DNA from: a virus
Reading direction: 5' to 3' (one strand)
IMG/VR virus record: IMGVR_UViG_3300045988_086557
Length of the DNA: 64,000 nucleotides
Positions within the stretch are counted from its first letter, which is position 1; each line of letters opens with the position of its first letter. This document shows, piece after piece, positions 1 to 64,000 of the stretch. The position numbers and the translations under genes are program-made. Below the pieces are notes generated by a model. That model was not told the DNA's origin and searched no databases. It worked only from the letters and a program-made list of their open reading frames with translations.

Positions 1-137
1 GAGAGGAAATCTATGAGATATTTTGTTAAAATACCAAGCAGAGGAAGAATACAAAGCTAGAATATTTGAATAACAATTTCAGGCATATTAATTCCTCCTT
101 TATATTATATATAAAACAATAGGAAGATAATTTAACT

Positions 138-845
<708 letters not shown>

Positions 846-879
846 TTATATAAAATTTTATTATATAATATATATAAGA

Positions 880-1128
880 TTACCAAGGATAATCTCTAGC
901 AATCAAAACATCGCCTTCTGGCATTATAAATTTATATCTACCATCTGAATAAACATCATCAATAGAGCTTCCATCTTTTATTAAATATACATTATCTGAT
1001 ATTCCTGCACTCATAGGACTGCTGTAAACAATTTCTCCAGGGGTTGCTCTTACTGGATAGCCATATTGAAGGCTTGTTTTATCTATTATTGAATACTTTT
1101 CCGTCTGAAAAGTTTGGTTAATAATCAT
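880..1128 (-). CDS. hypothetical protein (82 aa, TAG-free), in tail-fibre neighbourhood
   Basis: intact ORF in track; between recombinase and tail-fibre-like genes; no recognisable motif. Confidence 0.35.
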   Translation of the reverse strand: MIINQTFQTEKYSIIDKTSLQYGYPVRATPGEIVYSSPMSAGISDNVYLIKDGSSIDDVYSDGRYKFIMPEGDVLIARDYPW

Positions 1129-1259
1129 GTTCGCACCTCCTACAAAATTATATATATCTATATATCATTTTCTGGAATTTTTTGGGCTTTAAAAGTTAAA
1201 CTATTTTCTTGTTGATTTATACACTAAATGCCTGAATTATTATATATATCTATATCTTT

Positions 1260-1530
1260 TATTGTTGGAGTTGGACAAATTATCTATTTGCCCTCATCGC
1301 TCAATACTCCAATTATATTTACTGTTTGAGTATTATTAGACCAAGCTGATGAATATAGAGTTATCAATTTAATAATAGGTTTAAGTGCAGAATTTGCTAA
1401 TATAGTATTGAACTCCTTTTCAGTTCCAGTAAACCCTCCTTCTTTAGCTGTTTCATAAGCAGATTTACCGTTTAATCCAGGCTACCCTATTCCAGCAACC
1501 TTTTTCCCATTTACTTTTATCATAGTATAA
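1260..1530 (-). CDS. hypothetical structural protein (TAG-containing)
   Basis: manual translation through 2 in-frame TAG gives a continuous Gly/Thr-rich protein; boundaries approximate. Confidence 0.3.
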
Positions 1531-1559
1531 TACTACCTCCTAAATTTAATTAATATTAC

Positions 1560-2160
1560 CTCCAGTAGAAGTAATTGTAGCGGGACCAATAATTTTATAT
1601 GCTATAACTTGATAATTATTATTTATTAATATAGCTCCCAAACTTTCATATGCAGACTGAGGAGTAATTTTAAGTCCTGAAGAAGAACCGGCATTTATAG
1701 TTATAATACTATTTTTTATCACTTTATAATTATTTTTCTACACTACCCATACTGACATTGGCGCATTTTCATATTCTATTATTACAGTACATCCACTTAT
1801 ACCACTCAATGATTCAAATATAATATCCACCGTTTCTATAGGGGTTTCTGTTGTAATCTATCCTATCTTATCTGCCATAGTTGAAAAACTATCGGTCGCC
1901 GCAGTTTCTACTCCTTTGTCAGTGACTGCGGTCGCTATTAGGGTTTTGCCCTCACTGACATCGGTAAAAAGCTCATCAATAGCTGATTGAACATTAGTGG
2001 CTTTCATACTTGAAGTTTCATTATTATATTCTATTGATGATGCAGTAAGATTTTCATTATCTTCTTCATCAAATTCAATAGTATAAGGTCCTAACCCTAA
2101 TGTTTCTTCCATTTCTGCGCTACCGCCTCCTGGTACGGTAATAGCATTTTGGTTTTTAAC
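1560..2160 (-). CDS. tail-fibre-like protein (TAG-containing), includes ORF-track fragment 1858..2112
   Basis: Gly-rich N-terminus, 'NVQSAIDELFTDV' segment, Thr/Ser/Gly-rich C-terminus typical of fibre proteins; continuous only through TAG. Confidence 0.35.
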
Positions 2161-2271
2161 CTATCCAGTTAAAATACATTCCATAGATATTTTCTCCTTT
2201 CATCTAAAACCTTTAAAAAAGTACACTTTTTAACAGGAAAAATACTTCTTCTGTCTAGATAACAAAAAATT

Positions 2272-2298
2272 GGGAAAAGGGTAAGAAACCCTTTTCCC
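2272..2298. terminator. bidirectional stem-loop 'GGGAAAAGGGT aagaa ACCCTTTTCCC' between convergent/divergent blocks
   Basis: 11-bp perfect stem in AT-rich intergenic DNA between minus-strand fibre genes and plus-strand DGR target. Confidence 0.4.
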
Positions 2299-2509
2299 AA
2301 AAGTGAGTATCTTACTCTTTTCAAATATATATGAAAGAAAGAGTAGATAAATTATATATAGTTGACCAAGTTCAGTAAAGTGTACTTTTTCTCGGAAATT
2401 GTTAATGACTTTCTAAAAGACTGGAGCGAAGATCGCTTCCATCCTCGACCTTCTATCTAGTAATTTAGATTTGTTTATAGCAATAGCTAGATAGAAGGAG
2501 GTAAACAAT

Positions 2510-4264
2510 TTGCCTAAATGTATTTTAGCTGAGTAGGGTGGAAAAGGTGGAGGCTCTCTTTCTCTTGTAAAAATTGAAGTAACCACTCCCCCTAATAAAA
2601 CGAGCTATCTTGCTGGTGACACATTTAATCCTGCTGGAATGGTAGTTACCGCATCTTACGGCAGGGATGGTGTTATTGTAACAGCAGAAGTAACTGGATA
2701 TCAAGTTACTCCAAGTCCTTTAACAGACGGAGTTACTGAAGTAACTATTACTTATTCAGAACTCGGTGAAACTTGTCAAACTGCATAGAAGGTAACTGTT
2801 ATTCATAAACTTCTTAGTATTTAGGTTACTACTAACCCAACTAAGATGACCTATGAATATGGCGACACCCTTCAAACAACAGGAATGGTAGTTACAGCGA
2901 GTTACTCTGATAGTAAAAGCGCGGCTGTCACAGGTTATACGTGCTCACCAACATCCTTAACTACAGTTGGCAGCTAGCAAATTACTGTTTCTTATATAGA
3001 GAATGAAGTAACTCAATCTGCGAAATTTACGGTAACTGTTGAGCGTAAATCTGTCGCTAAACCAACCTGGAAAAGTAATCTTACCTATACAGGTAATAGT
3101 CAATCAGTAAGTGGAACTTCTTATTGGAATAATTTCAATACCACTTATATGACGATTGGTGGAACTACTTCCGCTACTAACGCAGGAACTTATACAGCTA
3201 CATTTACTCTAAAGAGCAACTATAGATGGGCTGATAAGACAACCGATAATCTTGATGTAAACTGGGTTATTAATAAAGCCGCGGGTAGTTTAACCGTAAA
3301 TCCAACTTCTGTTGCTCTTGATGGAGATAATTATAGTGCTGGCGTTAAAGTTACTATTACTCGCGCGGGAGATGGAGCTATTAGCTATACTCCAACTAGT
3401 GTTACTGGTCTTACCCTCTCTTTAAGTGGTAATATTCTTACTATTAAAGGTGATGGCAGTACAGCTATTTCTTCTACCACGATTACTATTAAAGTTGCGG
3501 CCGGAACTAACCATACTGCTCCAGGTAACAAGACTGTTACAGTAACAGCAAGCTATTGGGAGTGGGGTTCTGAAACTGCTACTGGTGATGCTAAGTGGTG
3601 GGCTGGATTAAAGACCTGGGCAGCTAAGGCTTCTTCCAGTGAAAGAAAGAAATGTGTAGGTAAAAAGAAACTTGTAAGTCTTTCTAGTGCGGTACTTGGT
3701 GCCAACGCTGCTACAATGATTTGTATTGGTGCTGATTAGGATGGAACTGGAACATTAACTTTCCAGACTGCGGGAACTTTACCTAACAGTACATCATTTG
3801 GTAGTAACGCGTTATGGAATGGTTCAACCGCTCAATCCTTGTGCAATGATTTTGGTAATAGATGTAGCGCAACCGCTTCTATTAAATCTGTTACTAAGAA
3901 GACAAGTTCTGCTAGTAATGGTAATTAGAATAATACTGCGGATGTTCAAACAACTGCAAAATGTTGGCTACCTTCTGAATGTGAGATGGGATTTACTAGC
4001 TCTAGCGGCTATGCTAGTTCTTATTAGGAGTGGACTGTTGGAGGAAGTTAGACGGCCTATAGTTACTATACAAGCAACTCTACTAGAGTTAAATACCAGA
4101 TGAACGCCAATGGTTCGTTGACGAATTCAACGATGTGGTATTGGGAACGGTCCCGTTACTACAGCAACTCGAGCGACGTTTGCTATGTCATCAACGATGG
4201 ATCTGCGAGCTACGACTTCTACCGCCACAGCTGCGGGCTCGCGCCGGCTTTCGTCATTGGATAA
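2510..4264 (+). CDS. DGR target protein (about 584 aa): tandem bacterial Ig-like repeats and a C-terminal C-type-lectin-like variable region; 7 in-frame TAG
   Basis: TTG start 9 nt after AGGAGG. Repeated 'KVTV...VTT.P.KT.Y..GDT....G.VVTASYSD' Ig-like units. 3' end contains the VR (4148..4247) ending in a GC-rich IMH. In frame with track ORF 3149..3739. Confidence 0.8.
4148..4247 (+). repeat. DGR variable repeat (VR), 100 bp, at 3' end of target gene
   Basis: 83/100 identical to TR at 4871..4970; all 17 mismatches fall at positions that are adenine in TR. Ends with shared GC-rich 'GGGCTCGCGCCGG' (IMH-like). Confidence 0.9.
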
Positions 4265-4345
4265 TACAGCAAAATAACAATTCGGGACAGTTAAGGTTAA
4301 ATTGTCCAATAAAAAAATTATATATTCAAGTGAGGGAAATTTTAA

Positions 4346-4840
4346 ATGTCTGTAAAAGTAAAGGATAGACACCTATCAAAACAAGACTGTCTTTATAAAG
4401 CCCGTGAATTGGTTGGCTACATTTTAGTCTTAACTCGTCCTAGAGAATTTGATAAGGATGGAAAACAAATCTGCAAACCTGGACTGCTTGGAGAGGGTCA
4501 ACCTCTTCAAGCGTTCGGGTACGATATAATTAAATGCGGAAAGGGTATACACGCTTGCTGTTATGAGGCGTGTAGGATAAACTTAAAAGATAAAGAAACC
4601 CTTACAAAAAGAAATGAATATCACAATAGAGCGATTGAATATTGTGATAGTATATTTCGACAAATCGACCTATGTATTTATTAGTATGCTCAGAACAGCA
4701 AAAAGAAAAGAAGATCTTTTGAACATCTAGCTAGATTGACTAAGAAAGTAAAAGAATCAATCCAAGATAGAAAAAATAGAGATAAACTTATAGTCGAGCA
4801 TAGATATTCGGCTCCTAAAACCCATAGGAGAGGTCGATAA
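4346..4840 (+). CDS. DGR accessory protein candidate (Avd-like by position), about 164 aa with 1 in-frame TAG
   Basis: small basic helical protein encoded between VR and TR immediately upstream of TR-RT (canonical avd position); no strong sequence match recognised. Confidence 0.4.
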
Positions 4841-4870
4841 TATTTTTCTGCGGTTAAATTCTGTATCTTT

Positions 4871-4970
4871 CGGTCCCGTAACTACAACAACTCGAACAAC
4901 GTTTGCAATGTCAACAACGATGGATCTGCGAACAACAACAACTACAACAACAGCAACGGGCTCGCGCCGG
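4871..4970 (+). repeat. DGR template repeat (TR), 100 bp, AAC-codon rich, non-coding
   Basis: cognate of VR; adenine-specific mismatch pattern; followed by structured spacer with hairpins 'GCTGCGGAGCAGC' and 'GTAGCTAccactaTAGCTAC' before the RT gene. Confidence 0.9.
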
Positions 4971-5279
4971 ATTAGATGGAGCTATCATGTTGCGAGTTAA
5001 GCTGCGGAGCAGCGCAAACGAGCAACGCCTAAATAGTACCCCGGAGTATATTATTATCCATCTAATTAAGGTTTACTCTGGATTGCACTCACTATGTGGG
5101 GAAGAGATTGAGAGACCATTAAAGAGCTTTGCTCTACAACTATCGAATAATATACTATAGGTAGATCTGCCTTTTCATCTAAGGAGAACTTAACCATTTC
5201 ACTGAAAAAGTGGATAAAGTAAGACTGTAGACGTGGAGCTCGAGTAGCTACCACTATAGCTACATGATAAGGAGAAAGT

Positions 5280-6497
5280 ATGTCTGAAATAAATCAAGAT
5301 ACTACTTTCGAGCGTTTTTGTAGTTTTGACACTATGTATGATGCGTCTTATAAGGTATGCCGAAACGTTCGATGGAAAGATAGTACAATTAATTTTGAAG
5401 AGAATAGGATAGAAACAATTTTAAAAACAGAAGCTGATCTGCGAGCGTGTGAATACGAATAGCTTGTGTTTAGTTGTTTTTCGATAATCGAACGAGGCAA
5501 ACCAAGAGATATAAGAGCGTGTCATATCAACGACAGACTGGTACAAAATGCGTTATGTGAACAAGTTTTATTACCAGAATTAACTCCTAGATTTATCTAC
5601 GATAATTGTGCTACTTTAAGAGGAAAAGGAATAGACTTTGCTTTAAAAAGAGTAAAGAAACATCTTCAACAAGCTCATAGAGAATATGGATTAGGAAAAG
5701 ATTTTTATGGGTTAAGAATTGATATTCAAAAATATTTTGATTCTATTGACCATAAATCTTTAAAGAAAGCGGCTAAACGTTTGATAAAAGATAAAAGAAT
5801 TTATCAACTATGCTGTTATTTAATAGATACATTTTCTTTTAAGCTAACAAAAGATTCCTCTCCCATACCAGGAAAAGATTATTATATTAGTAAACGGCAC
5901 AAATACACGAGAATTAGTACCACTAATTTTAAGCCTGGCCGCAAATACTATGAATATGATAATAAAAGTCTTGGATTGGGAAGTCAAACATCACAATTAT
6001 TCGCATTGCTAGCATTGAACGAAATTGACCACTTCATCAAAGAAGAGTTACATATTAAGTATTATGGTCGTTATATGGATGATTTATATTTATTCCACAA
6101 TGACAGTCAATACTTAGCCGAATGTGAAAAGAGAATAGAAGTTCGCTTAAATAAGCAAGGATTAAAGATGAATAAGAAAAAGACTACTATTACTAGAATC
6201 TCTCCTATTCATGCGGACGGCAAACGTCACGCTCCATTAAAATACTTAAAGTGGAACTTTTATCTCACAGACACTAATCATATAATACAAATTCCTTTTA
6301 AAAAGAAAGTGGCTCATTAGCGCAGAAAGTTAAAGAAAATGCAAGCGCTATGGTTAGAGGGTAAAATTTCAACAGATGAAATTTAGAAATCCTATCAAGG
6401 TTGGAGGGCACATATTTCTAAAGGAACTTGTTTTTATATAATTCAAGATATGGACAATTATTTTCGTTCATTATTTAAAGGAGTTGAAATAAAGTAA
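5280..6497 (+). CDS. DGR reverse transcriptase (about 405 aa; 3 in-frame TAG)
   Basis: 'ERGKPRDIRACHINDRLVQNAL', 'RGKGIDFAL', DGR-specific 'LGSQTSQLFALLALNEIDHFIKEE' (replaces the QGxxxSP motif), 'YYGRYMDDLYLF' (YxDD), C-terminal 'SYQGWRAHISKG'. Track ORFs 5280..5462 and 5466..6320 share one frame. Confidence 0.9.
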
Positions 6498-7157
6498 TGT
6501 ATATTCTATTAAATAGAGAGAATGTAGTAGTTGATATTCTTTCAGAAGCACGTTACATTAAACTGCAATCCTCAAATGGTATTGTCGTTGCCTGCGAGGA
6601 AGAAGAGGGAACTGGGGTTATCGGCTCAAATGGAGATACACATTATACTCTAATTAAAGCCGATGTATTAAATCAATCTAATGCTGTAAAAGTATTAGAG
6701 ATAGAAACAATTCCATCAGATGTTACTCCTAATTATTCAATATATAATCAAGAAGATGGAACATTCACTTCTGATTTAGATTAGGCAAAGTATGACAAAC
6801 AAGAGGAAAACAAGAAACTATTCGCAGAGTATCTTGCTACCCACCCACTAACTTGGGTTGATGGAAAAGAATATGGAATTACGTAGGAGGACCAGTCTGA
6901 GATTAGCTTAAATCTCAATCAATATCAAGTCGCTCTCGCGGCTGAAGTAGAAAATCCTACGCTTGAGTGGCACGCTCGACACGAAGAATGTGTGCCATGG
7001 AGTTTAGAGCAATTATCCGCTCTAAGTTTAGCTATTTCAAATGTGGTATATCCCAAATATCATTTAATGCAAGAATATAAAACTTAGATATTCGAAGCTG
7101 ATTCAATAGATAAATTAAAAGCTATTGAATTAAACTATGAAGATACCGACAGTGAGT
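6497..7157 (+). CDS. hypothetical protein (about 220 aa, 3 in-frame TAG)
   Basis: ATG overlaps RT stop; continuous through TAG; no motif recognised. Confidence 0.4.
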
Positions 7158-7594
7158 AAAAATATAATTCTATTTGCAGTTGGAGGAACTCTATATTACG
7201 GTATAGAGTTCCTCTATAAAACTTTTATCAGCTTTGGAACTTGTCATTGGTCTATGTTCTTATTGGGCGGCTTATGCTTTTTATTAATAGGACTAATGAA
7301 TGAGAACGTTCTTTGGGAAGAATCTATTCTTACTCAAGGAGTAAAAGGCTCTTTAATCATAACTGCTTTAGAATTAATCTTTGGTCTAGTATTAAATGTA
7401 AAACTAGGCTTAGGTATTTGGGATTATTCTCACGTTCCATTGAATTTTATGGGGTAGATTTGTTTACCATTCTCTATCGCCTGGTTCTTTTTAAGCCTTT
7501 TGGCAATAGTATTAGACGACTACCTAAGATGGAAATGGTTTGGAGAAGAAAAACCGCATTATCATTTATATAGTAAACCTCCTTGCGAGAAATA
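7137..7594 (+). CDS. 4-TM membrane protein (DUF1113/PF06541-like; possible holin-like function), 1 in-frame TAG
   Basis: hydrophobic segments; 'GIWDYSHVPLNFMG.ICLPFSIAWFFLSL' resembles Firmicute PF06541 membrane proteins. Confidence 0.35.
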
Positions 7595-7642
7595 AAAAAA
7601 ATGGGGAGAACCTTAATTTCAAGGTTCTCCCCATTTTTTTTA
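7593..7642. terminator. bidirectional intrinsic terminator
   Basis: A-run, 12-bp stem 'GGGGAGAACCTT aatttc AAGGTTCTCCCC', T-run; sits between convergent plus and minus operons. Confidence 0.75.
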
Positions 7643-8422
7643 TTTTACATCAATGATAATAATAGCAATATCATTTGTTGGTTTTTCTTTTGTATAAAAG
7701 GTAATTCCAACCCCAACTGATGCATCAGCGTGATCAATTTTACTATACTCTTCAAGATTAGAAGTATAACTAATAATAGGTGGCACATTACCTGCTTTTC
7801 CGCAAGTTAAAGAAGTATTGGAATAAGTATATGTATACATATCTTCATTTAATACCCAACCTGATGCAGAAAGAGTTGCTGGATAAGCTGCCGTAGTACT
7901 TCCACTAATCTAGTTATCTGTTTCCAATTTGCTATACACATCTAAATTAGTTCTCGCCCCTGCTGCATTAATTGCCCCAGTTCCACCAACTGAAATTGGA
8001 AGCGTTCCAAATTGCGGAGCGCCAGCTGTAGCGGCAAATAAAGCGCCAGTTCCTTGCAATCCTGTTACACCATTCTCGCTATTTCCGATAACAACCTAAC
8101 CAGCCTCAATTTCAACCATCTTTACCGCATTAGTTCCATTACCAATTAATAAAGCATTTACAGTTAGACTATTATGTCCAGTTCCGCCCTGAGCTACAGT
8201 GGCAGTCATATTTTTAAGAAAAATATCATCAATATCAATCTCAGTAATATCATTCTTTAGAACTTGAGCAGCATAGGCATTTACCTGCAAACGCCCACCT
8301 TCTTCATTACTAATATCAATAAAGAGATTTCCTTTATCTTCTGTGAAATAAGCGTATCCTTCATGAAGAGGTACACTATTCAAATTATCTTCTGGTCCTC
8401 GAAAAATCTTAAATAAAGCCAT
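7640..8422 (-). CDS. tail fibre / receptor-binding-like protein (261 aa, 2 in-frame TAG), last gene of late operon
   Basis: AAAGGAGGG RBS; conserved N-terminus 'MALFKIFRG...EGYAYFTED.GNLFID', Gly-rich collagen-like middle 'GGTGHNS...GTGALFAATAGAPQFG'; track ORFs 8096..8422 and 7640..7840 share one frame. Confidence 0.5.
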
Positions 8423-8455
8423 TTTAGGCCCTCCTTTATACTCTCTAAATATAAA

Positions 8456-10366
8456 TTAAGGTATTAAATCACTAAAACTTCCCCAAGATAACAACTCTTC
8501 TATCTATTCGGCAGAATATGTCTATCTATCTTTATTTGTAATAGCTCCACCGATTAAAGTGTTGATATAATGAACGCTATAAGTTTTATTTGTTACCTCT
8601 CCACCATCTTCATTATTATAATCATTATCAATAAGGTTAGCAATACCTCCGGTTAGTTGAACTCTTCCCCATACTCCATCGGCTGCTTTATAATACCAAT
8701 AAGAAGTTTCCTAATTAGTCTCATATTCAACCCAAGTAATAGAGAAAATATCCTCTGCGCTGATTTCTCCATCGTAATTTTCTTCGATGTAATTTACGCC
8801 ATTCTATAAAGAATCCTTAATTGTTTCAGTTTCGTTAATAGTGTAACTTTTAACTATTTTAAGAGCTTCTCCAACAGGACCTTTTAAGTTTCCTTTGTTC
8901 TTAACCCATGTTCCATTAGAGCCTAATGAATAAATATCTCCTGTATCAGTATTTAAATACAGATCTCCTGTTTTAGCTCCATCAACAGTAACATTTAAAG
9001 ATGTATCAGAAACAGTTAATCCAGCAAATAATTTAGATCCTCTTGGAATCTAGAAATCAAGATTTACTGTATCAGAAGAAATAATCTTACTAGAGACAGA
9101 TCCCTCTTCATCAATTCCTATAAAATCAAAAGAAACTCCGTATTTAACCGCGGATGGCAGCCCAAAGACAAGTTTCCAAGCGGTTTCTTCTGTATTAGTA
9201 AATTCTCTTACTACAGTAGGTGCAGTTGGTTCATACCCGCTACCGCCATTTGTGTAAGGATCTAATTTTGTTACTTCTATTTCAGGCAATGGAGACTAAA
9301 TACAAGCAACATATTGGAAAGTGCAAGTTGTACCCGACTTCTTTGTTACCTTGTAAATAAAACCGGTCGGTGCATTAATATAATAATCACCAATATTATA
9401 ATCTGCAAAAGCTTCATTCGTTTCTTCATAAATCCCAGCAGTTCTTTCCCCTAATAGTTCACCATAATAAAACTTAATAGATTCTGGTAAACTAAATTTT
9501 AATACCGGAGAATTAATATTAGTATTATTTATCTAAACTGATGGGTTTTCCTCTGGACCTACAATAATAGTCTCTGGATTTCCCATTACCTAGCTTTGAG
9601 GTAAAAAGAAATTAATAACTGGATTATTTATATCATCAAAATTTATCTCAAAATATGGTGTTTCATTAGAATCAAGAACTGTTGTAGTTCCTTCCTATAA
9701 TGATTGAGATACAGGTAATTGGAATTTAATTGCCGGTCTATTTATAGAATAAGAACCAGACGTTTCTAAGGATACTGTAGGTTCCTCTCCAACATTTAAT
9801 AATTCAACCAGTGCCGTTTCAATAACTTGTGATTGTGGCAAAGATAATTTTAAACTTGGATTATTTATATCCGTTGTATCTAATTCCGCAGTAGGATTTT
9901 TATTGCAGTCTAGAACAGTTGTTTCACCTAATTGAATATTTTGACTCTAAGGTAGCTAAAAAGTTAGCCACAATCTATCTAAATCTGTATTATCCCAAAC
10001 TACATTTGGATCTTTGTCGGCATCAAGAACTTCTGTATCATGTAAGCTAATTCTTGGTGTATTTCCTGTCATGGAAGCCTGCATCTCATAGCTTAGGCCG
10101 CCCGCAGACCCACTTCCATCTTTATCATTAAAAACTTTTTTCCAAAGGGTAGAGTTATAACTTTTACCATAATTCTATAAATCTTCATTCTTATAAATAT
10201 CATAATTTGCATCACTTGGCAAACCATACGATACAATAACGAAATCTCCAGGGAAAATAGAAGATGTCCAACCCTTTGTTAAATCTCTATCCATCTAATA
10301 TTTACTAGTAAAGATTTGCTTAATTTCAAAATCTATACCTTTAGGTCCTCCATAGAAACTCTCCAT
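8456..10366 (-). CDS. tail protein with about 35-aa internal repeats ('...DINNP.LKFSLPQSQ...') (about 637 aa, TAG-containing)
   Basis: continuous reading through about 12 TAG; includes track ORF 9050..9289 in frame; repeat units seen at least 4 times. Confidence 0.45.
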
Positions 10367-10380
10367 AGTTTGACACCTCC

Positions 10381-10971
10381 TTATACATAAATAAAGTCAA
10401 TAATGACATTATATAAATCCTAATAATTTTCTGGAGCATCAACATTATCAGGATTTGGTAGTACATAAATGCCATTTACCCCCTGATTATATAAGCTTAA
10501 TGCTGTCTAATAAGCCTCTATATAAGCAGTCTAAATATTATTATATGCGTCCCAATAAGCCTTATATCCTTCTGGATCGGTATCTTGATCTGGCATATCT
10601 GGATTTTCTTTATAAAATCTCTCCAAATCTTCACTTCTTTTTTTGTCTGCGGCTTGCATTCCCGCAGTTCCTTGTTCAATAGCCTACTGAGATGCTTCTT
10701 CGTCTTTCTCATACTTTCTAGGTCTAATAAAATACATATTAGTAATAGCTATGTCATCATCTAGTTCATATATTCCAGTTCTACCAACCATAATAGTTTT
10801 TGATTCATTCATAACTATCTTAGTCCCAGCAGGAGCCTATACTCCAACTTTATTAAATTGAGAGGCCCCCACTTGGACAACAATATCACTGAATATATTC
10901 TACCCACTAGAAACATAACTACCACTGTTGTTATCTATTACATTATAATATATTTGACCAACAGTTGGCAT
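10381..10971 (-). CDS. hypothetical virion protein (about 196 aa, TAG-containing)
   Basis: ATG after AGGAG; start and stop in the same frame; acidic C-terminal half; differs from the overlapping low-complexity track ORF 10518..10712 (alternative frame). Confidence 0.35.
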
Positions 10972-10987
10972 TATCTCCTACTCCTCC

Positions 10988-12892
10988 TTATACTCTTGTT
11001 AATACTTCCGTGGCTGTAATACTCATAGTTCCATTATATGAAAGAGGTAAAGTGAATTGGGTTATCTAATAATTTCCACTAAGTCCACTGTCTTTATCTT
11101 CAACATAAAGAATATTATTTGGTTCCATATAATATTTTGGTAAACAAGTAATGGATATAGTTGTATTATAATTTAAATTCTAATACAACATTTCTCTAAT
11201 TTTATCAAAACAACTTGCATTTGTGGAGCTTATTGAAAATAAATTATAATACTCAGAAGTAAGAACAAAAAATCTCTAACCAATTCCTCTATATTCTGCT
11301 ATCAAATCCTGGTCTAATCCTTCAATAAATATAATATCAGGAGCTTCTATATTATATACGGAAGTTATATCAGAACTATTAATTACTTTAGTCCTTCTAC
11401 CTATCTCATTTATTGAATATTTTCCAATTTCTGAACCGGTATCTATAAAATCTAGCCAATAGTTTAGATTTCCTGGATTATTAAATACATCTGGATTCCA
11501 ATGATTATATTCATCCCATTTCCCATTTAGTGGATTATATAAATTGCGCCATTCGGCGATTAATTCAGAATCATAATAATTATCATATACACTATTTGTT
11601 ACTTGTGCGTTTAATGCTCTACGATATAATTCCTCTCTCCACTCATCGCATGGAGATCCAACTAATTCTACTTCATATCCTGATATTGAATAATCAGAAG
11701 ATATATTATTAAAATCATATCTTATAATTAATCCCGTTTCTTTATCACTCACAGCCCACATATAATATCCTGCTAAGTCAATTATTGGTTTGGTATCAAT
11801 AGCAAGATGATACCTAATATCAACTTCTACTCCAGATGTAGTGGTTCTCTTTCCCCAAACATAAAAATCATTTTTTATATTATCAAACTTTGGACTGCGG
11901 GTTATGGCTGTAGTAGTATCAAGATCGGTTAAAGAGTATAAAAACTTAGCATTATTATAGCTCTTTACATAATTTTCTGGAGATAACTCTGTTAAAGGAC
12001 TTCCAGTATTAAGATAATTCTTTATCTACTAAAAGATAAAGCGACCATCTATATCATAAAAATACTCAAAATTTCCAAGAACTTCAACTATTTTATCTAA
12101 TAGAGTAGTTACAGTATCTCCAGCATCTAAAATTAATTCTCCCGGATAAGTAAATTCAGTTTCTCTATATCCAGCATCCTATCCATAACTTATCATATGA
12201 GGAAAATCAGCGCTTGGAGAAAAGTCCATACTTTCATAATTATTGCTAAAATATATGGGTTTATCTCCTATATATTTAACCAACATCTTACAAGTTTCTT
12301 CTATGTCAGTAATAATAATATTTGTTATAGCTTCTCCGCCCCAATGGTTGACTGCTTCATATATAATTTGAAAGATAGTTGGATATACAATTTCTATATC
12401 TCCATCTTTTTTCTATATATAACTTTCATGAAAGGTTATGGAGCCTGGAAACGTCCCTCCTGCGGTTCCATCAAGTAAACACATTTTATCTTTTCCACTT
12501 ATAGAGATTGTCCATCCAGAAGTGGATCTTGCTGCCGATGCGTTAGATAAAACAAATAATCCACAAGGAAACCAAATTATATCTCCATATCTTGCATAAG
12601 ACTTTAACGGATTATTATATCCAACAAAAACTTTAACCTTCTTGTTTATTGAAATCTCATTATCTATATTTTCAATATCGCTATTATTCTCATTAGCCAA
12701 CATAGTTAGGTTAATTGTTCTACGAACAGAGGACGATCCATTAACACTTAAACTACCAGCAGTTATGTTGCCCTATATTTCTCTAATAGGTTTTTCATCA
12801 AAAGAAAGTAAAATAATTTTTGCGTAATGAGTTTTAATATTTAATTTATCAAGAGCTATAAGGAAATCCATATCATTTAAATAATCAAACAT
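10988..12892 (-). CDS. tail/baseplate structural protein (about 635 aa, TAG-containing)
   Basis: AAGGTGG RBS; contains track ORFs 11276..11761 and 12413..12703 in one frame joined by TAG. Confidence 0.4.
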
Positions 12893-12953
12893 AATACTAT
12901 TCCACCTTCATGCGCATTTGATTTGTTAAACATTTATAATTTATTACACAAAA

Positions 12954-15674
12954 CTAAGCACTTTCTAAAGCTATATATTTAACCATATTATCTAATGGAT
13001 TAAGAGTATACCTTCCAGTTGAGCCAATCTTTATAATAGACGGATTACTTCCATCTGGACTAGAACTAATTAAAAGGGTAGTTCCTTCATCTGCCTCAAT
13101 GTCAAGTAAAACAATATCACTAAAAGTATAATAAATCTCGCCATCTGTCAACTATCCATCATCATTTAATTCAAAATGAGTATTGTATATAAGCTCAACT
13201 TGTTTCTATGTCTCTTCTTTTATTATCTCGTAAATATTAATGGTTTTATATAGATTAAAGGTTGTATTATCAACAATAGTATCTCCCTATTTATCCTTAA
13301 CTAAAAACTTTTCCATATTTGGTGGAACATTACTAAATATACGATAAGTTTCACTGTTTCTATAATCGTAATTATAGAATTTTAAAACTCCATCTGTACC
13401 AGTAAAAATTCCAGAAATCTATCCCCAAATGCGAGAAGCATCAATAGCAGAAACGACTCCAACAGAAACGTCCTCAACCTAATTCAACTAGCAAACATAA
13501 TTTACAATAATAGGAACGCTAGACGCGGACAAAGATAAAGAATTTACATTTTCATTTAAATGATAAACTCTATTTGGAGCAACTAAAATTCTTGAACCAT
13601 TAACATTAATTTCGATAGTTGCGGATTCAGGACCATCAAGAGCGAGAATCAAATCTTTACATTCCTAAATCTGTCTATCATATTCAGAAGTATCCTCGTC
13701 ATCTCCCGCGGCTTCAGATTTAAGAGCTTCTAATTCTAGTAATCGTGCAGTCAAATCTATTTTTGGATATTGCTCAATCTAAATATCTGTAACTTGAATT
13801 AAATTAAGTTTATATCCTCCGCCTATACTAACTTCTTCCTGCTCTCTTATCTTTGCATATAAATCTATATTTCTACCATAAATTCCACTTAACTATCCGA
13901 AAGAATTTATTCTATCTTCGCTAGCCAAACTTTCAAATTTACCAATATTTATTATATTAACTTCATTTAAATTTTCTATGGTATTCTCTAAAACTTCATA
14001 CGCAGTAGCAGAAAAAGAGTAAATCATGCGGCCGACCGTATTATTCGGAGTCAAAGATACATTCAGCAAGCCTATAATTATATTTCCTTCGGTAGAAGAT
14101 TTAAAGAGCTTATAATTAAAATCATTTAAAAATTCTTCCACTTTTTCTCTAAATATTCTTTCAATAAAAATATTATCATTTGTTAAACTAGTTGAGATAG
14201 ATAATTTATTTTCATCTGTAGAAACTTCAGAATAAGTTTCCTACTTCTCTTGACATTTTCCTCTGGTTACATTGTTTTTAATAAATTTGTCTTTGGGAAT
14301 TACTAATTCATTATTGTAATAAAGTCCATCATCTTTTAAAGAGAAAAATGTCTAATCTTCATCCATCTAAAAACTTATTAATCCAGAAATTGGAAACTCT
14401 GCATAATAAGCCTTACCATTCTAAACCAAATGAGGATATTTACTTCCTAAGGTATCTTGTTTACTTCTTAAAGTAGTATGTTTAAAGCTGGATAATGTCT
14501 AATTAAGAGATAACTTTAACTATATATTATCCCTATAAATATAGCTATATTGGAAATCAACACTTCTACCTTGGTTACTTGTATCATATACCTAAGAAGT
14601 CCGCAACCCTGCTGAATTTTCCTATTGTATGGCATATTTATATCTTATACCACTTTCAATAGTAAAATCAACATGAATAACTGAATCATTTAATACTTGA
14701 TTAGAAAATTTAAGATATTTTAAATCTTCCCATATCTAATAATTACTTTTTTCAGAACTTCTTGTTATTACATAACTACCACTAAGTCCATTTTTAGCAG
14801 TACAAAATATTTTTATACAACCATTTTCTCGACAATATACATCATTATCCTCAACTCTAATAGATACTCCCTCTAAATCTCCCAAATAGGTCCTATTAAC
14901 TGAAAAATTATAAGGCTCTGATTCTCCTTCATATTCATTGATAGTAATAATAGAGTAGACTACTGTATAGCTTTTATTATTGGTTAACACGGTTTTAAAT
15001 CTATAAGTATCGGTATTATTAATAGAACCATTGTGCTATAACCATCCAGATGTTTCAAGTAAATAATTGGGATCTTTAGAGGCTCCTTCATACAAATCAA
15101 ATTTATATCTATCCAATAATTCATTACTAGCAGAGCTAATATTAAAGCTTCCTATAAACAAAGGAGTAAGAGTTGCCTCTATTCTTTCAGTAGATATAAC
15201 ATCTTCTCGTTTAGCTTCATCGTTTTCTATTTTAATAATTGGTGTATCTATAGCCTTGATTATCATTACAGTAGACCATTCAGAAAAGGCTCCCGCGTCT
15301 ATCTGCTATTGTTTCCAAGTGGCAAATTCTGATAATGAAGTATACATTGGATTTATACCAAAACGCATTTGTACTTTGTATAAATAGCCTGGCTACCAAG
15401 ATTCGGCTAATTCGCTTCTATTAATTGATACAAAATATTGATTTCCTAAAGACCCTATCGCAGAAGGAGCTTTATAAATAGTTCCATCTGGATATTGGTC
15501 TGTATTTACAATACTTTTATTATTAGACTAACGAACTAACCGCACTTGTACATGACCTATATCATTAAAAGACGTAATTGACTATAGCGTAAAATTTATC
15601 TGATATACGTTCACGCTAGAAAGAAATGCTGGCTATGTACTCTACAAAGTAGGCGGATAAATACTAATTGGCAC
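12954..15674 (-). CDS. large tail structural protein (about 907 aa, TAG-containing)
   Basis: GTG after AAGGAGG; track ORFs 15036..15266, 14736..14990, 13893..14141 and 12954..13151 all lie in this frame and are joined only by TAG codons. Confidence 0.45.
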
Positions 15675-15744
15675 AATTAACGCCTCCTTTTTCTCATCTA
15701 AAATATTTAAAAAATCTTATATTTTTTATAAATATAATTGGCCA

Positions 15745-15776
15745 AGAGGCTGACGAGTTTTACTCCTCGTCAGCCT
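15745..15776. terminator. perfect 12-bp GC-rich hairpin 'GAGGCTGACGAG ttttactc CTCGTCAGCCTC' overlapping the 3' end of the upstream minus-strand gene
   Basis: read directly; only strong GC palindrome in this AT-rich stretch; no clear T-run, so it could be an RNA stability or processing element rather than a terminator. Confidence 0.35.
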
Positions 15777-16131
15777 CCACCATAAAATATAGAGTATTCA
15801 TAACTTTTAAAGGAATATCATACCCCTATAAAATATCAATAGAAAAAGTCGCTAATGGAACACTAGTATTAACCGCCAATAAAGCATTTAATTCTTGATT
15901 AGCCGCTTCCCTTTTCTCCTCTGAAATCTAATAGGTTATATCATCAACTTTTTCTCCATATCTTTCAATAATCTTTTTTCGTTCGTTATAAATATCCTCA
16001 GCAATAGGAGAAAGAATTTTAAAATTTCTTATTACTGCATATGATACGCTCGCGGGAAGAAGTGAGCAATCTTGTATTGTAGAATTTAAATTCTCAACTG
16101 CTTCCAAAATATCCTTGTTTAACATTTTCAT
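15759..16131 (-). CDS. hypothetical protein (about 124 aa, 2 in-frame TAG)
   Basis: track ORF 15928..16131 continues through TAG to TAA inside the hairpin. Confidence 0.35.
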
Positions 16132-16152
16132 AATTAAGACTCCTTTTTCTCT

Positions 16153-16892
16153 TATGGCGAAACCGCATCTGCTAAAGCTTCAAATAAAGCTGCACTAATC
16201 AAAGTTTTATCTGCGGTAACTCTTGAAGTCCCGCAAGCAGATGCCATAGAATTATAAACACTCGCAGTTATCCAATCACCACGAGAAACTTTTAAATTAT
16301 TGTATGAAGAATACTGATTTGACTAGTTTCTCCAACTTTTATATTTACCAACCTAGTCAGCTAACTAATTCCATTTGCTGGCTGTAGCATAATCTGCTAT
16401 ATAATCTCCAGGACTGCATCCAAAAGAAAAGCTAGTTGGTTGCGTATATACAGTTACACTATCAGATGCAGATCCTAAACTAACTGTTGTCCTAGACGTA
16501 GTTGGCCCAGTAGTTGTTGTTACATCTTCATATATTGGATTCCCATTTTCATCTTTTCCTACTTCTTCTCTATGAGTAGACCATCGAGTTACAGTAGTGG
16601 TTTTCGTACATCTAGCACTTAATGTGCCTCTAACTGTGTTTGCCCTTCCCGCGGTTAAACCAGTAAAATTATGAGTTGGTTCTTTTGAACTAGAGCTGCC
16701 TCCATCACTAAAGCTCCAACTCCATACTGTATTGCTATAAGAAATAGTAGTTCTAGAACCGTTTTTACTATCTCCCGTAGTAGTCGTTCCAGAATCACTT
16801 GGATATACCCATCCTACCGCAGTACAACTTATTGAAGCATATCTCTATCCAACACTAGAGTAAGAAGGAGAATGTAAAGTTACAGAACCCAT
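16153..16892 (-). CDS. hypothetical Ser/Thr-rich virion protein (about 246 aa, TAG-containing)
   Basis: manual translation 'MGSVTLHSPSYSSVG.RYASISCTAVGW...' continuous to TAA. Confidence 0.35.
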
Positions 16893-16906
16893 ATACTATC
16901 AACTCC

Positions 16907-19900
16907 TTACGCAAATTGGGCATAAATACCATCCTATCCAGATTTTGGCACATTCATATGGAATTGATTTGCATTAACCCAAATACCTGCTCCTTCAGTA
17001 TTTAAAGCAATATTTCTGGCAGATTTAAGAATAATACTCTACCCTCTTCCAATAGTTGCAATACCAATATTATCAGTTACTCCATCATCATCCTCACCTG
17101 GAACATACCCCAAATATCCAAGATAAGTGTTCCAATTCCTTCCCATATAAATCTGTACCTAATTAGTTTCAAGACCTTCATCAGATAATCTTGTTACACC
17201 ATTTCTAATATCACTTTCAGTGATAGTCCAGCCACCAATCTCACCGTTATTGCAAGTCAAAGTAGTTGCATTAATATCTCCACTAATATCTACATTATCT
17301 GATTCAAAATCATCACACACAATTCTACCATTTGAATATAGTGTAGTTCTTCCTCCAGAAATTCTATTAGAACTGATAGTCCAGCCACCAATCTCACCAT
17401 CATCTGCGTAAATTGAACCATTAATTGTTGCATTTTTACACTACATTTCTCCAGAGCTAGTAACATAAAAGTAAGAGGATCCAGAGAAGACTGGTCTATC
17501 TGCTGTACTACTAGAACTAGCTCCTGCCCAAAAACGATAAGTGCCTGAGCTCGCTATTCCAGTTCTATAATTATCACTAGTTAACTTATTAGAAGAAAGA
17601 ATCCAACCTCCAATATTTCCCTATTTAGCAGTAATTAATCCGCCTTTAGAAACAGAAAATTTAGCACTTGATGCTGTAGCACTTCCTGCCCAAATAGCAA
17701 AATCATTATTATTAGTAGGAGTAGAAGTATTGGTTGGAGATTGGCTATTTAATTCAACTCTCGTTGAGCCAGAGCCGCTATATAGTCTATTGGTTTCAAT
17801 AGTCCAACCATTAGATCCTGTTTTCGTTCCTCCAATTTTACCAGAAGAGGCGTAAATAGTCCCTGAAACTTCTGCATTGGTTGCTTTTACAGTTCCATTA
17901 TATTTTACTGTAAAAGCTCCTCCGCCAATCTTTATAGCTTCGGTAGATCCATCTGCTTTAAGATCAGCAAGAGTAATAGTCATTCCATTAGAGGCATCCC
18001 CACCTTCTTCTGAAGAATTCCCTCCACCATAAATCTTCGCTGAAGTTCCATCAATAATGATCTATCCTCCACCACTTTTAGCTCCAAAAAACGCTGTTCC
18101 ATTTTCCATTAAACCAAAAGTATTAACTCCAGCTTTATAACCATATAAACCTATTTTATCTTGAACGCTATCTTTTCCCATAACTACACCAGTAAAACGA
18201 TTAAAACTATCTTTCTCTCCTGCTCCAATCTATGGAGCTAAGATATACTAACCATTTTCTTCATCAATTTGTAGCTATGTGCCATCCCATCCATTTATTA
18301 GCTCATTGCCATATGTATCAAGATATAAAATAACGGGATGGTAGATATATTTTCCTTCGTATTCACATTTTAATAAAGCAATATTATTATCTTCAAAAAT
18401 AAAACTAGATGCAGGTTCAAGATAATAAAGATTATCTTTTTCTTCAACTGTTAAAATTTCTTTTACAAGAGAAGAAATATTACGACTATAATCCTAATTA
18501 TTAACAATAAATTCAATGTTATTGCTATAAAAGGATGGATTAACACCAGACGCAGTATATTTAATATAAGAAGGAATAGAACTAATATCAATATTATTTA
18601 ATTCATCATCACTAAAATTAACAGCAACATCAATAGGGTAATTACAGTAAATTTCATAGGCTCTATTATTCTTATTGTCATTAATAGTTACCTAAACTTT
18701 TACATATCCGCCTGCGGGATTTGAGATCAACTATGTTGTACCACTTGCTATTTTGCGGTCATCATTCTCGCCTTCCCGCAATTCAATATTAACACCAGTC
18801 CATTTATAAGATAGGGTGTAATTACCATTATTATTGATTAATTCTCCATCTTTATATACATAGCATCTTATAGGTAATTCATTTACCCAAGATTCATCTC
18901 TATAAACTAATGGAGTTAATCCAGATAGTTTCAATCCAGTGTCAGGATCAAATGGTCTAATAGCACTTACGTATGTAGTACCATTTGTACCCTAATCACC
19001 ATCTTTTAAGAACAGAATTTCTTTTCGGAAAGAATATTCTTGCTCATCCATAGTGATTATACGAACTAAGATAGTATTATTGTTAAAATTAACTTTATAC
19101 TTCTACTTAATAGTATAATGTAAAATATTACTATTGTCAACCCAGAGGTTTTCAATCATAGACTCGCTAGGATTATATCTTGAATTAGTAATATCTTTTC
19201 CATCTGGACCAATCCATTCTACTTTATAAGAAGTTCCTACACCATCTTTCCAAGTTAAAACAACTTGAAGAGTACGTTCTTTTTCAGCGTCTTCAATAGC
19301 TATATCTCCATTTGCATCATATCTGAATGTATCTTCTCCATTATAGGTAATTGTTACATCTTCTTCAGAAGAGCTATTTGTGACAAGATGTTCTAATACA
19401 GAGATAATCTCGGTATGTTCTTTATTATAAACTCCACAAATAAAAGTGACAGAAGAGTACAATAACAAATTAGTAACTGTGATGGAATTTTGCTATAATC
19501 CAACTGCTGTATAGCTTCCATCTGGATAAAGCATATACCAATCTCCAATAAGAACGGTGTTATCCGCATTGTTCTAAATTTGAATGATAATATCTTCTCC
19601 TACTGTTGTTTGTTTAAGCTGAAAATCATAGTTACTTGTTAAATTATATATCATTACTTCCGCACTCAATGTTACGCTATCATTATATATAACCACTAAT
19701 TTATACTACTTCTAATGTTTCACTTGCTCAGCCTTAAGTGTCATCGTATTGCTCTCGGACGCTGTGACGGGAGCCCATCCTACACCACCATTTTTATCGT
19801 AAGAATCGCTACCTAACAAAACACTTACATCTCGCTCAAACCACTTACATTTACAAGTTTGTTCATCTATTATATTATCGCCCTAATAAATTAATCGACC

Positions 19901-20822
19901 AACTAAATCAAGAGAAGAGATCTCGTTGGTAAATGAATTTCCTTGCGGGGTCGAAATATCTAAATAATATAAATTATCTGTTAAATCTTTCTATTCAACA
20001 AACTAAATCTCTATATCCTTTACAAAAATGTTAGGTACAGTTCTATTCTCTTTATCTGTAACTACACCAGATTCCACATAACGATCATAGACAAAATTTT
20101 CTTCAAATAACTTAATCTATTTAAGTCCAGTTAAATAATTTTTTTGAGCCTTAATAACCACAGATTGCGGGCTGTAGACCTAAAAGCGATAGGGATCTCC
20201 ATTAAAAGAACTTAAATCAAGCTTATAAGAAACTATATCTCCGCTCTTTGTAAAAAACTATATATCTAAACCATAATTTCCTTTGGTATGTTCACAATGG
20301 AAAGTAGTTAAGAAAGAGGCTTTTATTCTAATAAGCTCATTGTTATTTGCATACTATTGGAATAGTCCATGATATCCTTCTTCATTACCACTATAAATAA
20401 TCTACTAACTTAAATCACTATCTGCTGGTGCGCCTGCTACGACGCCCCTTTCCGCATCTTTGTCATAATCATACATTGTATCAAATGTTGGGCTTTTTTC
20501 TATTATTGAATTAGAAAGCGACAGCATCTCTCCATATGATAATGATTGTTCATTTGTCTTACAAACAATTCTTTTTCTTGCAGATAAATCATCCTGGGGA
20601 ATAGTAACATATACAGTATCCCCTACTTTATACTGCTTTTTTACATCATCCGCAAAAGCAGAAACTATATTTCCAGAATATTTAACTTTATACTCTCCGC
20701 TATCAAGATTAACAATACTACTAATCTCTGCTGAAATAGTCTTATCATAAGTTAATTTTGATAGTGCTTTATCAACTAGAATATCTATCGTCTAAAAGAT
20801 AGATTCAGAAGCAGTATTCATT
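16907..20822 (-). CDS. giant tail protein (about 1300 aa) with C-terminal repeated 'G.IGGWTI' beta-helix-like units; candidate tail-associated lysin/receptor-binding protein
   Basis: includes track ORFs 19103..19468, 18731..18934 and 17621..17983 (same frame) joined by TAG. Repeats 'GKIGGTKTGSNGWTIETNRLYSG', 'GNIGGWILSSNKLTSD', 'GEIGGWTISSNRISGG', 'GEIGGWTITESDIRNG'. N-terminal start/frame not fully verified. Confidence 0.4.
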
Positions 20823-20845
20823 ATTTATCCTCCTTTTTCTCATAG

Positions 20846-20880
20846 GGATAATAGGGGAGGAAATCTCCCCTATTATCCCT
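20846..20880. other. perfect 15-bp stem-loop 'GGGATAATAGGGGAG gaaat CTCCCCTATTATCCC' at the TMP stop, preceding the next gene's RBS
   Basis: read directly; no T-tract; candidate RNA processing/stability or translational coupling element. Confidence 0.5.
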
Positions 20881-23800
20881 TTCTTCTATTTGCCCATTGA
20901 GTAGCATCATCAGCTAAACTACGAATAGCATCTTGAATTTCATCAGAAGATGTCGCATTTGGGAACTCAACTCGCTCAATATTTATATACGGTTCAACTG
21001 TGTTATCTGCTGGAGTAATCTAAGTATTAGATCCTAATCTTGATGCCATAAGATTAGAAATAGATAGTGCATTTCCATCAAGCGCTTTCTCTATAGAAGC
21101 TATAAAACTAGGTTCAAAAGCTCTTATAGCAGAAACCGCCGCGAGAATATTTTTCGTATCTTCTTGATTTAAAACTAACTCTTTTTCGTGTAAGAAAGCT
21201 AATTTAGCATTATCAAATTCTCCAGTATAACCCCCTGTATCAAATCCGCTTATTTGACTTTCTTTTAACCAGCCATATGCAGAATTATTAGACTATACAT
21301 GAATCGGATATGGTCTGCCTTTGGCTATATTAGTTATTTTAACTTTCTTGCCGGGCCCACGTCTACCTGCTGGATCTGTGCCATAAGAATCATGATAATA
21401 AGTTCCACCAGTATAAATGACTTCGTCTCCTACTTCTGGGATTCCATTGCCACTTCCAGTTCCTCCACTGGAAGATCCGCTATTACTATTGCTAGAGTTA
21501 TTATCAGAAGATTGATCTGAATTAGCGGGAGGTAAATCATCTTTATCTATTCCTCCAGCGCTTTCTATTGTATTTCCAGCTGCTCTAGCAGCCTCCTCAA
21601 GAGCCCTTATATATTCTCTAACTGATTCAGCCATATCTAAATATTCTTGACTTAAATCTTGAATAGTGCTTATCTATTCTAACATCTAAGTGACAGCTTC
21701 TGATCCCGCATCAGAACATAACTCTGTAGAAGTTGTAACATCATCAAGATAACCTTCTAAATCATCAAGACTTGTTCCAGTCTAATCTGCAACTCCAGAG
21801 ACAGTAGTTTGATAATCTTCCATCGCTCCGCTTGCTTCGTTCATGGCCTTAGATAGAAAATCTTCAAAATTTCCAGCATTAGAAGTCATATTAGCAAGAT
21901 CTTTTGCGAAAACATTATCAAATAAATCAATAAGTTTTGTATTACTTCCAACTATATCTTGAATCTATTCATTATCAGATAATAACAAATCAATAATACT
22001 AGAGCCAGAATTAGCTATAATATCCTAAATTTCTTGACTTGTAATTCCAGTTAGATCACTTACCTCGTCTCCCGCAACAATAGCCATATCAATTAAGGCT
22101 TTATTACCGGCTTCGGTCATATCCTAAATAGCGATCTGTTTTTCGTTCTCTAGATCCTTAACCTTCTGCGTATAATAAGAATAGATTTCTTGCGCGCGGG
22201 CAGATCTTTCCTCATCAGTCAAGGTCATATCAGAATAAATCTCTTTTATTTTATCCTGACATTCTTGCCAAGTAGAAATAATTTCTCCAGTAACGTCTTC
22301 AACCTATTGTTTAGCTATGTTATACCATTCATTCTCTGCATCAAGTAAATTCTATTCCGCATCTGCTATCTAACTCGCATCTGCGGTATATTGATAATTC
22401 CAGTTGCCTTGACTATCTCTTACTAATCTAAGTTGATTCTTTGCATTTTGAGCATCTTCAAGAGCCATCTGAGCCTAAAGAACATTATACTTAGCTTCAA
22501 GAATTTCTAGATCATATTCAGATAAAGTATTATTCTCTCTACGAATATCAATTTCTTCTTGTAACTATTTCAACTAATCTTTCATTTTAGAATTAGTGGC
22601 TTTATCAATATCCTATTGAAGTTTATTATACCAAGAAGATACTTCATATGCTTCATTTACTTTATCTAAATATCTATCTTCTTGCTCAATGTAATGATCG
22701 AACTTGTCTTGTAGCAAATCTAAGCCAACTCCGCCAGAAACCGCCTATCCAAATTCGTATACGGCTCTTTCAATAGCCTAAGTATACATCTCTTGTGCAG
22801 TTTCCATAGCGGCTTGCGCGGAACTTAACATCGCCTATTGAGCTTCATTATATTCTTCTAATAATGCATCTCGATTAGCTTTTAAACCATCATATGCTGG
22901 ATCTGTTTCATCACCATCTAATGCATCTAACGCACTCTAGGCTTCTAAAAGTTCCTATTTAATGCCGTCGTACCACTATTTATTTAACTGCGCATTTGCT
23001 ATTTGAGCTTTCATTGTTTCTTCGCTTACTTTTTGGAGCTATTCAAATCCTTCTTCGGTTTTATATGTAACCCCCTAAAGTGTATACAATTCTTTTATAA
23101 GTCCAAGAACTGATTCATTATGATCAAGTTGATCAGTAAATTCAGCGAATCTTTCAGATGCAGCGTCTAATGCATTTGGCAACATTTCTTCAAGACCCTC
23201 TACCCAATCAAGTAGAGCTTCTGCGGTAGAAATTATTTTACCCTATAAATCAGATATTTTACTTATAATTCCATCAATATCAGTCGCATCCGTTGCGTTA
23301 GCCAATTCTTCTTGATAACTTTTAAGTGTTTCTTCATAATCCTTGATTATTTTTATATTTTCGTTCACACTATTTTCATCAATATGAGCGACTTCAATAC
23401 CATGAGTTAATTCGTCACCAAATGATTCTGCGATCTTTTTAGTTAATTCACGAACAGCATCTTTAGCATCTTTTATTTCTATTACAACTTCAAGTTTATA
23501 TTCAATCTAGTTCAATCTATTATCTGCAATATTTCTTTCTAATTCTTCCTATTCATCCTTTACTTCTTGAATTTTGTCAAGAGTTTCTTCATATTGGGCG
23601 AGAGCATCCTAACGAGCTTGGAATAATTCATCAGCAGCTTCCTTTTGTAACTGCCAACTATCATATTCTGCCTATCTAGCTTCCTATTCATCTTTAGTAA
23701 GATTACTAAAGGTAACTAAAAAAGCATTATAATCTGCCAAGAAATTATTATTATAATCATCTATTATAGATTGAAGAACACTTTGATAATCTTCAATTTC

Positions 23801-26800
23801 TCCATTTTCATCAAAAATAAGAGAATTATTAAACAACCCTTGAAGATCTGCCTAGTCTTTTGTAAGATAAGTTTCAGCTTCATTAAGTAGTTTGTTATAA
23901 TTAGCTTGCTATTTCTCCAATTCTTGAAGTTCTCTCTAGTATGCTTGAAGTTTATTGGCTCCATAGGCTCTATCTATATTATTTCCAATATCATCTAATA
24001 AATCGTTCTAATTCTCAATTTCGCGAGTTATTTCATGGTATCTATCTTCAATATCCTTTAGAGTCTTTTCATCTTCTTCGTCATACTTAGTGCCTTCATT
24101 ATCTCCGCCACTTGAACTTCCCTTTACTCCTTCTATAGCTCCATCAATAGAATCTAATAATTTGCTCTAGGCTATTTTTGCTGCTGCTATAGCCTCATTA
24201 TACCCATCAATACTCCCCTAATAAATGGCCCTTAGCGCTTCTCCAACTGCCTAAGATTGCTTAGCTTCAAGTGCCTCACTAGCATCACCATAAATATTTA
24301 AATCGTCTGCGGTTACAGGTTCTACATCTAAATTTGCAGTTAAAGAATTTAAGAAATCATCAGCGTTACTCGTATCTATTGTTGTTGCAGCCGAACTATC
24401 AAAAGAAACAGCAGAAGTATCAAAATCTTGCTTAGTAACATTATCAGTTCCTATTTGAGATACTTGAATTCCAGTAGCATATGCCGCATCTCTAATTTTT
24501 TCAAGATTAGCAAGAACATTTTGAGTATTTAACTATACATTAGTACTCATGTTCTGCGCGCCCTAAGCAGAATACTCACTAACATTAGTCCATAAAGTCT
24601 ACTAATTTGTATCTTGTGCGGTTAAACTATTGACCTAATCATCTAACATTTCTCCATTAGCAAGATTCTAAGCATTTACATATCCCGCTAATAAAGTTCT
24701 CTTCTGCTCATCTGATAATTCGTTTATAGTTAATTCTCCAGAAGCTAGCTGATCAGCGATCTTAAGCGAAGCTTCAGCCTCTCCTCGTTTAGCCTCTAAA
24801 AGAGAAATAAGATTTTGAAGCATATTAGATTTGGTATCAGCATCAACAGCTAATTGCCCCTAAGAACTATTATAAAATGCTTGATACATCTCATCTGTTA
24901 AAGCAAATGTACCATCCCTTAATAATTCCGCGTTAGCTATAAAACCTGGATAGATAGATTCAATAGCCTTAGCTGCTTCTCTACTAAAACTCCAAACTTG
25001 TTCTCCAGCTTCATTGGTAGTCTAGCTTACTCCATCAGAAATAGCATCGAATACACTTACAATTCCATCAACGGAATTTTCAATCTAATCTAATTGATTC
25101 TAAAAATTTAATTCTGCATTTATTTGTAACTAAGCTGTGCTAGAATCTATATCATCCTATAAACTACTAATTAGCTACTCTGCTAAAGTTACAGTATCAA
25201 TTTTATCTTGAGCTTCTTTTGTCCCATACTCAAATGCACTAACTACGTTATCCGCAGTTTCGGTTTTAAAAGATTCCCAATCAAAATTTTCACCTAACAA
25301 ATCCCAATCAATCGTATAATTATCAAGATTAAATTCTTCTCCGCTATTTAAGCTACCTTGATAATCATTATACGCTTCTCGAACTTGTTCCCAAGCATAA
25401 ACAACTTTTTCTGCACGTTCTAATTCAGAATCGCTATATTGATTTAAAATATCCTATTGCTCAGTTATTCTCTTTTTTGCTTCACTAATCTAATCTATTA
25501 ATCCATTATTGACAGCCTAATAGGACTCATTTATAATCCTCTATAAATAACTCTATTGTTCAACCAAAGTCATAGCAAGGAACTAATTAAAATCAATAAT
25601 TCCTTTTTCTTGATTTCCCCAATCAACAGTTTTAGAAAGTGATTCTAATCCTTCTCGATCTAAATCTCCATCTCCAAGAGTTTCTAAGACAGATTGTGCA
25701 GTAGTTAAAGATTCTGTTGCGTTTTCAACTTCGGAAATAGCATCAGTATATTTTTTAGCACTGTCATAGGCATCCTAAAAAGTCTCCTATGTTAAAGCAC
25801 CCCAATTTAATAAATTTAATACAGAAGTATCATAATTTTCATCTGTAAAAATAGATTCAAGATTACTTTTTAATTCTTCATCATTGACTAATTCTTCAAC
25901 CTCTAAAATTGCGTCATAAATATCTTTAAAGCCACTAATATCAGGATTCAGAGAAGTAGATACTAAATCATTGATTATATCGTTTAATTCTTCGCCTTCA
26001 TATCCAGCAGAAGTGAGCGCCTCTGTAACTTCGTTAACCCAAATTTTATACTACGCTAAACTTGATACTTGATCATCGGTAATAGTCTAATTATTAAACT
26101 CTCCAAGCTATACCCGAATAGCATTTATACTCTCTTTAGTTTCTTTATATTGAGTGACAACCTCTTCCATTTTATCTCGCCACTCAACAGCAGCATTGTA
26201 AAGTCCAGATGCTCCTCTTTCCGAAACAGTCATGCTATTATTCATCAAATTAATAGCATTATTTAATTGATCATAAAAATTAATTAATTCTTCTGTATTA
26301 TTTGGGTCTATAGAAAAAGCTAAGTTTCTTCTTCCACCAATTACATTGTCATTCCAACTACTATATAAAGCGTCCACATTATTGAGAAGAATATTAGATG
26401 CAGTATCTTCTTCGGTGCCATTCCAAAAATCATTAAAACCAGTAAAAGACCCCTCATAATTTCCACCAAAATATACGTGGCCCACGCCCTCTCTCGCGGT
26501 TTCAAGAATGAGAGTTTCATTCGCACGTAACGCTTCTTCTTGGGACTACAAAGTTTCCTAAAGTTCTCTTCTTTGAGCTTCTTGAGCAGCTTTTAAAACA
26601 CTATTATAATCTTCATACTATCCACTTAGTCTAGCTAATGCACTGCCTTCTAAATCATACGCTTCAGCCAACTAACGAGTTAAATCATCTAACTCTTCTT
26701 TTCCATCCCCAGTTTCTTGATAAGTAGATAAGGCATTTTGAGTAGATTGAATTAACTCTCTATTCGCTTGTGCTTCTTCTTTTTTTGCATTTGCCGCATC

Positions 26801-29599
26801 AATAGAGGCCTAAGCAGCAGCCAAGGTTGCTTCATGCTATGCTTTTATAGCACTTGTTATTGCAGTAATCGCTATTATTGCTACCATAATTGCAGCAGTT
26901 AAGATGCCGGAAGCCATAACGGCTTTCTGCTTCGCCATAGCAAGCTATTCTGTCGCTAAAGCCTCTACTGATGTTGCCGCGGCGTCCGCTGCTGCTGCAA
27001 CAGCATGAGCAGTAGTTAACATATTTAAAGTTTTATAAACAGAAATAATAGAGGGTAGTAACATACCAAGAGAAGTAAACAAAGCTACAATTCTTTCAGT
27101 TGAAGTCATATCTTCATCAGAAAAAATTCTTCCAATGCTCTAAAAAGCATTCATAATCATAGTTAAACTAGAAAGAGAACTTCCAACCTAAACCAATATT
27201 GTAGCCCAATCTCTCGTTGGTATTAATGCTTTTGTAATTACACTAGGGAACTTCGCTAACAATTCCTAATATCGAGCCTCTTGTTCAGTTGTTCTTGCAG
27301 TAACAGACTCCAATTTTGTTAATTCATTAATATAAGAAGTAACTACTCTTGGATCGGCTCCCATAGTCTATAAAATAGTCCCAAGTTCACGAATTTGCAA
27401 TTTTGCATTTTGAGACTAATTTTTTAACCCCTCTAATTGCTAAGTCAGCCATTCAATCTAAGCATAATTATGTTCTTTTCCCGTAATACTAGATAATAAA
27501 TTACGAAGGCTGTCTCTAGTCGCAGTTCCAGCGCTTTCAAGTTTTTTAAATTCTTGATACACTGTATCAAGTTTTGTAGATTGCTAAATTAAACTAGTTA
27601 ACTAAGTAGTAACATCATTATAAATTTTATCAAGGTTACTATTAGCTCTTATATTTAACTAAATTTGATTACTTTTATTTCTACTATTAAATTTATTTAT
27701 TTCTGCTTTAACTTCTTCTTGCCAGCCATCTTTTATTCCTATATTAAAATAAATAGTATCTCTAAGATTTAATACATTTTCCCTAGACTAAATCTACTAC
27801 TAAGAATATGTCTTTAACTAATCTTGCAAAATACTTAATTTTAACTGTTCTGTCTAAATTAATCTACGACCATTAGCATCCATCGCGTCGTAGTTACTAT
27901 TTATTTGGCCCTATATATTAGCCTAGTCAACCATAATATTAAAAAGATTTTTTTCAGCCTAAGACATAGAGTTTGTTAAGCCTAATTGAGTTGCTATCTC
28001 AGCCGCTGATGCCTACAAATTTCTTGCTCTATTCTACTCTAATCCAGATAGAACTTTTATATTAGCCACCATAGAACGCATTGATTCAGCAATCTTATTT
28101 CCATAAATCCCATTAATCAACAAAGCGGTACTAGCTAAAATACCATTTAACCCTCCCATTGCATCAATGGCGTCTGCAATACCAGATAAAAATGGAGTTA
28201 AGACATTATCTGCATTTATATACAAATCTGGATTTATGACACTATCATAAATATCCTCAGCAGATGCTTTTACTCTATCTCTAGCAGCTTCCCAAGATTC
28301 AGCATAAATATCTGCCTGTTCCTAAAGAGATCCCTCTGCTCCATAAGCACTAGCTAAATTCTCCTAAAAGAAATCCCAATTATCCATAAGTGCAATAAGA
28401 CGAGTATATTGGCGAACTCCGGCTACGGTCTAAGCCAAAGCAATCTACTAGTCATTAGATAAGGTCTCCCATTTTGAACCCATTTCATCAAGTAAGGTAT
28501 CCATAGTTTTAATCTCACCATTAACATCAAAAATATCAATACCCACTTTTTCAAGAGCTTTAGAATATTTATTTAATGTAGTGCCATCATCGAGAGTTTC
28601 TCCAAGATTTAAGCCTTGGATACGAGCAAATAAAGTTCTAAATGCTGTACCTACTGTATTAGCAGACTCACGTGTCGTAGCAGTGACAGTAGCAAGAGCA
28701 GAAGCAGCATATTCGTAACTTAATCCAACTGTATCTGCTACAGAGGCAAATTGTTGGATACCTTCTGAAATTTCATCAGAGCTAGACGCTGTATCGGCGC
28801 CTAAACGCACCATTACATCAGCATAATATTCAAGACTCTTACTTCCATCATAGAAGTTGTTCCAAACTGCGGTCAGCTGATCCGAAGCGGTCTATGCACT
28901 AATTCCTGCGGCATTAGCCATTTTAATAGTAGTTTCAGTTCTATCTAAAACTTCCTATTCAGTAAGACCCTATTGATAATAAATCAAAGCAGCATCACTA
29001 TATTCAACAGTAGTTGTACTTAATGCTTTTGCTGCTTCATTTGCCTATTGAGCAAATTTAGCCATGTCTTCCGCAGAGTTTTCAGTAACTATACGAATAT
29101 TTGTTAATGATTCATTTAGATCTTGTGCATACCCATAAGCTGATTCTATGGTTCCCACAAAACTATTTAACGCGGTGGAGGTAATCTGCCATCTCATAGT
29201 ATTTTTCATAGTAATCCATAACTAATCGAATATTTTGCCAGTGCGCAATGCTGGAAGCTCCGCTTTTTGAATCGCTGTTGCTACATTTAAAAAAGCCTTT
29301 TGCCCCTCGGTACCAATCGAAATTAACGAGTTGGCATAATCTTTAAGAGTTCTTCCGCTAGATTTTAAACTATTTTCAAAAGCTACTAAATCTAACTTTC
29401 CAGTCCCTTGATTAAATGCCTAATGCATATAAGTAGATAACTCTAGCGCAGACTAAGAAGCTTGTCGCAATTCTGCTGTAACTTTAGAACCGGCACTGAT
29501 TTTATTTAAAGATTGAACTGCCTCGTTTACTGCTCTGTAAAGTTCAGCAGTATCAACATCAAACCCAATCTAATAATTTAATCTTCTATTATTAGCCAC
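20873..29599 (-). CDS. tail tape measure protein (about 2900 aa if uninterrupted), TAG-rich
   Basis: TP901-type TMP core 'TAFRTLFARIQGLNLGETLDDGTTLNKYSKALEKVGIDIFD', hydrophobic segment around 26.8-27.2 kb, heptad-rich repeats. Track ORFs 28448..28813, 28034..28225, 26108..26485 and 21293..21634 all lie in one frame and are separated only by TAG. GTG start after AGGAGG. Full continuity not verified codon by codon. Confidence 0.65.
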
Positions 29600-29704
29600 A
29601 ATCCTTTTCCTCCTTTATCACCCATAAAACAAATAAGGCTCTTGAGAATTATATCTCAAGAGCCTTTTAATTCTCTATCTAATTTGTAAATTATATTAGA
29701 TTTA

Positions 29705-30244
29705 TTAATCTTTTCCAACCACATCTTTAATTACTGATAAAGTTTCAAGATTCTCACCATTTTTAATTTTTTCCATTATATCAGTAATATATGTATCTAA
29801 TCCAGAAGCATTTTTATTCATCATTTGGATAATGCCTGCGGCAGAGTTATTATATCTTGCTATATCGCTTAAAGTATCTCTAACTAAGTCTTCAATAAAA
29901 GACAATTCATCTACTGGAATAGCACTTCTAATTGCATCAATAACACCATTAGTCTCTAGTGTATCATAAGTTTTGGCAATATTTTCATGCACATCTTCTT
30001 GCTCAAAAACAATTCCACCATACCATCTGCAAATAGCAATAGCAAAATAAGTTTCTACTCTTACCGGACTAAAACACCCAGTCATCTCATCTATCGCTAA
30101 ATCTGCGACAAAAGTAATAAGATTTGTTTTATCTGCAATCGGAAGATAATTAACCACAGATAAAATCTTATCTTCTCCAATTTTTACTTCTGTATATTTA
30201 ATTTTAGGCTCCAAACCCAAATCTTTAAAAGTAATTTCACTCAT
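29705..30244 (-). CDS. tail assembly chaperone (179 aa, TAG-free)
   Basis: acidic small protein immediately upstream of TMP; position and size typical of gpG-like chaperone. Confidence 0.45.
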   Translation of the reverse strand: MSEITFKDLGLEPKIKYTEVKIGEDKILSVVNYLPIADKTNLITFVADLAIDEMTGCFSPVRVETYFAIAICRWYGGIVFEQEDVHENIAKTYDTLETNGVIDAIRSAIPVDELSFIEDLVRDTLSDIARYNNSAAGIIQMMNKNASGLDTYITDIMEKIKNGENLETLSVIKDVVGKD

Positions 30245-30309
30245 TGTAAAAACTCCTTTATCTCATTTATATTTTTATTATACTAGAAAAATTAACTATT
30301 GTCAAGTTT

Positions 30310-31740
30310 TTAATATGCGTATTTAGACAATATATTATTGTTTAATGTAGCAGAAATTGTTAATTTACTTATGACTTCATTAACTATATTACTACGAGTT
30401 AAAGCGTCTAATACATTTGGACCAGTATTTCCATACCACTTATTACCAGTAGAATTTTCTCCCCCAATAGAAACTATTTCATGACCGCTATTGCGAACTA
30501 TGTCATCACAAATATTATTTATAATACGCTAAATAGAAAAAACTTTACCATTAACAATAAGTAACTGACCAAGATGTCCTTTAGAAGAAGCTAGACCGCC
30601 AGAAGAAACCCATTCATTAAAAAATGAGGCGGCTACCGATGCACGAATATTATTAAAAGATTCTTCAAAATCTGATCCAGTGAATCTATGAGCAATCATA
30701 TTATAAGCAAGATATTTTTCTGGCTAACCAGAAAAATAATCCCCTACATTTATATTTGAAAAAACCTAAATTCTATTTGCAGATTTCTTTTTATTCTACC
30801 ACTTTGCATTAACATTAGCACTAATTTCTATATTAAATACTTGATTACCCTTAGTTACTGACAAATTAAAAACATCATTATTAAAAACTTTAACAGCACC
30901 TCTACTTCCATTGTCAGAAGTAGTATTCTATCCTCTATCAACCCACTTTAATTTTCCACCAGACTACTTAATAGCAGTATCTAATATACTATCCGCAGTA
31001 TTAATTCCAATAGATATACCTTCTGCGACTATAGCTTGACTAATCTAATTTCCAATAACTTTTCTAAAAATATATGATATTGTATTAGCAAAAGATCTAG
31101 AGTTTACACTTCCACCTTCATTTAATCTTGAAACCGCTCTACTCAACGAATCTATTACTTCTTTCGCTACATTGATATCCCCATCTTCAATGGACATAAC
31201 ATAGTGCTGCTAAGAATTATCTATCTAAAAACTAGTACCAACTAGCGATCTTCCTATCTAGGTTAAAGCATCAAGAACACTGACATTTATCATATTGGCT
31301 TTCATAAGAGCCTATATCAATAATCTAAAAAAATCATTAACTCTTTTTATATCAGGTGTCCCATTAGCCAACAAATTATTAAAATTGCCAGCCTATTGTA
31401 ATATAGTATTATAATTTTCAAAATTTACCTATCCACCGGCTAATTCAATTCCTTCATTGATACCTGCCGCGATCTAATCAAGAGTAGAATCCAATAAGGT
31501 ACCAATCTATAAATCACTTAAAACTCTCAATCCGCTCGCGGCAACTGGACCCTTAGATTGCATCTATTCTTGAATTGATGCAATCTAAGTCTCAATTCCC
31601 GCAGTCTTCATTTTACTCATTGCCTCTTGATACTATCCACTAAAGAGAATATTTGCGGACTCTACATCTCCATATTCTCTTAAATGACTACTATGATAAA
31701 CAATATAATTTAAAGACCAACGCTATACATAATCATAAAT
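30310..31740 (-). CDS. hypothetical tail protein (about 470 aa, TAG-rich)
   Basis: continuous translation through about 10 TAG between the major tail protein and the chaperone; C-terminus '...SGHEIVSIGGENSTGNKWYGNTGP...'. Confidence 0.3.
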
Positions 31741-31811
31741 ATTAACATCCATACTCCTATATCTCCTTATAAAAAGAAAAAGGGAGGACTTTATTAAGTC
31801 CTCCCTTAAAA

Positions 31812-33203
31812 TTAAATGGTGTCATCGCTAACAGAGACTAACTTATTGCGCATTTTTGCGCCAGAATAAGTGCTTGTGCTTTCTGCAAAACTGAGCTTGT
31901 TATTAATAGTATAACTCTTCTCAAAGTCTCCGTTAATCTTAGTAATCTTAGCTGTAATAGGAGTTGTATTACTCTCCTTAGTAAGAATTACTAATAGGCC
32001 ATCTGCCAATTCTGCGCCATCTACGGTTTGAGTCTTTGTATTGCCCTCAATACGGTCATCAGTAGAGAAGTATTTCTCATATGCTGGATTAGTTGTTACT
32101 ACAGTATACTTGGTACTATCGCTCTCTACTGGAATTTGGAGGCTAATTTGTGCGGCTTCTGGAATTGTATCTCCATAAGCCTCAGTATCATAAGCCTTTC
32201 CTGTTACAGTACCAGTTACATCAAGTTCCGCCTCTGTGGCACTGTTAGAAACAAAATTTACAGTTACATCAGCAGCTTCACTCTCATAAGTACCAACATT
32301 CTCAGAGCATGGCTCACGAGATCCTTCGGTTTCCCCAGTTTCATCAGTAATTACCTGAATAGCGGCAAGAACTTTATGAGTTTGATCAAACTTAGTGTAG
32401 TCTGGGAAAGCGTCCATTGTGAATGTAAAGGTAGATGGATCACCGTTAGCAGCCATGCTGAATGTGAAGTTACTCTGAACCTTACAGTTAGGAATAATAA
32501 ATTCAGCAGGCATATCTACGCCATCGCTCTCACGGCGGAATAGAGTAGAAGCTTCAAGATAATAGTTTCCACCAAACTTATCAGCGGTAATCTCAATCAT
32601 CTGGGCGCCACCAGTGCGCTTTACATAATAGTCAACTAAAACGATAGTACCAGATGGGAGCACTCCCGCATGAGAATAGCAAGTTAAAGTTGATTTTCCG
32701 TCCTCTGTATAAGAAACAGAAACAGGAATGCATGGTTCAGCATTAACTTGACCATCATCTCCTAATACCATTACAAAAATGTCAGCAGAACGATGATACA
32801 TTTCATTTTCATGATCTGCAAATCCATTCCAGCAAGCTTTATCAGGAATCACGATAGTGTTAGCTGTTTCAACTTCTACCTGAGAAGTTTGATGAACGTA
32901 AATTGGAGCTTCTTTTGTTGCATCAAGCAGACCTGCACCAGAAAGAATAGAGAAGCTCTCTGGAGAAAGTAAAGCATCTTCCATTGTAAATGTTAGAGTA
33001 CGCTCACCTTCCCAAGCAATCAATCTAGTATATCCACGTCCGCCCTGTGCGTATACAGTTGTTGCAGCACCTTCAAGAGTAGAGGTTCTTAAAGTGTCAA
33101 AGTACAAAACTGGTTCATTTTTATAGAACTTACGATTACCTAAAGTCTGATAGCTTTTGGCACGAAGTACTACATCGCAAATCTCACGAATACCAAAACG
33201 CAT
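31812..33203 (-). CDS. major tail protein (tube/sheath-type) with C-terminal Ig-like extension, 463 aa, TAG-free
   Basis: longest uninterrupted ORF of the late region, located after the head-tail joining genes and before the chaperone/TMP. Confidence 0.55.
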   Translation of the reverse strand: MRFGIREICDVVLRAKSYQTLGNRKFYKNEPVLYFDTLRTSTLEGAATTVYAQGGRGYTRLIAWEGERTLTFTMEDALLSPESFSILSGAGLLDATKEAPIYVHQTSQVEVETANTIVIPDKACWNGFADHENEMYHRSADIFVMVLGDDGQVNAEPCIPVSVSYTEDGKSTLTCYSHAGVLPSGTIVLVDYYVKRTGGAQMIEITADKFGGNYYLEASTLFRRESDGVDMPAEFIIPNCKVQSNFTFSMAANGDPSTFTFTMDAFPDYTKFDQTHKVLAAIQVITDETGETEGSREPCSENVGTYESEAADVTVNFVSNSATEAELDVTGTVTGKAYDTEAYGDTIPEAAQISLQIPVESDSTKYTVVTTNPAYEKYFSTDDRIEGNTKTQTVDGAELADGLLVILTKESNTTPITAKITKINGDFEKSYTINNKLSFAESTSTYSGAKMRNKLVSVSDDTI

Positions 33204-33239
33204 GAGCTAATTCCTCCTTAATTTTTAGGATGTATATCT

Positions 33240-36200
33240 CGCATCCATGATTCAACTGGTTTATCTGGTTTGCCGCCCGCAAGACGAACCCGCAAGTCAA
33301 CATCCCATTCAATAAACGCATTATATCTTTCCATCAAATCAAATATCTAAAACATATTTAGATTTAAGCAATCCTCTAAACTCATTGTATTAGATCCGAT
33401 TGTCAAGATAGATATATAGCGTGTTAGAACACTCTCATTATTTCCTTTGCTTTTGATTTCTGCTACTTTTCGTCTACCGCGCATTAACTTTTCAGCAATT
33501 TCTTTAGCTCGGTCATTAGCTGGATTATAGATAACATTATTTCCCTAAAATAGACTGTTTACACACAAAATCTCTTTTAGTACGCTTTGAAAAATATCAA
33601 AGTTATTATCATCTATTAACAAAGGCTAATTTTCTCCTTGCTTAGTTAAAATTATTGAATTTCTAGTTATTACTGGTATATAATCAGGAAATAATAATGT
33701 AAGTAGCATAATAACAGCATTTTTTTTATCTTTATCCTGTGACTATTCTAACACCTTCATCAATACTTGAAAATTAGTTAATGATGATAAAAGAGTTTCG
33801 TCCTATATTAATGATTCTTTATCTAAACATAAATATTGAACTGCCATAAAAAATTTTGTCTCTCCCATAAGAGCTATCTCTTTAATGACGGGAACGTGAA
33901 TAGTAAGTTGTAATTCAGGAATGGGAATATCAATCCCGGCCATTAAAGCTAGTCTATAATCAAGCAAGTGGATTTACCTTATCTTCATTTCCGCGAATAG
34001 CAAGATATGTTAGAGACAAACCAGCAAATTCTTCATCATATATATATGGCGTAGCTGATACAAATTCTAGCTCTCCTATACCCGTTAAATGAGTTCCATC
34101 AAGCATTGAATCTATCTCTCCCGCAATTCGATAAGGTCGTAAATCATAATCTCCCAAATCCCAATTATCATAATGACAAATAATATCAATACCAAATGTA
34201 TTATCTCTATATTCAGGATTTGTAGAATTTCTAACCATAGTGCCATAGATCAATCTTAAATAAGATTTTTCTGGTCTATCAACCTTTATCTTAGGAACAG
34301 CAGAAATCTACTTAGTATCAATCATTTCCTTTATCATATCTCCTGTAACGGTCGGTTTACTTTTCCAATCTCTAGTATTATAAGTTAATAATTTCAAAAC
34401 ATTCTAATTAGAAAGTATTCTTTCCATAATCAGAGAAGCATCTTTCTACATACCTAACAAACTAGATTTAGGATACTCATAAGTATTTTTTTTCATTTCA
34501 ATTCACTCTCCTTAAAATAAAGATTCTACTACAATAACTTTTTCCAGTACAGTATTATCCTTCTTCCATACTAGAGTGAATTGACCATGAGTAGTTTTAT
34601 TCCACACCAACTAAACAGATTTATTTCCATTTGGACATAAAGTTACAGGAACATTCTTTTCTAATATTGACCAAGCTCCATTAGCTTCTTCTACAGAATA
34701 AGATTCTTCTATCATTGGTTTAATAAAAGTCTCTCCCATAATCCCGCTATTTGGAGTAGGATCTTCTGGTTCGAATATTAAACCATCTTTCATACTATTT
34801 TCTATATCATCAGTGTCTCTATTTATATAATCTTCTTCTGCACTAACTTCAATTACATTCTTCATACTTATATCATCTGGAGCCTAAACTTTCCAACATC
34901 TTCCAGCGAACAAAAATTCGCTATATCTATCAAAAGCATGAATAGTTTTCTCATTTCTTGGCATAAGTATGTTTAAGCTAAGATTAGGTTTATCCAATCT
35001 TTCTTGATTCTTCTAAATAGACTCGATTTGGGTTTCAACTGGACCTCGAATCGCAGCCCAAGTCTAACACCAATTCCCTTCCTAATCTTTAAACTTAATT
35101 CTATATCTACAACGTCTTATTTCCCCTCTAAAATAAGCGTCCTCAGTTATTTCTTCAAGATAAATTATCCAGTGAGTGCCAGTTTTTTTCCACTCAAAGA
35201 CATCTCCAGGCCCATATTGATTAATATGATCTATGGAGATTATCTTATCATCATAGTCCTGTTTCACTTTATCTGGATTAATAAGCGCACGACACATAGG
35301 ATAAATATTCATATCTGGATCAACAGCATCTAACGTTGCATCTAAAACCTAGGTTGACTTCTAGACTAATTGAACGGTACAGGCTTGATAAGAATATAAT
35401 AATGCTTTCTAAAGAGTTCTCCATTTATCTTTGATCATTCTATCTTCCTAGTGAATACCACCCTACCATTCAAATCTTTTTCGCATTAATTCAAGATTCA
35501 TCATCTCTAATCACCTACGCCAACAAATCAATACATCTAAAGACTGTTTTTCGATAAATCATAAAATCATTACAGACATTTGAAGATAACCCTTCCAGTT
35601 TAGACAATAAAATAAGTCCCTCAACTCTATCTTTATACATTTTAACTAATCCACTAATTTCTTCTGTTATTACATTCAAATGGTTTACCCAGTCTTCATT
35701 ATTCTCTCTCATTGGAATTAACTTCCATAACTAATTAATCAATCTCTTTAAATCCTACTCTTTTGTTTCTAATGGGAAATTAATATCATATTTATCCATC
35801 AAAAACACTCGTCTCTCTTAATGTTGACCAGTTTGATTTATAAGAGCCTTGATCATCAATTAGTTTTCTTCTTTTATAGAGACGCTGCATATGATGACTT
35901 TGACGTTCTGCTTCCTTTTTCAACTCTATTAATTTGGCTAAATGATTGGCCTAGGAAGTCATTTTAAAATCTGTTCCAGAATATTTCATTCTCGTCTATT
36001 CTATTGAAGCCACCTGGCGTTGTAACCAAGTATTATACATTAGAATAGCAAGAATATTTATTTCTTCTGTCGTTAAATGTGCAGAAAAGGCTGGAATAAT
36101 AGTTGCTATTCCAGTCTCTTCATCATTGTTTTCTATATTGGTAAAACTGTATAATGGAAAACGAGGGAATTCAAAACCAGGAAGAGCATCCATTAAGATA

Positions 36201-36350
36201 TTATATAAATCTTTTTCGGTATCTTCCTATGTCCATTCCATATACATATCATCAGTAATTTTACCAAAAAATCTATCATAAATTTCTTCAAAGGGGGTCG
36301 GATCGCCCTAAATTGGATATTTCTTATTATCCATGGCTATAACCTCCCTT
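33240..36350 (-). other. block of small head-tail joining / head completion / tail completion genes (about 6 ORFs, TAG-containing)
   Basis: track fragments 33960..34253, 34611..34865, 35082..35312, 35515..35712 and 35996..36193 extend through TAG into 100-230-aa proteins; position between capsid and tail genes. Confidence 0.35.
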
Positions 36351-36353
36351 ATG

Positions 36354-36887
36354 TCAATCAGAAATAGCTACTCTGCGTTTTGGAGCATCCTCACTTGTAG
36401 TTGACACTCTTCTTACAGGTTTCTCTTCCTTAGGATTCTTTTTATCATCTGCTGTTAATTCTAATGCTTTAGTAACATTAAATCCTAATTGTTTTTCCAA
36501 AGCGTCTCTTTTAGACATATCATTTAAGGGAAGAGAAATAGCATGGGATTTAATCAGATCTTTAGTGCCTTCTGGAGCAAAATCAAGAGCATCCTTAAAT
36601 TCATCTAAAGAACACGTATTCATCCAAGAATCAATCTCTTCTTCTTTCATCCAATACTCTGGTTCAACCCTACCATTAATAAGATATTCAACAATCTCTC
36701 TATCATCCACAAGCAAGTAATTATAAATTAATTTGCGGCCTCCAGGTGTTTGTACTAGCTTTTCTAGTTCAGATACTTCAAGTTCCTTATGTTCTCCAGG
36801 GTAAAACATACGGCGCACGCCCAATTCAGGCAATCTATATACAACACGACCTGCGCTCTTATTATAAACAGTGCAACTATTTTTCAT
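36354..36887 (-). CDS. hypothetical head-associated protein (177 aa, TAG-free)
   Basis: intact ORF directly downstream of the major capsid gene. Confidence 0.35.
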   Translation of the reverse strand: MKNSCTVYNKSAGRVVYRLPELGVRRMFYPGEHKELEVSELEKLVQTPGGRKLIYNYLLVDDREIVEYLINGRVEPEYWMKEEEIDSWMNTCSLDEFKDALDFAPEGTKDLIKSHAISLPLNDMSKRDALEKQLGFNVTKALELTADDKKNPKEEKPVRRVSTTSEDAPKRRVAISD

Positions 36888-36951
36888 AATTTTTATCTCC
36901 TTTTTCTCAATAAATAAAAGGGGATAGGGATATTTCCCTATCCCCTGTCAA

Positions 36952-38004
36952 TTAACCATTATTTGGATTTGGGTTAGTATTATCAAGCTCGCCTTGAAGT
37001 TCAGTATCAACATAAGAGAAGATGTTATTCGCCATCATTACACCGACACCAACCTTACGGTAAACCTGAATATCACGAGACCAGTCGTCATTATCATTGC
37101 GTTCGCGCACGTGGGTAGTACCTTCAAAAGCAACTTTTACAGGACGGCTCTCAGCTCCACCAGGAATAATCCAAGCATAACCTGGATCGATCATCTTTTT
37201 GGAGTTAGTCTCATCCTCAAGAGTTTGAGGTAGAATTACCACTCTAGTTCCCTTGTAATTTGCAAGATAACCAGTTCCCCAATACTGATCTCTCATGTTG
37301 TCAGAAATCCAAGCATCATTATCTGGAATCATTTTTACTGCAAACTCACGAGTGCAATAAATAGTTGGCTGACCATAAGCAGTAGCAGTATTTACAAGAT
37401 AATCCATAGTTGGTTCGTCAAAACCAGCAACAGCACAACGGTTTGCCGCGGGAAGCTGATTGATAGAACCCATAAGAGCTTGAGCAATCTCTCTATAAAT
37501 AAGCTCTTGCATACCCTCTGTTACAATTTGAGTAAGTTCTGCAAAGTTTACTCTTCCATCAAGGAACTCCTCAAATCCGATACGAGCAGCTCCACCAATG
37601 GCGCTTGTTCCAACTTCGAAGCTCTCAGAACCAAGCTTAAAGGTCTCATACACACCAGCAAGCCCCACACGAGTAATGAATTGCTTAGCGCGAGTAAGTC
37701 CAGTTCTACGAGTAAATACAGGCTTGTCGCCTTGTGCGAAAGTTCTAATCTCAGCAAAATTGCCATAAGAATTGAGTAAACGATTAGGAACAACTTCGTC
37801 CATAGTCTGCTCAATTAAAGAGAATAGAATATTTTTATTTTCTCTATAAAGTTCATCTGTGCCAACAAATTCATTTAGCTCATTACGCAAAGTAGTATTT
37901 AAAGCGTCATAGCTAAAAGACTCTCCTTGATAGCTATAGGTACCAGAAGGATTTGCATTAGCGACAGTTTTCATTAAACTAAGTAAATTAGCTTTATCTA
38001 ACAT
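36952..38004 (-). CDS. major capsid protein (350 aa, TAG-free)
   Basis: size and position after the scaffold/decoration genes; HK97-like capsid features. Strong RBS; no in-frame TAG in 350 codons. Confidence 0.6.
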   Translation of the reverse strand: MLDKANLLSLMKTVANANPSGTYSYQGESFSYDALNTTLRNELNEFVGTDELYRENKNILFSLIEQTMDEVVPNRLLNSYGNFAEIRTFAQGDKPVFTRRTGLTRAKQFITRVGLAGVYETFKLGSESFEVGTSAIGGAARIGFEEFLDGRVNFAELTQIVTEGMQELIYREIAQALMGSINQLPAANRCAVAGFDEPTMDYLVNTATAYGQPTIYCTREFAVKMIPDNDAWISDNMRDQYWGTGYLANYKGTRVVILPQTLEDETNSKKMIDPGYAWIIPGGAESRPVKVAFEGTTHVRERNDNDDWSRDIQVYRKVGVGVMMANNIFSYVDTELQGELDNTNPNPNNG

Positions 38005-38023
38005 TCTTCTTCACTCCTTCCAA

Positions 38024-38713
38024 TTAACCTACACGCTGTACTTTTACACCAGGTTGAAGATCTGGCATAGTATACACTTTTACTACTGCAAAGATAGGAT
38101 CTAAATCTCCACCTTTAGCAGAAGTTTCAGTATCTTTAGTTAAATATCCATCAGTATCAATCTTTAGACGATCGCCTACTGCAAGTTCTCCGGCATTAGC
38201 CTTAATGGTATTAGTAGTCCAAATATCGCCAATACTAATCTTAATTACGCGAGGTACCATTTTAGTTCCTTCTGGCATCAATGCAGGATAAGTAAATGTC
38301 TCCATATTTTTCTTATATGCTACATCACTACCTTCGCGCACAGCTTCTCCGGTATAATCACTTATTGTAGCAAGTGTAGAAACTGTTTGTCCAATTGGAC
38401 TATATACACGAGCATTATAATTATCCTTAATCATAGCAAAATCAGCATCAGTTTCGCGATCTCTATAAATCTTTACTTCATTAAATACCATCATCCAGGC
38501 GCCAGAAATAGCTTCCGTACTAAAATCGCATACGCCTTTTGCATAATCATACTTTACAAATTGACCGTTCTCAAGAATCTCAATAGTGCTAGCTGCGGGA
38601 AGCTGAGCATATACTTGACCATTTCTTGGAGCGGAAAGATGGTTTGGCTCCACTTGACCATATCCATACTGGACAAAAGTGGCATTACCTAATCTTTTAG
38701 AACTCTTAGCCAT
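38024..38713 (-). CDS. capsid decoration-like / second capsid protein (229 aa, TAG-free)
   Basis: between scaffold and MCP as in SPP1-like head modules. Confidence 0.35.
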   Translation of the reverse strand: MAKSSKRLGNATFVQYGYGQVEPNHLSAPRNGQVYAQLPAASTIEILENGQFVKYDYAKGVCDFSTEAISGAWMMVFNEVKIYRDRETDADFAMIKDNYNARVYSPIGQTVSTLATISDYTGEAVREGSDVAYKKNMETFTYPALMPEGTKMVPRVIKISIGDIWTTNTIKANAGELAVGDRLKIDTDGYLTKDTETSAKGGDLDPIFAVVKVYTMPDLQPGVKVQRVG

Positions 38714-38726
38714 TCTTTAATCCTCC

Positions 38727-39965
38727 TTAAATACTGCTTTTAGCAGTTTCACGAATTGCTTTTACCCAATCAGGAACGTTGTCAGTTTCTGGATTATTTA
38801 AATTAAAAAGTCCCTTTGGGGTATTATCTTCTTCTTTATGCTTTTCTTCAAGATTGAAATTTACTTTATTTCTAACACAAAGAATAGATAATTTAGCTTC
38901 AATATCATCTAAAGAATAAGTATCAATATGCTCAGCGACATCTTTCTTATCCTCATCACTTAACATATAGAAACTATCAATCATTTGTTGTTTACTTTGA
39001 CGTTCAGCATTAAGTTTAAATTCTCTTAGTGCTGCAACTTCATTATCTAGATTAGTTTTTTCTTGCTCAAGAGCAGAGTACTTAGTCTCTAGATCGGTAA
39101 ACTTTGTAAGTAACTCTGTATATTCTGTTACTTCTTCAAGATTATACTTCTTATCTTGAGGAGCGTTCTTTTCCTTCTCTTTCTCGGAAGTTGGAGCAGG
39201 ATTTTCAGAAGTCTTCTTATCCTCTTCGGGATTAGGAGTATTTTTCTTGAAATCGGTAGGTGCTTTATTCTCTTTCTCCATAGGTTCTTGAGAGCCTCCT
39301 TTATTTAAAGTTTCTTTTAATTGATCCATCATAGAATACATCATAGTTTTAAGTTTCTAAAACTCTTGATTATTCTCTAAAGAAAATTGAGAACTAAATT
39401 GAGCTCCCTCGAAACAAGGCTCAACATTTTCTCCGAGAACACATAATTTCTCAATCAATGCCTCATTGTAGATAAAGATTCTTTCATTTGTTTTATCATC
39501 TTTTGTCCAAAATCCTGATTGATTTTCTTCATTCAATTCCATAGAATGGTTATTGCCATTCTCCAGGATTCTTTTAGATTCTGGATAAACGCTAGTCCAA
39601 ATGTATACATCTGTCACAAGATATTCTCTTTCTACGCCTTCATCATTGAACTTCTAAAACCATACATTTGCATTTGTAGGAACAAATCCATATGGTCTTG
39701 TGGTATCAACAATAGCAAACTTACCATCTCGAACAATAATTTCTCTATTGTGGCCTTCAAAATCATTTATTTCATGATTAAAATATCCAACAATAGGACT
39801 TCCTGGTAGTTTACGTCCCATTTCCGCGGCCACTTCTTTGGTAATTACAGTATGGTTGCGGTTAGGTTGCTACCCAACGTAGCAAACTTTGCAGACACCT
39901 TTACTAACTAGAGGAGAAATCTAAGTGTTCTAAATATATTCCATCGTATTTAAAATGGGAACACT
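38727..39965 (-). CDS. prohead protease-like domain fused through an in-frame TAG (39345..39347) to a coiled-coil scaffolding domain
   Basis: 'SPIVGYFNHEINDFEGHNREIIVRDGKFA' resembles the N-terminus of HK97-family prohead proteases. Track ORFs 39357..39617 and 38727..39344 are in the same frame, separated only by TAG. C-terminal part is a Glu/Lys-rich coiled coil. Exact start unresolved. Confidence 0.45.
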
Positions 39966-39997
39966 AATATGCAAGTTCAATCCCTCCTTTATGACGA

Positions 39998-41614
39998 ACT
40001 TTCTTGATTAGCTATTGTCTTATCTGACTTTTCGCCATCTTCTTTTTTGGGCCTGCCGGCTCCATTAGTATTAGTTGAACTTGTCTACTTATTCTAAGAA
40101 TTAGTTTTAGATGACTAATTATTATTACCCAAATCTTTTCCGCTTCTGGTATTAGAACTCATAGGTGGAATCATAATTTCTGCCAAATTCAATACTTCGT
40201 TCTCAAATGTTAATGTAGCTAATATACTCGATTGAGAGTGACCTAAAGCAATCTGTGGCAACATCTTAGAATAACCCAGTTGAGCGTGTTCTTTATATAA
40301 TTTAGATAACTCTTTATAATTAAACTAGGTAGTTTCTAACATTTCCGCTCTAAACTCATAATGATTTTTGCGATTAAATTTCTCTACTACTCGATTTAAT
40401 AAATCTGTAAACATGAGAGGAATATCTCTTACGCTAGATTCATCTGTCAAAATAGAATTTGTAACTGCAATATTGCCATCTGCATTAAACAAATTATGAG
40501 TTACACCTGAGTTATTATAAACTGTACGTTCAACTTTTTCCAAATCGTCTGTTGTTGTATTAGAATTATTATCTTTTGTATCAATTTTTTCAATATCTGC
40601 AAAAGTTGTTAATACATCTACACCAATAGCTCGTTTTAACATAGTTACAGCATTATTATGAATATCCCTTGCTTCATCAACATCAAAAATCAAATCTCCA
40701 TTTTTATCAAGAGGCAACTTCTAAATAATAATTTTTAATAATTGTTGCATTGTCTTTTGACGATCTAATTCTTGTGCTTGATCCAAATCAATAATAGAAG
40801 GAATAACCCCAGCTAGAAAAGGAAATTCATTATCATTTAGACTAAACTTTACAGAAATACTAGGATCTAGTGGATACCATACAGTAGTATCACCTGGATA
40901 ATCCCCTTTTAATTTTCCCTGTTTATAAAGAATATATGCCTTTTGAATATCCTGTGGAAAAATCTTTAATATCTAGATTTTATATTGCGGATTGGCAAAA
41001 TAAGTGTCAAAAAACTAAAGATTTAATTCTACTATTGGATTAGGGCCCTAGAAATATCTACTTCTGCAATATGAAGCTGGTAATTTCTAAATTGCAAATC
41101 TATCTCCAAAATCAACAATTACACCATAATAAGCTCCTTCTTTAATAATATCTAATGATATATTTCCAAGCATTCTCTTCACACTAGATTTATCAAGGTA
41201 AAGCAAGACCTTTGAAAAATCTTTCAATAGCTTATCTTTATCTTTCTACGCATCTACTGTGTATGGAGTAATATACCAATCAAATCTATATAAGAAGGCT
41301 AAATATTTACATAATCTATAATAAATACCGCTACTTTCATAAAAGTAATTAGAAATCTCTCTTAAAGTCTTGTAATCATGCTTATAAATAGCATTTAATA
41401 CAAACTTTTTATCTCCATAATTTCTATTTATCTTTTTATATGTGCCTAGATTAATAAGCGCATCATCCACAGACCGTAATCCAACTCGCATTTTTGCATA
41501 ATCAACAGTATCATAGTTCAAAAAATCTTCTTCCTATTGATAACGAGTAATAATACCTCGATCTAGTAGATCAAAACCTTTAGCTCTTATTTCTTCCTAT
41601 CGACGTTTTAACAA
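39998..41614 (-). CDS. portal protein (about 538 aa, about 8 in-frame TAG)
   Basis: follows the terminase; track ORFs 41246..41521 and 40325..40717 in one frame; TTG start after GGAGGTG; low-complexity C-terminal tail. Confidence 0.55.
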
Positions 41615-41632
41615 AATATCACCTCCAGGTGT

Positions 41633-41988
41633 TAATATCCAGCTTTACTCATTAAATAATCATAAGAGATGATATTTTCCTCCGTATAGGGAACTTCAAT
41701 GAGGGTAATACCTTTTAATGCACAAAATCTACGCTTTTGATTATCATTATATTTCTATTGGTATAATCCTCTATTTCCACCAAATTTACTAACAGCCTAA
41801 TAATGCTATTTACCCTGATACTCAATTAAAAAATCAAGATTTCCATCATCATCAAAAACAGCAAAATCAAAACGAAGTGGCCTGCCACTTGGTGCTTTCA
41901 GCCCAGGAAACTCATACTCTTCTTTAAAGTTCATGCCATTTTGCTCTAATATCTCATGAATTTTAATTTCTCCACGACTGGCCTTCAT
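41633..41988 (-). CDS. small PD-(D/E)xK-like nuclease-fold protein (about 118 aa, 2 in-frame TAG)
   Basis: 'RFDFAVFDDDGNLDFLIEYQGK' D...E.K-like signature; ATG 4 nt after the TerL stop. Confidence 0.3.
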
Positions 41989-41991
41989 ATC

Positions 41992-43737
41992 TTACACCTC
42001 ACTCATAAACATAAAATCTGAAAATCTTCTACTTTTACGCTTGCGTTTACTATCTTCTTCCTATTTAATATAATATAATCCATATTCAAGCGCAGAGAAT
42101 TTATCTTTGGGCACAGACTTATTTGCCTGTTTTAAAATAATATTTACACCCTCATTTTCTTCTCGCAAATTTAGCATTTCTTCTCTTAATATAGAAGTTA
42201 AAGTGAATGGTTTTAAATATTCTGCCCGCTCTTCTGGTTTCATGGCTTGACCTTTCTTGGTACCAAGTAATTTATTTCTAGCAACTTTTTCGTCGATTAA
42301 AAATCTTAACTTTCCAGCCCGCAACTATGTCTAAACATTGCTATGGGCTTCGGTATTAATTGGCGCATTTGCCTTAATTTCATAAATAGCATCATATTCT
42401 GTATTATCTGTTCTAAATCGTTTGTATTCTCCATCCTCATCATTAGCTACACCAAAATCAGGAAAAACTTCATTGGTATCTGGCACTATTTGTGGTTTAA
42501 CCATATAATCCATCAATCCAGCACCAAGTCCATTACCGTCAATAACAATAATTTTAGCTTTATAATCATAATATAATCTTTTTAGCTTAATTGCCTAATC
42601 TTCAAAATGTTCATCATCCATAGTATATATATTAACAAGAGACTTAATCGCTGGTCCTTGAGACTGAGGGGTTACTTTAAATACACATACAACAGATTGA
42701 CATTTCTTTCTTCCTACATCAACAGAAAGAACATAATATGCTTGAGCAGAAGAGCGCCCGGAAGATTCATATTCAGGCTAAAGCAATTTTCTACTTCTAT
42801 CAAAAGCATCACCATTAAAGAAGGCATCTTCTACGGTGCCACTCCATTTAGATTCATACTCTCTATCAAATGATGCTTCATTAAATGTACCATCTTGTTT
42901 TAACTCCTATACAAAGTTGCGGGATTGTAATCCCACTAGCACAGGAATTCTCCATGTTCCGCCCATTACAATACTCTTTTCGGGTTCTAGTATCATGCGC
43001 ACTAGCAAAGTAATCAACTTATTATATGGGAATGTGTTTTTCCACCCCGCAGTAGTAACATAAATCTAGGATTTATTGAGTGTTTCTTCTTCATGAACAG
43101 ATCCATCTAAACATCTTCTATCAACGTTCATTAGAGGGATTAAAACTTCATTTAAAATATCTCCATCTACACCAACGCACTCCTCAATTAATCCTCCATG
43201 TCTACGCTTACCACGAGAAGATTCTCTAGCAGCAACGTTGTCAAAATAAGATCCATTTTTGAAGATATACTTACAATAATCTTTTCCTTCCTAAGTCTTA
43301 CCTCTTCGCCAATCAATCTCTCTCTAAAGCGCGGGAATCGCATTACAAATTTCCTAGACTTTTTCTTTTGCTATACCTGCTGCCTGTTCTTTTCCACCAG
43401 AAGTAATGAATAGCTTACATCCAGGATATAATATACATCTACACATAAGCACCATTACTGATAAGAATGACTTAGAATAGGCACGGGGAAATACCATGTA
43501 TACATACTTATATCTCATGGCCGCCCGCAAGAAAACTCTCTAATAAAAATAAAAATTAATTTCTTTTTTTCTTGTCTCGTCTCCTCCGGTCTACAAAAAG
43601 TCAATAAACATATCTGGATATTCTCTCCAAAAAGCTATATACTATCTTGCTGCTGGAATTATCGCACGAACTCTTTCTTCGGAAAGACCAATTTTCTTAT
43701 TATTATTTGAAAGGTTTAATAAATCTTTTAATGCCAT
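41992..43737 (-). CDS. terminase large subunit (581 aa, about 12 in-frame TAG)
   Basis: N-terminal 'PDMFIDFL', Walker-A-like 'VFPRAYSKSF', nuclease domain 'IYVTTAGW', 'KIIVIDGNGLGAGL', 'LRFLIDEK'. Track ORFs 42331..42516 and 42061..42324 share the frame. Confidence 0.8.
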
Positions 43738-43740
43738 ATA

Positions 43741-44910
43741 TTAAACCTCCTTTAATATATTATTTAACATTTCCTCATCTTTGTCTCTTTCCGACTCTTT
43801 CATATCTTCATACTCTTGATAATCTTCTTCTGTTAATTCTGGATGCTCGTAATTAAATAAATCTTCATCCTCATCGCTATCTTCAACATCAATATTTGCC
43901 TCGCGTTCTCTGTCTTTAACTATTTCTCTTAACGAAGCTTCGATCATATTACCAAGATTCATTTCCTCTGTAACTAGAGTATGAGTATATTGCTGTAAAT
44001 CCTAAAGAGTTCTATCTACTTTATCTTGGGGTCCTTCCGTATAATATCTAGGAATAAAACCCTCTCTTTCGCAAAGGGCTACTAATTCACCTATTGAATC
44101 TACAAATTCACCGGATTCGCCTTTGTTCTAAGCAGCCGTAAATTTGCCGCTTTTCATTAAACTATCATAGGCTTTTTGCATCTTCTAAAAGCCATCAATA
44201 TCTCCAGCATCAATTAACTAATTTGCTTTTAAACTAGCTTTACATACCATAATAAGAGTATCTTTATGGCCTGCTCCTTGAATATCATAAGAACTCATCA
44301 TATCATTGTAAAGCTGCTCCATTCTTACTCTTTCTTCCCAAGAATATCCGCGGCCCCATTTAAGACGTAATACTAATTTATCTTCTTCGGTTAGCTAATC
44401 ACCAAAATCATCATCTTCCTCTGGATCTTCATATTCTGGAGTTCCTACAGGGGCCTAAACATCCTCTAATTCTTTTGGTTTTGGAGGAGTTCTATCAATA
44501 GACAACTGCTCTTGGATTTCATCTTCTGTAAATCCTTGAGCTTTCATATTAAGAACTTTTTTATCAATGGAATCTTTCTCTAGCGTTTCTGTATCTGCCC
44601 AAGTGTATTTATTCCATTGCTTTAATTTCATTTTAGATAAATAGCGTCCAATAATAGTTAATCCAGTAACTTTCTTTGGATCTTTTCCATATTTCTCCAA
44701 TAAACCATTCCATTCTTCTTTAATATATGGAACGTCAATCTCCTATAAAATCCATTTATAAGTTTCTGGATTCCAGTTATCTACGTGCATAGTAAGACAC
44801 TTTTTACAAATATCCATCTTTCCATCTGGAGGATACTTCTCTAAATTTTTTGATGTATAAAACTATGTATCATCCATAGTTTTACCACATTTTTTACAAT
44901 AATGGCTCAT
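43741..44910 (-). CDS. Zn-ribbon protein with acidic C-terminus (about 390 aa; 7 TAG); possible small terminase by position
   Basis: 'CKKCGKT...CKKCL' N-terminal ribbon; gene directly upstream of TerL; no strong family match recognised. Confidence 0.3.
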
Positions 44911-44916
44911 TTATAA

Positions 44917-45963
44917 TCAACCTCTTTTCTTATTGCGACAGCGCTTACAGATACTATATAAGTTATCTTTGCTTGTCTTATTCTTTGAAAAGAATTGATT
45001 ATGGGCTGGCTTTAATTGCCCACACTTAGAACATTTTTTCATTGGGTATCCTTTTTGTTTATACTACCAACGTAAAAAATCTTCTAAAGCCTCTTCCGCA
45101 ATGAGTTTAGGAATCTTATTTCTCCATAGGCTAGAAATATATTCAACACTATATGTTTTACCAAACTCATTTTTTAATATTTCCTATATTTCGTTATTCT
45201 ACTTTTTATCAATTTTGAGTTCAACAATTCGTAAATAGATTGGAAAGTCTTTGAGAGCTTTATCACATATTTCTTCAAATGATTGAATTAAATACCATGT
45301 ATCTCCCTCAAACTAATCATAACTATCCTCTTTTAATTTTGAATAATTGCATAAAATAGCAGAAACAACATTGGCGTCCATTAGCGAAATACCCTTTACT
45401 ACTACCTCCTGTCCATTAAGATAACTCTAATCATCAAGAGGAATATGAGTTCTTACGGATCTCGTTAATTTACATGGTATAATAGGTTTCTAATATGCTT
45501 GCTTAATGATATACTAATCTTTTCGCATCTCTATTAATGCTTTTTTCATCATATATGCCTATTTTGTCCCAGCAGCGCGTTTTAAAGCGCCCTCCCAGAC
45601 ATTAATGGTTTCTCTCAACTATTTTAAACATGGTATAGTATCTAAATCTTTCTGTGTAATAGAAATCTTTGGCTAAAATATAACATTTTTATTTTCTGAC
45701 ATTAAACCATAAATGCCATCCTCGCCATTTTCCATCTATGACGCAAGCCCTTCGAAAGAACATTCTCTTTTATTAACAGTAGCCATTCTATTATCTGTTA
45801 ATATATTCTTTTCTTTTTTCTCTTGCTTTTCCATACATAGAACTAAATAATCTGCTAATATTTCTAAATAACTCGAACTAAGGTTCGGATTTTCTGCGAT
45901 TATTTTTTCGACAAGCGCCTTCCGTTCTTCTGGAGACTCAATAGTATAATCTAATTTTATCAT
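44917..45963 (-). CDS. first gene of the leftward operon: hypothetical protein with C-terminal Zn-ribbon (about 348 aa, TAG-containing)
   Basis: AAAGGAG + ATG (MIKLDY...) downstream of the leftward TTGACA-N16-TATTAT promoter; ends 'CSKCGQ...CKRC'. Confidence 0.35.
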
Positions 45964-45984
45964 ACTGTCATCTCCTTTTATACT

Positions 45985-46052
45985 CATATAATAACAAAAA
46001 AAAACTAGATTGTCAAATCTTATTTGATTAATTTATTTAAAAATGCTATAAT
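45985..46052. promoter_or_regulatory. divergent consensus sigma-A promoters (leftward TTGACA-TGnTATTAT; rightward TTGATT-N17-TGcTATAAT)
   Basis: hexamers read directly in the 100-bp AT-rich gap between the oppositely oriented gene blocks. Confidence 0.5.
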
Positions 46053-46088
46053 ATAATTATAAAAATAAGATAGGAGATTTGTTTGCCA

Positions 46089-46421
46089 ATGTTCTTTGAC
46101 GAACCATATTTAGATTTACCGGAAAAAGCATAGTATTATTTTAATATCTTAATAATCAGTATTGCTATATCTCCATAGTATGCTTAGGAAATCTTCCAAA
46201 ATAAAGCAATAAGTTTATGGGATATTTAGGGAGTTAATGATCCTAGACCTATTGCTATTCATATATATACTTCTTACCATATTAATAAAGATTTTGACTA
46301 TGAAGTATAGTGTATTCCTCACTAGGTATTAGAAGTTAATGAAAATGAAATATCTTTCTATGAAATGATTGATTACGATACTAGTGACCCTTGGAGGCTT
46401 GATCCAGATGCAATAGATTAA
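46089..46421 (+). CDS. hypothetical protein (about 110 aa, 7 in-frame TAG)
   Basis: ATG after GGAGATT; continuous only through TAG. Confidence 0.3.
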
Positions 46422-47193
46422 TATAAAAGAATATTTTCAACAATAGGTAAACAAATTGCGGGAGATTAGTGGTAATGTTCCATCACTCATGATTATCGAC
46501 GCAACAGCCTAGGATCTCGCGAATCAAATTTATATTCGTAATAAAATAAAAGACTTTAATGCTCTTGGTTGGGAAGCAGAAGTGTTTAGAGCGAATAGTT
46601 CAGTAGAGTTAAGATTACTCTTAGGCCATGCAAAAGACTGGGATGCGGTAATAGTTCAAATGCCAGTAGCAAATGGAATTGATTTCAATTATAGTCAAAT
46701 ACCTATCTCTAAAGATGCGGATGGTTTAAATCCTATGAGCAATATTACTCCAGCAACAGTAAGAGGAATTATAGACTATTTGGATGAATGTGGTTTTAAC
46801 TACGAAGGTAAATCTGCTGTTGTTTTGGGAAGAAGCGATATTGTAGGAAAGCCAATGGCTAAAGCTCTACTGGATAGAAATATGACCGTATCAGTATGTC
46901 ATAGCAAAACAGATATAAATACAAAACTCTATTTAACAAGGCAAGCAGATTTAATTGTCTCTGCGGTAGGAAAATTTAGCTTAACAAGAGAAGCCTGTCC
47001 TAACGCTATTGTTATAGATGTTGGTATTCGCAGAAATGAAGCAGGAATTATTCTTGGTGATTTTGTAGAAATTGATGAAATCGCAAAAAGAAATAATGTA
47101 TGGTCAACTCCTGTCCTCGGAGGAGTAGGTCTATTAACAAGATTGGGGTTGATGAAAAATTGTTTATAGTTAGCGAAACAGGCGCAAAGATAA
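46408..47193 (+). CDS. folD: bifunctional methylene-THF dehydrogenase/cyclohydrolase FolD (about 261 aa); N-terminal 58 codons contain 4 in-frame TAG, C-terminal 200 codons none
   Basis: 'DLANQIYIRNKIK' (cf. 'DPASQVYVRNK'), 'DAVIVQMPVANGID', 'KDADGLNP', 'AVVLGRSDIVGKPMAKALL', 'TVSVCHSKT', 'IVIDVGI', 'STPVLGGVGLLT'. The track ORF starts internally at GTG. Confidence 0.85.
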
Positions 47194-47546
47194 TGAAATT
47201 TTCGGGAGATTTTGACAAATATGCTGAAGAAGTTCTTCATATTAACAATCCCTTTCGAAAATTTTATCATACACAAAGTCCTTCAGTATTTAAAACTAAC
47301 ACCGATGGTATCATAACAATAGATATGGAAGAATCTCGAAAAATATATGAAGAAACAAAAGTAAATAGAGAAGAATGGATTAAATTAAGAGATAGATATG
47401 TCGCAGAAAGAATACTGCGGGAACTTGGATATGAAGTTCTATTAACCTCGTCTTATTTTGAATACTATCCTGATGCTATTCCTTGTGAAGGAGCGTCAGG
47501 GCAATGCACAATAGACTGTAGAATGAATGGGTGTAAATATGAGTAA
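47193..47546 (+). CDS. hypothetical protein (117 aa)
   Basis: ATG overlaps folD stop (TAATG); Cys-rich C-terminus. Confidence 0.4.
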   Translation: MKFSGDFDKYAEEVLHINNPFRKFYHTQSPSVFKTNTDGIITIDMEESRKIYEETKVNREEWIKLRDRYVAERILRELGYEVLLTSSYFEYYPDAIPCEGASGQCTIDCRMNGCKYE

Positions 47547-47726
47547 AATGTGTCCTTGTATTGATTATTGTTATAATAGATTCGGTCGGTAGTACACACC
47601 AGACTGCGACAATACTTGCGATTATGCAATTAAAGTTAAAGAAAATAAAATTCTTAAAGAATATTTAAAGAGATTGGCGGCGGAAACAAATAGTTTACAC
47701 ACTTTATTTGAAGATTGGGATAATTA
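47539..47726 (+). CDS. small Cys-rich protein (62 aa) with one in-frame TAG
   Basis: 'MSKMCPCIDYCYNRFGR.YTPDCDNTCDY'. Confidence 0.35.
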
Positions 47727-47771
47727 AATTATCCACTTCTGCCCAACCGCACGGAAGAAAGGAAACTGCAA

Positions 47772-48539
47772 ATGAGACGAGAAGAGCTCAAACAATACGC
47801 GCAATCGCATTACGCAGACATTAAAGTGAGACTCAAGGAAGATACAGATCGCGCAATTATAAACTCTGAAATTTTTGGCCCCAATCTTCCTTTTCCGCAA
47901 AAACCGCGAGAAACCTACCATAATACCTTTTATCTTAAAGATCAAGATAGCGTATCCTGTCTATTCAGTTTAACCGATCGGAGCAAGACTGCGATCTTAA
48001 ATTATGCAAGCTATAAACATCCAGGTGGTTACTTCCTTGGAGGCAGCTCTGCACAAGAAGAGGCATTGTGTCACGAAAGCAACCTTTATCCTATTCTTCT
48101 TGCTTTTGATGATACTTATTACGCATGGAATAGACAGAGACTAAATCGAGCCCTATATCTTGATAGAGCTATCTATACTCCTGATGTAGTCTTTGAAAAA
48201 GACAATGGTAGAAAATTAGCTGATGTAATTACTTGTGCTTCTCCTAATTATAGAACAGCACATACTTATCAGCAAGTTCCTCTTTCTCTAAACAATAGGA
48301 TAATGGAAGAGAGAATTAATTTTATGTATCGGATTGCCGAGGCTAAGGGAGTGGAAAATTTAATCGCGGGAGCCTGGGGCTGTGGTGTTTTTATGCAAGA
48401 TCCATCAACGGTCGCCACCTTGCTCGTAAACGCAGCCCGCAATTATAATATTCCAAATATCTATTTTGCGATTCCAAACCGCAATTCCCGCAATTTTAGA
48501 ATTTTCTTGGAGGTTTTGGAAAAATGTTCAAGCAATTAA
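47772..48539 (+). CDS. macro-domain / bacterial-type PARG-like (TIGR02452/DUF2263-like) ADP-ribose-processing enzyme, 255 aa
   Basis: 'LNYASYKHPGGYFLGGSSAQEEALCHESNLY' and 'GAWGCGVFMQDP' match family signature blocks. Confidence 0.6.
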   Translation: MRREELKQYAQSHYADIKVRLKEDTDRAIINSEIFGPNLPFPQKPRETYHNTFYLKDQDSVSCLFSLTDRSKTAILNYASYKHPGGYFLGGSSAQEEALCHESNLYPILLAFDDTYYAWNRQRLNRALYLDRAIYTPDVVFEKDNGRKLADVITCASPNYRTAHTYQQVPLSLNNRIMEERINFMYRIAEAKGVENLIAGAWGCGVFMQDPSTVATLLVNAARNYNIPNIYFAIPNRNSRNFRIFLEVLEKCSSN

Positions 48540-48961
48540 TTATTGCGAGACGAGACTTAAATATGTCTCCAGGGAAACTTGCCGCACAAGTTTCCCATGC
48601 TTCTATTGCTTTTCTTTTGGAAAAGTTATATTGGGGAAGTAAAGAAGTTGTTAAAGAAAGAGACGGTCTTATGTATCATATAGGAATAAGCCTCGATAGA
48701 GACTTATTCCATAATTGGATAGCGGAAGCGGAGACCAAAGTAGTTTGTAGAGCGAAGAATAAGAATGATTTGTTAAAGGCTGTTAAGATAGCAGAAGAAT
48801 TAGGATGGGAAGAGAATAAGGATTATTGGCTTATCTATGATGCTTGTAGAACAGAGTTAGAACGCGAAGGCCCGGAAGGGACTTTGACGTGTATTGGATT
48901 TAGGCCAATGGAGGCGGAAGAAATTGACAAAATTGGGAAGAAGTATCAGCTTTATAATTAA
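48524..48961 (+). CDS. peptidyl-tRNA hydrolase, PTH2 family (145 aa); overlaps upstream gene by 16 nt
   Basis: 'IIARRDLNMSPGKLAAQVSHASIAF', 'KVVCRAKN', 'YWLIYDACRTELEREGPEGTLTCIGFRP'. Confidence 0.7.
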   Translation: MFKQLIIARRDLNMSPGKLAAQVSHASIAFLLEKLYWGSKEVVKERDGLMYHIGISLDRDLFHNWIAEAETKVVCRAKNKNDLLKAVKIAEELGWEENKDYWLIYDACRTELEREGPEGTLTCIGFRPMEAEEIDKIGKKYQLYN

Positions 48962-49166
48962 TATAGTTTTGATTTTACTATTGTTGACTGCTTGCGTGGA
49001 GGAGAACAATCGTTATCCAAGGCTAGAGTATATTCCTACAATGTGGAGATCTGATGCGATTAATATTAAATTAGAAGATGGATATATCTTAAAAGGATAT
49101 GAAACGATAGAAACTGAGGATGGATATAATTTGATTTTTAGTTTTGAGGCAACCGACGATGGATAA
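48894..49166 (+). CDS. small predicted lipoprotein (start uncertain, possibly internal near 48960)
   Basis: signal/lipobox-like 'IVLILLLLTAC'. Confidence 0.3.
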   Translation: MDLGQWRRKKLTKLGRSISFIINIVLILLLLTACVEENNRYPRLEYIPTMWRSDAINIKLEDGYILKGYETIETEDGYNLIFSFEATDDG

Positions 49167-49287
49167 AGTATTAGTATGGTTTGACGGTAAGCATTATTAT
49201 AATATATGCGCAGTCTGTGGAGAATTATATCCAATTTACAAAGTAGAAGATCATATTATATATAATTTAAAGAAGAAGTGTAAATGC

Positions 49288-49320
49288 GGAGAGAAGAAGT
49301 GAGTTCTTCTCTCTTTTTCG
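49288..49320 (+). terminator. intrinsic terminator
   Basis: 'GAGAAGAAgtgagTTCTTCTC' + TCTTTTT. Confidence 0.5.
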
Positions 49321-49516
49321 TTATTGAGATTGAAAAGTTGATTTAGATTTTGAAATGGCGTGGCAGAACGATTTCACCAAAAAATTTCCAGTTTTTCCCA
49401 AAATACACGCCCCTCTTTCACATGGTAAAGTATTGAAGTGTAGTTGGCCTCTTTCGCTCGCTAAAGTACGAAAGCAAGAAAGCACGCCCCTAAAGGAATA
49501 CGCGCGCGTAAAGGGT

Positions 49517-49533
49517 TTGTGCAAACTGCACAA
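49517..49533. promoter_or_regulatory. perfect palindromic operator 'TTGTGCAaacTGCACAA' in an ORF-free GC-richer 220-bp region
   Basis: same TTGTGCAA half-site recurs in inverted pairs before 5 other early promoters. Confidence 0.5.
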
Positions 49534-49587
49534 CAAGATGTTATTTATTTTGTGCAAAAGAGAGAGAAAGAAATTTCAAAAAAACTA

Positions 49588-49712
49588 TTGACAAGTGAGC
49601 GTTTTGGTGGTAAACTGGACTTGTCCAGTAGGACAGAGACAAAAGCACAGCACTTTGAAAATTAAAAAATTTCAAAAAAGGTATTGACAAACTGCTAAAG
49701 GTTTGATACAAT
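49588..49712 (+). promoter_or_regulatory. two tandem consensus promoters (TTGACA-N17-TAAACT; TTGACA-N17-TACAAT)
   Basis: hexamers with TGn extended -10; the segment between them resembles the one in the 57.4-57.6 kb promoter array. Confidence 0.55.
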
Positions 49713-49765
49713 ACAGACAGAACAAAAGAGAATCACACCACAAAAAGAAAGGGAGTCAAAAGAGT

Positions 49766-50140
49766 ATGAAAAAGATTGATTTTACCAATGAAGATCGAGC
49801 CATTATTATGGAGTATATGGCGGCTAAGATGGCTAAGTCTGCGGCGGAGGCGGCGGAGAAAGCAGCTAAGGCTAAGGCTAAAGAGCTATTCTCCAGATTA
49901 GGTAAGGCTTTTAAGGCTACGGACAAAACAAGTTATCTATATGGCACGGTACAAATGCAGGGTAAGGCGAAAGCGGTGGTATATAAAGAAACTACCGCAA
50001 AAGGAACGGTTGACTGGAAAGCCTATGCTATGGCATTAGGTGGAACGGAAGCCGAAGCAGAGCAATTCCGCAGACCTTCCGATATTCGTACCTCTTTTGA
50101 TTGGGCGACAAAGACCCAAGAAGAAGAAATTAGAGGATAA
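49766..50140 (+). CDS. hypothetical Ala/Lys-rich protein (124 aa)
   Basis: AAAGGGAG RBS; ends TAA; followed by 14-bp perfect hairpin 50150..50185. Confidence 0.45.
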   Translation: MKKIDFTNEDRAIIMEYMAAKMAKSAAEAAEKAAKAKAKELFSRLGKAFKATDKTSYLYGTVQMQGKAKAVVYKETTAKGTVDWKAYAMALGGTEAEAEQFRRPSDIRTSFDWATKTQEEEIRG

Positions 50141-50407
50141 CAGTTTATAAACCCTGCCTTGCAAAACACAAGGCAAGGCAGGGTTATAATAATTAAAAGA
50201 AAGGGGTATACTATATGTATCAATTACAGGTTTTAGCCAATGAGAAAATGCGCTATTATGAACCATCCACCCTTTCAATGGCAAGATGGAAAGCCAGTCA
50301 CGAGATAGTCAATCCCAATCATTGGATTGTAGATTTATCCAGTGGAGAAATCGTAGATTAAAAAGAAGCTGACCTAACGGCTATACGGGGAGAAAGGATA
50401 AAAGACT

Positions 50408-50710
50408 ATGAACAATTATATTAAGTGGTTCGTTGGGCCTACTTTTAGAAAGCATGAATTTATTAAACTTTTGCGGTATAAGATGAATGTGCGTTCCGCA
50501 GAGGTAGAGGACGGCATCATCTTAGACCTGGATGCTTTTAATGCCATGCGAGTGGCCTATATGCCACACTGGGCTTATATCAATAGAAAGTTTATCAATA
50601 GCAATCTGCATACCAGAATTGCAAGCGAAGATGAATATAAGATTGCTATGGTTGGAGATACAATCGGTACTGAATGGGTTAAAGAACAGGAGGCAAAGAA
50701 ATGGAAATGA
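50408..50710 (+). CDS. hypothetical protein (100 aa)
   Basis: track ORF; ends TGA overlapping next ATG (ATGA). Confidence 0.45.
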   Translation: MNNYIKWFVGPTFRKHEFIKLLRYKMNVRSAEVEDGIILDLDAFNAMRVAYMPHWAYINRKFINSNLHTRIASEDEYKIAMVGDTIGTEWVKEQEAKKWK

Positions 50711-50853
50711 GAATTATTAAGCGGATAGGAGGCGGCATTTGTGCCGCTCTCCTACTCTGGACAGTTCTTAGTTGGGCTGATATAGTGGCGGATAACTGTG
50801 AGCCAAACCCACAGCACAGCGAATATAATATGTTCGTTCTCATGACTAAATAA
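50707..50853 (+). CDS. small membrane peptide (48 aa), translationally coupled
   Basis: 'GGGICAALLLWTVLSWA' hydrophobic core. Confidence 0.35.
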   Translation: MRIIKRIGGGICAALLLWTVLSWADIVADNCEPNPQHSEYNMFVLMTK

Positions 50854-50865
50854 TAGGAGGAAAAA

Positions 50866-51099
50866 ATGTATAGAGGGACTTATATCGACGCCATGGGCCG
50901 CAAGCGCAGAGAGATGGGATATTTCAGTCTTAATAAGCCCACTCTGAATAAACTCCATATACCAGTAATTGTCCAAGCGAGAGATAAGACAAGTGCGGCG
51001 AATAAAATCAATAGGAAATATAAATTGCGTATAAGTCCCAGCAATCTGCGGGAGGTGCCGATGGGCACGGGCTATCTCATGGAAACCATGGAGCTGTAA
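50866..51099 (+). CDS. hypothetical basic protein (77 aa)
   Basis: GGAGG RBS; track ORF. Confidence 0.4.
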   Translation: MYRGTYIDAMGRKRREMGYFSLNKPTLNKLHIPVIVQARDKTSAANKINRKYKLRISPSNLREVPMGTGYLMETMEL

Positions 51100-51112
51100 A
51101 GGAATAATACTT

Positions 51113-51216
51113 GACTGGCAATCTACACAAAGATTGCCAGTCATTTTTATGCACTTTTCCATATTGACTTTTCGCCGGGCCGCCAGCGTGCGCCGCGGCC
51201 CGAATTTTTATTTATT
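51113..51216 (+). terminator. cassette boundary module A: intrinsic terminator + GC-rich 'CGGGCCGc..gCGGCCCG' hairpin/T-tract
   Basis: 'GACTGGCAATC..GATTGCCAGTC'+ATTTTTAT; then 'CGCCGGGCCGCCAGCGTGCGCCGCGGCCCG'+AATTTTTATTT. Confidence 0.65.
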
Positions 51217-51246
51217 CGGCAATTTCAACAATTATATGACCGAAAG

Positions 51247-51313
51247 TTTGTGCAATTCGACGAAAGTTTTTCTCCCGAAATTACTTGACATTCCTTTTCC
51301 CATGTGTTATTAT
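51247..51313 (+). promoter_or_regulatory. module A operator half-site TTGTGCAAT + promoter TTGACA-N17-TATTAT (TGT extended)
   Basis: read directly. Confidence 0.6.
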
Positions 51314-51366
51314 ATACTTGTCCAAAGGGACAGGTCACAAAAAGAATTTGAAAGGAAGTAAAAAAA

Positions 51367-51606
51367 ATGACTTTAGATATGGTTGCTTGGTTACTTTCTC
51401 CGCTTGCAGAAGATACTATGTTCTTTGACGGGGAGGGATTCGAAATTATCAATAAGAATACCCAAGCTCATTACCATGAATTACCTGATGGTAGAATAAC
51501 TCTGGGAGGAGACGTAATCGAGGTATCTAAGGAATGGGTTCTGGGACTTCAGGTAACCGGCATTGAGGCAAGAGATAACAATTTAATCATTTATGTAGAT
51601 GGTTAA
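51367..51606 (+). CDS. hypothetical protein (79 aa)
   Basis: GAAAGGAAG RBS; track ORF. Confidence 0.45.
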   Translation: MTLDMVAWLLSPLAEDTMFFDGEGFEIINKNTQAHYHELPDGRITLGGDVIEVSKEWVLGLQVTGIEARDNNLIIYVDG

Positions 51607-51668
51607 GAAAACTTGCGGGAGTGGAGGCCACAAACCTCTACTCCCCACGATAAAAAGGAGGAATAAAT

Positions 51669-51884
51669 ATGATTGCTGTTATTAAATTTGAAAGTGCAGA
51701 AAAGTCTGTGGAGTTTGGAAACACAATTTGTAATATGGCTGGCTGGTGTTTGGGTCATCCTCTCAATTCCAATGTTACCGGCTGTGTTTGTACACTTGAT
51801 TTTAATACCGGCGACAAGCAAGATAGAGCCTTATATAATTATCTGCTAAAAATTGGAGCTTTCGAGGAGGTGGAACTAAAGTGA
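51669..51884 (+). CDS. hypothetical Cys-containing protein (71 aa)
   Basis: AAAGGAGG RBS; track ORF. Confidence 0.45.
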   Translation: MIAVIKFESAEKSVEFGNTICNMAGWCLGHPLNSNVTGCVCTLDFNTGDKQDRALYNYLLKIGAFEEVELK

Positions 51885-52085
51885 GTATTGAGCGTTTACC
51901 GCATACATATCCTATCGGTTCCACTGTTTGGACAAATAAGGGATATGGCACAGTTCTACTTCACATTGGTAAATACCATCTGGTTTGGCTACAGAGATTA
52001 GGGCTGGCGTAATGCCGGCCCTATTGATTTTTTCAAAAAAATATATTATAATAATTATAGAAAAATAAAGAAAGGAGTTTTTCTA

Positions 52086-52202
52086 ATGACCTTAGAAGTG
52101 CTGAAAGCACTCGCGGTTATTTTGGAGTTCTGTTTGAACTAGGATTCTTGCAAGAATTGTCCTATGTCTCAGTTCTGCCAGAAAATGCCTTGCGAGTGGT
52201 AA
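52086..52202 (+). CDS. small Cys-rich peptide (about 38 aa) with one in-frame TAG
   Basis: 'MTLEVLKALAVILEFCLN.DSCKNCPMSQFCQKMPCEW'. Confidence 0.3.
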
Positions 52203-52294
52203 ATGTTCCTTCCGATTGTTCTAAATCGGCGATTCCCGTGATGGAGTCGTTTTTCGCACGAGCCTAGGTCACTAGAATTTATTTATCAAAATGC

Positions 52295-52525
52295 AAGAAA
52301 CTACTTTCTCTCGCAAATTGGATTCAAGTGGTAGAATTATGATTCCGATTCGTTTGCGTGAACAAATGGGACTTACTTCCGGTTAGGAATACTATTTCAC
52401 TACTATGGTAAAAGATGGCAGAAAATACATCTGCATTGACTGCGGATCGGTTGATTCCTCACTTGAAGAAGCTATGAAAATTATCCAAGCAAACGGATTA
52501 AAGATTGTTGAAAATGCCGATTGAC
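52295..52525 (+). CDS. AbrB-family (swapped-hairpin) transition-state-regulator-like protein, about 76 aa, with one in-frame TAG at codon 32
   Basis: 'RKLDSSGRIMIPIRLREQMGLTSG[TAG]EYYF' aligns with AbrB 'RKVDELGRVVIPIELRRTLGIAEKDALEIYV'; start codon/RBS weak. Confidence 0.5.
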
Positions 52526-52564
52526 TTCTCAAAAGAAAGGGAGTTGTTGGTATGCAGAAATTAA

Positions 52565-52643
52565 TGACCTCCTGAAATTCAGGAGGTTCTTTTTTTATTC
52601 GTTCGCCCGGCCGTGCACCACAGGCGCGGCCGGAATTTTTTAT
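52565..52643 (+). terminator. cassette boundary module B: intrinsic terminator + GC-rich hairpin/T-tract
   Basis: 'ACCTCCTGaaatTCAGGAGGT'+TCTTTTTTT; 'GCCCGGCCGTGCACCACAGGCGCGGCCGG'+AATTTTTT. Confidence 0.65.
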
Positions 52644-52650
52644 CAAGAGG

Positions 52651-52743
52651 CAATTTGCACAATTTTAGGCTCGAATTGTTGTGCAATCTGATGGAAGATT
52701 TTTTCCCAAAATCGCTTGACTTTCTATCTGTTATCTGTTATAC
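52651..52743 (+). promoter_or_regulatory. module B inverted-repeat operator TTGCACAA-N16-TTGTGCAA + promoter TTGACT-N17-TATACT
   Basis: read directly. Confidence 0.6.
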
Positions 52744-52797
52744 TTGTATCATCAAGAGGGGAGAACAAAAGCCCTCGAAACAAAAGGAGAATGAGTT

Positions 52798-53031
52798 ATG
52801 TATCTGGTAATGGCTGACAGTAGAGAAAAGATTATCGGCGTTTCTGATACTGAAACTGGCGCACGCCATGCGGGATGGGACTGGCTCAAGGCCCAGTATT
52901 CCGAAAGCGAGTGGAGCCAAATTCTGGAAGATATGGACTATGAGAATGAAGGGGACTTGCGGCATGACCTTCTCATGGGCGCATATTGGGAAGATTTCGA
53001 TATGGAGATTATCGAGGTTAAGAGGGTATAA
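52798..53031 (+). CDS. hypothetical acidic protein (77 aa)
   Basis: AAAGGAGAATG RBS; track ORF. Confidence 0.45.
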   Translation: MYLVMADSREKIIGVSDTETGARHAGWDWLKAQYSESEWSQILEDMDYENEGDLRHDLLMGAYWEDFDMEIIEVKRV

Positions 53032-53060
53032 ACCCTCTTAACCAGAAAAGGAGTATATAT

Positions 53061-53213
53061 ATGACTACCTTCACAATGATTGTTTTGATTGCGTTTGTGG
53101 CCTGCCTTGCATGGCAGTTAATGGCGGCTGCTCAAAAGAGCTGTATTCGGCTTGAAATCATGTTTGCCGCAGAAATTCTAATGTTCGCATATTTGGCAAA
53201 AAATTTGATGTAA
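53061..53213 (+). CDS. small membrane protein (50 aa)
   Basis: AAAAGGAG RBS; single TM 'MIVLIAFVACLAWQLMAAA'. Confidence 0.4.
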   Translation: MTTFTMIVLIAFVACLAWQLMAAAQKSCIRLEIMFAAEILMFAYLAKNLM

Positions 53214-53217
53214 AGGG

Positions 53218-53246
53218 TTGACAAACCGCTTAAACAGTGGTATAAT
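53218..53246 (+). promoter_or_regulatory. consensus promoter TTGACA-N17-TATAAT (TGg extended)
   Basis: read directly. Confidence 0.6.
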
Positions 53247-53297
53247 CAATAATGTAAAGAGAAGGAAAACTCATTAAACCAGAAAGGAAATATTGCT

Positions 53298-53528
53298 ATG
53301 TATAGAATGACTGAGCAGGATAGACAGGGGATTATTCTTCTGCATAAGACCATGGAGGAGTTCTGCCCAGGAGAAGCAGCACAGGCAATGCTCCAGTCTT
53401 TGGGAAAATTCCTGCGGATCGGCATGTGTACTCCCGATGACGCGGCCGATATTATCAAGGGTATTTTCGATGAGGAAGCCGATAAGACAGTTGATGAAAT
53501 GACTATGATGGATTTACTTTCCTTGTAA
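53298..53528 (+). CDS. hypothetical protein (76 aa)
   Basis: GAAAGGAAA RBS; track ORF. Confidence 0.45.
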   Translation: MYRMTEQDRQGIILLHKTMEEFCPGEAAQAMLQSLGKFLRIGMCTPDDAADIIKGIFDEEADKTVDEMTMMDLLSL

Positions 53529-53536
53529 AAAAGGGG

Positions 53537-53565
53537 TTGACAAACTGCCCCTTCTGTGGTACAAT
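53537..53565 (+). promoter_or_regulatory. consensus promoter TTGACA-N17-TACAAT
   Basis: read directly. Confidence 0.55.
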
Positions 53566-53623
53566 AAGACTATGGAAGGGGCAGCCCCAAAAATAAATTA
53601 AAATAAGAAAGGGAGTTTTAGAA

Positions 53624-54022
53624 ATGCGTGTTACTAAGAGGATTGAAGCCTATATCAATGATGAGGTCAACAAGATTGCGAACGCCAAGCGAGAGGAAAT
53701 CAGAGCCAAGTATGCGGACGCTATGAAAGAGTTTGAGGATTTCATCGAGGAAGGCCGAAAAGAGATTGAGGCGCTGAATACAAGGATTATTGAGCGCGCC
53801 ACAGCGAAGGGATATAAGCTCCGCCGCTATTATGACCAGGAGTGTGCCAAGTCAAATATGTGCAGTCTTTACAACCCCATCAACCAAACGATGGATGAAG
53901 AGCTGTCCACTGTGACAAAGTGGGTAGAGGAAAATGCAAGTCTGATCTGCGTCAAGCTGGAAATGGGCGGCGACATGAAAACTCTGTCTACTCTGCTGGA
54001 CGAACTGCGGAAATCGCTTTAA
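53624..54022 (+). CDS. hypothetical coiled-coil protein (132 aa)
   Basis: AAGGGAG RBS; followed by 8-bp GC hairpin 54031..54067. Confidence 0.45.
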   Translation: MRVTKRIEAYINDEVNKIANAKREEIRAKYADAMKEFEDFIEEGRKEIEALNTRIIERATAKGYKLRRYYDQECAKSNMCSLYNPINQTMDEELSTVTKWVEENASLICVKLEMGGDMKTLSTLLDELRKSL

Positions 54023-54076
54023 GGAAAGGAGGCGCGGGAGTATAGGACTTGTATTCTATGCTCCCGCGATAAAAAA

Positions 54077-54535
54077 ATGAGAGCTGTTGGTATTGTTCGA
54101 CATATTGATGACCTAGGGCGTATTGTTATTCCTAGAGAAATTCGTAGGAGTATGCGAATTAGAGAAGGCGACCCTATGGAAATTTTTCTTGATGGCGACT
54201 GTATAGCCTTCAAGAAATATTCTCCACTATCTTTTTTCGTTGACCATGCCCACGAAATGCGAAATGCCCTTTCTGTTAATCACATTTCCGCGGCGATCTT
54301 CGATTCAGATAAACTTTTAAGCGGGCCTAGTTCTTTCAAAATTTCTATACCACCAGATGAATGGAGTAATATCAGCCAACCTGCGACAGCGTGGAAATCT
54401 ATGTTTATTACTCCCATTTTTTCTGATGGGGGACAAATTGGATTCATTTGTTACAAAAATCTGCACAATGATGAATCTATTCACGAAATGGTTAAATTAG
54501 TCGCAAGGTATTTTTCAAATATGGCTGAAAGATAA
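54077..54535 (+). CDS. SpoVT-like regulator: AbrB-type N-terminal DNA-binding domain + truncated GAF-like C-terminal domain (152 aa)
   Basis: 'GIVRHIDDLGRIVIPREIRRSMRIREGDPMEIFLDGDCIAFKKYSP' is near-identical in pattern to B. subtilis SpoVT 'GIVRRIDDLGRVVIPKEIRRTLRIREGDPLEIFVDRDGEVILKKYSP'. Confidence 0.75.
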   Translation: MRAVGIVRHIDDLGRIVIPREIRRSMRIREGDPMEIFLDGDCIAFKKYSPLSFFVDHAHEMRNALSVNHISAAIFDSDKLLSGPSSFKISIPPDEWSNISQPATAWKSMFITPIFSDGGQIGFICYKNLHNDESIHEMVKLVARYFSNMAER

Positions 54536-54619
54536 AAGAAGGGCTTCGGCCCTTCTTTTTTATACACTAAAAATTCGACGGCGCGCTGACGCACGCGGCG
54601 CGCCGAGTTTTCTTATTTG
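54535..54619 (+). terminator. cassette boundary module C: intrinsic terminator + GC-rich hairpin/T-tract
   Basis: 'GAAGGGCttcgGCCCTTC'+TTTTTTAT; 'CGACGGCGCGCTGACGCACGCGGCGCGCCG'+AGTTTTCTTATTT. Confidence 0.65.
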
Positions 54620-54648
54620 TAAGTTCTACACAATTTTTGTCTTGAAAT

Positions 54649-54695
54649 CTTGTGCAATTCGCCATCTTGCAATTATCCTTAAATTATGGTATTAT
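54649..54695 (+). promoter_or_regulatory. module C operator TTGTGCAAT(tcgccatc)TTGCAAT + promoter TTGCAA-N17-TATTAT (TGg extended)
   Basis: read directly. Confidence 0.55.
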
Positions 54696-54722
54696 TAGTA
54701 CAGAAAAAAGGAGGGGTACTAA

Positions 54723-54971
54723 ATGAAACCTTCAAAGTTTATTCAGCCCAATGAATACTTAACCGTGGCTGAAATTTATCGTAGACAATTCGGGCATACT
54801 ACTACCCCGGTTAATTATGAGGTTTATATACGAACTGTGCTTTTACAAGACCCTCTGATCTATATAGATTGTATGTCAATGCCTTATAAGGTATATCGGC
54901 GTAAAACTTTTTTTGAAAAACTTGTTGACAAGGTGTGCAATAAATGGTATAATAAAACAAAAGGAGATTGA
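54723..54971 (+). CDS. hypothetical protein (82 aa); its 3' end contains the promoter of the next gene
   Basis: AAGGAGGGG RBS; internal TTGACA-N17-TATAAT at 54925..54953. Confidence 0.4.
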   Translation: MKPSKFIQPNEYLTVAEIYRRQFGHTTTPVNYEVYIRTVLLQDPLIYIDCMSMPYKVYRRKTFFEKLVDKVCNKWYNKTKGD

Positions 54972-54977
54972 TATACA

Positions 54978-55439
54978 ATGACTAAAAAAATGCTCTGCTT
55001 TGACATGGATGGAACTATCGCGGACTTGTATGCAGTCCCTAATTGGCTCGAAAAACTCCGCAATGGAGACCCTACCCCATTCCGAGACGCGGCCCCTATG
55101 TGGGACATGGAAGCCCTCCGAAATGCGCTTCTAAAGGCAATCAATAACGGATGGGAAATTAGAGTAATTACATGGCTACCACCTGAAAGCACTCCCGAAT
55201 ATAAGAAAGCAGTCACAGCCGCAAAAAAGGAATGGCTTGCAAGGTATAAATTTCCGGCCCATAAATGTCATTGTGTGGCATACGGAACGACCAAAGCCAA
55301 ATGTGTATTCCGTAGTTTCTATGAACCGCCGTTTATCCTTTTTGATGATAATGATAAAATTAGGTACGGTTGGCATTTAGGAGATACAATAAATCCAGGA
55401 GAGACAGACATAATCGAATATATCAACAATTTGGACTGA
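54978..55439 (+). CDS. HAD-superfamily 5'(3')-deoxyribonucleotidase-like protein (153 aa)
   Basis: motif I 'LCFDMDGTIADL', downstream 'FILFDDNDK'; overall NT5C-like layout. Confidence 0.55.
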   Translation: MTKKMLCFDMDGTIADLYAVPNWLEKLRNGDPTPFRDAAPMWDMEALRNALLKAINNGWEIRVITWLPPESTPEYKKAVTAAKKEWLARYKFPAHKCHCVAYGTTKAKCVFRSFYEPPFILFDDNDKIRYGWHLGDTINPGETDIIEYINNLD

Positions 55440-55441
55440 AT

Positions 55442-55466
55442 GGGGCGGGGTGAAAATCCCCGCCCC
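55442..55466. repeat. hairpin 'GGGGCGGGGtgaaaatCCCCGCCCC', copy 1 of 2 (second at 58085..58107)
   Basis: identical 23-nt core at both sites, each immediately after a gene stop. Confidence 0.5.
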
Positions 55467-55488
55467 ACAAAGAAAGGGAGTTTTGTCA

Positions 55489-55683
55489 ATGCAAATTAAG
55501 AAAGTTAATAGGCTCATTTTTGATTCAACGGAAAAACAAACATTGAGAAATGCTTCAATTCTCATAAGCCAGATTAGCCGGAGCATGGAAGAGAATGAAA
55601 TTGATGATGATTTTCCTGTCTCTCTTGATGATCTGGTATATGGGATAGATGAACTAATCAATAGGGAATATATTGGATATTAA
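55489..55683 (+). CDS. hypothetical acidic protein (64 aa)
   Basis: AAAGGGAG RBS. Confidence 0.4.
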   Translation: MQIKKVNRLIFDSTEKQTLRNASILISQISRSMEENEIDDDFPVSLDDLVYGIDELINREYIGY

Positions 55684-55688
55684 AAATA

Positions 55689-55773
55689 CCCCTCTCATTA
55701 TTGAGAGGGGTATTTTTTTATTGTCGTTTGGGCGGCCCGCGCTTGGGCGGTGCGGGCCGAATTTTTTTCTTTG
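55689..55773 (+). terminator. cassette boundary module D: intrinsic terminator + GC-rich hairpin/T-tract
   Basis: 'CCCCTCTCattattGAGAGGGG'+TATTTTTTTA; 'GGCGGCCCGCGCTTGGGCGGTGCGGGCCG'+AATTTTTTTCTTT. Confidence 0.65.
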
Positions 55774-55778
55774 TAGAT

Positions 55779-55849
55779 GTTGCACAATTTTGGCGGCGAA
55801 AAGTTGTGCAATTTGCCATCTTGCAATTCTCCCAAAAGTATGGTATTAT
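55779..55849 (+). promoter_or_regulatory. module D inverted-repeat operator TTGCACAA-N19-TTGTGCAA + promoter TTGCAA-N17-TATTAT
   Basis: read directly. Confidence 0.6.
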
Positions 55850-55980
55850 TATCATGTCAGGAGGGAGAGGCCAAGAAATCAAGAGGTCGCGAACTCTTAG
55901 AAAGTAAAGGAAGCAAAGTATACGGCTAAATTTCAATTAGCTACTGAAAGGATTAAGCCAAAAAAACTTTCCTTTTCCTC
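55850..55980 (+). ncRNA. candidate small non-coding transcript (about 130 nt) between the module D promoter and a second promoter
   Basis: consensus promoter upstream, no ORF longer than 17 codons, no RBS; second promoter TTGACA-N17-TATAAT at 55981..56009 serves the exonuclease gene. Confidence 0.25.
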
Positions 55981-56043
55981 TTGACACCAAGCCTTAAATG
56001 TGCTATAATAATACCATCAAGAGAAGAAAGGACTTGATAGATT

Positions 56044-56868
56044 ATGATTGATAAGCGCAGACATTATGTGCTGGTGGTTGACACTGAAACCGCCAACACA
56101 CTAACCGAAACCGTTCCCGCTGAAATCGGAGAGGATGGGGAGATTATTACTCCTGAGCGTGTCCGCATGGATATGTCAAATGTACTGGTATATGACTGCG
56201 GTTGGGCTGTAGTAGATACCAAGGGCAATATTTACGAAACTGCAAGTTTTGTAAATCGGGACATTTTCAATGACGAGCGAGACTTAATGCGGACGGCCTA
56301 TTATAATTGGAAAATCCCCCGCTATGTTGAGGAATTGCGGGCCGGCACTCGCAAGATGGCTACTACTTATGAAATCCGTCAGGCTATGCTTGATACTATC
56401 GAGCGATACGGAATTAAGGAAGTGGCTGCTTATAATGCCCGGTTTGACGATAACGCTCTGCGGGTCACTCAACGATGGGTCACTTGCTCTAAGTTTCGCT
56501 ACTGGTTCCCGTTTGACAGTGTGGAAATTTGGGATATTATGAAGATGACACAAGATGTTATCTGCAATATGCCCACTTATAAGAAATTCTGTCAGGAAAA
56601 TGGATATATCCAAGCCAATGGCGTTCCCCGTAAGACTGCGGAAATCGTGTGGCGGTTTATCTCTGGAAATACCGATTTTGAGGAAAGTCATACGGGGCTT
56701 GAAGATGTTCTCATTGAGGCGGAAATCATGTGGTACTGTATGCGCCAACATAAGCCCATGAGAAAGGCCCTGTATGAGAATAGGAAGGAATTTCCTCCTA
56801 TGACAGACTTTCAGCGTCAGCTTTCCGCAAGTATGCGGAATGTACCTACTATTCGAGTCGGGGCTTAA
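56044..56868 (+). CDS. DnaQ-like DEDDh 3'-5' exonuclease (274 aa)
   Basis: Exo I 'VVDTETA', Exo II 'AAYNARFDDNAL', Exo III 'SHTGLEDVLIEAEI'. Confidence 0.65.
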   Translation: MIDKRRHYVLVVDTETANTLTETVPAEIGEDGEIITPERVRMDMSNVLVYDCGWAVVDTKGNIYETASFVNRDIFNDERDLMRTAYYNWKIPRYVEELRAGTRKMATTYEIRQAMLDTIERYGIKEVAAYNARFDDNALRVTQRWVTCSKFRYWFPFDSVEIWDIMKMTQDVICNMPTYKKFCQENGYIQANGVPRKTAEIVWRFISGNTDFEESHTGLEDVLIEAEIMWYCMRQHKPMRKALYENRKEFPPMTDFQRQLSASMRNVPTIRVGA

Positions 56869-56911
56869 CGCCCCGCTCCATAAAAAATATCTGAAAAGTA
56901 TGTAAAAAACC

Positions 56912-56940
56912 TTGACAGCTTCACCGAATTGTGGTATAAT
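56912..56940 (+). promoter_or_regulatory. consensus promoter TTGACA-N17-TATAAT (TGg extended)
   Basis: read directly. Confidence 0.6.
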
Positions 56941-56987
56941 TTAATCATCAAGAGGGAATAACCCTCATAAAAGAAAGGGAGTTTTGT

Positions 56988-57138
56988 TATGATGAATTTC
57001 TATTTTAAGACTGCGGCAGGCCATGTGTTTGCGGGTGTCGGCAAGGATGTTGACCGTGCCCGTTCTGATGCTAAGCGCAAGGCCGGTTCTCTTTGGTCGC
57101 CTTCGGCCAAGTGCTTCAAAATCGGGAACGCTATTTAA
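56988..57138 (+). CDS. small basic protein (50 aa)
   Basis: AAAGGGAG RBS. Confidence 0.4.
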
Positions 57139-57153
57139 GACGTTTCCGACTAA

Positions 57154-57232
57154 AAGAGGGGTTTTACCCCTCTTTTTTTTATACAAAATTGAGCGGGTCG
57201 CGCAGGAGCGGCGCGACCCGAGTTTTTCTTTG
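57154..57232 (+). terminator. cassette boundary module E: intrinsic terminator + GC-rich hairpin/T-tract
   Basis: 'AGAGGGGttttaCCCCTCT'+TTTTTTTTA; 'CGGGTCGCGCAGGAGCGGCGCGACCCG'+AGTTTTTCTTT. Confidence 0.65.
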
Positions 57233-57236
57233 TAAA

Positions 57237-57624
57237 TGTTGCACAAAAATTTCAACCCCGTTTTGTGTAAAATTCTGCACAAAAACTTTCTCCCAAAATT
57301 CCGATTTTTGTGCAATTTGACGCTTGCAATCTGCTTTTGCTTGTGGTAAAATACATTCAGAAAGTGAGAGAGACGAACGGCAGACAGCGACAGCGAATTT
57401 CTCAAAAATCTTTCAAGAATCTCTTGACAAGCCTTTGAAGATGTGCTATAATAAGTACAGAAAACAAGGCAATGCACCTTGAAAATTAAATAAAAAGGGC
57501 TTGACAAACTTTCCAAAGTGTGTTACACTATAAGGGAGGTTGAGAGGGCAAACAAGTAAAGAGCAAAAGTTCTTGAAAAAAGTTTGAAAAACCTCTTGAC
57601 AAGTACCAAATAGTGTGGTACAAT
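57237..57624 (+). promoter_or_regulatory. module E: operator pairs (TTGCACAA...TTGTGTAA, TCTGCACAA...TTGTGCAAT) followed by four tandem consensus promoters (-35 at 57324, 57425, 57501, 57596)
   Basis: four TTG(A/C)CA-N17-TAnAnT hexamer pairs, each with TGn extended -10, within 300 bp upstream of the gene at 57673. Confidence 0.6.
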
Positions 57625-57672
57625 ATAATCAAAGGACAAGGACAGTCCTAAAAACCAGAAAGGATGTATATT

Positions 57673-58074
57673 ATGGACGAGAAGAAAATCCGCATTACTA
57701 AGGCCCAGCGTTTTGAGGACATTAAGGCCCTCTTGACTGACGGCGAGGTAAAGTATGGCACTACCATCGAGGTGGCTATTACTGTCATTGACCATGAGCT
57801 GGAGCTTCTGCGTAAGAAGAATAGCTCTAGCGGTGACAAGAAGCTGACTCCCACCCAGCAGGAGAACGAGAATTTTAAGGAGCAGATTATGGAGTATCTG
57901 GCTGGTCTGGATGCCGATACCGATGGCGTAACCTGCACGGAAATTTTCAAGGCTATTCCTGATCTGACGGCCTATTCTAACCAGAAGGTCGCCGCCCTTG
58001 TGCGGCAGTTGAAACTCGATGGTCGAGTGGTCTGCACGGAGAAGAAGGGCAAGTCCCTCTTTAAGATGGCGTAA
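57673..58074 (+). CDS. putative winged-helix DNA-binding regulator (133 aa)
   Basis: C-terminal 'GVTCTEIFKAIPDLTAYSNQKVAALVRQLKLDGRVVCTEKKGKSLF' wHTH-like; AAAGGA RBS; heavily promoted. Confidence 0.4.
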   Translation: MDEKKIRITKAQRFEDIKALLTDGEVKYGTTIEVAITVIDHELELLRKKNSSSGDKKLTPTQQENENFKEQIMEYLAGLDADTDGVTCTEIFKAIPDLTAYSNQKVAALVRQLKLDGRVVCTEKKGKSLFKMA

Positions 58075-58212
58075 CCCCGTATAGGGCGGGGTGAAAATCC
58101 CCGCCCTAACTTATAATATGGGGGTGATATTATATCCAGTCGCATTAGTGACGCTGAACGGATTGCAAGGTATAAAGCCCTACAATTAACGCCGGAACAG
58201 GAGGCGGAGTTA

Positions 58213-58530
58213 TTGGCCTATGATAAAGCGGTAGAGGCTGATAAAAAGACTGAATACGATTTACCGCCAGATAAGGCAAAAATTGCCCAAAAGTTTGCCC
58301 ATGCGGGGACGAGAAAGGCTCCAACGGCATATAAGTTTACGCCCCGGCAACGCAAGCCAAACGCCACGAAAGGCGGTATAATCGCGGAATTGGCAGAGTT
58401 TTTGGAAAAAAACAGTCAATTCTCTATCGCTGACTTGTCTATTACTAACAAAGAAAGGCAGATTGCGTTTTCTATTGGTGGGGATAGTTTCGAGTTGACG
58501 CTTGTGCAAAAGCGTAAGCCGAAGAAATAA
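58213..58530 (+). CDS. hypothetical basic protein (about 105 aa; TTG start in track)
   Basis: track ORF; followed by GC hairpin 'GGGGTAGGgtcggCCTACCCC'. Confidence 0.35.
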   Translation: MAYDKAVEADKKTEYDLPPDKAKIAQKFAHAGTRKAPTAYKFTPRQRKPNATKGGIIAELAEFLEKNSQFSIADLSITNKERQIAFSIGGDSFELTLVQKRKPKK

Positions 58531-58586
58531 CGGGGTAGGGTCGGCCTACCCCGGCCCTACCAGAAAAGAGGCAAGTTATAGTTAGT

Positions 58587-58937
58587 TTGCAGACAAGGAG
58601 AAAAGAGTTCCTATATGTCGGACATTATATCGACAAAAAGGGGCGCTATATTCTCAAGATTGGTACGACAAATGACCTTGAACGCAGAGCCGCAGAGCAT
58701 ACGAGAAATTATAAGCGGGCGCCAGATTACACCATGCCGGAAGATGGTTCCTTTATCTATGATTGGCATATCAAACTTTCCAAGTATAATACCCTACGAT
58801 ACGAGGATGTAAACCGGACTTTGTGGCAGAATATGGGAATTGGTCGTTTTATCAGAAATGACCGTTTCTTGTGCGACACTCCCCCGGCCATGGTTACGGT
58901 GGTTATTCGCAAGGCATATCCAATAATTCTCAACTAA
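58587..58937 (+). CDS. GIY-YIG / T5orf172-like nuclease-domain protein (116 aa)
   Basis: 'FLYVGHYIDKKGRYILKIGTTNDLERRAAEH' matches the GIY...YIG..T.N...RR..EH pattern; preferred over overlapping 65-aa ORF 58615..58812. Confidence 0.5.
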   Translation: MQTRRKEFLYVGHYIDKKGRYILKIGTTNDLERRAAEHTRNYKRAPDYTMPEDGSFIYDWHIKLSKYNTLRYEDVNRTLWQNMGIGRFIRNDRFLCDTPPAMVTVVIRKAYPIILN

Positions 58938-58942
58938 AGAAA

Positions 58943-59023
58943 AATCTCCCCTTATGGGGAGATTTTTTTTATGCAAAATTTTGAGCGGACCGCTTGCGTG
59001 CGCCGCGGTCCGAATTTTTCTTC
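58943..59023 (+). terminator. cassette boundary module F: intrinsic terminator + GC-rich hairpin/T-tract
   Basis: 'ATCTCCCCttatGGGGAGAT'+TTTTTTTTAT; 'GCGGACCGCTTGCGTGCGCCGCGGTCCG'+AATTTTTCTTC. Confidence 0.65.
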
Positions 59024-59055
59024 TATTGTCATTTTCAACAATTTTGAATTGAAAA

Positions 59056-59102
59056 TTTGTGCAACTTGACAGCTTGACTTTCTCCCGAAAATGTGGTATC
59101 AT
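59056..59102 (+). promoter_or_regulatory. module F operator half-site TTTGTGCAAC + promoter TTGACT-N17-TATCAT (TGg extended)
   Basis: read directly. Confidence 0.55.
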
Positions 59103-59129
59103 TTAACCATGGAAGGGAGGTAAAAGAAA

Positions 59130-59270
59130 TGATGAATAAACTTAAAAACTCTATCATTCGTTTCTTAATTAAAAGAACTTGCCTTGACATTTCCACTATT
59201 TATTCGGTATTAGGACAAAGTACAGAAAAAGAAATGAAATTTTATATTAAAGATTATTACAGGAGATAAA
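59130..59270 (+). CDS. small protein (46 aa)
   Basis: GGAAGGGAGG RBS. Confidence 0.4.
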
Positions 59271-59274
59271 AGAA

Positions 59275-59727
59275 ATGGAAAGCTTAAAACAATTTCGTGT
59301 TAATTTTCAAGTTACCTTTTGGTGTGAAGGTCGCAAGGGTATCTTCTCTAAGAAGCCTTATAAATTTACGGTATCATTTCGTGATGATATTATGCTTTCT
59401 ACCTTTTTAATCAATGCTCGAACCGAAAAAGAAGCGGTTAAAACTGGAAAAAACTATGTTGAAAATATAGTTCAATGTTGGGTTGAACAGTCAGAAGAAA
59501 ATCAAGCCACCGGCGAATATATGATTTTAACTGGAAATATGGCTGATACAAAAAGATTTGAGTGGTCGCCTAAAATCTACGCCATTACTGGGTATGAAAT
59601 TAAATTTATTTCCTGCGAAATGGTTTGCGACTGGGCAAAAGAAAGGGTTGAGAGAGCGGCAAGAGAACTGACTATGGAGCAATTTAAGCAAGTTTTTAGT
59701 GAAATTCCGGCTGAGATTTTTCATTAA
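59275..59727 (+). CDS. hypothetical protein (150 aa)
   Basis: AGGAGA RBS; track ORF. Confidence 0.5.
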   Translation: MESLKQFRVNFQVTFWCEGRKGIFSKKPYKFTVSFRDDIMLSTFLINARTEKEAVKTGKNYVENIVQCWVEQSEENQATGEYMILTGNMADTKRFEWSPKIYAITGYEIKFISCEMVCDWAKERVERAARELTMEQFKQVFSEIPAEIFH

Positions 59728-59744
59728 AGAAAGGAGATTTTTAG

Positions 59745-59996
59745 ATGGTTGATATTGATTTCGACAAACTGAATGATGAGGAGTTGCAATGGTTGAGTGC
59801 TACCGCCTATAAAGAAGTGGCACTTAGAAAACAAAAAGCGCAAGAGAAAGATTGGAATAGTCTAATCGAAAAGATAGACGAGTATTGTAAAAAGTATGGA
59901 GAAATAACTATCGTTGGATATGGAGATGAATTTGTTTTTGAATCTCCGATACGGTGTAACTGTATAGGAGAAATCAATTTAGAAAACGAGGATTAA
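59745..59996 (+). CDS. hypothetical acidic protein (83 aa)
   Basis: AAAGGAGA RBS; track ORF. Confidence 0.5.
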   Translation: MVDIDFDKLNDEELQWLSATAYKEVALRKQKAQEKDWNSLIEKIDEYCKKYGEITIVGYGDEFVFESPIRCNCIGEINLENED

Positions 59997-60000
59997 GAAA

Positions 60001-60080
60001 AGAGAGGCTTTGGCCTCTCTTTTTATTTTATATTTCCTAAACTCGACGGGCCGGTCGCGGGCGACTCGGCCCGAGTTTTC
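60001..60080 (+). terminator. cassette boundary module G: intrinsic terminator + GC-rich hairpin (no promoter follows)
   Basis: 'AGAGAGGCtttgGCCTCTCT'+TTTTATTTT; 'CGACGGGCCGGTCGCGGGCGACTCGGCCCG'+AGTTTTCC. Confidence 0.6.
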
Positions 60081-61392
60081 CCGATCGGACCATAGCGCAA
60101 AATTTTCATAGCAACTTGGCCATAACGCAACTTCATAGCGATTTTCCCAAAATTCATAACGCCCTCTTCCAAACACCGATCGGCCCTACTTTACTTCTTT
60201 CTTTATCTAGCTCCGATCGGTCCAGCAATATTGGCTCTCTCGTCCAATTTTTTATAATAAAAATCTTAAAATTGTCAAGTATTCACAGTACCAAAACTTT
60301 CTAAAATACAACTAACAATAGCAAAGATATAGCTATGAAAAACAAATACGACCAGAGATTTCTTTCGCGGAACCGATCGGTTTAACACAATTTTATGATA
60401 AAAATAGCTCAAAAATAGAGATTTTAGCTAGATAAACCGATCGGCCCGCGATCTTTTACCTCTTGTTATCGCAAAATATAACAAAAAACCTCTAAAATCT
60501 TGCAAAAATGCGCGTTTTTCTAACAAATTTACTTAAAAATAAGCAAAAAATGCCTCGTTTTTCTCAAAATTTCTTGATATTCACAGAATTAAAACTATTA
60601 AAGATACAGCAAACAATAGCAAAGATGTTGCTAACTATTTGAAAAGAAAAAATCTTTTCCGCGGGATTCCGTTAAAGCGATCTTTTTATCTAGACCCGAT
60701 CGGTTCGACAATATATAAAAAATATAATATAATATATACATAAGATAAAGAAAAGGAGGATTTTAGTTTAAGAAGCATCATAACGCTTTTTCTAACTAAA
60801 AGAACTTATTATGAATAGTTATGAGATTATGATTCGTGATGCAATGCAGAATGGTTCCACTCAGGAGGAGATTGCAAAGGCATTTACCGATGCTATGAAT
60901 AGAATCTCCGAGGCTAATGCCGCAGACCGTGAGCGAGATAATCTTCTGGATGAGATTGAATCTACTTTTTATGGCAATGTTGATGATTTGTCTCTCACTG
61001 AGGATGACGTTGGCCGCGTGGCTGCGCTGGTTTATAGCAAGAGCAATCCTAAGTGGACAGCAAATGATATTAAGCAGTTTATGCAAGCTATGACTGTAAC
61101 TGCTAAGACTTCCGCTCGAGTAGTCAATGCAAAGAGTCTTGATGAAGTAATTGACATTGCTGTTGACTCTATTTCTGATGCTCTCGCAGGTAGTATGAAT
61201 AAGGCTAAGACTGATGAGGACAATATCATGGAGTTTTTGAGACATTTGAAGTAAGATAAACAAGAGGAAAAAGATTAAAGGAGAGAAGTATTGTAGCTTC
61301 TCTCCTTTTTTATATATATTATAATCGCGGAAGGCTAGGTTTACGATCGTTGTGACGAGTGTTGTGATGGTTCGTACCTAGACCCGATCGGC
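60051..61392. repeat. ORF-free repeat region: 7 copies of the palindrome CCGATCGG (some extended to AACCGATCGGTT), two about 75-bp direct repeats (60281..60360 and 60583..60660), 'TCATAGC/CATAACGC' short repeats
   Basis: CCGATCGG at about 60063, 60178, 60226, 60376, 60433, 60699 and 61380; it spans the gene 60811..61254. Confidence 0.6.
60811..61254 (+). CDS. hypothetical acidic protein (147 aa)
   Basis: track ORF; followed by terminator 'GGAGAGAAGtattgtaGCTTCTCTCC'+TTTTTTAT at 61276..61312. Confidence 0.5.
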   Translation: MNSYEIMIRDAMQNGSTQEEIAKAFTDAMNRISEANAADRERDNLLDEIESTFYGNVDDLSLTEDDVGRVAALVYSKSNPKWTANDIKQFMQAMTVTAKTSARVVNAKSLDEVIDIAVDSISDALAGSMNKAKTDEDNIMEFLRHLK

Positions 61393-61399
61393 ACCCAAC

Positions 61400-61600
61400 T
61401 CTACTATTTTATCAATTTCTATTATTTTTTTCTATTATTCTTACTAAAACTCTATTATTATTTCTTTCTCTATCCATCTTTATTAGATCTCTCTATCTCT
61501 CTCTTCTTATATCCTTACTCTCTCTCTTATCTCCTATTTTTTTAATTTGAAATTCTAAATCCCTTCTTCTCAAGATTTTTTAAATCGAAATTTCTAAAAC
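61400..61600 (+). repeat. about 200-bp strand-asymmetric polypyrimidine (CT-rich, about 85% C+T) low-complexity tract
   Basis: read directly; 'tctctctatctctctcttcttatatccttactctctctcttatctcc'. Confidence 0.6.
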
Positions 61601-61626
61601 CTTCCTTAATATGGCTACGAAGTAGC
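61601..61626. other. perfect palindrome 'AATATGGCTAC gaa GTAGCCATATT'
   Basis: 11-bp arms, 3-nt spacer, overlapping the 3' end of the minus-strand gene. Confidence 0.5.
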
Positions 61627-61989
61627 CATATTAATCTCCGCTATTCTCTCCATAAGATTATAAATTCTAGATTCTTTCTTGCTTTCTAACCGACTTTTTA
61701 ATTCTTCTACTTCCGCGGTTAGCTTAGCTATGGAGTCCTCTAAATCTTGAGTAAAAATATCTATATTTATCCTATTGCGATATTTATCTACTATAATTCT
61801 ACTTCTTCCTTCTACCTTTAAATTCTCTTCCATCCATTCTTCTAACTTATCATCAAATTTATTCTTTACAAAATATACCTTGCCTTCTTCTTCATCATCT
61901 TTAAAGTAAACCAATACTGGTTCATACTAATTTAATCCATTTTTCATGAATTGATAATTTTCTACCTTAATCGGTTTAAATACTTCCAT
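61615..61989 (-). CDS. hypothetical coiled-coil protein (about 124 aa, 1 in-frame TAG)
   Basis: track ORF 61615..61914 extends upstream through TAG to an ATG (MEVFKPIKVENYQFMKNGLN.YEP...). Confidence 0.4.
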
Positions 61990-62009
61990 GCTTTAATCCT
62001 CCTATTCAT

Positions 62010-62335
62010 CGCTTTTTCACAAATACATGAAAAAGTCGCGACTGTTATCTTAACTCTGTTATCTAATATATGTTATATTTGTTGTATTGTCAGAATACCA
62101 TGAAATGGATTTTTATTTACTTTCATGGTATTGTCAGAATACTATGTCATAGTATTGTTGGAAAGCTATGAAAATCCTTTTTATTTAATTTCATAGTATT
62201 ATCAGAATACCATGAAAACAATTTCATAGCTTTCCAACAAATACATGAAAATTTCATAGCTTTTTCACAATATGATGAAATCATAGTATTCTCAGAAATA
62301 CATGAAATTTTTCATAGTATTGCAGAAATACGATT
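62010..62335. repeat. iteron array: about 9 copies, both orientations, of a 22-28-bp unit ('TTTCATAG(T/C)ATT(G/C)TCAGAA(A)TAC(C)ATGAAAA'); candidate replication origin
   Basis: 'tattgtcagaataccatgaaa', 'tttcatggtattgtcagaatac', 'ttggaaagctatgaaaa' / 'tttcatagctttccaa' (inverted pair), 'catagtattctcagaaatacatgaaa' etc.; ORF-free. Confidence 0.6.
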
Positions 62336-62727
62336 AAAAAGAAAATTTCTCTCCGTCTGGAGCTATATAATTATACTTGTCGTCGTCACTATCAATAGGA
62401 ATCTCGTAAAAATCGTAATATCCTTTTCTCTCAACTGGAACTAAATATCCCTTTTTTACCAATCCATCTATTGCACTTGTATATTTCGCTCTCTTTATAC
62501 CAAGCTCTTTTTCTATAATAGTAGGCCCAAAATCATAATCAATTAACTTCTCAGATTGACTAGCAAAAAATATCCACAAAGAAAACTCTCCATCTGTCAA
62601 CTCTCTACGGGCCGCAAATAACGCTTCCTTATTAATCCTAGCATATATATTATTAGTATCACATGGTTCCTTATGAATATGATTAATAGTTCGCTAATTA
62701 GGACTTCTTCTTTTGTCTGCCATGGCA
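62334..62727 (-). CDS. winged-helix DNA-binding protein, candidate replication initiator/origin-binding protein (about 131 aa, 1 in-frame TAG)
   Basis: 'FSLWIFFASQSEKLIDYDFGPTIIEKELGIKRAKYTSAIDGLVKKGYLV' wHTH; 3' end abuts the iteron array; upstream part joined via TAG (MADKRRSPN.RTINHI...). Confidence 0.45.
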
Positions 62728-62936
62728 ATCATCCTCCAATAGCGAACTTATCCCTTTATACTTCTAAACTGCATCCCTTAAATCCTAACTATCTTCAAAA
62801 AGATAAACATTTAACCAAGGTTTCTAAACATTAGGAACAGTTCCAACAATAATAAAACCAAGATCACAGAGTTTGCGTGCTAACTTTACTGTAAAAACTT
62901 TATAAGTATCATTAGTCATTTAGTTTAATCTCCTTT

Positions 62937-63070
62937 AGTCTACTTTATTTTTCTCAATATATTCTTTTATAGCCCATCTAATAAGCTATGACAATTTAAT
63001 ATCGTGCTCTCTACAATACTTTTCTAACTCTTGTTTTTCTTCCTCAGAAATACGAGCTGCTATCTAAGCC
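62937..63070 (-). CDS. ribbon-helix-helix (CopG/Arc-like) regulator, about 44 aa, 2 in-frame TAG
   Basis: 'RISEEEKQELEKYCREHDIKLS.LIRWAIKEYIEK' RHH pattern. Confidence 0.5.
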
Positions 63071-63099
63071 ATATAAATCACCTCTCTACTATATCTTTA

Positions 63100-63411
63100 C
63101 TTTTATTATAACATAATTAATTGCGGTTGTCCAACTTTTTTAATATTTTTTTATTACAATTATACTATGTCCACAATATCAGATTTTAGACCAACCATTA
63201 GAAATTTTTGGACACTCGTTAGAAAAATTCGGACAAAAATGCCTATATGACCATTTTATTAAAATTCCTGCGGAATTGCCAATTTTTCTGCCTAAAAAAT
63301 TCCCGCATCCGTGAGAAATTATGACGGTTCGTTATAATCCATAAGATTTACTTGCGTATCTTAATAAAATATGGTAATATATTTATATAAATAAGAAAAG
63401 AGGTTTTACTC
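63100..63411. promoter_or_regulatory. divergent control region with 4 TGTCCA/TGGACA repeats and a rightward TTGCGT-N17-TAATAT (TGg) promoter
   Basis: 'ggttgtccaac', 'atgtccacaat', 'tttggacactcg', 'ttcggacaaaaa'; promoter hexamers just before the RBS of 63412. Confidence 0.45.
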
Positions 63412-63918
63412 ATGCCATTAGCTATTGGATTCTTTATATTACTCATGATTACATCTCTTATAGTATTATATAAAGACTGTGACTTTTTTGCAGAATATCT
63501 ATTCTCTACCGTTTTAGGGGTTATGCTTTCAGCATTAATCACTTTCTTATTTGTGATTATAATTTGTGGTATTGTTATTTTTGTTGAACCTGCAACTTAT
63601 TCTGCGAAAACCACTCAAACATATTCTATTACTGCTTTGAGTGATAATTTTAGTTCTTACGTAGGCCGTTATTATACAGAAGATGGGCTCTATTACTCAT
63701 TCCTGTATCAAACAGATAAAGGTATAACCGCCAAATCTATTGAGGCAGATCAGTCCTATATTAAGAATACAGATGATGCCCCATACATAGAAGAAAACAA
63801 AATCCGTTTTAAAAACCCAGTTTTGAATTTCCTGCTTGGACCCTGGTCTACCGAGTATACCATCTATATTCCAGAAGATTCATTTATCCAAGAGAATTAT
63901 GTAATCGACCTTGAGTAA
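63412..63918 (+). CDS. membrane protein with 2 N-terminal TM helices + extracytoplasmic domain (168 aa, TAG-free); candidate superinfection-exclusion/lysogeny-associated protein
   Basis: track ORF; AGAGG RBS; followed by terminator 'AAGACGCTCTtaaaAGAGCGTCTT'+TATTTTTTT at 63930..63962. Confidence 0.45.
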   Translation: MPLAIGFFILLMITSLIVLYKDCDFFAEYLFSTVLGVMLSALITFLFVIIICGIVIFVEPATYSAKTTQTYSITALSDNFSSYVGRYYTEDGLYYSFLYQTDKGITAKSIEADQSYIKNTDDAPYIEENKIRFKNPVLNFLLGPWSTEYTIYIPEDSFIQENYVIDLE

Positions 63919-64000
63919 AATAAAGACGCTCTTAAAAGAGCGTCTTTATTTTTTTATAAAATTATTATATAATATATATAGAAAGTTAAGGAAAGGAAGT

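Follow-up and report, generated by a model that had tools for sequence, protein, structure and literature searches.

The 8-mer TTGTGCAA/TTGCACAA (the box) is a real, sequence-specific and position-constrained element that lies between terminators and early promoters in the phage DNA analysed here (a stretch of 64,000 nucleotides, the window), and it is conserved in relatives. We put the probability at about one half that the boxes are the protein-recognition part of a terminator–promoter cassette and that a host-encoded factor reads them. The phage is a TAG-recoded, uncultured gut phage related to phAss-1, and its major capsid protein is about 26% identical to SPβ-like phages. It probably infects a member of the Clostridia.

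Motif enrichment and specificity

A sequence-only reading of this DNA had proposed a family of inverted repeats upstream of at least six early promoters. The family was confirmed, at the coordinates given for it. Counted on either strand, TTGTGCAA occurs 13 times in the window, compared to 2.04 ± 1.44 expected from dinucleotide shuffles, and 0 of 100 shuffles of the window attained 13 copies. All but one of these copies (12/13) are confined to 49517–59064. An 8-mer scan of 49301–60100, which presupposed no motif and took its expectation from an order-3 Markov model, returned TTGTGCAA/TTGCACAA as the top 8-mer (12 observed, 1.09 expected, z = 10.4). Seven promoters of the window have an exact box ≤45 nt upstream, in line with the proposed number.

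The comparison was extended to about 60 related phage loci (44 dereplicated sources). The relatives used for box counts were picked via a protein alone, not by motif; their loci (12–21 kb) held 4–15 boxes each, mostly 8–15, compared to 0.4–0.8 expected. Across the 44 dereplicated sources the exact 8-mer was 8.4-fold enriched, while single-mismatch variants were near 1-fold, which shows that box positions 1–7, G and C included, are each required. In the relatives' sites, the boxes and the N16 position had high information content and the flanks had close to none. The 8-mer is unchanged across phages whose common proteins are only 28–47% identical.

Cassette architecture

The box is the conserved core of a ~125-nt cassette, present in seven copies along the + strand of the early region. 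Its order is a GC-rich terminator hairpin, a distal box, N16, a proximal box, 8–9 nt and a σA promoter. In the cassette dyad, the distal TTGCACAA is centred at about −72.5 and the proximal TTGTGCAA at about −48.5, with 16 nt between them. The features are as follows.

49517–49533, no strand assigned: tight palindrome TTGTGCAAaCTGCACAA, that is TTGTGCAA-a-CTGCACAA (7+7, '+N1−' arrangement)
49550–49616, + strand: box 49550–49557, 30-nt gap, promoter TTGACA-17-TGgTAAACT (49588–49616)
51176–51313, + strand: Module 1; hairpin 51176–51202; degenerate distal box TTCAACAA 51224–51231; proximal box 51248–51255; TTCTCCCGAAA at 51271; promoter TTGACA/TATTAT 51285–51313, gap 29
52607–52744, + strand: Module 2; hairpin 52607–52633; dyad TTGCACAA-N16-TTGTGCAA 52655–52686 (boxes at 52655 and 52679); TTTTCCCAAAA at 52702; promoter TTGACT/TATACT 52716–52744, gap 29
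54579–54695, + strand: Module 3; hairpin 54579–54605; degenerate distal box CTACACAA 54626–54633; proximal box 54650–54657; promoter TTGCAA-17-TGgTATTAT 54667–54695, gap 9
55733–55849, + strand: Module 4; hairpin 55733–55759; dyad TTGCACAA-N16-TTGTGCAA 55780–55811 (boxes at 55780 and 55804, centres about −72.5 and −48.5) with TTCTCCCAAAA in the spacer; promoter TTGCAA-17-TGgTATTAT 55821–55849, gap 9
57194–57352, + strand: Module 5; hairpin 57194–57220; exact boxes at 57239 (−) and 57308 (+); one-mismatch boxes at 57263 (+, TTGTGTAA) and 57275 (−, CTGCACAA); TTCTCCCAAAA at 57289; promoter TTGCAA-17-TGgTAAAAT 57324–57352, gap 8
58502–58509, + strand: exact box in the 3' end of gene 58213–58530
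58986–59102, + strand: Module 6; hairpin 58986–59012; degenerate distal box TTCAACAA 59034–59041; proximal box 59057–59064; promoter TTGACT-17-TGgTATCAT 59074–59102, gap 9
60048–60072, + strand: seventh copy of the GC-rich hairpin, without TTGTGCAA boxes; CATARCGCAA repeats and TTTTCCCAAAAT come after it

A GC-rich hairpin and T-run precede each module, a terminator scan flagged the hairpins too, and compensatory changes were found at 5/9 of the hairpin pairs; the dyads lie between a terminator and a promoter, as had been proposed. The palindrome at 49517 is present, together with an additional box at 49550. Inverted pairs were also found at 52651..52689 and 55779..55812, where both spacers are 16 nt and not 16–19, and the multiple copies noted at 57237..57321 resolve into four boxes in 57239–57315, two exact and two with one mismatch. 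At 51248, 54650 and 59057 there are single exact boxes, and 15–16 nt upstream of each one is a distal box with two mismatches. Relatives carry the intragenic box of 58502 at the same place, where the coding sequence probably preserves it.

Cassettes have a further role as points of recombination, through which small blocks of early genes are shuffled among relatives. Close relatives are patchy in early-gene content, and indels with respect to them start and stop in cassettes (52685; 59017/60047). Homology with one relative (L124) stops at 52685, where the proximal box of Module 2 ends. In three others (L121–L123) the 59017–60047 cassette is missing, with its left breakpoint in Module 6 and its right one at the seventh hairpin.

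Box geometry and promoter classes

Among 127 non-redundant phage promoters, the gap from box to −35 was 8–9 nt in 76; smaller peaks lay at 18–19 and 29–30 nt, and the distal box was 32–33 or 42–43 nt from the −35. Box pairs in relatives were spaced by N16 (×40), N26 (×12) or N15 (×8), and the TTGTGCAA-N1-TTGCACAA arrangement of 49517, in the opposite orientation, recurred 8 times. In the window the gap is 8–9 nt at 54650, 55804, 57308 and 59057, and 29–30 nt at 49550, 51248 and 52679. Half-sites directly before the −35 had been described at three promoters, which is correct for 54650 and 59057 but not for 51248. Such quantised spacing is what characterises an upstream activator-type site: with the boxes 5' of the −35 and in helical phase with it, their position, which had been suggested as a way to tell an activator from a repressor, points to recruitment or activation and not to classical operator occlusion.

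In the window, the −35 departs from consensus in all four promoters whose box lies at gap 8–9, compared to a TTGACA in 9/9 box-less promoters. In other phages of the family, box promoters have mostly near-consensus −35 and −10 hexamers, so an activator may be unnecessary there. The box-less promoters before gene 57673 represent a second early promoter class; each has a perfect TTGACA and, upstream of it, an A/T-rich tract. These promoters and the candidate regulators of the phage are listed here.

52292–52520: TAG-containing AbrB-like gene of the early region (second AbrB-fold protein)
54077–54535, + strand: full-length SpoVT homologue, AbrB-type N-domain and SpoVT_C; second candidate
57424–57624, + strand: three tandem box-less consensus promoters (57424, 57501, 57596) before gene 57673
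57673–58074, + strand: 133-aa candidate DNA-binding protein, N-terminal helical hairpin and C-terminal winged helix

Candidate regulators of the phage

The 57673–58074 protein had been put forward as a regulator, and as autoregulated, from the dense box cluster upstream of it. It stands as a candidate: a winged-helix fold is predicted (AF2 pLDDT 87), and Foldseek aligned it at 2–3 Å with the wHTH domains of PerR/Fur, ArsR, MarR, BlaI and TubR, with E only about 1e-2, while a family search gave no match. The protein is present in 26/26 motif-positive relatives and co-occurs with motif-rich loci of ≥6 boxes (32/44, versus 4/70 and 0/67), although gene 58213 has the same pattern, so that phage-family membership confounds the association. 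The family has 191 members in 5.8 billion proteins, almost exclusively on metagenomic, mostly phage-sized contigs. Autoregulation proved not to be conserved: in distant homologues the 650 nt upstream lack boxes, and the same tandem arrangement of box-less consensus promoters drives the gene instead.

The same dyad at bacterial promoters

A search of bacterial genomes for a 19-nt extended dyad, its pattern taken from the phage sites, gave at least 120 matches, compared to roughly 10–20 by chance (our estimate); about 100 among the matches listed were Firmicutes, mostly Clostridia. A σA promoter lay within 45 nt of 41% of host dyads, but of 7.6% of random positions. The gap to the −35 peaked at 8 and 6, and the N16 spacing was as in the phage. 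Between genera the spacer sequence varies while the boxes are identical. The chromosomal dyads of Clostridia and Bacillales occur in ordinary contexts, with phage genes absent nearby. Downstream genes encode MalK/MsmX ATPases (in Bacillales, Lachnospiraceae, Christensenellaceae and Eubacteriales), sugar-binding proteins, a CBM9 protein, ECF sigma factors and a conserved ~43-aa ORF. Since the same site is found at promoters of the likely host group itself, its binding protein more probably comes from the host than from the phage.

A PucR-type gene lies immediately upstream of the dyad–msmX pair in Bacillales and in one Christensenellaceae genome; the other Clostridia dyads have no such gene nearby, and none of the phage loci has one. 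This YxkF-like regulator is only a lead, for the msmX sites only. As the host matches were found with a phage-modelled pattern, the msmX sites of Bacillales could be those of a local PucR-type regulator whose sites happen to fit that pattern.

Proposed mechanism and alternatives

We infer that a protein binds the boxes, that it activates and that the host encodes it. The hairpin and T-run of a cassette would terminate the upstream transcription unit, and a σA-type promoter with an extended −10 would restart transcription. A sequence-specific DNA-binding protein would sit on the boxes, on a fixed helix face relative to the −35, and help RNA polymerase in the manner of an upstream class I/II-type activator site; such help could offset the non-consensus −35 and −10 of the box promoters. 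With a host-encoded factor, these promoters would fire, or be tuned to host physiology, from the moment of DNA entry. Firmicutes have this promoter-upstream element at carbohydrate-uptake and surface-protein genes of their own, and the phage family may have copied it.

The sequence-only reading favoured a single phage-encoded regulator that binds the boxes and co-ordinates all cassettes, for which 57673–58074 is the best candidate. Its N-terminal hairpin could dimerise and its predicted winged helix could bind DNA; it accompanies the boxes in all 26 motif-positive relatives and in most box-rich loci, and MrpR/SroF, a single repressor that acts at the repeated SPBRE sites of SPβ, provides a precedent (PMC10516654; bioRxiv 10.1101/2025.11.27.690993). 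The early region has two promoter classes, and the gene always lies behind strong box-less promoters, which would fit action on the box promoters: made at once from its three promoters, the protein could activate a delayed-early class or later shut it off. We nevertheless consider this unlikely, and no longer the simplest reading, because the dyad and its geometry occur at Clostridia and Bacillales chromosomal promoters with no 57673 homologue nearby, the family is small and mostly from phage-sized contigs, its co-occurrence is confounded and autoregulation is not conserved. Phage-specific operator/regulator pairs also usually diverge faster than an 8-mer that is invariant at 28–47% protein identity.

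An AbrB/SpoVT-type protein (a host AbrB/SpoVT, 54077–54535 or 52292–52520) could also read the boxes, with a swapped-hairpin dimer on each quasi-palindromic 8-mer (TTG-YR-CAA) and a tetramer bridging two. Short quasi-palindromes at N1, N16 and N26 would suit β-sheet readers acting as dimers of dimers, AbrB-family proteins are found in both Bacillales and Clostridia, and the phage early region has two proteins of this fold. However, the SpoVT homologue, an earlier suggestion, is absent from 10 motif-rich relatives, and AbrB prefers TGGNA pairs and a weak consensus, unlike TTGTGCAA, which leaves this reading improbable. It is very improbable that no dedicated factor exists, and that the boxes hitchhike in a recombining cassette, as in T4-type PeSLs, or are a UP-like element for RNA polymerase. 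The boxes are conserved within flanks devoid of information content, they recur in unrelated phage and host contexts, and all of positions 1–7 are needed, G and C too, unlike in A/T-rich UP elements; A/T-rich tracts belong instead to the box-less promoters. This has to be set against an entire cassette that is repeated and contains indel breakpoints, and against boxes at α-CTD subsite positions (roughly −48 and upstream in about 10-bp steps).

Comparison with known systems

Like class I/II upstream activator sites, the boxes are dyad-symmetric, lie 5' of or abut the −35 and are helically phased, and in this window box promoters have weaker core hexamers. PucR-family activators use inverted repeats of 17 bp (PutR), 24 bp (AdeR) or two of 21 bp (GabR; PMC7652997). 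The N16 half-sites here point outward, unlike those of a plain 17-bp palindrome.

The distantly related Bacillus phage SPβ also has a short repeated element in promoter regions, SPBRE, found at about 10 genes and read by one regulator, MrpR (YopR/SroF; PMC10516654; bioRxiv 10.1101/2025.11.27.690993). The 15-bp SPBRE motif is part of a non-palindromic operator of 24–26 bp, to which a protein of recombinase fold binds as a monomer, whereas here 8-bp quasi-palindromes form N16 dyads; MrpR ChAP-seq peaks are all within the prophage, whereas the sites here are also in host chromosomes. Sites for a host global regulator are found in the early region of φ29, as Spo0A boxes; the 0A box (TGTCGAA) differs from TTGTGCAA. 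The cultured relative Enterococcus phage H1 is without boxes, but its early region contains 5 sites that match the cre consensus (CcpA-type); this consensus has 0 matches in the window. As with these host-regulator sites, early transcription here would be tied to host physiology.

The promoter-early stem-loops (PeSLs) of T4-type phages (PMC2839356, PMC4122927) resemble the cassettes in placing a GC-rich stem-loop terminator directly before a strong host-σ early promoter, in their many copies among small genes of unknown function in a region of variable gene content, and in that indels between relatives start and stop in the elements. Phage lineage and host phylum differ from those of the T4-type phages: the lineage here is that of phAss-1 relatives, more distantly of SPβ, and the probable host phylum is Firmicutes. 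PeSLs have a generic AT-rich tract 5' of the −35, whereas the cassettes described here have two sequence-specific boxes in a fixed dyad that also occurs at host promoters.

Results

The octamer TTGTGCAA (reverse complement TTGCACAA), here called the box, occurs 13 times on the two strands of the 64-kb window. Dinucleotide-preserving shuffling predicts 2.04 copies, and 13 was reached in 0 of 100 shuffles. Twelve of these copies lie within 49517–59064. An all-8-mer scan of 49301–60100 with no preset motif also ranked this word top (12 copies, 1.09 expected, z = 10.4). The sequence-only reading had described an inverted-repeat family ahead of early promoters; all the sites it listed were found, and the enrichment bears the family out. 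Its spacer range of 16–19 nt for the dyads needs correcting, as both spacers are 16 nt. Its placing of boxes immediately upstream of the −35 hexamer holds for the box promoters with a gap (proximal box to −35) of 8–9 nt, but not for the boxes at 49550, 51248 and 52679, which are 29–30 nt away. The box at 58502 is intragenic. Given a 17-nt promoter spacer, the boxes of 55780–55811 are centred at about −72.5 and −48.5.

Boxes and predicted promoters in the early region (+ strand block, about 46–60 kb)
49517: tight palindrome TTGTGCAAaCTGCACAA
51248: lone exact box with a 2-mismatch distal box 15–16 nt upstream
52655/52679: dyad TTGCACAA-N16-TTGTGCAA
54650: lone exact box with a 2-mismatch distal box 15–16 nt upstream
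55780/55804: dyad TTGCACAA-N16-TTGTGCAA
57239–57315: four-box cluster
59057: lone exact box with a 2-mismatch distal box 15–16 nt upstream
51285, 52716, 54667, 55821, 57324, 59074: predicted promoters (−35/17/extended −10)

A second motif, TTYTCCCRAAA, is found at 49394, 51271, 52702, 55828, 57289, 59081 and 60143. The distance from the proximal box down to this motif is constant (14–15 nt). Two copies (55828, 59081) lie inside the promoter spacer, and two (51271, 52702) precede a promoter that is shifted by about 20 bp. The motif is restricted to close relatives.

Alignment and repeat finding showed that the boxes belong to a module of about 125 nt, with six full copies and a seventh, at 60048–60072, consisting of the hairpin only. 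The module runs from a GC-rich hairpin through A(A/G)TTTTT, a distal TTGCACAA or degenerate version of it, about 16 nt and a proximal TTGTGCAA to the promoter. The hairpin has a ΔG of −18 to −23 kcal/mol in the seven copies, each followed by a T-run, and is maintained by compensatory changes, 5 of its 9 pairs having changed on both sides. In T4-type phages, PeSLs consist of a stem-loop terminator and a σ70 early promoter, with flanking ORFans, and recombination between their copies creates indels (PMC2839356, PMC4122927). Here, too, hairpin and promoter align as a single repeated unit, and the predicted cassette promoters match the host primary-σ early-promoter type. The copies flank small variable genes, and indels between relatives begin and end at cassettes. 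Gene content of the early region is patchy even among relatives that are 89–98% identical: homology to one related locus (L124) ends at 52685, the penultimate base of a proximal box, and a three-gene block (59017–60047) is missing from three others (L121–L123), with both breakpoints within hairpin copies.

The promoters of the early region fall into two classes. All four box promoters with a gap of 8–9 nt have non-consensus hexamers (−35 TTGCAA in three and TTGACT in one; −10 TATTAT, TAAAAT or TATCAT), whereas all nine box-less promoters have a perfect TTGACA, mostly with TATAAT, and an A/T-rich upstream tract (perfect −35 in 0/4 vs 9/9). The weaker hexamers of the box promoters would fit dependence on a bound activator, for which they are indirect support.

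Gene 57673 is preceded (57324–57672) by four tandem promoters, one with a box and three box-less with consensus hexamers. They are spaced by about 80–95 nt, the intervals hold no convincing ORF, and this arrangement recurs in distant relatives (L035, L109, L009). Some relatives carry an extra TTGTGCAA upstream of the GC-rich hairpin (L129 9692, L141 3110, L145 7570, L127 13094); it falls between two tandem terminators, so that the hairpin is flanked by boxes. An AT-rich repeat, AAAAAATATAWTATAATAWWTATA…AAAGGAG, lies ahead of TAG-containing or late-side genes (46037–46075, 52036–52082, 60717–60763) and may be a separate middle or late promoter type.

The genome, of which the window covers 64 kb, measures about 100–160 kb, and TAG serves as a sense codon in it. 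Opening TAG raises the number of ORFs of ≥200 aa from 11 to 35, and the opened ORFs tile the − strand over 7.6–46 kb (7640–46032); recoding of TGA or TAA was rejected, as neither improved the ORFs. One ORF has 101 internal TAGs, and a capsid-like gene (36952–38004) has none. No suppressor tRNA was found within the window, and Rfam (gathering thresholds) and tRNA scans of it gave no matches. The + strand block at 46–60 kb has a GC content of 0.38–0.44 compared to about 0.32, is dense in σA-type promoters and terminators, and is in standard code except for two small genes with in-frame TAG within 52086–52520. These two genes, 52086–52202 and the AbrB-like 52292–52520, follow the AT-rich promoter type. 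Proteins of the block include PARG, PTH2, a HAD-type nucleotidase, a full-length SpoVT homologue and many ORFans. The microbial-type poly(ADP-ribose) glycohydrolase (PARG) and the PTH2 peptidyl-tRNA hydrolase are encoded at 47772–48961, and counter-defence or translation-related roles in a recoded phage are possible for them.

The nearest annotated relatives are the gut 'Phage Phass-1' of the 'code 15 clade' (major capsid 52% identical) and three Enterococcus phages of ~140 kb, EF1, H1 and VRE9; SPβ-like phages are related at a greater distance. Hosts of phAss-1 are predicted to be Clostridia/Eubacteriales, and the words promoter, repeat and early are absent from its description (PMC10607447). 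Megablast of the early region against GenBank phages gave no matches, and literature searches for the 8-mer returned primers and unrelated matches only.

The box family is conserved in related phages. Relatives fetched through the protein of 56044–56868 alone (73–98% identity) have 4–15 boxes, mostly 8–15, per 12–21 kb locus, compared to 0.4–0.8 expected; a single distant locus (36% identity) showed no excess over chance. Phass-1 has the same enrichment and layout (9 boxes, 0.5 expected). A pattern scan of viral contigs revealed further motif-rich phages, with 20, 19 and 13 boxes in 9–14 kb, whose flanks are unrelated and whose early genes are shared at 28–47% identity.

The geometry was analysed in 324 non-redundant contexts (<80% identity). 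Of 127 cases with a strong −35, 76 had it 8 or 9 nt from TTGTGCAA, and minor peaks fell at 18–19 and 29–30; the distal TTGCACAA lay at 32–33 or 42–43. Information content in these contexts was near zero in the flanks, and was high in an extension around the proximal box (aAAnTT-TTGTGCAA-tTTGaC) and in the distal box exactly N16 away, even though the latter was not conditioned on. The exact word was 8.4-fold enriched and nearly all single-base variants 0.3–1.5-fold: T or G is tolerated at position 8 only, and any single substitution at positions 1–7, including G3, G5 and C6, abolishes enrichment. Pairs in the order TTGCACAA…TTGTGCAA were spaced by N16 (40), N15 (8) or N26 (12), and those in the opposite order, TTGTGCAA…TTGCACAA, by N1 (8) or N4 (3). 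By their sequence, the boxes thus have the properties expected of a protein-binding site that is base-specific and keeps to one helical face with respect to RNA polymerase, and the enrichment, specificity and quantised geometry in relatives argue for a genuine binding-site family.

The dyad is also found in bacterial chromosomes. One genome per bacterial species was scanned with TTGCACAA-N15/16-TTGTGCAA-N-TTG (19 specified bases), which gave at least 120 matches, compared to the 10–20 that we estimate by chance in 596 Gb. About 100 of the matches listed are from Firmicutes, mostly Oscillospiraceae, Acutalibacteraceae, Ruminococcus, Eubacteriales and Lachnospiraceae; among the matches listed, some are phage contigs binned into MAGs and many are single dyads in ordinary chromosomal settings. 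Among cultured strains, Youxingia wuxianensis NSJ-64 has chromosomal dyads. Dyads lie upstream of MalK/MsmX-type ABC ATPases in Exiguobacterium, Sporosarcina and Sutcliffiella horikoshii (including a complete chromosome), and in Lachnospiraceae, Christensenellaceae and Eubacteriales, with identical boxes and unrelated spacers. Other genes behind host dyads encode sugar solute-binding proteins, a CBM9 surface protein, ECF sigma factors, small RHH proteins, TypA and a LacI-type regulator. A conserved ORF of ~43 aa is driven by TTGTGCAA-N6-TTGACA-N16-TATAAT with three to five boxes; its neighbours vary by genome and include McsA/McsB, RarA and MazF. This ORF (…LxxEIxxxKxFSFKKLxKIxELxxL…) was seen in the Clostridia contigs L156, L159, L164, L175, L216, L223, L231, L232, L233, L252, L253 and L257.

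A σA promoter lies within ≤45 nt of 41% of host dyads, compared to 7.6% of random positions. The host gap has its peaks at 8 and 6 and lesser groups at 18–19 and 28–30, and is flat in the random control. In phages (gaps of 8–9, 18–19 and 29–30 nt) and hosts (peaks at 8, 18–19 and 28–30) alike, the boxes take the fixed, helically phased position of a candidate class I/II upstream activator site.

Which protein might read the boxes? The sequence-only reading had named as candidates the SpoVT/AbrB-like proteins and the 133-aa product of 57673–58074, called there a winged helix-turn-helix (wHTH) protein. Searches of Pfam, PHROGs, NCBIfam and PDB sequences assigned no family to the protein of 57673–58074, to that of 58213–58530 or to the ~43-aa host ORF. 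The AF2 model of 57673–58074 (pLDDT 87.4) has an N-terminal helical hairpin and a C-terminal winged helix (helices 60–77, 88–100 and 103–115, strands 119–132), a predicted three-helix bundle with a β-hairpin wing. Foldseek superposed it on PDB wHTH domains (PerR/Fur, ArsR, MarR, BlaI, TubR) with an rmsd of 2–3 Å over ~68 residues at a probability of ~1.0 but E ~1e-2. The predicted fold therefore agrees with the wHTH call, with weak E-values.

The gene was found in 26/26 motif-positive relatives, but its neighbour 58213–58530 is equally universal and has an identical association with box-rich loci, so that the association reflects phage-family membership. Assigning a binder by co-occurrence failed, the candidates being core genes of the phage family. 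Autoregulation of 57673, proposed because the densest cluster precedes it, is not conserved: its distant homologues lie behind tandem consensus promoters of the box-less kind, and the 650 nt upstream of them contain no box. The family has 191 members in 5.8 billion proteins, almost solely metagenomic and many on phage-sized contigs, and none was found near the host dyads examined. The SpoVT homologue (54077–54535) shares ~35–40% identity with clostridial SpoVT along its full length, but is missing from 10 box-rich relatives.

A host candidate came from the neighbourhood of msmX. A PucR-type (HTH_30) gene lies directly upstream of the dyad–msmX unit in six Bacillales loci and one Christensenellaceae locus (L255), an arrangement that corresponds to the B. 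subtilis yxkF–msmX operon (PMC8849057). Most members of the PucR family are activators, and they bind 17–24-bp inverted repeats upstream of promoters (PMC7652997). Neither the window nor the phage loci have this gene, and it was not found near the remaining dyads of Clostridia. Being found next to msmX sites only, a PucR-type regulator was set aside as the general reader, and a YxkF-like protein remains just a lead.

Discussion

We describe the element as a putative binding-site family within PeSL-like terminator–promoter cassettes. Like T4-type PeSLs, the cassettes join a stem-loop to an early promoter, accompany variable small genes and contain breakpoints in their copies. Unlike PeSLs, which have a generic AT-rich tract upstream of the −35, they carry two specific boxes in which G and C are required; the AT-rich tracts here belong to the box-less class and not to the cassettes' box promoters. 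With the cassette, the PeSL concept, in which mobile regulatory units shuffle accessory early genes, reaches beyond T4-type phages of Gram-negatives to large Firmicute phages. The cassette also offers a handle for annotating early transcription units as well as strong, portable promoter/terminator parts in uncultured phages.

The boxes match no site that we compared. The sites of Rex (TTGTGAA-N4-TTCACAA), CRP/FNR (TGTGA-N6-TCACA), Spo0A (TGTCGAA), AraR (TTGTACGTACAA) and AbrB (TGGNA pairs) do not fit in sequence or spacing. The cre consensus TGWAANCGNTNWCA has no matches in the window or in Phass-1, and its absence from the window led us to reject a cre/CcpA identity. The boxes also depart from an A/T-rich UP element (α-CTD site), which requires no specific G or C, whereas enrichment here is lost on changing G3, G5 or C6. 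The palindrome TTGTGCAAnTTGCACAA, 17 bp long and with one degenerate half per box, is not supported as the general unit, as the outer halves are nearly information-free apart from the TTG after the proximal box.

Control by a phage-encoded regulator has a precedent in the distant relative SPβ, whose 15-bp SPBRE motif occurs at ~10 promoters and is read by MrpR/SroF, a recombinase-fold repressor that binds as a monomer to a 24–26-bp non-palindromic operator; all MrpR ChAP-seq peaks lie within the SPβ prophage (PMC10516654; bioRxiv 10.1101/2025.11.27.690993). Compared by described features, the sites here differ in architecture, being 8-bp quasi-palindromes in N16, N26 and N1 dyads, and in distribution, since the dyad is not confined to phages but is also present at chromosomal promoters of Clostridia and Bacillales. 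Such logic thus exists in a distant relative, but a single phage regulator is no longer the simplest reader. The main rival, that the phage wHTH protein reads the boxes, has the predicted fold and the universal gene in its favour; we consider it rather unlikely. If it were correct, 57673–58074 would found a new phage early-regulator family, its specificity overlapping host promoters and implying host takeover at sugar-uptake genes. An AbrB/SpoVT-type reader, for which the early block does encode candidates, is improbable given the relatives that lack the SpoVT homologue, and it is more improbable still that the boxes, base-specific as they appear, have no dedicated factor.

We favour a host factor that would use the dyad at host promoters and whose site the phages would have adopted for their early promoters, with recruitment or activation from −48.5 and −72.5 (probability about 0.5). 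The presence of the dyad at host promoters, together with the rarity of the 57673 family and its absence near the host dyads examined, makes this reading economical; early promoters have in any event to function when there is as yet no phage protein. More tentatively, the dyad may be the site of an undescribed or uncharacterised (e.g. YxkF/PucR-like) activator, conserved across Firmicutes, of sugar-ABC-transport energisation (msmX), solute-binding proteins and surface proteins. A large clade of TAG-recoded gut phages would have placed this site in mobile terminator–promoter cassettes, so coupling early, standard-code expression to host carbohydrate status. The phage dyads would then parallel the cre sites of Enterococcus-infecting relatives. 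Enterococcus phage H1 (L269, OP534061.1), in which boxes are not above chance, has five cre-consensus sites in early intergenic regions (4038, 4414, 5882, 7347, 13415), three of them perfect TGTAAGCGCTTACA (<0.1 expected by chance, our estimate). These suggest CcpA control of phage early genes, and show that sites for host global regulators do occur in the early region of this lineage. Should the boxes be read by a host factor, they would define a new, testable regulon in gut Clostridia and show abundant stop-codon-recoded gut phages tying the first minutes of infection to host physiology. To our knowledge, almost no transcription factors have been mapped experimentally in gut Clostridia.

The early region closes with a non-coding stretch of ~650 nt (60078–60705) that has six copies of the palindrome CCGATCGG. 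Ahead of the palindrome lie CATARCGCAA repeats, five in number (60090–60160), and two direct repeats of 72 nt (60264, 60562). An origin, a packaging site and a further type of regulatory site are possible readings of this stretch. A diversity-generating retroelement occupies 2417–6497, with its target ORF at 2417–4264, a variable repeat at 4148–4250, a template repeat at 4871–4973 (83% identical) and, after the template repeat, a reverse transcriptase at 5466–6320 (phrog_1423, E 2e-61). In the conserved core of its repeats, every mismatch falls at a template adenine.

What the first reader, a model, noticed from the sequence alone, without database searches (positions are those of the whole stretch)
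51113..60080. Seven-fold repeated terminator / GC-hairpin / operator / promoter boundary modules delimiting moron-like gene cassettes (PeSL-like architecture)
At 51.1, 52.6, 54.5, 55.7, 57.2, 58.9 and 60.0 kb the same diverged about 150-250-bp module recurs, in this order.
- (i) A canonical intrinsic terminator.
- (ii) A second, unusually GC-rich (over 80% GC) hairpin of the family 'CGGGCCGN..NCGGCCCG' followed by AATTTTT.
- (iii) 'TTGTGCAA'/'TTGCACAA' operator half-sites, often as inverted pairs.
- (iv) A shared 'TTCTCCCGAAAAT' stretch.
- (v) A near-consensus TTGACA-N17-TATAAT promoter with TGn.

Each module brackets 1-3 small accessory genes. These include the macro/PTH2 pair, SpoVT, nucleotidase, DEDDh exonuclease and GIY-YIG. 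The result is an array of insulated, independently transcribed cassettes with homologous boundaries. That is the arrangement expected to promote cassette shuffling by homologous recombination between related phages, analogous to the promoter-early-stem-loop cassettes of T4-type phages. It would explain a fast-evolving anti-defence/host-takeover island.
Basis: seen in the sequence. Interest (0 to 1): 0.75.

Follow-up and report, generated by a model that had tools for sequence, protein, structure and literature searches.

The report
Repeated boundary modules between phage cassettes
A gut phage that reads the TAG stop codon as an amino acid separates its small early-gene cassettes with seven copies of one composite control element. 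Related phages have swapped, lost and moved cassettes mainly at a fixed 27-base GC hairpin inside that element, so this is a new version of a shuffling system already known from T4-type phages.

Summary
Seven homologous modules lie at 51.1, 52.6, 54.5, 55.7, 57.2, 58.9 and 60.0 kb.

Each module has the same order of parts:
- a canonical terminator (T1);
- a GC hairpin (H) that is always exactly 27 nt, followed by A-R-TTT;
- a paired site TTGCACAA-N16-TTGTGCAA at a fixed distance from H;
- a sigma-A-type promoter matching 9-11 of 12 consensus positions.

A covariance model of H hits the 64-kb window seven times and nowhere else. It finds about 160 same-strand copies in 26 related viral contigs. 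Stem positions covary perfectly and three loop bases are conserved.

Related genomes differ in cassette content. Seven of nine inspected mosaic junctions lie within 10 nt of H, and left/right flank discordance peaks across the module core.

Best reading: these are insulated, co-regulated early transcription units whose shared boundaries act as recombination linkers. They work like T4 PeSL elements but are not homologous to them.

- Module 7 has no operator and no promoter.
- The perfect 12/12 promoters are internal to cassettes, not in modules.
- Cassettes hold 2-6 genes, not 1-3.
- The macro/PTH2 pair lies outside the hairpin array.
- The anti-defence role is untested.

This is a new variant of a known kind.

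The parts
49288..49712 (+). Related hairpin-less module ('module 0'). Terminator 49288-49314; TTGTGCAA at 49517 and 49550 plus CTGCACAA; TTTTCCCAAAAT-like stretch; tandem promoters 49588-49616 and 49684-49712.
   Evidence: No covariance-model hit here.
51112..51313 (+). Module 1. T1 51112-51143; H 51176-51202; degenerate half-site 51223-51231; TTGTGCAA 51248-51255; TTCTCCCGAAATT 51270-51282; promoter 51285-51313 (11/12).
52566..52744 (+). Module 2. T1 52566-52588; H 52607-52633; TTGCACAA 52655-52662; TTGTGCAA 52679-52686; promoter 52716-52744 (10/12).
   Evidence: The junction with L004-L006 lies just after H.
54534..54695 (+). Module 3. T1 54534-54559; H 54579-54605; TTCTACACAA 54624-54633; TTGTGCAA 54650-54657; promoter TTGCAA-N17-TATTAT 54667-54695 (9/12, with TG).
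   Evidence: (family D2).
55682..55849 (+). Module 4. T1 55682-55717; H 55733-55759; TTGCACAA 55780-55787; TTGTGCAA 55804-55811; promoter 55821-55849 (9/12). About 125 nt without an ORF follow, up to the next promoter at 55981.
57152..57352 (+). Module 5. T1 57152-57176; H 57194-57220; TTGCACAA 57239-57246; extra half-sites 57262-57282; TTCTCCCAAAATT 57288-57300; TTGTGCAA 57308-57315; promoter 57324-57352 (9/12).
57424..57624 (+). Three further tandem consensus promoters (57424-57452 at 12/12, 57501-57529, 57596-57624) between module 5 and gene 57673.
   Evidence: The same arrangement stands in front of the homologous gene in phAss-1.
58940..59102 (+). Module 6. T1 58940-58967; H 58986-59012; TTTCAACAA 59033-59041; TTGTGCAA 59057-59064; promoter 59074-59102 (10/12) with TTCTCCCGAAAAT in its spacer.
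   Evidence: It is one partner in the cassette-6 indel.
59997..60160 (+). Module 7, the terminal module. T1 59997-60024; H 60047-60073 (CGGGCCGGTCGCGGGCGACTCGGCCCG), whose sequence is nearly invariant across the clade. No exact operator and no promoter. CATAGCGCAA/CATAACGCAA repeats and TTTTCCCAAAATT follow.
53218..53246 (+). Internal 12/12 promoter without hairpin or operator. The others are at 53537-53565, 54925-54953, 55981-56009 and 56912-56940.
57673..58074 (+). Gene for a 133-aa protein with a C-terminal winged-helix domain. It is the most conserved gene of the array and a candidate binder of the TTGCACAA-N16-TTGTGCAA sites.
   Evidence: Association with operator-rich DNA also holds in phAss-1.
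54077..54535 (+). Gene for an AbrB/SpoVT/MazE-type DNA-binding protein, the second candidate regulator. A smaller paralogue at 52291-52524 carries one in-frame TAG.
60081..60703 (.). Non-coding region abutting module 7. It holds six CCGATCGG palindromes, the first 7 nt after H, and a 72-nt direct repeat (60264 and 60562).
   Evidence: Position conserved in relatives.

Best explanation
The region 49.3-60.1 kb is the variable early-gene array of a large siphovirus-like phage that reads TAG as a sense codon. It is related to phAss-1, and its host is probably a gut member of the Clostridia.

Each boundary module does two things.

(a) Transcription control (inferred).
- T1 ends the upstream cassette.
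- The 27-nt GC hairpin H, with its A-R-TTT tail, is a second barrier that stops read-through.
- The downstream, deliberately sub-consensus sigma-A promoter is therefore governed only by the paired site TTGCACAA-N16-TTGTGCAA, which sits at a fixed distance from H.
- The six promoter-bearing modules thus form one regulon. It is presumably switched by a phage DNA-binding protein. The candidates are the winged-helix protein 57673-58074 and the AbrB-like protein 54077-54535.
- The 12/12 internal promoters are unregulated.

(b) Recombination (pattern shown, mechanism inferred).
- The modules are the only sequences shared by otherwise unrelated cassettes, so recombination between phages or between modules joins cassettes there.
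- Surviving junctions pile up at the two feet of H. A crossover inside H would pair a 5' arm with a non-matching 3' arm and break the stem, which selection keeps intact.

Shown: repetition, homology, stem covariation, restriction to the array, cassette variation, junction positions.
Inferred: termination, operator function, the identity of the regulator, the recombination mechanism.
For: Structure.
- Seven modules share one order of parts.
- T1 and H fold as two separate stable hairpins.
- Among 152 copies and 51 distinct 27-mers of H, pairs 2/26, 4/24 and 5/23 covary perfectly.
- On a 47-sequence alignment of those 27-mers, 92.6% of cells are paired, 7 of 10 pairs show changes on both sides, and 0 of 500 shuffles reach the observed score.

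Specificity.
- The model hits the window 7 times and nowhere else. In relatives every hit above 20 bits is on the array strand; the ten minus-strand hits score 15-17 bits and overlap plus-strand copies.
- In full contigs of 80-165 kb the matches stay inside the array.

Operator.
- TTGCACAA lies 15-24 nt after H and TTGTGCAA 40-49 nt after H, with a spacing of 23-24 nt.
- From the counts (65 and 75 of 129 module flanks carry the two 8-mers; 55 occurrences in 421,771 nt outside), I estimate roughly 30-fold greater density inside modules.
- The motif and a 24-nt pair also stand upstream of the winged-helix gene homologue in phAss-1, 9 occurrences against 0.8 expected.

Regulators.
- The 57673 protein model has mean pLDDT 87 and a winged-helix C-terminal domain.
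- AbrB/MazE-type Pfam hits for 54077 and 52291.

Shuffling.
-.
- Ends of high-identity alignments are 4.8-fold and 4.0-fold enriched in the 10 nt before and after H, against 0.1-fold at -30 to -10.
- Flank discordance is 34% across H, 14-17% across T1 or the promoter, and 3-5% within genes.
Against: - No transcript data exist for any of these phages.
- H has only 3-5 T, offset from the stem by two purines. That is weaker than a textbook terminator.
- Its invariant length and its conserved loop bases (G13, C16, G17) are not needed for termination.
- In the distant sub-clade a consensus promoter ends 2-4 nt before H, so the transcript would start inside the 5' arm. That fits poorly with a purely RNA-level terminator role for those copies.
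- The strict four-gamete-type test finds little reticulation, with cycle rank 0-1.
- Pair counts are not independent events.
- Alignment ends are drawn towards the edges of conserved elements.
- Most alignment ends (about 93%) are not at H.
Confidence: 0.6

Rival explanations
1. H is a dedicated, structure-specific recombination or nicking site, recognised as a DNA hairpin or cruciform by a phage enzyme. Cassettes then move by a site-directed mechanism, in the manner of integron attC sites or REP/RAYT elements, rather than by ordinary homologous recombination.
For: - Length is invariant at 27 nt, the stem covaries and loop bases are conserved asymmetrically.
- Junctions lie exactly at the hairpin feet with only 3-7 nt of shared sequence. 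Examples are the M6 flank fused to the M7 hairpin in L001, and the same junction position in L002/L003 on a different flank lineage.
- A T5orf172 (GIY-YIG-clan) gene sits in the conserved cassette 5.
- Promoter-then-H arrangements suggest a DNA-level role.
Against: - No integrase, HUH or transposase gene was identified near the array.
- The stems are perfect, with no extrahelical bases and no conserved cleavage motif.
- Some junctions also occur at the T1 end and in the operator spacer.
- The foot pattern is equally explained by selection against chimeric stems.
- Counts of G.U against A.C mismatches do not separate RNA-level from DNA-level pairing.
Confidence: 0.15
2. H is an RNA element bound by a phage factor, serving as a target for antitermination, processing or stabilisation in the manner of boxB/nut or RAT sites. 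Read-through between cassettes would then be switched on or off during infection.
For: - Fixed geometry and conserved loop positions G13, C16 and G17, while the stem changes by compensatory substitutions.
- Inner stem pairs show more G.U (33) than A.C (19).
- In some relatives H stands immediately downstream of a strong promoter.
- The U tract is weak.
Against: - In most modules H lies after a strong terminator and before the promoter, so it would rarely be transcribed.
- Where a promoter precedes H, the start site would fall inside the 5' arm.
- No RNA-binding protein was identified.
- Rfam gives no family match.
Confidence: 0.15
3. The modules are copies of a small non-autonomous mobile element (MITE-like) that inserted repeatedly between genes.
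For: A repeated element of about 170-250 bp, uniform in orientation, with a hairpin core. Copy number varies from 5 to 9 per array among relatives.
Against: - No terminal inverted repeats or target-site duplications were seen at module edges.
- The copies are diverged (55-74% identical within the genome), while orthologous copies at the same positions are conserved across the clade.
- The element carries working-looking promoter parts in register with the downstream genes.
- It is absent from bacterial chromosomes.
Confidence: 0.04
4. The modules are chance similarity of ordinary terminators and promoters.
For: Terminators and sigma-A promoters share generic features.
Against: - Covariance-model hits at E of 1e-9 to 1e-13, confined to seven sites.
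- Extended alignable similarity outside the hexamers and stems.
- Motif enrichments with 0 of 100 shuffles reaching the observed counts.
Confidence: 0.01

Closest known systems
PeSL (promoter-early stem-loop) elements of T4-like myoviruses (Arbiol et al. 2010, PMC2839356; Comeau et al. 2014, PMC4122927)
   Same: - A composite terminator stem-loop plus sigma-70-type early promoter, repeated between small ORFs of a hyperplastic region.
- Copies are similar to each other.
- Insertions, deletions, replacements and ORF displacements between close relatives abut the elements.
   Different: - A different phage lineage: phAss-1-like, siphovirus-type, TAG-recoded, with Gram-positive-type promoters. There is no sequence homology.
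- Two tandem hairpins instead of one. The second has a fixed 27-nt length with conserved loop bases.
- A paired operator-like site lies between hairpin and promoter.
- Crossovers focus on the hairpin.
- Mini-circle formation has not been shown here.
SPBRE operators bound by the master repressor MrpR in Bacillus phage SPbeta (PMC10516654)
   Same: A short conserved motif repeated in about ten early promoter regions of a large Firmicutes phage, defining one regulon. The capsid protein of the window phage is distantly related to SPbeta-like phages.
   Different: - A different motif (two 8-mers 24 nt apart, against one 15-bp site).
- Binding is unproven here.
- The candidate regulators are winged-helix or AbrB-type, not a recombinase-fold protein.
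- SPBRE is not described as part of a terminator-hairpin module or as a recombination linker.
Host-takeover module of Bacillus phage SPO1, and the promoter-dense early array of Enterococcus phage H1/EF1-type phages
   Same: A dense run of small early genes in many short transcription units with strong sigma-A promoters and terminators. The SPO1 comparison is from my own knowledge. Enterococcus phage H1 has about 20 promoters scoring 11-12 of 12 in 10 kb.
   Different: The Enterococcus phage H1 array lacks the 27-nt hairpins and the TTGTGCAA sites. No homologous repeated boundary module is described for SPO1.
Integron attC sites, and REP elements with RAYT transposases
   Same: Structure is conserved while sequence varies, in hairpins that delimit gene cassettes or lie after genes. 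Junctions fall at the hairpin.
   Different: - No integrase or RAYT gene was found.
- The stems are perfect, with no attC core sites.
- The element is not multi-copy in bacterial chromosomes.
Morons of lambdoid phages (promoter-gene-terminator units)
   Same: Units such as 56887-57147 (promoter plus a 49-aa gene, placed just before a terminator) behave as self-contained transcription units. They sit at different places in related genomes.
   Different: Here they are embedded in an ordered array with homologous, regulated boundaries rather than scattered among late genes.

Membership tests
PeSL elements (T4-like phages) | A stem-loop placed just upstream of a sigma-70-like early promoter, followed by a Shine-Dalgarno sequence and start codon. 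| tested here: met
   Modules 1-6 have hairpins, then a promoter, then RBS and ATG. There are two hairpins, with 60-110 nt between H and the -35.
PeSL elements (T4-like phages) | Multiple mutually similar copies concentrated in a hyperplastic region of small variable ORFs. | tested here: met
   Seven copies in 9 kb and none in the other 55 kb. Gene content is variable.
PeSL elements (T4-like phages) | Indels, replacements and ORF displacements between close relatives lie next to or inside the elements. | tested here: met
PeSL elements (T4-like phages) | Carried by T4-like myoviruses, with sequence relatedness to described PeSL consensus motifs. | tested here: not met
   The capsid protein's nearest deposited relatives are phAss-1 and Enterococcus/SPbeta-like phages. 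There is a 2851-aa ORF that I read as the tape measure protein. The stems differ from the published GN-loop-CN, A3-4G3 and AGNA forms (PMC4122927).
PeSL elements (T4-like phages) | Excision of the DNA between two elements as mini-circles. | not testable with these tools
   This needs PCR on infected cells.
Intrinsic (Rho-independent) terminator | A stable GC-rich stem-loop followed directly by a U tract. | tested here: met
   This row concerns T1. Stems are 9-16 bp with 6-9 T directly after.
Intrinsic (Rho-independent) terminator | The same criterion applied to the 27-nt hairpin H. | tested here: inconclusive
   The stem is 7-10 bp and almost all G-C. The tail is A-R followed by only 3-5 T. 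The scan flags H in 4 of the 7 modules.
Intrinsic (Rho-independent) terminator | RNA 3' ends map to the U tract. | not testable with these tools
   No transcript data.
Repeated phage operator regulon (SPBRE/MrpR type) | The same short motif lies in many early promoter regions of one phage. | tested here: met
   TTGTGCAA/TTGCACAA occurs in modules 1-6 and module 0. Position and spacing are conserved in 129 distinct flanks.
Repeated phage operator regulon (SPBRE/MrpR type) | Demonstrated binding by a phage-encoded regulator. | not testable with these tools
   There are only candidates: the winged-helix protein 57673 and the AbrB-like protein 54077.
Integron attC site | An imperfect palindrome with conserved core sites and extrahelical bases. 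| tested here: not met
   The outer 7 bp are perfectly paired in almost all copies, with no bulges and no GTTRRRY-type core.
Integron attC site | An adjacent integron integrase gene. | not tested
   No systematic search for recombinases. Only part of the genome is in the window.
REP elements | Many copies scattered in intergenic regions of the bacterial chromosome. | tested here: not met
   In 185,579 species genomes, arrays were found only on five contigs binned with Clostridia-class MAGs, two of them about 148 kb (phage-genome-sized) and the others 9-20-kb fragments. A sixth array-bearing contig came from an unclassified MAG. The other matches were not model-searched; they are single matches, mostly in GC-rich lineages, which I read as chance.

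The most novel reading that the evidence does not exclude
The 27-nt hairpin is not mainly a terminator. It is a dedicated, structure-recognised exchange site. A phage enzyme, or replication stalling and template switching at the hairpin, would make the early array work as an integron-like cassette-exchange platform in a lytic, TAG-recoded phage. The sequence-invariant terminal copy M7 would be tied to the adjacent CCGATCGG-rich region, which may be an origin.
Probability: 0.15. Interest if true: 0.8.

Novelty: new variant of a known kind. Interest (0 to 1): 0.55.

Why it matters
- It extends the PeSL principle, in which regulatory boundary sequences double as recombination linkers for accessory early genes, from T4-like phages of Gram-negative hosts to an unrelated and largely uncultured clade of large gut phages that recode TAG.
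- The 27-nt hairpin is a sharp, searchable marker. One model finds the variable early arrays in metagenomic contigs, so cassette repertoires and their turnover can be catalogued.
- It yields concrete, testable predictions: a hairpin-centred crossover zone, and a two-class promoter design in which operator-controlled module promoters alternate with constitutive internal ones.

Tried and rejected
- Megablast of 49-61 kb against deposited phages: no match.
- tRNA scan: none.
- Rfam at gathering threshold: none. At E up to 1 there are only sub-threshold terminator-like look-alikes.
- Pfam and PHROGs gave nothing for most cassette proteins. The 'exonuclease' has no Pfam hit, only a PHROG of unknown function and a GenBank label on a 38%-identical Enterococcus phage gene.
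- Host REP idea: rejected by the bacterial genome scan.
- The covariance model on Enterococcus phage H1 and on the distant locus L027 gave no convincing copies. phAss-1 gave one weak copy.
- A four-gamete-type test on segment types gave cycle rank 0-1, too weak to count events.
- G.U against A.C mismatch counts, meant to separate RNA-level from DNA-level pairing, were 3 against 3 by my count among the seven single-mismatch family members in the outer stem, and 33 against 19 in the inner pairs. This is inconclusive.
- Extension of the H stem into its flanks occurs only in M3 and M7.
- MITE reading: no terminal repeats or target duplications were seen.

Full report
CONTEXT

The window is part of a tailed-phage genome that reads TAG as a sense codon. 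Under the standard code only 20 ORFs of 150 aa or more exist in 64 kb. Allowing TAG as sense raises the longest ORF from 464 to 2913 aa. Relatives have CAA at an in-frame TAG of the window.

Genes at 8-46 kb lie on the minus strand. They include a 2851-aa ORF that I read as the tape measure protein, plus capsid and terminase-like proteins. The capsid protein's nearest deposited relatives are phAss-1 (52% identity; a TAG-recoded gut siphovirus thought to infect Clostridia, PMC10607447) and 134-142-kb Enterococcus phages.

The finding lies in a plus-strand block (46-60 kb, GC about 40%) that is almost free of in-frame TAG.

Seven modules have the same order of parts.
- T1 is a canonical terminator with an A tract, a 9-16-bp stem and 6-9 T.
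- After 15-32 nt comes a second hairpin, H.
- H is always exactly 27 nt, of the form C-N-G-N-N-C-G, 13 nt, C-G-N-N-C-N-G, followed by A-R-TTT. Hairpins of this 27-nt form occur nowhere else in the 64 kb; two similar GC-rich intercistronic hairpins without a T run sit at 55441 and 58082.
- A covariance model built from H plus 12-nt flanks hits the window seven times, all on the plus strand, and nothing else at E up to 1.
- TTGTGCAA and its complement occur 13 times against 2.0 expected, 12 of them in 49.5-59.1 kb.
- The modules align beyond generic features: 72-74% identity over 117-124 nt for the closest pairs.

- Module 7 has no operator and no promoter.
- Module promoters score 9-11 of 12. 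The five perfect TTGACA-N17-TGnTATAAT promoters are internal to cassettes and lack H and the operator.
- Cassettes hold 2-6 genes.
- The PARG/macro-PTH2 pair lies upstream of the first hairpin module.
- A related module without H sits at 49.29-49.71 kb.

THE ELEMENT IS A CLADE-WIDE FAMILY

Twenty-seven viral contigs encode a relative of the 274-aa protein at 56044. Twenty-six of them carry arrays of 5-9 of the same hairpins. Every hit above 20 bits is on the array strand; the ten minus-strand hits score 15-17 bits and overlap plus-strand copies.

Among 152 strict copies there are 51 distinct 27-mers.
- Positions 2/26, 4/24 and 5/23 covary perfectly.
- On a 47-sequence alignment of those 27-mers, 92.6% of cells are paired and 7 of 10 pairs show changes on both sides.
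- No shuffle out of 500 reaches the observed covariation, and slid controls drop to 31-44% paired. The copies were selected for pairing in the outer stem, so this test carries most weight for the inner pairs and for the pair types.
- Loop positions G13, C16 and G17 are 86-90% conserved, although the stems have turned over.

A degenerate pattern scan of 2.9 million viral contigs returned 50 stretches. Nearly all come from this clade or from about 14 further 84-196-kb contigs that also hold arrays. Within the full contigs the matches stay inside the array region.

In bacterial genomes, arrays appear only on five contigs binned with Clostridia-class MAGs (Eubacterium, Oscillospiraceae, Acutalibacteraceae, Clostridia) plus one from an unclassified MAG. 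Two of them are about 148 kb, the size of a phage genome; the others are 9-20-kb fragments. The remaining matches were not model-searched; they are single matches, mostly in GC-rich lineages, which I read as chance. H is therefore a phage element, not a host repeat.

phAss-1 has one promoter-hairpin-operator module and a TTGTGCAA enrichment, both upstream of the homologue of gene 57673. Enterococcus phage H1 has a dense array of consensus promoters but neither H nor the motif.

THE OPERATOR-LIKE SITE

In 129 distinct flanks, TTGCACAA starts 15-24 nt after H and TTGTGCAA 40-49 nt after H, and the two are 23-24 nt apart. From the counts in that call I estimate the 8-mers are roughly 30-fold denser in modules than outside.

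The distance from the second half-site to the -35 varies (1, 8-9, 18 or 29 nt). The constrained unit is therefore H plus the paired site.

The array has two candidate regulators:
- an AbrB/MazE-type protein at 54077-54535;
- the 133-aa protein at 57673-58074. It is present in nearly all the relatives and is preceded by four tandem promoters. Its model (mean pLDDT 87) has a C-terminal winged helix resembling Fur/PerR, MarR, ArsR and Z-alpha domains, though fold-search E-values are only about 1e-2.

Which protein binds, if either, is inference.

CASSETTE SHUFFLING IS REAL AND CENTRES ON THE HAIRPIN

- Against relative L001 (98% protein identity over the 274-aa marker gene; 96% DNA identity over aligned stretches), gene 56989 is replaced between 56876 and 57154. 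Cassette 6 is absent.
- The L001 junction carries the M6 upstream flank up to GAG-CGG and then the M7 hairpin and everything after it.
- L002 and L003 show the same junction position on a different flank lineage, while L026 keeps the cassette.
- L004-L006 match the window at 97-98% up to H of module 2 plus AATTTT. They then carry a different operator-promoter and go straight to the nucleotidase gene.
- The unit 56887-57147 (promoter plus a 49-aa gene) lies before module 4 in L002 and L026.
- Gene families 54978, 59745, 59129, 56989 and 51367 occupy different cassettes in different relatives.

Of nine junctions inspected base by base:
- seven lie within 10 nt of H (at the 5' foot or in the first 7 nt, or at the 3' foot just after the T run);
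- one lies at the end of T1;
- one lies in the operator spacer.

Ends of alignments with 88% identity or more are enriched 4.8-fold and 4.0-fold in the 10 nt before and after H, against 0.1-fold at -30 to -10.

I also compared 40-nt windows on either side of a sliding 39-nt gap. The share of pairs with one side nearly identical and the other unrelated is:

| Gap position | Discordant pairs |
|---|---|
| Inside upstream genes | 3-5% |
| Across T1 | 14% |
| Across H | 34% |
| Across the promoter region | 17-26% |
| In the downstream gene | 8% |

Caveats:
- These are pair counts, not independent events.
- Conserved elements attract alignment ends.
- A strict four-gamete-type test is weak.
- About 93% of all alignment ends lie elsewhere.

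MECHANISM

The simplest account has two parts.
- T1 plus H form a double barrier that insulates each operator-controlled, sub-consensus promoter from upstream transcription.
- The modules are the only homology between unrelated cassettes, so they are where recombination joins them.

Junctions at the feet of H follow from selection. A crossover inside H would combine arms that differ at the covarying positions and would break the stem.

Four features do not fit a plain terminator:
- the invariant length;
- the conserved asymmetric loop;
- a short T run offset by two purines;
- in the distant sub-clade, consensus promoters ending 2-4 nt before H, always so for the sequence-invariant M7 copy. There the transcript would start inside the 5' arm.

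These features keep two rivals alive: a structure-specific DNA exchange site, and a protein-bound RNA element. Mismatch-type counts do not decide between RNA-level and DNA-level pairing.

COMPARISON WITH KNOWN SYSTEMS

- By function this is a PeSL-type system (PMC2839356, PMC4122927). It meets the architectural and comparative criteria. It is not a member of that family, because the phage lineage and the sequences differ and mini-circles are untested.
- The operator part resembles the SPBRE/MrpR regulon of SPbeta (PMC10516654).
- The phAss-1 paper does not mention promoters, terminators, hairpins or repeats.
- I found no description of the 27-nt hairpin family, within the limits of the searchable library.

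VERDICT

The anti-defence label is untested. This is a new variant of a known kind, with a well-defined hairpin whose exact role is still open.

Noticed in passing
window 1-64000, especially 8000-46000 on the minus strand; also 52140 and 52384: The phage recodes TAG as a sense codon, probably Gln. ORF coverage and maximum length jump when TAG is read through. Two small genes inside the early array each carry one in-frame TAG, which aligns to CAA, CAG or CGA in relatives. No suppressor tRNA lies in the window.
   Followed up: partly
window 60081-60703, plus 61384: CCGATCGG palindromes occur 8 times against 0.16 expected. Six lie in the 0.7-kb non-coding region right after module 7, and the first is always 7 nt after the hairpin in relatives. 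There is also a 72-nt direct repeat (60264 and 60562). This may be a replication origin or another cis-acting region.
   Followed up: partly
window 2639-4264 and 5280-6497 (+): A reverse transcriptase (RVT_1, E = 1e-16) lies next to a protein with Big_3 and DUF6273 domains. This looks like a diversity-generating retroelement. Template and variable repeats were not searched.
   Followed up: partly
window 55441-55467 and 58082-58108; also 51620-51650, 54030-54065 and 58531-58557: A second repeated hairpin, (T)GGGGCGGGGTGAAAATCCCCGCCCC(A), has no T run. It sits between a stop codon and the next ribosome-binding site. Similar intercistronic hairpins occur at other gene junctions. One of them is a recombination breakpoint (55467/55470).
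   Followed up: no
L009 7888-7946 and 13440-13506; L021 7570-7632: In the distant sub-clade a 12/12 consensus promoter ends 2-4 nt before the 27-nt hairpin. This is always so for the invariant M7 copy. The transcript would start inside the hairpin's 5' arm.
   Followed up: partly
L009 7519-7560; L029 4256-4279, 6521-6551, 8253-8278 and 9555-9584; weakly at window 53528-53566: Internal promoters whose -35 hexamer TTGACA sits in the loop of a terminator-like hairpin. This is a compact overlapping terminator-promoter design, seen also in Enterococcus phage H1.
   Followed up: no
window 55850-55980 and 57353-57660: The promoters of modules 4 and 5 are followed by 125-300 nt without an ORF and by further tandem promoters. 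Leaders share a YATCAAGAGRGGA-type start and small 5' hairpins. These may be short non-coding transcripts or 5' stabilisers.
   Followed up: no
window 58587-58937: The T5orf172 (GIY-YIG clan) reading frame has no ATG start with a good ribosome-binding site. The frame opens at a TTG, and a 65-aa ATG ORF overlaps it in another frame. The true start is unclear.
   Followed up: no
L029 9820-10360 (Enterococcus phage H1): A non-coding region in the middle of the early array holds TTGTGAA-N4-TTCACAA palindromes, AAAATAACA iterons and one GC hairpin. It resembles the region after module 7 and hints at a shared origin-like feature.
   Followed up: no
L028 6640-6740 (phAss-1): A tRNA-like sequence ending in CCA lies directly upstream of the single hairpin module of phAss-1.
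   Followed up: no

Follow-up and report, generated by a model that had tools for sequence, protein, structure and literature searches.

A SpoVT-like protein with a reduced GAF domain in an optional early cassette of a TAG-recoded phage of Bacillota

This locus raises the question of whether a phage that encodes a homologue of the sporulation regulator SpoVT, and a second, smaller AbrB-fold protein nearby, uses them to alter the sporulation or transition-state programme of its host. The window, by which we mean the whole 64,000-nucleotide stretch of DNA analyzed here, is of phage origin, as first described, with genes for a terminase, a capsid and a 2908-aa tail protein and with a DGR. It is best explained as coming from a siphovirus of Bacillota with a genome of ~148 kb, in whose late genes TAG is read as Gln. 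The features of the locus are collected in Table 1.

Table 1. Features of the SpoVT-like locus, in window coordinates
Feature	Coordinates	Strand	Details
Weaker sigma-A-like promoter	52024..52052	+	TTGATT-17-TATAAT, 10/12 matches; upstream of the TAG-containing operon
Conserved Cys-rich ORF	52086..52202	+	38 codons; in-frame TAG at codon 19 (52140-52142)
Small AbrB-fold gene (AbrB-like)	52291..52524	+	77 codons; in-frame TAG at codon 32 (52384-52386)
Two terminator-like hairpins after the AbrB-like gene	52566..52633	+	start of the first flanking cassette
Accessory block	52660..54630		~1.97 kb, five genes including the SpoVT-like gene; missing from an otherwise 99.9%-identical phage
Predicted sigma-A-type promoter	53537..53565	+	TTGACA-17-TACAAT, extended -10 TG; 11/12 consensus matches
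Upstream co-oriented gene	53624..54022	+	132 aa; sub-threshold DUF1351 match only
Shine-Dalgarno (SD)	54023-54032	+	GGAAAGGAGG
15-bp hairpin	54033-54068	+	between SD and gene; ends 8 nt before the start codon
SpoVT-like gene	54077..54535	+	152 aa, ATG to TAA, no in-frame TAG
SpoVT-like protein domains	residues 1-50; ~51-152		AbrB-type DNA-binding; reduced GAF-like
G5 run in C-domain coding sequence	54428..54432	+	G4, giving a -1 frameshift, in nearly identical phages of four samples
Pair of hairpins resembling intrinsic terminators, 3' of the SpoVT-like gene	54538..54605	+	one at 54579-54605

The SpoVT-like ORF is real, and its translation includes the peptide quoted in the preliminary description. 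The top match in a phmmer search of PDB sequences is B. subtilis SpoVT (2w1t, E=1.5e-21), with an alignment that spans residues 1-82 and a weak colinear segment (residues 108-147). The N-domain is 70% identical to that of B. subtilis SpoVT (35/50 residues), and identity reaches ~82% inside the quoted stretch (manual count on the phmmer alignment); the claim of an almost residue-for-residue copy overstated the match. All four DNA-contact arginines (Arg8, Arg15, Arg23 and Arg24) are retained, and across phage and cellular SpoVT sequences R8, R15 and R23 are invariant and R24 nearly so. By phmmer the N-domain scores 71-80 bits against SpoVT versus ~49 bits against AbrB/Abh (E ~5e-12). The C-domain shows 19% identity to B. 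subtilis SpoVT, and the alignment to cellular SpoVT is colinear except for a gap of ~20-25 residues in the GAF core.

Curated profiles detect the DNA-binding domain (PF04014, named MazE_antitoxin, 33.6 bits for a cutoff of 24.7; TIGR01439, 39.5 bits for a cutoff of 28.3), while Pfam GAF_2 matches weakly (E=0.05). The best NCBIfam match, TIGR02851 (94.2 bits), is confined to model positions 1-83 of 180. Assignment as a SpoVT equivalog was ruled out, as the curated cutoff of this model is 235.9 bits and the Pfam profile PF15714 (SpoVT_C) matches neither this protein nor any short-family member. The setting of cellular SpoVT, chromosomal in an endospore former and expressed in the sigma-G forespore, was likewise ruled out by the phage early region and the sigma-A-type promoter. 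The AF2 model of the 152-aa protein (pLDDT 89.5, pTM 0.80) has 2w1t_A as its top Foldseek match (E=1.6e-10, TM 0.65), with GAF domains (fRMsr, CodY, KdpD) and the SpoVT C-domain 2w1r (TM 0.58 on target) next in rank; the best BFVD match is a 137-aa viral protein, A0A8S5PY96. Among solved structures searched with Foldseek, SpoVT alone fits the AbrB-plus-GAF two-domain plan. The proposed shortened GAF-like C-terminal domain thus holds at the level of the fold but not of the profiles. At the Pfam level alone the protein reads as a generic MazE-type domain lacking SpoVT_C, the outcome that had been named in advance as counting against a SpoVT homologue, whereas the fold search says the opposite and places it with SpoVT and GAF. 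Taken together, derivation of the protein from SpoVT, with reduction of its GAF domain, is supported.

The SpoVT-like family is diverse (139-162 aa) and covers dozens of 50%-identity clusters that are conserved full-length, with at least 70 of the best 150 50%-identity representatives being full-length short forms. All ten genomic contexts examined for the family look phage-like, and no relatives of the C-domain were found in 185,579 species genomes. Phage N-domains are 80% similar to cellular SpoVT N-domains and 77% similar to one another, whereas the C-domains share only 17-29%. In the collection, 512 blocks contain the identical 152-aa protein, and its 90%-identity cluster has 70 members. 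The phage that carries the gene is very common in the gut.

The second AbrB-fold ORF had been placed at 52295..52525, which is out of frame and riddled with stops; an AbrB fold is nonetheless supported, if more weakly, in the frame given in Table 1. The 77-aa product matches PHROG 4681 (E=7.6e-8) and falls below cutoff with curated profiles (Pfam MraZ, 22.4 vs 23 bits; MazE, 21.5 vs 24.7; TIGR01439, 18 vs 28.3), and hhalign aligns it to the SpoVT-family N-domain with 85% probability (E=6e-6). Its structural model (pLDDT 65) is beta-beta-alpha-beta-beta, with an AbrB N-domain as the top Foldseek match (E=0.048). The protein also contains an invariant CIDCG motif as well as a C-terminal helix, and its family (41 clusters) is found in this phage lineage only. 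The AbrB-like gene is intact only if TAG is read as Gln, and the in-frame TAG went unmentioned in the preliminary description. Of 14 copies examined from the lineage, 13 have exactly one TAG, at codon 32 or codon 25, defining two allele classes; in L008, L024, L025 and L027 codon 32 encodes Gln and Gln25 is replaced by TAG. The adjacent Cys-rich ORF behaves similarly in L008 (TAG at codon 29, Gln at codon 19) and is TAG-free in L005. The pattern in these two ORFs looks as though selection favors the presence of a TAG, not its site. The promoter of this operon belongs to an AT-rich repeat class common to positions 46037, 60718, 63363 and 63958 (families D7, D10 and D11).

The phage decodes TAG as Gln (genetic code 15), which had been missed. 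Reading TAG through raises the summed length of ORFs of at least 100 aa from 7,465 aa under code 11 (longest 463) to 22,588 aa (longest 2,908), and the 50 gene calls end in TAA (40) or TGA (10), never in TAG. In-frame TAGs number 288 in 26 late genes versus two in 24 early genes, both of the latter in the AbrB-like operon. Of the 13 TAGs in the gene for the terminase large subunit, four coincide with a Gln that does not vary among Enterococcus H1, Geobacillus E3 and Alicyclobacillus KKP_3916; the others occupy variable, mostly polar (E/K/N/T) positions, with Leu or Phe in the homologues at about three. Reciprocal TAG/Gln swaps also occur among homologues of both small genes. No suppressor tRNA with anticodon CTA was found in the ~74 kb examined of the ~148-kb genome; the window is tRNA-free, and an array of seven tRNAs, none with a CTA anticodon, begins ~8.8 kb past its end.

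Upstream of the SpoVT-like gene, the predicted promoter would drive a two-gene unit that ends with this gene, and it belongs to a near-identical family of early-region promoters (families D4 and D5). A consensus promoter and the lack of TAG codons (compared with 288 in the late genes) point to early expression. The first gene of the unit is not a fixed partner, since the gene at the equivalent position in L005 is non-homologous; the L008 homologue is 48% identical. The hairpin between the SD and the start codon has a predicted dG of -30.5 kcal/mol (z = -4.2), and L008 has an equal SD-hairpin-AUG arrangement with a different stem sequence. Downstream, the first of the two terminator-like hairpins (~54538-54562) reads GAAGGGC-TTCG-GCCCTTC plus a T-run. 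Terminators of this kind open a repeated intergenic cassette composed of a terminator, a TTGCACAATTTT-N12-TTGTGCAA inverted repeat and a promoter, and cassettes lie directly 3' of both the SpoVT-like and the AbrB-like genes. The TTGTGCAA element occurs 13 times in the window versus 2.0 expected, 12 of the 13 copies lying within 49.5-59.1 kb just upstream of -35 elements. It is present in the lineage relatives L001-L005 and L008 and absent from L006, L007 and L009-L012, which are unrelated phages with members of the SpoVT-like family.

The accessory block is flanked by two copies of this cassette. In the deletion variant L028, window positions 50411-52687 are joined to 54627-58349, with the junction within a shared CACAATTTT motif, and the AbrB-like gene is kept. 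Four further loci (L001-L004), 99.3-99.8% identical to the window, carry the frameshift in the G run (products P0002 and P0006); P0021 is a deletion-fusion product and P0005 an example of an N-terminally truncated gene call. Because natural variants with the 1.97-kb deletion or the frameshift exist, the SpoVT-like gene is dispensable, an optional gene of an early cassette. This optional status had been overlooked.

The host can be placed in Bacillota only. Relatives of the structural genes occur in Phass-1 (predicted Clostridia) and in phages of Enterococcus, Geobacillus, Alicyclobacillus, Lactococcus and Staphylococcus, hence in phages of sporulating and non-sporulating Bacillota alike, and AbrB-domain genes are found in Listeria phages. 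The two genes therefore do not suffice to pin the host to endospore formers, as had been proposed, and a sporulating host deduced from the SpoVT-like gene itself is a circular argument.

We tentatively favor, at a little under an even chance, the reading that the SpoVT-like protein mimics host SpoVT/AbrB-type regulators or competes with them, independently of any signal. Host sigma-A RNA polymerase would transcribe the gene early from its consensus promoter, and because the gene is TAG-free its mRNA could be translated in the standard code from the start of infection. SpoVT binds DNA as a tetramer, its GAF domain may bind a still-unidentified substrate, and there is no consensus site for the cellular protein (PMC5061766). 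With the AbrB head and the two long GAF helices kept, the phage protein would be expected to dimerize, tetramerize and bind DNA in the manner of SpoVT, while loss of the ~20-25 residues round the GAF pocket could remove the need for the SpoVT ligand. The mimic would then occupy the DNA sites of host regulators or form mixed oligomers with them, AbrB and Abh being capable of homomeric and/or heteromeric binding (PMC3025583), and thereby shift the sporulation or transition-state programme of the infected cell in favor of the phage. The AbrB-like gene would be a separate, retained phage regulator, with a full-length product only after the TAG-to-Gln switch. Gene identity, fold, genetic code, the layout of promoters and terminators, and dispensability are shown by the analysis above, and oligomerization, DNA targets, ligand independence and an effect on sporulation are what we infer here; ligand independence is a guess based on a structure prediction, and manipulation of host sporulation is plausible. 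We count as signs of a host-directed function the conservation of N-domains from phage to cellular proteins next to diverged C-domains, the invariance of R8, R15 and R23 with near-invariance of R24, and the absence of TTGTGCAA from unrelated carriers of the family. The high N-domain conservation could, however, partly reflect constraint from the swapped-hairpin fold, and the frequent loss of the gene means that any benefit can at best be conditional. Cellular SpoVT works late and in the forespore, under control of sigma-G. A copy driven early by sigma-A during lytic infection would encounter little host SpoVT, which counts against the preferred mechanism, and the effect may for this reason be AbrB-like rather than SpoVT-like.

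The same observations bear on other readings. The SpoVT-derived protein could be the phage's own temporal regulator, binding the intergenic cassettes to tune or shut off early promoters, with no host target. The excess and clustering of TTGTGCAA near -35 elements and the cassettes directly after both AbrB-fold genes fit such a role, and AbrB-fold proteins are common phage regulators, being so annotated in Paenibacillus, Bacillus and Brevibacillus phages. We nevertheless regard it as somewhat unlikely, as the motif is confined to the lineage and missing from unrelated carriers of the gene, the 99.9%-identical phage keeps all cassettes without the gene, frameshift alleles recur in four samples, and cassette binding is more readily ascribed to the AbrB-like gene, which the deletion variant still has. 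The clean loss in L028 and the frameshifts in L001-L004 are easier to understand for an accessory gene for interaction with the host than for a core regulator of the phage. Variants of this kind, together with the deletion fusion and the truncated calls, would also be expected of a decaying passenger (moron) that does little or nothing at present and rides along between recombinogenic cassettes. This is hard to reconcile with an intact, identical protein in hundreds of collection blocks, with the size of its 90% cluster, with dozens of clusters conserved full-length, with strong N-domain conservation, or with a structured ribosome-binding site whose compensatory changes indicate maintained expression, and we hold it to be improbable.

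General host takeover is a further reading, in which an AbrB-type global repressor would act on, for example, stationary-phase, competence, biofilm or toxin genes with no particular link to sporulation, and in which the host may be a non-sporulating member of the Bacillota. Early sigma-A-driven expression is predicted outside the usual sigma-G context of SpoVT, the N-domain also matches AbrB/Abh, the closest cultured structural relatives include phages of Enterococcus, Lactococcus and Staphylococcus, and AbrB-domain genes are known from phages of Listeria. We judge it unlikely, since the N-domain scores are of SpoVT type, the AbrB-plus-GAF plan is that of SpoVT among solved structures, and cellular SpoVT is not known outside endospore formers. 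That the protein is a MazE-type antitoxin from a toxin-antitoxin or anti-defence module is very improbable. The basis for this would be the name of the Pfam domain and the matches of both proteins to PHROG 4681 'antitoxin', that of the SpoVT-like protein (E=2e-20) covering the shared AbrB domain only. Against it, no toxin family was found in any neighboring gene with Pfam, PHROGs or PADLOC, PADLOC was negative for both proteins, terminators follow both genes and a separate promoter follows the SpoVT-like gene, and the C-domain is GAF-like rather than a toxin-binding tail. Finally, a timer coupled to the genetic-code change could be built from the two AbrB-fold genes, a reading prompted by the presence of only two early TAGs, both in one operon, and by the single TAG of shifting position. 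The TAG-free SpoVT mimic would be active from the first minutes, and the AbrB-fold protein and the Cys-rich peptide would be completed once TAG is read as Gln; the small protein might then replace or antagonize AbrB-type DNA binding, for instance through mixed swapped-hairpin dimers or at the intergenic inverted repeats, tying the early-to-late switch to the code switch. We give this timer little credence.

The concept of a phage SpoVT is not new. The 90%-identity cluster of the window protein includes NCBI DAN98126.1, 'MAG TPA: stage V sporulation protein T [Caudoviricetes sp.]', BFVD A0A8S5PY96 is a comparable viral protein named 'Stage V sporulation protein T [Siphoviridae sp. ct2vX3]', and phage spoVT/abrB homologues were reported in 2023. 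In passages of that report, Schwartz et al. describe gut phages with spoVT and abrB homologues, given as rows of a KEGG-orthologue table, and with truncated spo0A homologues from which the receiver domain is missing (PMC10294663), and passages there and in an earlier preprint already infer an effect on sporulation (bioRxiv 10.1101/2021.07.15.452460). The added value here is one of detail, namely architecture, timing, dispensability and genetic code; the passages of Schwartz et al. on spoVT and abrB do not include the short-GAF architecture, genetic code, expression timing or dispensability. If the preferred reading of interference with host SpoVT/AbrB-type control is correct, a phage found in hundreds of metagenome samples would be changing how gut Bacillota form spores or the quality of those spores, which matters for how commensals and pathogens that sporulate are transmitted and persist. 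As a SpoVT 'sensor-trimmed' by nature, the short-GAF form could help to explain the SpoVT GAF domain, and the intact, frameshifted and cleanly deleted variants (98-99.9% identity over the compared regions) are ready-made controls.

Among known systems, B. subtilis SpoVT (2W1T, full length; 2W1R, C-domain; 2RO5, N-domain) has the same plan of an AbrB-type swapped hairpin followed by a GAF-like domain. The phage protein is shorter (152 versus 178 aa), with ~20-25 residues fewer round the GAF pocket, and its gene stands behind a sigma-A-type promoter, whereas SpoVT is chromosomal and sigma-G-dependent. This trimming of the sensor domain is paralleled by the receiver-less phage Spo0A of Schwartz et al. 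2023 (PMC10294663). AbrB and Abh have the DNA-binding fold in common with the 152-aa protein, but AbrB carries a C-terminal multimerization domain in place of a GAF-like one. Isolated phages of spore formers (Bacillus, Paenibacillus, Brevibacillus and Clostridium) encode single-domain AbrB genes, and the 77-aa protein belongs to this looser AbrB group, set apart by its CIDCG motif and C-terminal helix. MazE/PemI antitoxins (PF04014, PHROG 4681) share the swapped-hairpin domain and differ in the adjacent toxin and in the C-terminal region. The TAG-recoded gut phages Phass-1 (OQ749652, PMC10607447) and the clades of Borges et al. (bioRxiv 10.1101/2021.08.26.457843) likewise read TAG as Gln late and keep early genes compatible with the standard code. 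Phass-1 resembles the phage described here in its large genome, its tape-measure-like gene (~2900-3150 aa) and its major capsid protein (52% identical), and differs in having no SpoVT-like match. Unlike these phages, the present lineage has a single TAG-containing operon amid TAG-free early genes.

The plus-strand ORF at 54077..54535 encodes a 152-aa protein (ATG start, TAA stop) that, among PDB sequences, is matched best by SpoVT of B. subtilis (2w1t, E=1.5e-21), with residues 1-82 aligned and a weak colinear stretch near the C-terminus. The SpoVT equivalog TIGR02851 ranks first in NCBIfam, scoring 94.2 bits against a cutoff of 235.9 and covered over its first 83 model positions only, while in the Pfam search the AbrB/MazE domain PF04014 is above cutoff, GAF_2 is sub-threshold and SpoVT_C is not found. 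The sequence searches lead to SpoVT without reaching the level of family membership. The predicted structure supports a SpoVT-like fold. The AF2 model (input of 36 sequences) is confident (pLDDT 89.5, pTM 0.80) and places a β-β-α-β-β head before two long helices, the second of them C-terminal, with a small sheet between them. Foldseek returns full-length SpoVT (2w1t_A) first (E=1.6e-10, TM 0.65), followed by the GAF domains of fRMsr, CodY and KdpD together with the SpoVT C-domain (2w1r).

Colinearity with cellular SpoVTs is interrupted once, midway through the GAF domain: ~20-25 residues are missing there, and a family-specific FP-x3-P-x2-W motif occupies the point. Across the phage SpoVT-like and cellular SpoVT sequences Arg8, Arg15 and Arg23 are invariant and Arg24 is nearly so. 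Relative to B. subtilis SpoVT the N-domain is 70% identical and the C-domain 19%. Gene identity, fold and alignment therefore bear out the preliminary description of a SpoVT-type head with a shortened GAF-like domain, an identity held with high confidence. The peptide that it quoted is present in the translation, and its "almost residue-for-residue" reflects a genuine N-domain match in overstated wording.

A word-indexed search divides the relatives into two groups, ordinary cellular SpoVTs (176-185 aa, with PF15714) and short forms of 145-156 aa that have no SpoVT_C match. When a profile of the short group was run against 1.84 billion representatives, 335 matches were obtained at E<=1e-30; full-length short forms (139-162 aa) make up at least 70 of the top 150. 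Every readable context of the short gene is phage-like. These contexts comprise the window's own lineage (metagenome loci L001-L004 and L020-L029), two syntenic relatives (L005 and L008), an unrelated ~115-kb phage with reverse transcriptase, ThiF, DNA ligase and tRNAs (L006, L007 and L011), and several short contigs of small ORFs that all run in one direction. In the assembly collection 512 blocks index the exact 152-aa protein, the contigs reaching ~150 kb. Clustered at 90% identity, it groups with NCBI DAN98126.1, "MAG TPA: stage V sporulation protein T [Caudoviricetes sp.]"; its top viral fold match, a 137-aa protein of a human-gut siphovirus, is likewise named stage V sporulation protein T. 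Among deposited phages, megablast of the early region matched nothing and no protein match covers 80% of the 152 residues: some human faecal contigs reach 67%, and cultured phages of Paenibacillus, Bacillus, Brevibacillus, C. perfringens and Listeria match in the AbrB domain only.

The nearest deposited relative of the phage is the TAG-recoded Phage Phass-1 (capsid 52% identical), followed by large siphoviruses of Enterococcus, Geobacillus, Alicyclobacillus, Lactococcus, Brevibacillus, Bacillus and Staphylococcus. The C-domain, scanned against 185,579 species (one genome each), has no relative there; a single weak Saprospiraceae match is probably unrelated. The phage FolD gene was rejected as a guide to the host: its top matches all belong to the same phage lineage (contigs <= ~150 kb), and it therefore carries no host signal. 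The preliminary description placed the host among endospore-forming Firmicutes; this assignment is supported only to the level of Bacillota.

Several independent lines agree that TAG is a sense codon, read as Gln, throughout the window. ORFs of at least 100 aa sum to 7,465 aa under the standard code (longest 463 aa) and to 22,588 aa with TAG read through (longest 2,908 aa), and TAG terminates none of 50 gene calls. The 26 late minus-strand genes (7.6-46 kb) contain 288 in-frame TAGs against 300 CAA plus CAG codons. Of the 13 TAGs in the terminase large subunit, 4 coincide in alignment with a Gln that does not vary among three standard-code homologues (from Enterococcus phage H1, Geobacillus virus E3 and Alicyclobacillus phage KKP_3916). 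The 24 early plus-strand genes (47.1-60 kb) contain only 2 TAGs, both in the operon 52086..52524. GC content is 33% in the late module (~7640-45987, minus strand) and 40% in the early module (~47100-60000, plus strand). In recoded gut phages, likewise, late genes are recoded while early genes keep the standard code (bioRxiv 10.1101/2021.08.26.457843; PMC10607447). The longest ORF probably encodes the tape-measure protein; it can be compared with the ~3,150-aa genes reported for Phass-1 (PMC10607447). Gene calling with the standard code fragments most of the structural module. Scans of the window, of related loci and of the 10 kb past the window end detected no suppressor tRNA. An array of seven tRNAs (Ile-TAT, Leu-CAA, Asn, Leu-TAG, Leu-GAG, Asp, Ala) lies ~8.8-10.4 kb past that end (L028 and L029 18802-20406); it extends beyond the examined sequence, and the part covered holds no CTA suppressor.

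Both early TAGs fall in small genes, one in each. Of the two genes in the preliminary description, the SpoVT-like ORF is confirmed and the second, AbrB-fold gene is confirmed in part; the interval given for the latter, 52295..52525, is wrong and its translation full of stops. This second gene is represented in 41 clusters, almost all of which come from metagenome assemblies, and 14 copies were read in the window's lineage. Its predicted secondary structure has the order of an AbrB head followed by a C-terminal helix, with an invariant CIDCG motif between the two; profile-profile comparison relates it to the SpoVT-family N-domain (85% probability), and Foldseek, run on a low-confidence model, ranks the AbrB N-domain first. 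Codon 32 is TAG in 9 of the 14 copies; in four others (L008, L024, L025, L027) it is Gln and the TAG stands at codon 25, so that 13 of the 14 have exactly one TAG. The more distant L005 has none, either here or in the neighbouring Cys-rich ORF, whose TAG is codon 19 in the window and codon 29 in L008. This pattern may reflect selection for gating of the operon by the code switch. NCBI TPA record DAN98407.1, called with the standard code, cuts the AbrB-like gene at its TAG, leaving a 39-aa fragment named "metallo-beta-lactamase"; this name is an annotation artefact of the recoding.

The SpoVT-like gene has no TAG and is therefore translatable ahead of any change of genetic code. A predicted promoter at 53537-53565 (TTGACA-17-TACAAT with TG) is close to consensus and is followed by a 132-aa gene, the SpoVT-like gene and terminator hairpins. 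The 132-aa gene was rejected as a fixed partner, since it is not conserved beside the SpoVT-like gene in L005. Between its stop codon and the SpoVT-like start codon lies GGAAAGGAGG, directly followed by a perfect 15-bp hairpin (dG -30.5 kcal/mol, z -4.2) and then 8 nt to the AUG. The Shine-Dalgarno (region 54023-54076) is thus set apart from the start codon by the hairpin, which when folded leaves an effective spacing of 8 nt. The syntenic locus L008 (~70% DNA identity here; ~9950-10000) differs in stem sequence but shares the layout; the hairpin is therefore conserved by compensatory change. T4 genes 38 and 25 have similar ribosome-binding sites, likewise bridged by a hairpin. An Rfam scan of 46-64 kb gave no match. 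In other phage lineages the SpoVT-like gene has an ordinary Shine-Dalgarno, and often its own consensus promoter, directly upstream. Five perfect promoters with an extended -10 TG lie on the plus strand within 4.3 kb; as predicted from sequence, the set is unusually dense, of host-type consensus, and drives very small early genes.

The SpoVT-like gene is dispensable. In L028 (ERZ1309171 NODE_136, 113.9 kb), window positions 50411-52687 (98.4% identity) are joined directly to 54627-58349 (99.9%), and the missing ~1.97 kb holds five genes, the SpoVT-like gene among them, while the AbrB-like gene is kept. The junction lies inside a CACAATTTT motif common to two copies of a repeated intergenic cassette. 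A deletion-fusion product (P0021) also occurs. In four further samples G4 replaces G5 at 54428-54432, a frameshift that replaces the last ~35 residues. The cassette (~125 nt) consists of a GC-rich terminator hairpin, the inverted repeat TTGCACAATTTT-N12-TTGTGCAAT and a sigma-A-like promoter, and TTGTGCAA occurs 13 times in the window against 2 expected. The cassette is a demonstrated site of recombination through which gene blocks are gained or lost, and a candidate operator.

Elsewhere in the window the serine recombinase and all genes of the diversity-generating retroelement, which also has a small accessory ORF, contain in-frame TAGs. The FolD-like, PARG-like and PTH2 genes are accompanied in L008 by an additional SIR2 gene, and a peptidyl-tRNA hydrolase within a stop-codon-recoding phage may merit attention. 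At 62005-62341 at least 8 repeats of ~30 nt (TTCATAGTATTnTCAGAATACCATGAAA) probably constitute an iteron-type replication origin; adjoining them are divergent small genes (62334-63072, minus strand) whose relatives match DUF6290/RHH (RepB-RCR_reg, NikA-like) and DUF6291/HTH_7.

Coordinates of annotated features in the window
Feature	Coordinates	Strand	Remarks
Serine recombinase	138-809	-	Resolvase, E=1e-30
Diversity-generating retroelement	2471-6497	+	
Retroelement target protein	2471-4264	+	Big_3 + DUF6273 domains
Retroelement reverse transcriptase	5280-6497	+	RVT_1
Probable tape-measure gene	20873-29599	-	2,908 codons, 101 in-frame TAGs
Terminase large subunit	41992..43737		13 TAGs
FolD-like methylene-THF dehydrogenase/cyclohydrolase	46406-47193		early gene, 4 TAGs
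Microbial PARG-like macrodomain protein	47772-48539		early gene
PTH2 peptidyl-tRNA hydrolase	48524-48961		early gene
Cys-rich ORF	52086..52202	+	38 codons, in-frame TAG at 52140-52142
AbrB-like gene	52291..52524	+	77 codons, in-frame TAG at 52384-52386
Cassette copies	51165-51320, 52596-52750, 54570-54700, 55722-55855, 57185-57360, 58975-59110		
Perfect promoters	53218-53246, 54925-54953, 55981-56009, 56912-56940, 57424-57452	+	TTGACA-17-TATAAT, 12/12 consensus

What the SpoVT-like protein does can be weighed against these data. PHROGs labels it "antitoxin", a label derived from the N-domain only; a toxin-antitoxin or defence role for it and the AbrB-like protein was rejected, there being no toxin neighbour and no PADLOC match. 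A link between the protein and the TTGTGCAA inverted-repeat cassettes was likewise rejected on co-occurrence, the motif being lineage-specific and absent from other phages that carry the family. We favour, tentatively and at somewhat less than an even chance, a host-directed mimic or competitor of SpoVT/AbrB-type regulators, because the phage N-domains stay near the cellular SpoVT consensus (80%, against 77% to one another) while the C-domains drift (17-29%), because the intergenic motif of the lineage is not carried along with the gene into other phages, and because the gene comes and goes as accessory genes do. The 152-aa protein would form AbrB-type dimers and tetramers and bind DNA as SpoVT does. 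Against the favoured reading, cellular SpoVT acts late, in the forespore, and the early sigma-A-driven phage copy may therefore act more like AbrB.

The interpretation in the preliminary description is supported in part, control of host sporulation being a plausible candidate effect, and was already anticipated in print. In Schwartz et al. (2023), regulators enriched in phages of spore formers include spoVT and abrB, and phage spo0A without its receiver is discussed (PMC10294663); Bernard et al. report many AbrB matches in gut phages. What is new is modest: a short-GAF phage subfamily that fails the SpoVT family thresholds, a TAG-free SpoVT-like gene versus a TAG-gated AbrB-like gene inside a recoded phage, presence or absence of the former bounded by cassettes, and its hairpin-bridged ribosome-binding site. 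SpoVT itself is a tetramer with a possible ligand (PMC5061766), and the trimmed GAF domain may free the phage protein from the need for that ligand. For interference through hetero-oligomers of the kind that a competitor might form, the mixed oligomers of AbrB and Abh provide the precedent (PMC3025583).

Follow-up and report, generated by a model that had tools for sequence, protein, structure and literature searches.

In the lambda OL/OR region and in the operators of anti-CRISPR (acr-aca) promoters, which are inverted repeats, copies of a palindrome are placed around early promoters, and in lambda CI sits near -42 of PRM. The array of CCGATCGG palindromes described here is laid out in a like manner: its copies surround early promoters, one copy abuts a -35 hexamer at ~-40, and distant copies could loop. 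Furthermore, as at acr loci, the gene in question, here called ORF147, is small, acidic, early and hypervariable. Unlike these operators, however, the array consists of an exact 8-mer without extended half-sites, the candidate binder is not co-transcribed with the gene, the seven sites are spread over 1.3 kb with several of them far from promoters, and no lysogeny module is evident. Short repeated 8-bp palindromic units are also found in the MetJ met-boxes and in the arrays of ribbon-helix-helix (RHH) proteins such as Arc, CopG, omega and ParR/ParG; in keeping with this likeness, sister lineages of our phage show 13-bp tandem spacing and a gene for an Arc/CopG-like RHH protein lies ~2 kb away. 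In contrast to RHH arrays, the sites in the window are dispersed, and the RHH gene is missing from some motif-bearing lineages. With iteron origins and centromeres (parC, parS, sopC) the locus shares a repeat-dense non-coding junction next to genes for small DNA-binding proteins, as well as a lineage-specific motif, but there is no confident initiator or partition ATPase among the neighbours, the motif is retained unchanged where the operon next to it varies, and the sites are positioned relative to promoters. The pac site of phage P1 is composed of seven GATC-containing hexamers, the methylation of which controls cleavage. Seven clustered GATC-containing palindromic elements are likewise present here, but they occupy 1.3 kb instead of 162 bp, they are neither in nor beside a terminase gene, and the corresponding motifs of sister lineages lack GATC. 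Lastly, the hix, gix and cix invertase sites resemble the present ones in that an A-tract and CC precede a core, and GG and a T-tract follow it, in an imperfect palindrome, and the phage encodes a small serine recombinase; on the other hand, no inversion was seen, most sites have no 12-bp half-site structure, and the recombinase gene is 60 kb away. The array is a known kind of element, and by itself it reveals no new kind of mechanism.

The window, by which we mean the whole stretch of 64,000 nucleotides analysed here, stems from a gut phage with a genome of ~150 kb that reads TAG as a sense codon. The members of its family are TAG-recoded Clostridia phages of 100-190 kb that are found in Clostridia-type gut bins, where related contigs of 148-164 kb occur as whole, non-integrated contigs. 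No tRNA genes were detected in the window. The palindrome cluster lies at the end of a TAG-free early-gene array, and the convergent leftward operon beyond the block has in-frame TAG codons. Within the early array one intergenic module occurs seven times, consisting of a GC hairpin with a U-run (copies at 51196, 52627, 54599, 55753, 57214, 59006 and 60067), an operator-like inverted repeat and a sigma-70-type promoter; all promoters in this study are consensus predictions. The inverted repeats of the other six modules are TTGCACAA/TTGTGCAA, the 8-mer being present 13 times in the window versus 2 expected, and in the seventh module they are replaced by the CCGATCGG sites. No Rfam family was matched in the window at gathering scores, a permissive scan of 59900-61700 yielded matches of chance level only, DNA similarity searches with the same segment against phage and plasmid records returned no match, and a text search of the literature for CCGATCGG produced nothing relevant.

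The 8-bp palindrome CCGATCGG has eight exact matches in the window where 0.16 are expected, and none of 100 shuffles reached eight. Seven of the eight lie within 60081-61391 (1.31 kb), which confirmed the cluster of seven copies (60081, 60176, 60213, 60373, 60437, 60696 and 61384) noticed in the preliminary description of this DNA. The further remark that the motif is apparently present nowhere else in the window was slightly wrong: a single copy outside the cluster, at 47974..47981, is located inside a PARG-like gene (47772-48539) and is probably incidental. As judged from a 99.8%-identical relative, there is no further copy in the ~10 kb past the window end. The seven clustered sites are dispersed and not in tandem, at inter-site distances of 37-688 bp, and degenerate copies are found at 60677 (GCGATC) and 61344 (CGATCG). 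Across the family the flanks carry little information (111 distinct site contexts), and an exact 8-mer with uninformative flanks is unusual for helix-turn-helix operators. Of the extended palindrome AACCGATCGGTT, which had been attributed to several copies, only the instance at site 4 stood up. Similarly, the region had been called poor in open reading frames, which is true for 60030-60810 and 61310-61605 but not for 60811-61254, as this segment is a real gene.

The conserved block, of which all features other than the palindromes are given on the plus strand, starts with the GC-rich hairpin CGGGCCGGTCGCGGGCGACTCGGCCCG followed by GAGTTTT (60047..60079). This seventh early-intergenic copy is 100% conserved in all close relatives, and in two other lineages (L267 and L113) the GC hairpin begins near the +1 position of a strong promoter. 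We considered whether the GC hairpins could be HDV-like (theta) ribozymes but abandoned the idea, as the structure amounts to a simple bulged hairpin without a match in Rfam. Site 1 (60081..60088) lies immediately 3' of the hairpin, an arrangement that is kept in L113, L267 and L326; its centre is at +33.5 (L267 clade) or +45.5 (L113) of the strong upstream promoter. It is followed by five CATAGCGCAA-like short direct repeats with a TTTTCCCAAAAT box at 60141-60153, as read from the sequence (60091..60163), and equivalent CATATGC repeats with a TTTTCCCGAAA box are present in L113, L267, L322 and L328. Site 2 (60176..60183) is individually dispensable, since it is mutated in relative L010, and site 3 (60213..60220) is deleted in relatives L008 and L009, so that both are dispensable in some strains. 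Downstream of site 3 is a promoter-like element, P_b, which is predicted from TTGGCT, a 16-nt spacer and TATAAT (60231..60258); in the L267, L265 and L113 lineages no non-coding stretch is better conserved than its homologue, TTGAYW-17-TATTAT. Two direct repeats of 72 nt with 75% identity, copy A at 60264..60335 and copy B at 60562..60633, proved to be real, with starts at 60264 and 60562 instead of the 60281 and 60583 reported earlier for repeats of ~75 bp. They do not, as had been claimed, each end beside a palindrome: the distance to the following site is 38 nt for copy A and 63 nt for copy B, and only a gapped extension bridges it.

Sites 4 (60373..60380; CGCGGAA-site-TTTA) and 5 (60437..60444; TAAA-site-CCCGCG) form an inverted pair, and site 4 is kept in all relatives. 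A 16-codon micro-ORF that ends at site 4 (60335-60385) probably does not encode a peptide, given that it lacks a ribosome-binding site and contains an in-frame TAG in L011. A degenerate site-bearing unit, GCGGGATTCCGTTAAAGCGATCTTTTT (60661..60687), which is the variant singled out in the preliminary description, is partly deleted in the divergent L011. Site 6 (60696..60703) is situated 1 nt upstream of the -35 hexamer of the predicted ORF147 promoter, with its centre at ~-40.5. This promoter (TCGACA, 17-nt spacer, TATAAT; 60705..60733) has 11 of 12 matches and is invariant in the relatives. A Spo0A-box reading of TTCGACA at its -35 was rejected, the other lineages having TTGGCA, TTGCAA or TTGAAA. 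Past the gene come a predicted intrinsic terminator of ORF147 (61277..61308), a conserved leader of site 7 (CGCGGAAGGCTAGGTTTACGATCGTTGTGACGAG...CCTAGAC; 61326..61383) that is related to the GACGATAACGGTGACGA motif of distant lineages, and site 7 itself (61384..61391), which is followed by CACC and marks the right edge of the conserved block. The site7-CACCTCAC pattern is kept in L060, L113 and L265. Beyond this edge extends a G-poor, CT-rich, strain-divergent spacer (61392..61605) with a variable-number tandem repeat of CTACTATTTTATCAATTT-type units, within which many assemblies break.

ORF147 (60811..61254) is a TAG-free gene for an acidic, all-helical and hypervariable protein that shows in-frame indels between strains. 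There are 123 database homologues. In their occurrence, homologues of ORF147 track the CCGATCGG sites; a locus search with the ORF147 alignment returned close relatives only. The predicted model is all-helical (pLDDT 80), and Foldseek gave no match with E <0.4. Conservation is higher in the non-coding DNA on either side than in the gene: in close relatives the non-coding flanks are ~99% identical while ORF147 differs, and in L011 the flanks are 85-100% identical while ORF147 is only 46% identical. Arms-race selection may act on ORF147.

Four close relatives retain the full set of seven sites, and the CCGATCGG cluster recurs in L113, L060/L327, L287, L322, L326, L328 and L329. In the distant carriers of the cluster the neighbouring exonuclease is 33-55% identical and the GC content ranges from 33 to 49%. 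Relative to the predicted ORF147 promoter, the site centre is located at -40.5, -39.5, -40.5 and -43.5 in four lineages and at -60.5 in L265; in three clades one site has its centre ~40 bp ahead of the promoter start. A placement beside the -35 like that of site 6 was also found in the L260, L267 and L287 lineages. This geometry does not hold throughout, L113 having no site beside its ORF147-like promoter. In L327, a site takes up the 17 nt between the TTGACA and TATAAT of a predicted promoter upstream of a paralogue of a conserved 136-aa early protein. In sister lineages this junction is occupied by arrays built from exact palindromes of another sequence, namely ACGTATACGT, TCTGTACAGA and CTGTATACAG, which are 10 bp long, lack GATC and have related half-sites (CCGA|TCGG, ACGTA|TACGT, CTGTA|TACAG and TCTGT|ACAGA were compared). 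Such a change of palindrome identity at one and the same junction is the pattern to be expected if a binding protein and its site co-evolve. In the ACGTATACGT lineage there are up to 23 copies in 800 bp, some of them spaced by 13 bp, with no ORF147-like gene in between; this array looks more like a structural nucleoprotein array of the origin or centromere type than like a promoter operator.

We tentatively interpret the CCGATCGG copies as recognition sites for a dimeric, phage-encoded DNA-binding protein, which would make the region a transcription-control hub at the end of the early array, and we consider the likelihood of this interpretation to be a little short of even. The general idea of repeated protein-binding sites had been put forward before, and at the sequence level it is favoured by the retention of the 8-mers at 33-55% neighbour identity, by their promoter-relative positions and by the palindrome arrays of the sister lineages. 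One site abuts the -35 of the ORF147 promoter, another follows the left-edge hairpin and a third closes the block past the terminator, while conservation of the non-coding DNA is highest at P_b and the ORF147 promoter. Conceivably, the protein binds in a cooperative manner and may loop out the ~700 bp that separate site 6 from site 7. Its binding would then set the level or timing of ORF147 and of a non-coding transcript from P_b; at ~-40 the protein could either occlude the -35 hexamer or contact sigma. It may in addition insulate the ORF147 unit from the convergent leftward operon. As to the identity of the binder, we can point to weakly indicated candidates. These are the conserved 136-aa early protein (57664-58074), possibly a winged helix according to sub-threshold Pfam hits of its family; a 45-aa Arc/CopG-like RHH protein encoded just past the window end, as seen in the 99.8%-identical relative, in which the gene is ~2 kb from the array; and, more generally, the proteins of the leftward operon. 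DUF5659 is found together with the sites, but no DNA-binding fold was seen in it. A 105-aa basic protein (58213-58530) and an AbrB-like protein (54077-54535) may also be considered.

A less likely alternative is that the region serves as a replication origin or a partition-type, centromere-like site, in which case an initiator or centromere-binder from the leftward operon would bind the palindromes, the short direct repeats, the AT-rich stretches and the variable tandem repeats alike. The region is indeed a non-coding junction of convergent gene blocks that is packed with direct and inverted repeats, and among the products of the leftward operon are the Arc/CopG-like RHH protein and also a winged-helix protein, of which L327 and L328 have larger homologues. 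These homologues match replication-initiator, O-like, DnaD-like, Rep3 and ScpB profiles, but the matches are weak and the 132-aa protein of the window (62334-62732) stays below the Pfam cut-off. Moreover, while the strain-variable tandem repeat between site 7 and the leftward operon diverges along with that operon, the operon proteins vary or are absent among lineages with identical CCGATCGG, and no partition NTPase (ParA, ParM, TubZ) was found among the genes within ~10 kb. The gene-free array of up to 23 palindromes in a sister lineage and the apparently non-integrated relatives of 148-164 kb would suit an origin or partition site; the GC skew, however, merely follows gene orientation, and the promoter-relative positions of the sites are not required by such a model. 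That the sites mark a pac-like packaging start or genome terminus, with the small terminase subunit binding the palindromes, we judge to be decidedly improbable. Eight of 28 related contigs and four additional Logan contigs end inside the ~1.8-kb region, far above chance, and near-full-length contigs (133-148 kb) are among them. Yet these ends are scattered, being located at site 1, past sites 2 or 3, within ORF147, and 40 or ~500 nt past site 7. Several of them fall in the tandem repeat or the hypervariable gene, a pattern that strain-mixture assembly breaks would give, many other contigs read through the region, and the putative terminase genes lie ~15 kb away. It is improbable, too, that the sites act mainly as RNA, that is, as terminators, attenuators or structured non-coding RNAs transcribed from P_b and the promoter preceding the hairpin. 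In L267 and L113 the GC hairpin with its U-run spans +1 to +35 of the strong promoter, like a promoter-proximal terminator, sites 4 and 5 give an 18-bp stem followed by AUCUUUU, and terminator-like hairpins of the unrelated phage L030 are centred on the motif. The folding score of the segment with sites 4 and 5 (z = -3.98) is driven by the inverted pair, whereas two other segments (z = -1.2 and -2.4) fold no better or slightly better than shuffles. Furthermore, CCGAUCGG by itself cannot make a hairpin, the stem-extending flanks vary between lineages, the isolated sites 1, 6 and 7 have no nearby partner, and no Rfam match was obtained.

According to another explanation the sites are crossovers of the small serine recombinase (138-809), which would lead to inversion or cassette exchange, including the hypervariable ORF147. 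The half-site layout AAACC-GATC-GGTTT loosely resembles that of hix/gix sites, and the region is structurally plastic, with a unit duplication and a 1-kb cassette indel. The resemblance of the degenerate variant to the 3' end of the recombinase gene, first noted in the preliminary description, was recovered between 60661-60687 and 149-175 (24 of 27 bases, the best match outside the cluster), but it is borderline, with E ~0.07 in a search confined to the window. The ORF147-like gene of one distant lineage (L060/L327) has the opposite orientation with respect to site 7, but L060 has no site at the other end of the inverted gene. The cassette indel maps to repeated GC hairpins and not to CCGATCGG. 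Among ~45 related loci no segment between sites was inverted or permuted, and all close and medium relatives are colinear, contrary to the earlier proposal of crossover sites. A site of ~26-28 bp, with two 12-bp half-sites and a 2-bp core, is not recognisable, the flanks beyond the 8-mer being uninformative. The recombinase gene lies next to tail-fibre-like genes at a distance of 60 kb and is flanked by 30-nt inverted repeats of its own (110-139 and 1192-1221). All this leaves the recombinase explanation very improbable. We see a slimmer chance still that the sites are targets of a methyltransferase or restriction-modification system, with a methylation-sensitive switch acting via the central GATC or CGATCG. 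Restriction-modification systems typically recognise short, exact palindromes whose flanks carry no information, and CCGATCGG contains both GATC and CGATCG. On the other hand, GATC is absent from the 10-bp palindromes of the sister lineages, there is no methyltransferase among the genes examined, and the clustering at promoters would be left unexplained.

If the interpretation of the CCGATCGG copies as binding sites of a control hub is true, the array would be a conserved and recognisable landmark of the early-region boundary in widespread, uncultured recoded gut phages, and it would represent a small regulatory unit of one motif, two promoters and one hypervariable early gene. CCGATCGG, ACGTATACGT, TCTGTACAGA and CTGTATACAG would then make up a natural series of changed specificities, useful for finding the binder and for following protein-site co-evolution. 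More speculative, and in our opinion unlikely, is a lineage-specific 'palindrome code', in which arrays of exact palindromes of 8-10 bp would be read by a small, as yet undescribed DNA-binding protein that co-evolves fast. These arrays would organise the boundary between standard-code early and TAG-containing later genes, either as a timing switch of the translation regime or as a control of hypervariable counter-defence by ORF147. A scan with the 15-mer AACAATAGCAAAGAT gave random matches only. When viral contigs were scanned for two copies of CCGATCGG 27-57 nt apart, mostly chance pairs in GC-rich phages were obtained, and the same scan also yielded the distant relatives L060 and L113.

The palindrome CCGATCGG occurs eight times in the window against an expectation of 0.16, a count that was reached in none of 100 dinucleotide-preserving shuffles. 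Seven of these copies, numbered here from left to right as sites 1 to 7, start at positions 60081, 60176, 60213, 60373, 60437, 60696 and 61384. The preliminary description had recognized the clustering correctly, but the motif is not, as it apparently seemed there, confined to the cluster: an eighth copy at 47974 falls within the coding sequence of a microbial PARG-domain protein, where it is probably incidental. As judged from a 99.8%-identical relative, no more CCGATCGG copies follow in the roughly 10 kb past the window end. The two direct repeats reported in the same region are real (60264–60335 and 60562–60633; 72 nt each, 75% identical), but they do not end beside a palindrome, the next site being 38 and 63 nt further on. 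Nor is the region gene-free, since 60811–61254 represents an authentic gene (ORF147) for which databases contain 123 homologues. The proposed resemblance of a motif variant (60661–60687) to the 3′ end of the serine recombinase gene was recovered at 149–175 with 24 of 27 matching positions; this is the best match of the variant outside the cluster, but a borderline one (E about 0.07).

Judged by related phages, the cluster is a real functional element that has been conserved throughout the family. In close relatives all seven of the seven sites are kept, and the conserved block extends exactly from a GC hairpin (60047) to just beyond site 7 (about 61402), with diverging flanks outside. With an identity of about 99%, the non-coding part of this block is better conserved than ORF147 within it. 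In L011, identity drops to 46% for ORF147 but stays at 85–100% in the non-coding flanks, and other strains carry in-frame deletions within the gene. L008 and L009 have lost site 3, and L010 has a mutated site 2. Directly after site 7 there is a variable-number tandem repeat (61392–61480), the units of which differ between strains (CTACTATTTTATCAATTT or CTCTTCCCTATTTTAT, for example). Two relatives, L001 and L013, lack 59018–60046, a 1029-bp cassette with the genes 59275–59727 and 59745–59996. Since the cassette junction lies inside repeated GC hairpins, between copies 6 and 7, it points to recombination between hairpin copies, and gain or loss of the cassette would be mediated by these hairpins and not by the palindromes.

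The GC hairpin at 60047–60073, which is followed by GAGTTTT, belongs to a set of seven copies ending at 51196, 52627, 54599, 55753, 57214, 59006 and 60067, and the corresponding modules span 51120–60080. Copies 1 to 6 share the order upstream gene terminator, GC hairpin with U-run, TTGCACAA...TTGTGCAA inverted repeat, TTTCTCCCGAAAAT box, strong sigma-70-type promoter and small early gene, each module being positioned 5′ of one or two small genes with their own terminators. The 8-mer of the TTGCACAA/TTGTGCAA inverted repeat is present in 13 copies versus 2 expected. The cluster region is a seventh, atypical early module, which retains the hairpin and a TTTTCCCAAAAT box (60141–60153) while CCGATCGG sites and five CATAGCGCAA-like repeats replace the TTGCACAA repeats. 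Promoters were predicted at 60231–60258 (P_b) and, for ORF147, at 60705–60733 (TCGACA-17-TATAAT), where site 6 is located 1 nt upstream of the −35 hexamer; terminators lie at 59997–60024 and 61277–61308. A strong Shine-Dalgarno-like AAGGAGG (60753–60759), invariant in relatives, precedes the start codon of ORF147 by 50 nt and has no start codon at the usual distance.

A wider set of relatives, 78 loci with 33–98% identity, was collected by scanning for the motif and by searching with an exonuclease-like gene of the neighbourhood (56044–56868). A CCGATCGG cluster of 3–7 sites was present in every full-length locus with an exonuclease identity of at least 73%, and also in the distant lineages L287, L322, L326, L327, L328, L329 and L113 (GC 33–49%). 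Several sub-modules are conserved, namely the hairpin followed by site 1, CATATGC repeats with a TTTTCCCGAAA box, the predicted promoter P_b, the ORF147 homologue followed by its terminator, and a GACGATAACGGTGACGA-like motif followed by site 7 and CACCTCAC. The start of the hairpin roughly coincides, in L267 and L113, with +1 of a perfect TTGACA-17-TATAAT promoter, placing site 1 at +33.5 or +45.5. In four lineages the centre of a site lies at −39.5 to −43.5 relative to the predicted ORF147 promoter; in L265 it lies at −60.5. L327 has a paralogue of a 136-aa early protein that is preceded by a TTGACA/TATAAT promoter whose 17-nt spacer is filled by a site. ORF147 homologues and CCGATCGG sites co-occur, and in the minimal form, L287, the only two sites flank the gene.

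In sister lineages, this junction is occupied by arrays of other exact palindromes. These are ACGTATACGT, with 7–23 copies partly in 13-bp tandem units (L313, L314, L333 and L334; in L333 at 10420–11210), and TCTGTACAGA, with 6 copies (L331); both arrays are situated at the junction of early and leftward genes with no gene among the copies. CTGTATACAG occurs beside CCGATCGG in L322 and L328. The half-sites are related across lineages (CCGA, CGTA, CTGTA and CTGT), as would be expected if one DNA-binding protein family co-evolves with its sites. In six unrelated AT-rich viral contigs (L023, L025, L078, L080, L116 and L129), we observed pairs of longer palindromes that share the CCGATCGG core (AAATTTcCCGATCGGgAAATTT), about 49–50 nt apart, which resemble operator pairs of another phage group.

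The best-supported reading, which we put forward tentatively, is that the sites form a binding array for a dimeric phage protein. Bound to the CCGATCGG array, this protein would control transcription at the boundary of the early region, both of the hypervariable early gene ORF147 and of neighbouring non-coding transcripts. In general terms, the earlier idea of repeated protein-binding sites is thereby supported. Arrays of operators or binding sites are a known type of element, here with an undescribed motif, family and binder. ORF147 encodes an acidic, all-helical protein with no fold match; it is more likely to be regulated than to act as the regulator. For the conserved early family of 136 aa, only sub-threshold winged-helix matches were obtained. 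Of about 24 full-length loci with sites, 18 encode DUF5659 (62698–62919), versus 1 of 45 without, the lone site-less locus being L331 with its TCTGTACAGA array; the structure model of DUF5659 nonetheless shows no DNA-binding fold.

The main rival, an origin or centromere-type complex, is less likely. It would fit the Arc/CopG-like RHH protein and the winged-helix proteins with weak initiator-like matches that are encoded in the leftward operon, as well as the strain-variable tandem repeat adjoining this operon, but the operon differs among lineages having the identical motif, and no partition NTPase was found nearby. Contig ends in the cluster may be real DNA ends, reflecting a packaging site or terminus, as 8 of 28 related contigs (among L259–L338, including contigs of 133–148 kb) and four Logan contigs end within this region of about 1.8 kb. 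However, the end positions are scattered, several falling in the tandem repeat or the hypervariable gene, and four independent assemblies (L008, L009, L010 and L012) stop inside the repeat. Assembly breaks in strain mixtures would explain such ends better than a unique terminus.

The suggestion that the sites are crossover sites of a serine recombinase was not supported. About 45 related loci are all colinear, with no inversion between sites, and the only 'inverted' matches were the 8-mers themselves. An ORF147-like gene is indeed inverted in one distant lineage (L060, the same contig as L327), where 10081–10569 is opposite in strand to site 7 and the early genes, the sole structural inversion seen in the family; yet there is no site at the other end of this gene. 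The Resolvase-domain gene itself adjoins tail-fibre-like genes and is flanked by separate 30-nt inverted repeats. A methylation-controlled switch appears unlikely, as the palindromes of the sister lineages lack GATC. For a role at the RNA level, the pair of sites 4 and 5 folds into a long stem (z = −3.98), but the flanks needed to lengthen such stems are not conserved, and an Rfam search gave no match.

Under the standard code few long ORFs are found in the window. With TAG read through, ORFs of at least 150 codons add up to 58.4 kb instead of 17.8 kb, one ORF of 2908 codons carrying 101 in-frame TAGs, and because contiguous genes appear once TAG is taken as sense, we regard the window as part of a TAG-recoded phage. 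TAG serves as a sense codon in 1–7600, 8456–46000 (minus strand) and 61606–62919. The late block (8456–46000) is full of in-frame TAG, the plus-strand early block (about 47000–61300) is without it, and it is present again in the leftward operon (61606–63300). No tRNA genes were found in the window. Relatives are frequent in metagenomes as contigs of about 96–148 kb, and also occur as whole 148–164-kb contigs in bins labelled Oscillospiraceae, Eubacterium, Lachnospiraceae and others. Among the products of the early genes at 47772–48961 and 54077–54535 are a protein with a microbial-type PARG (ADP-ribose hydrolase) domain, an AbrB/MazE-fold protein and a PTH2 peptidyl-tRNA hydrolase, the last being of note given that this phage has a reassigned stop codon. 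A perfect 13-bp inverted repeat, TTAATATGGCTAC-gaa-GTAGCCATATTAA (61606–61634), overlaps the 3′ end of a leftward 127-codon gene. At the left end of the window, the serine recombinase gene (138–809, minus strand, Resolvase domain, six in-frame TAGs) and an 82-aa ORF are enclosed by the 30-nt inverted repeats 110–139 and 1192–1221, which are 83% complementary, so that the segment 110–1221 is possibly invertible. Further on, a reverse transcriptase (5280–6497; RVT_1 domain, YMDD motif), a small basic protein (4346–4840) and a 597-codon surface-type protein (2471–4264) suggest that 2471–6497 is likely a diversity-generating retroelement.
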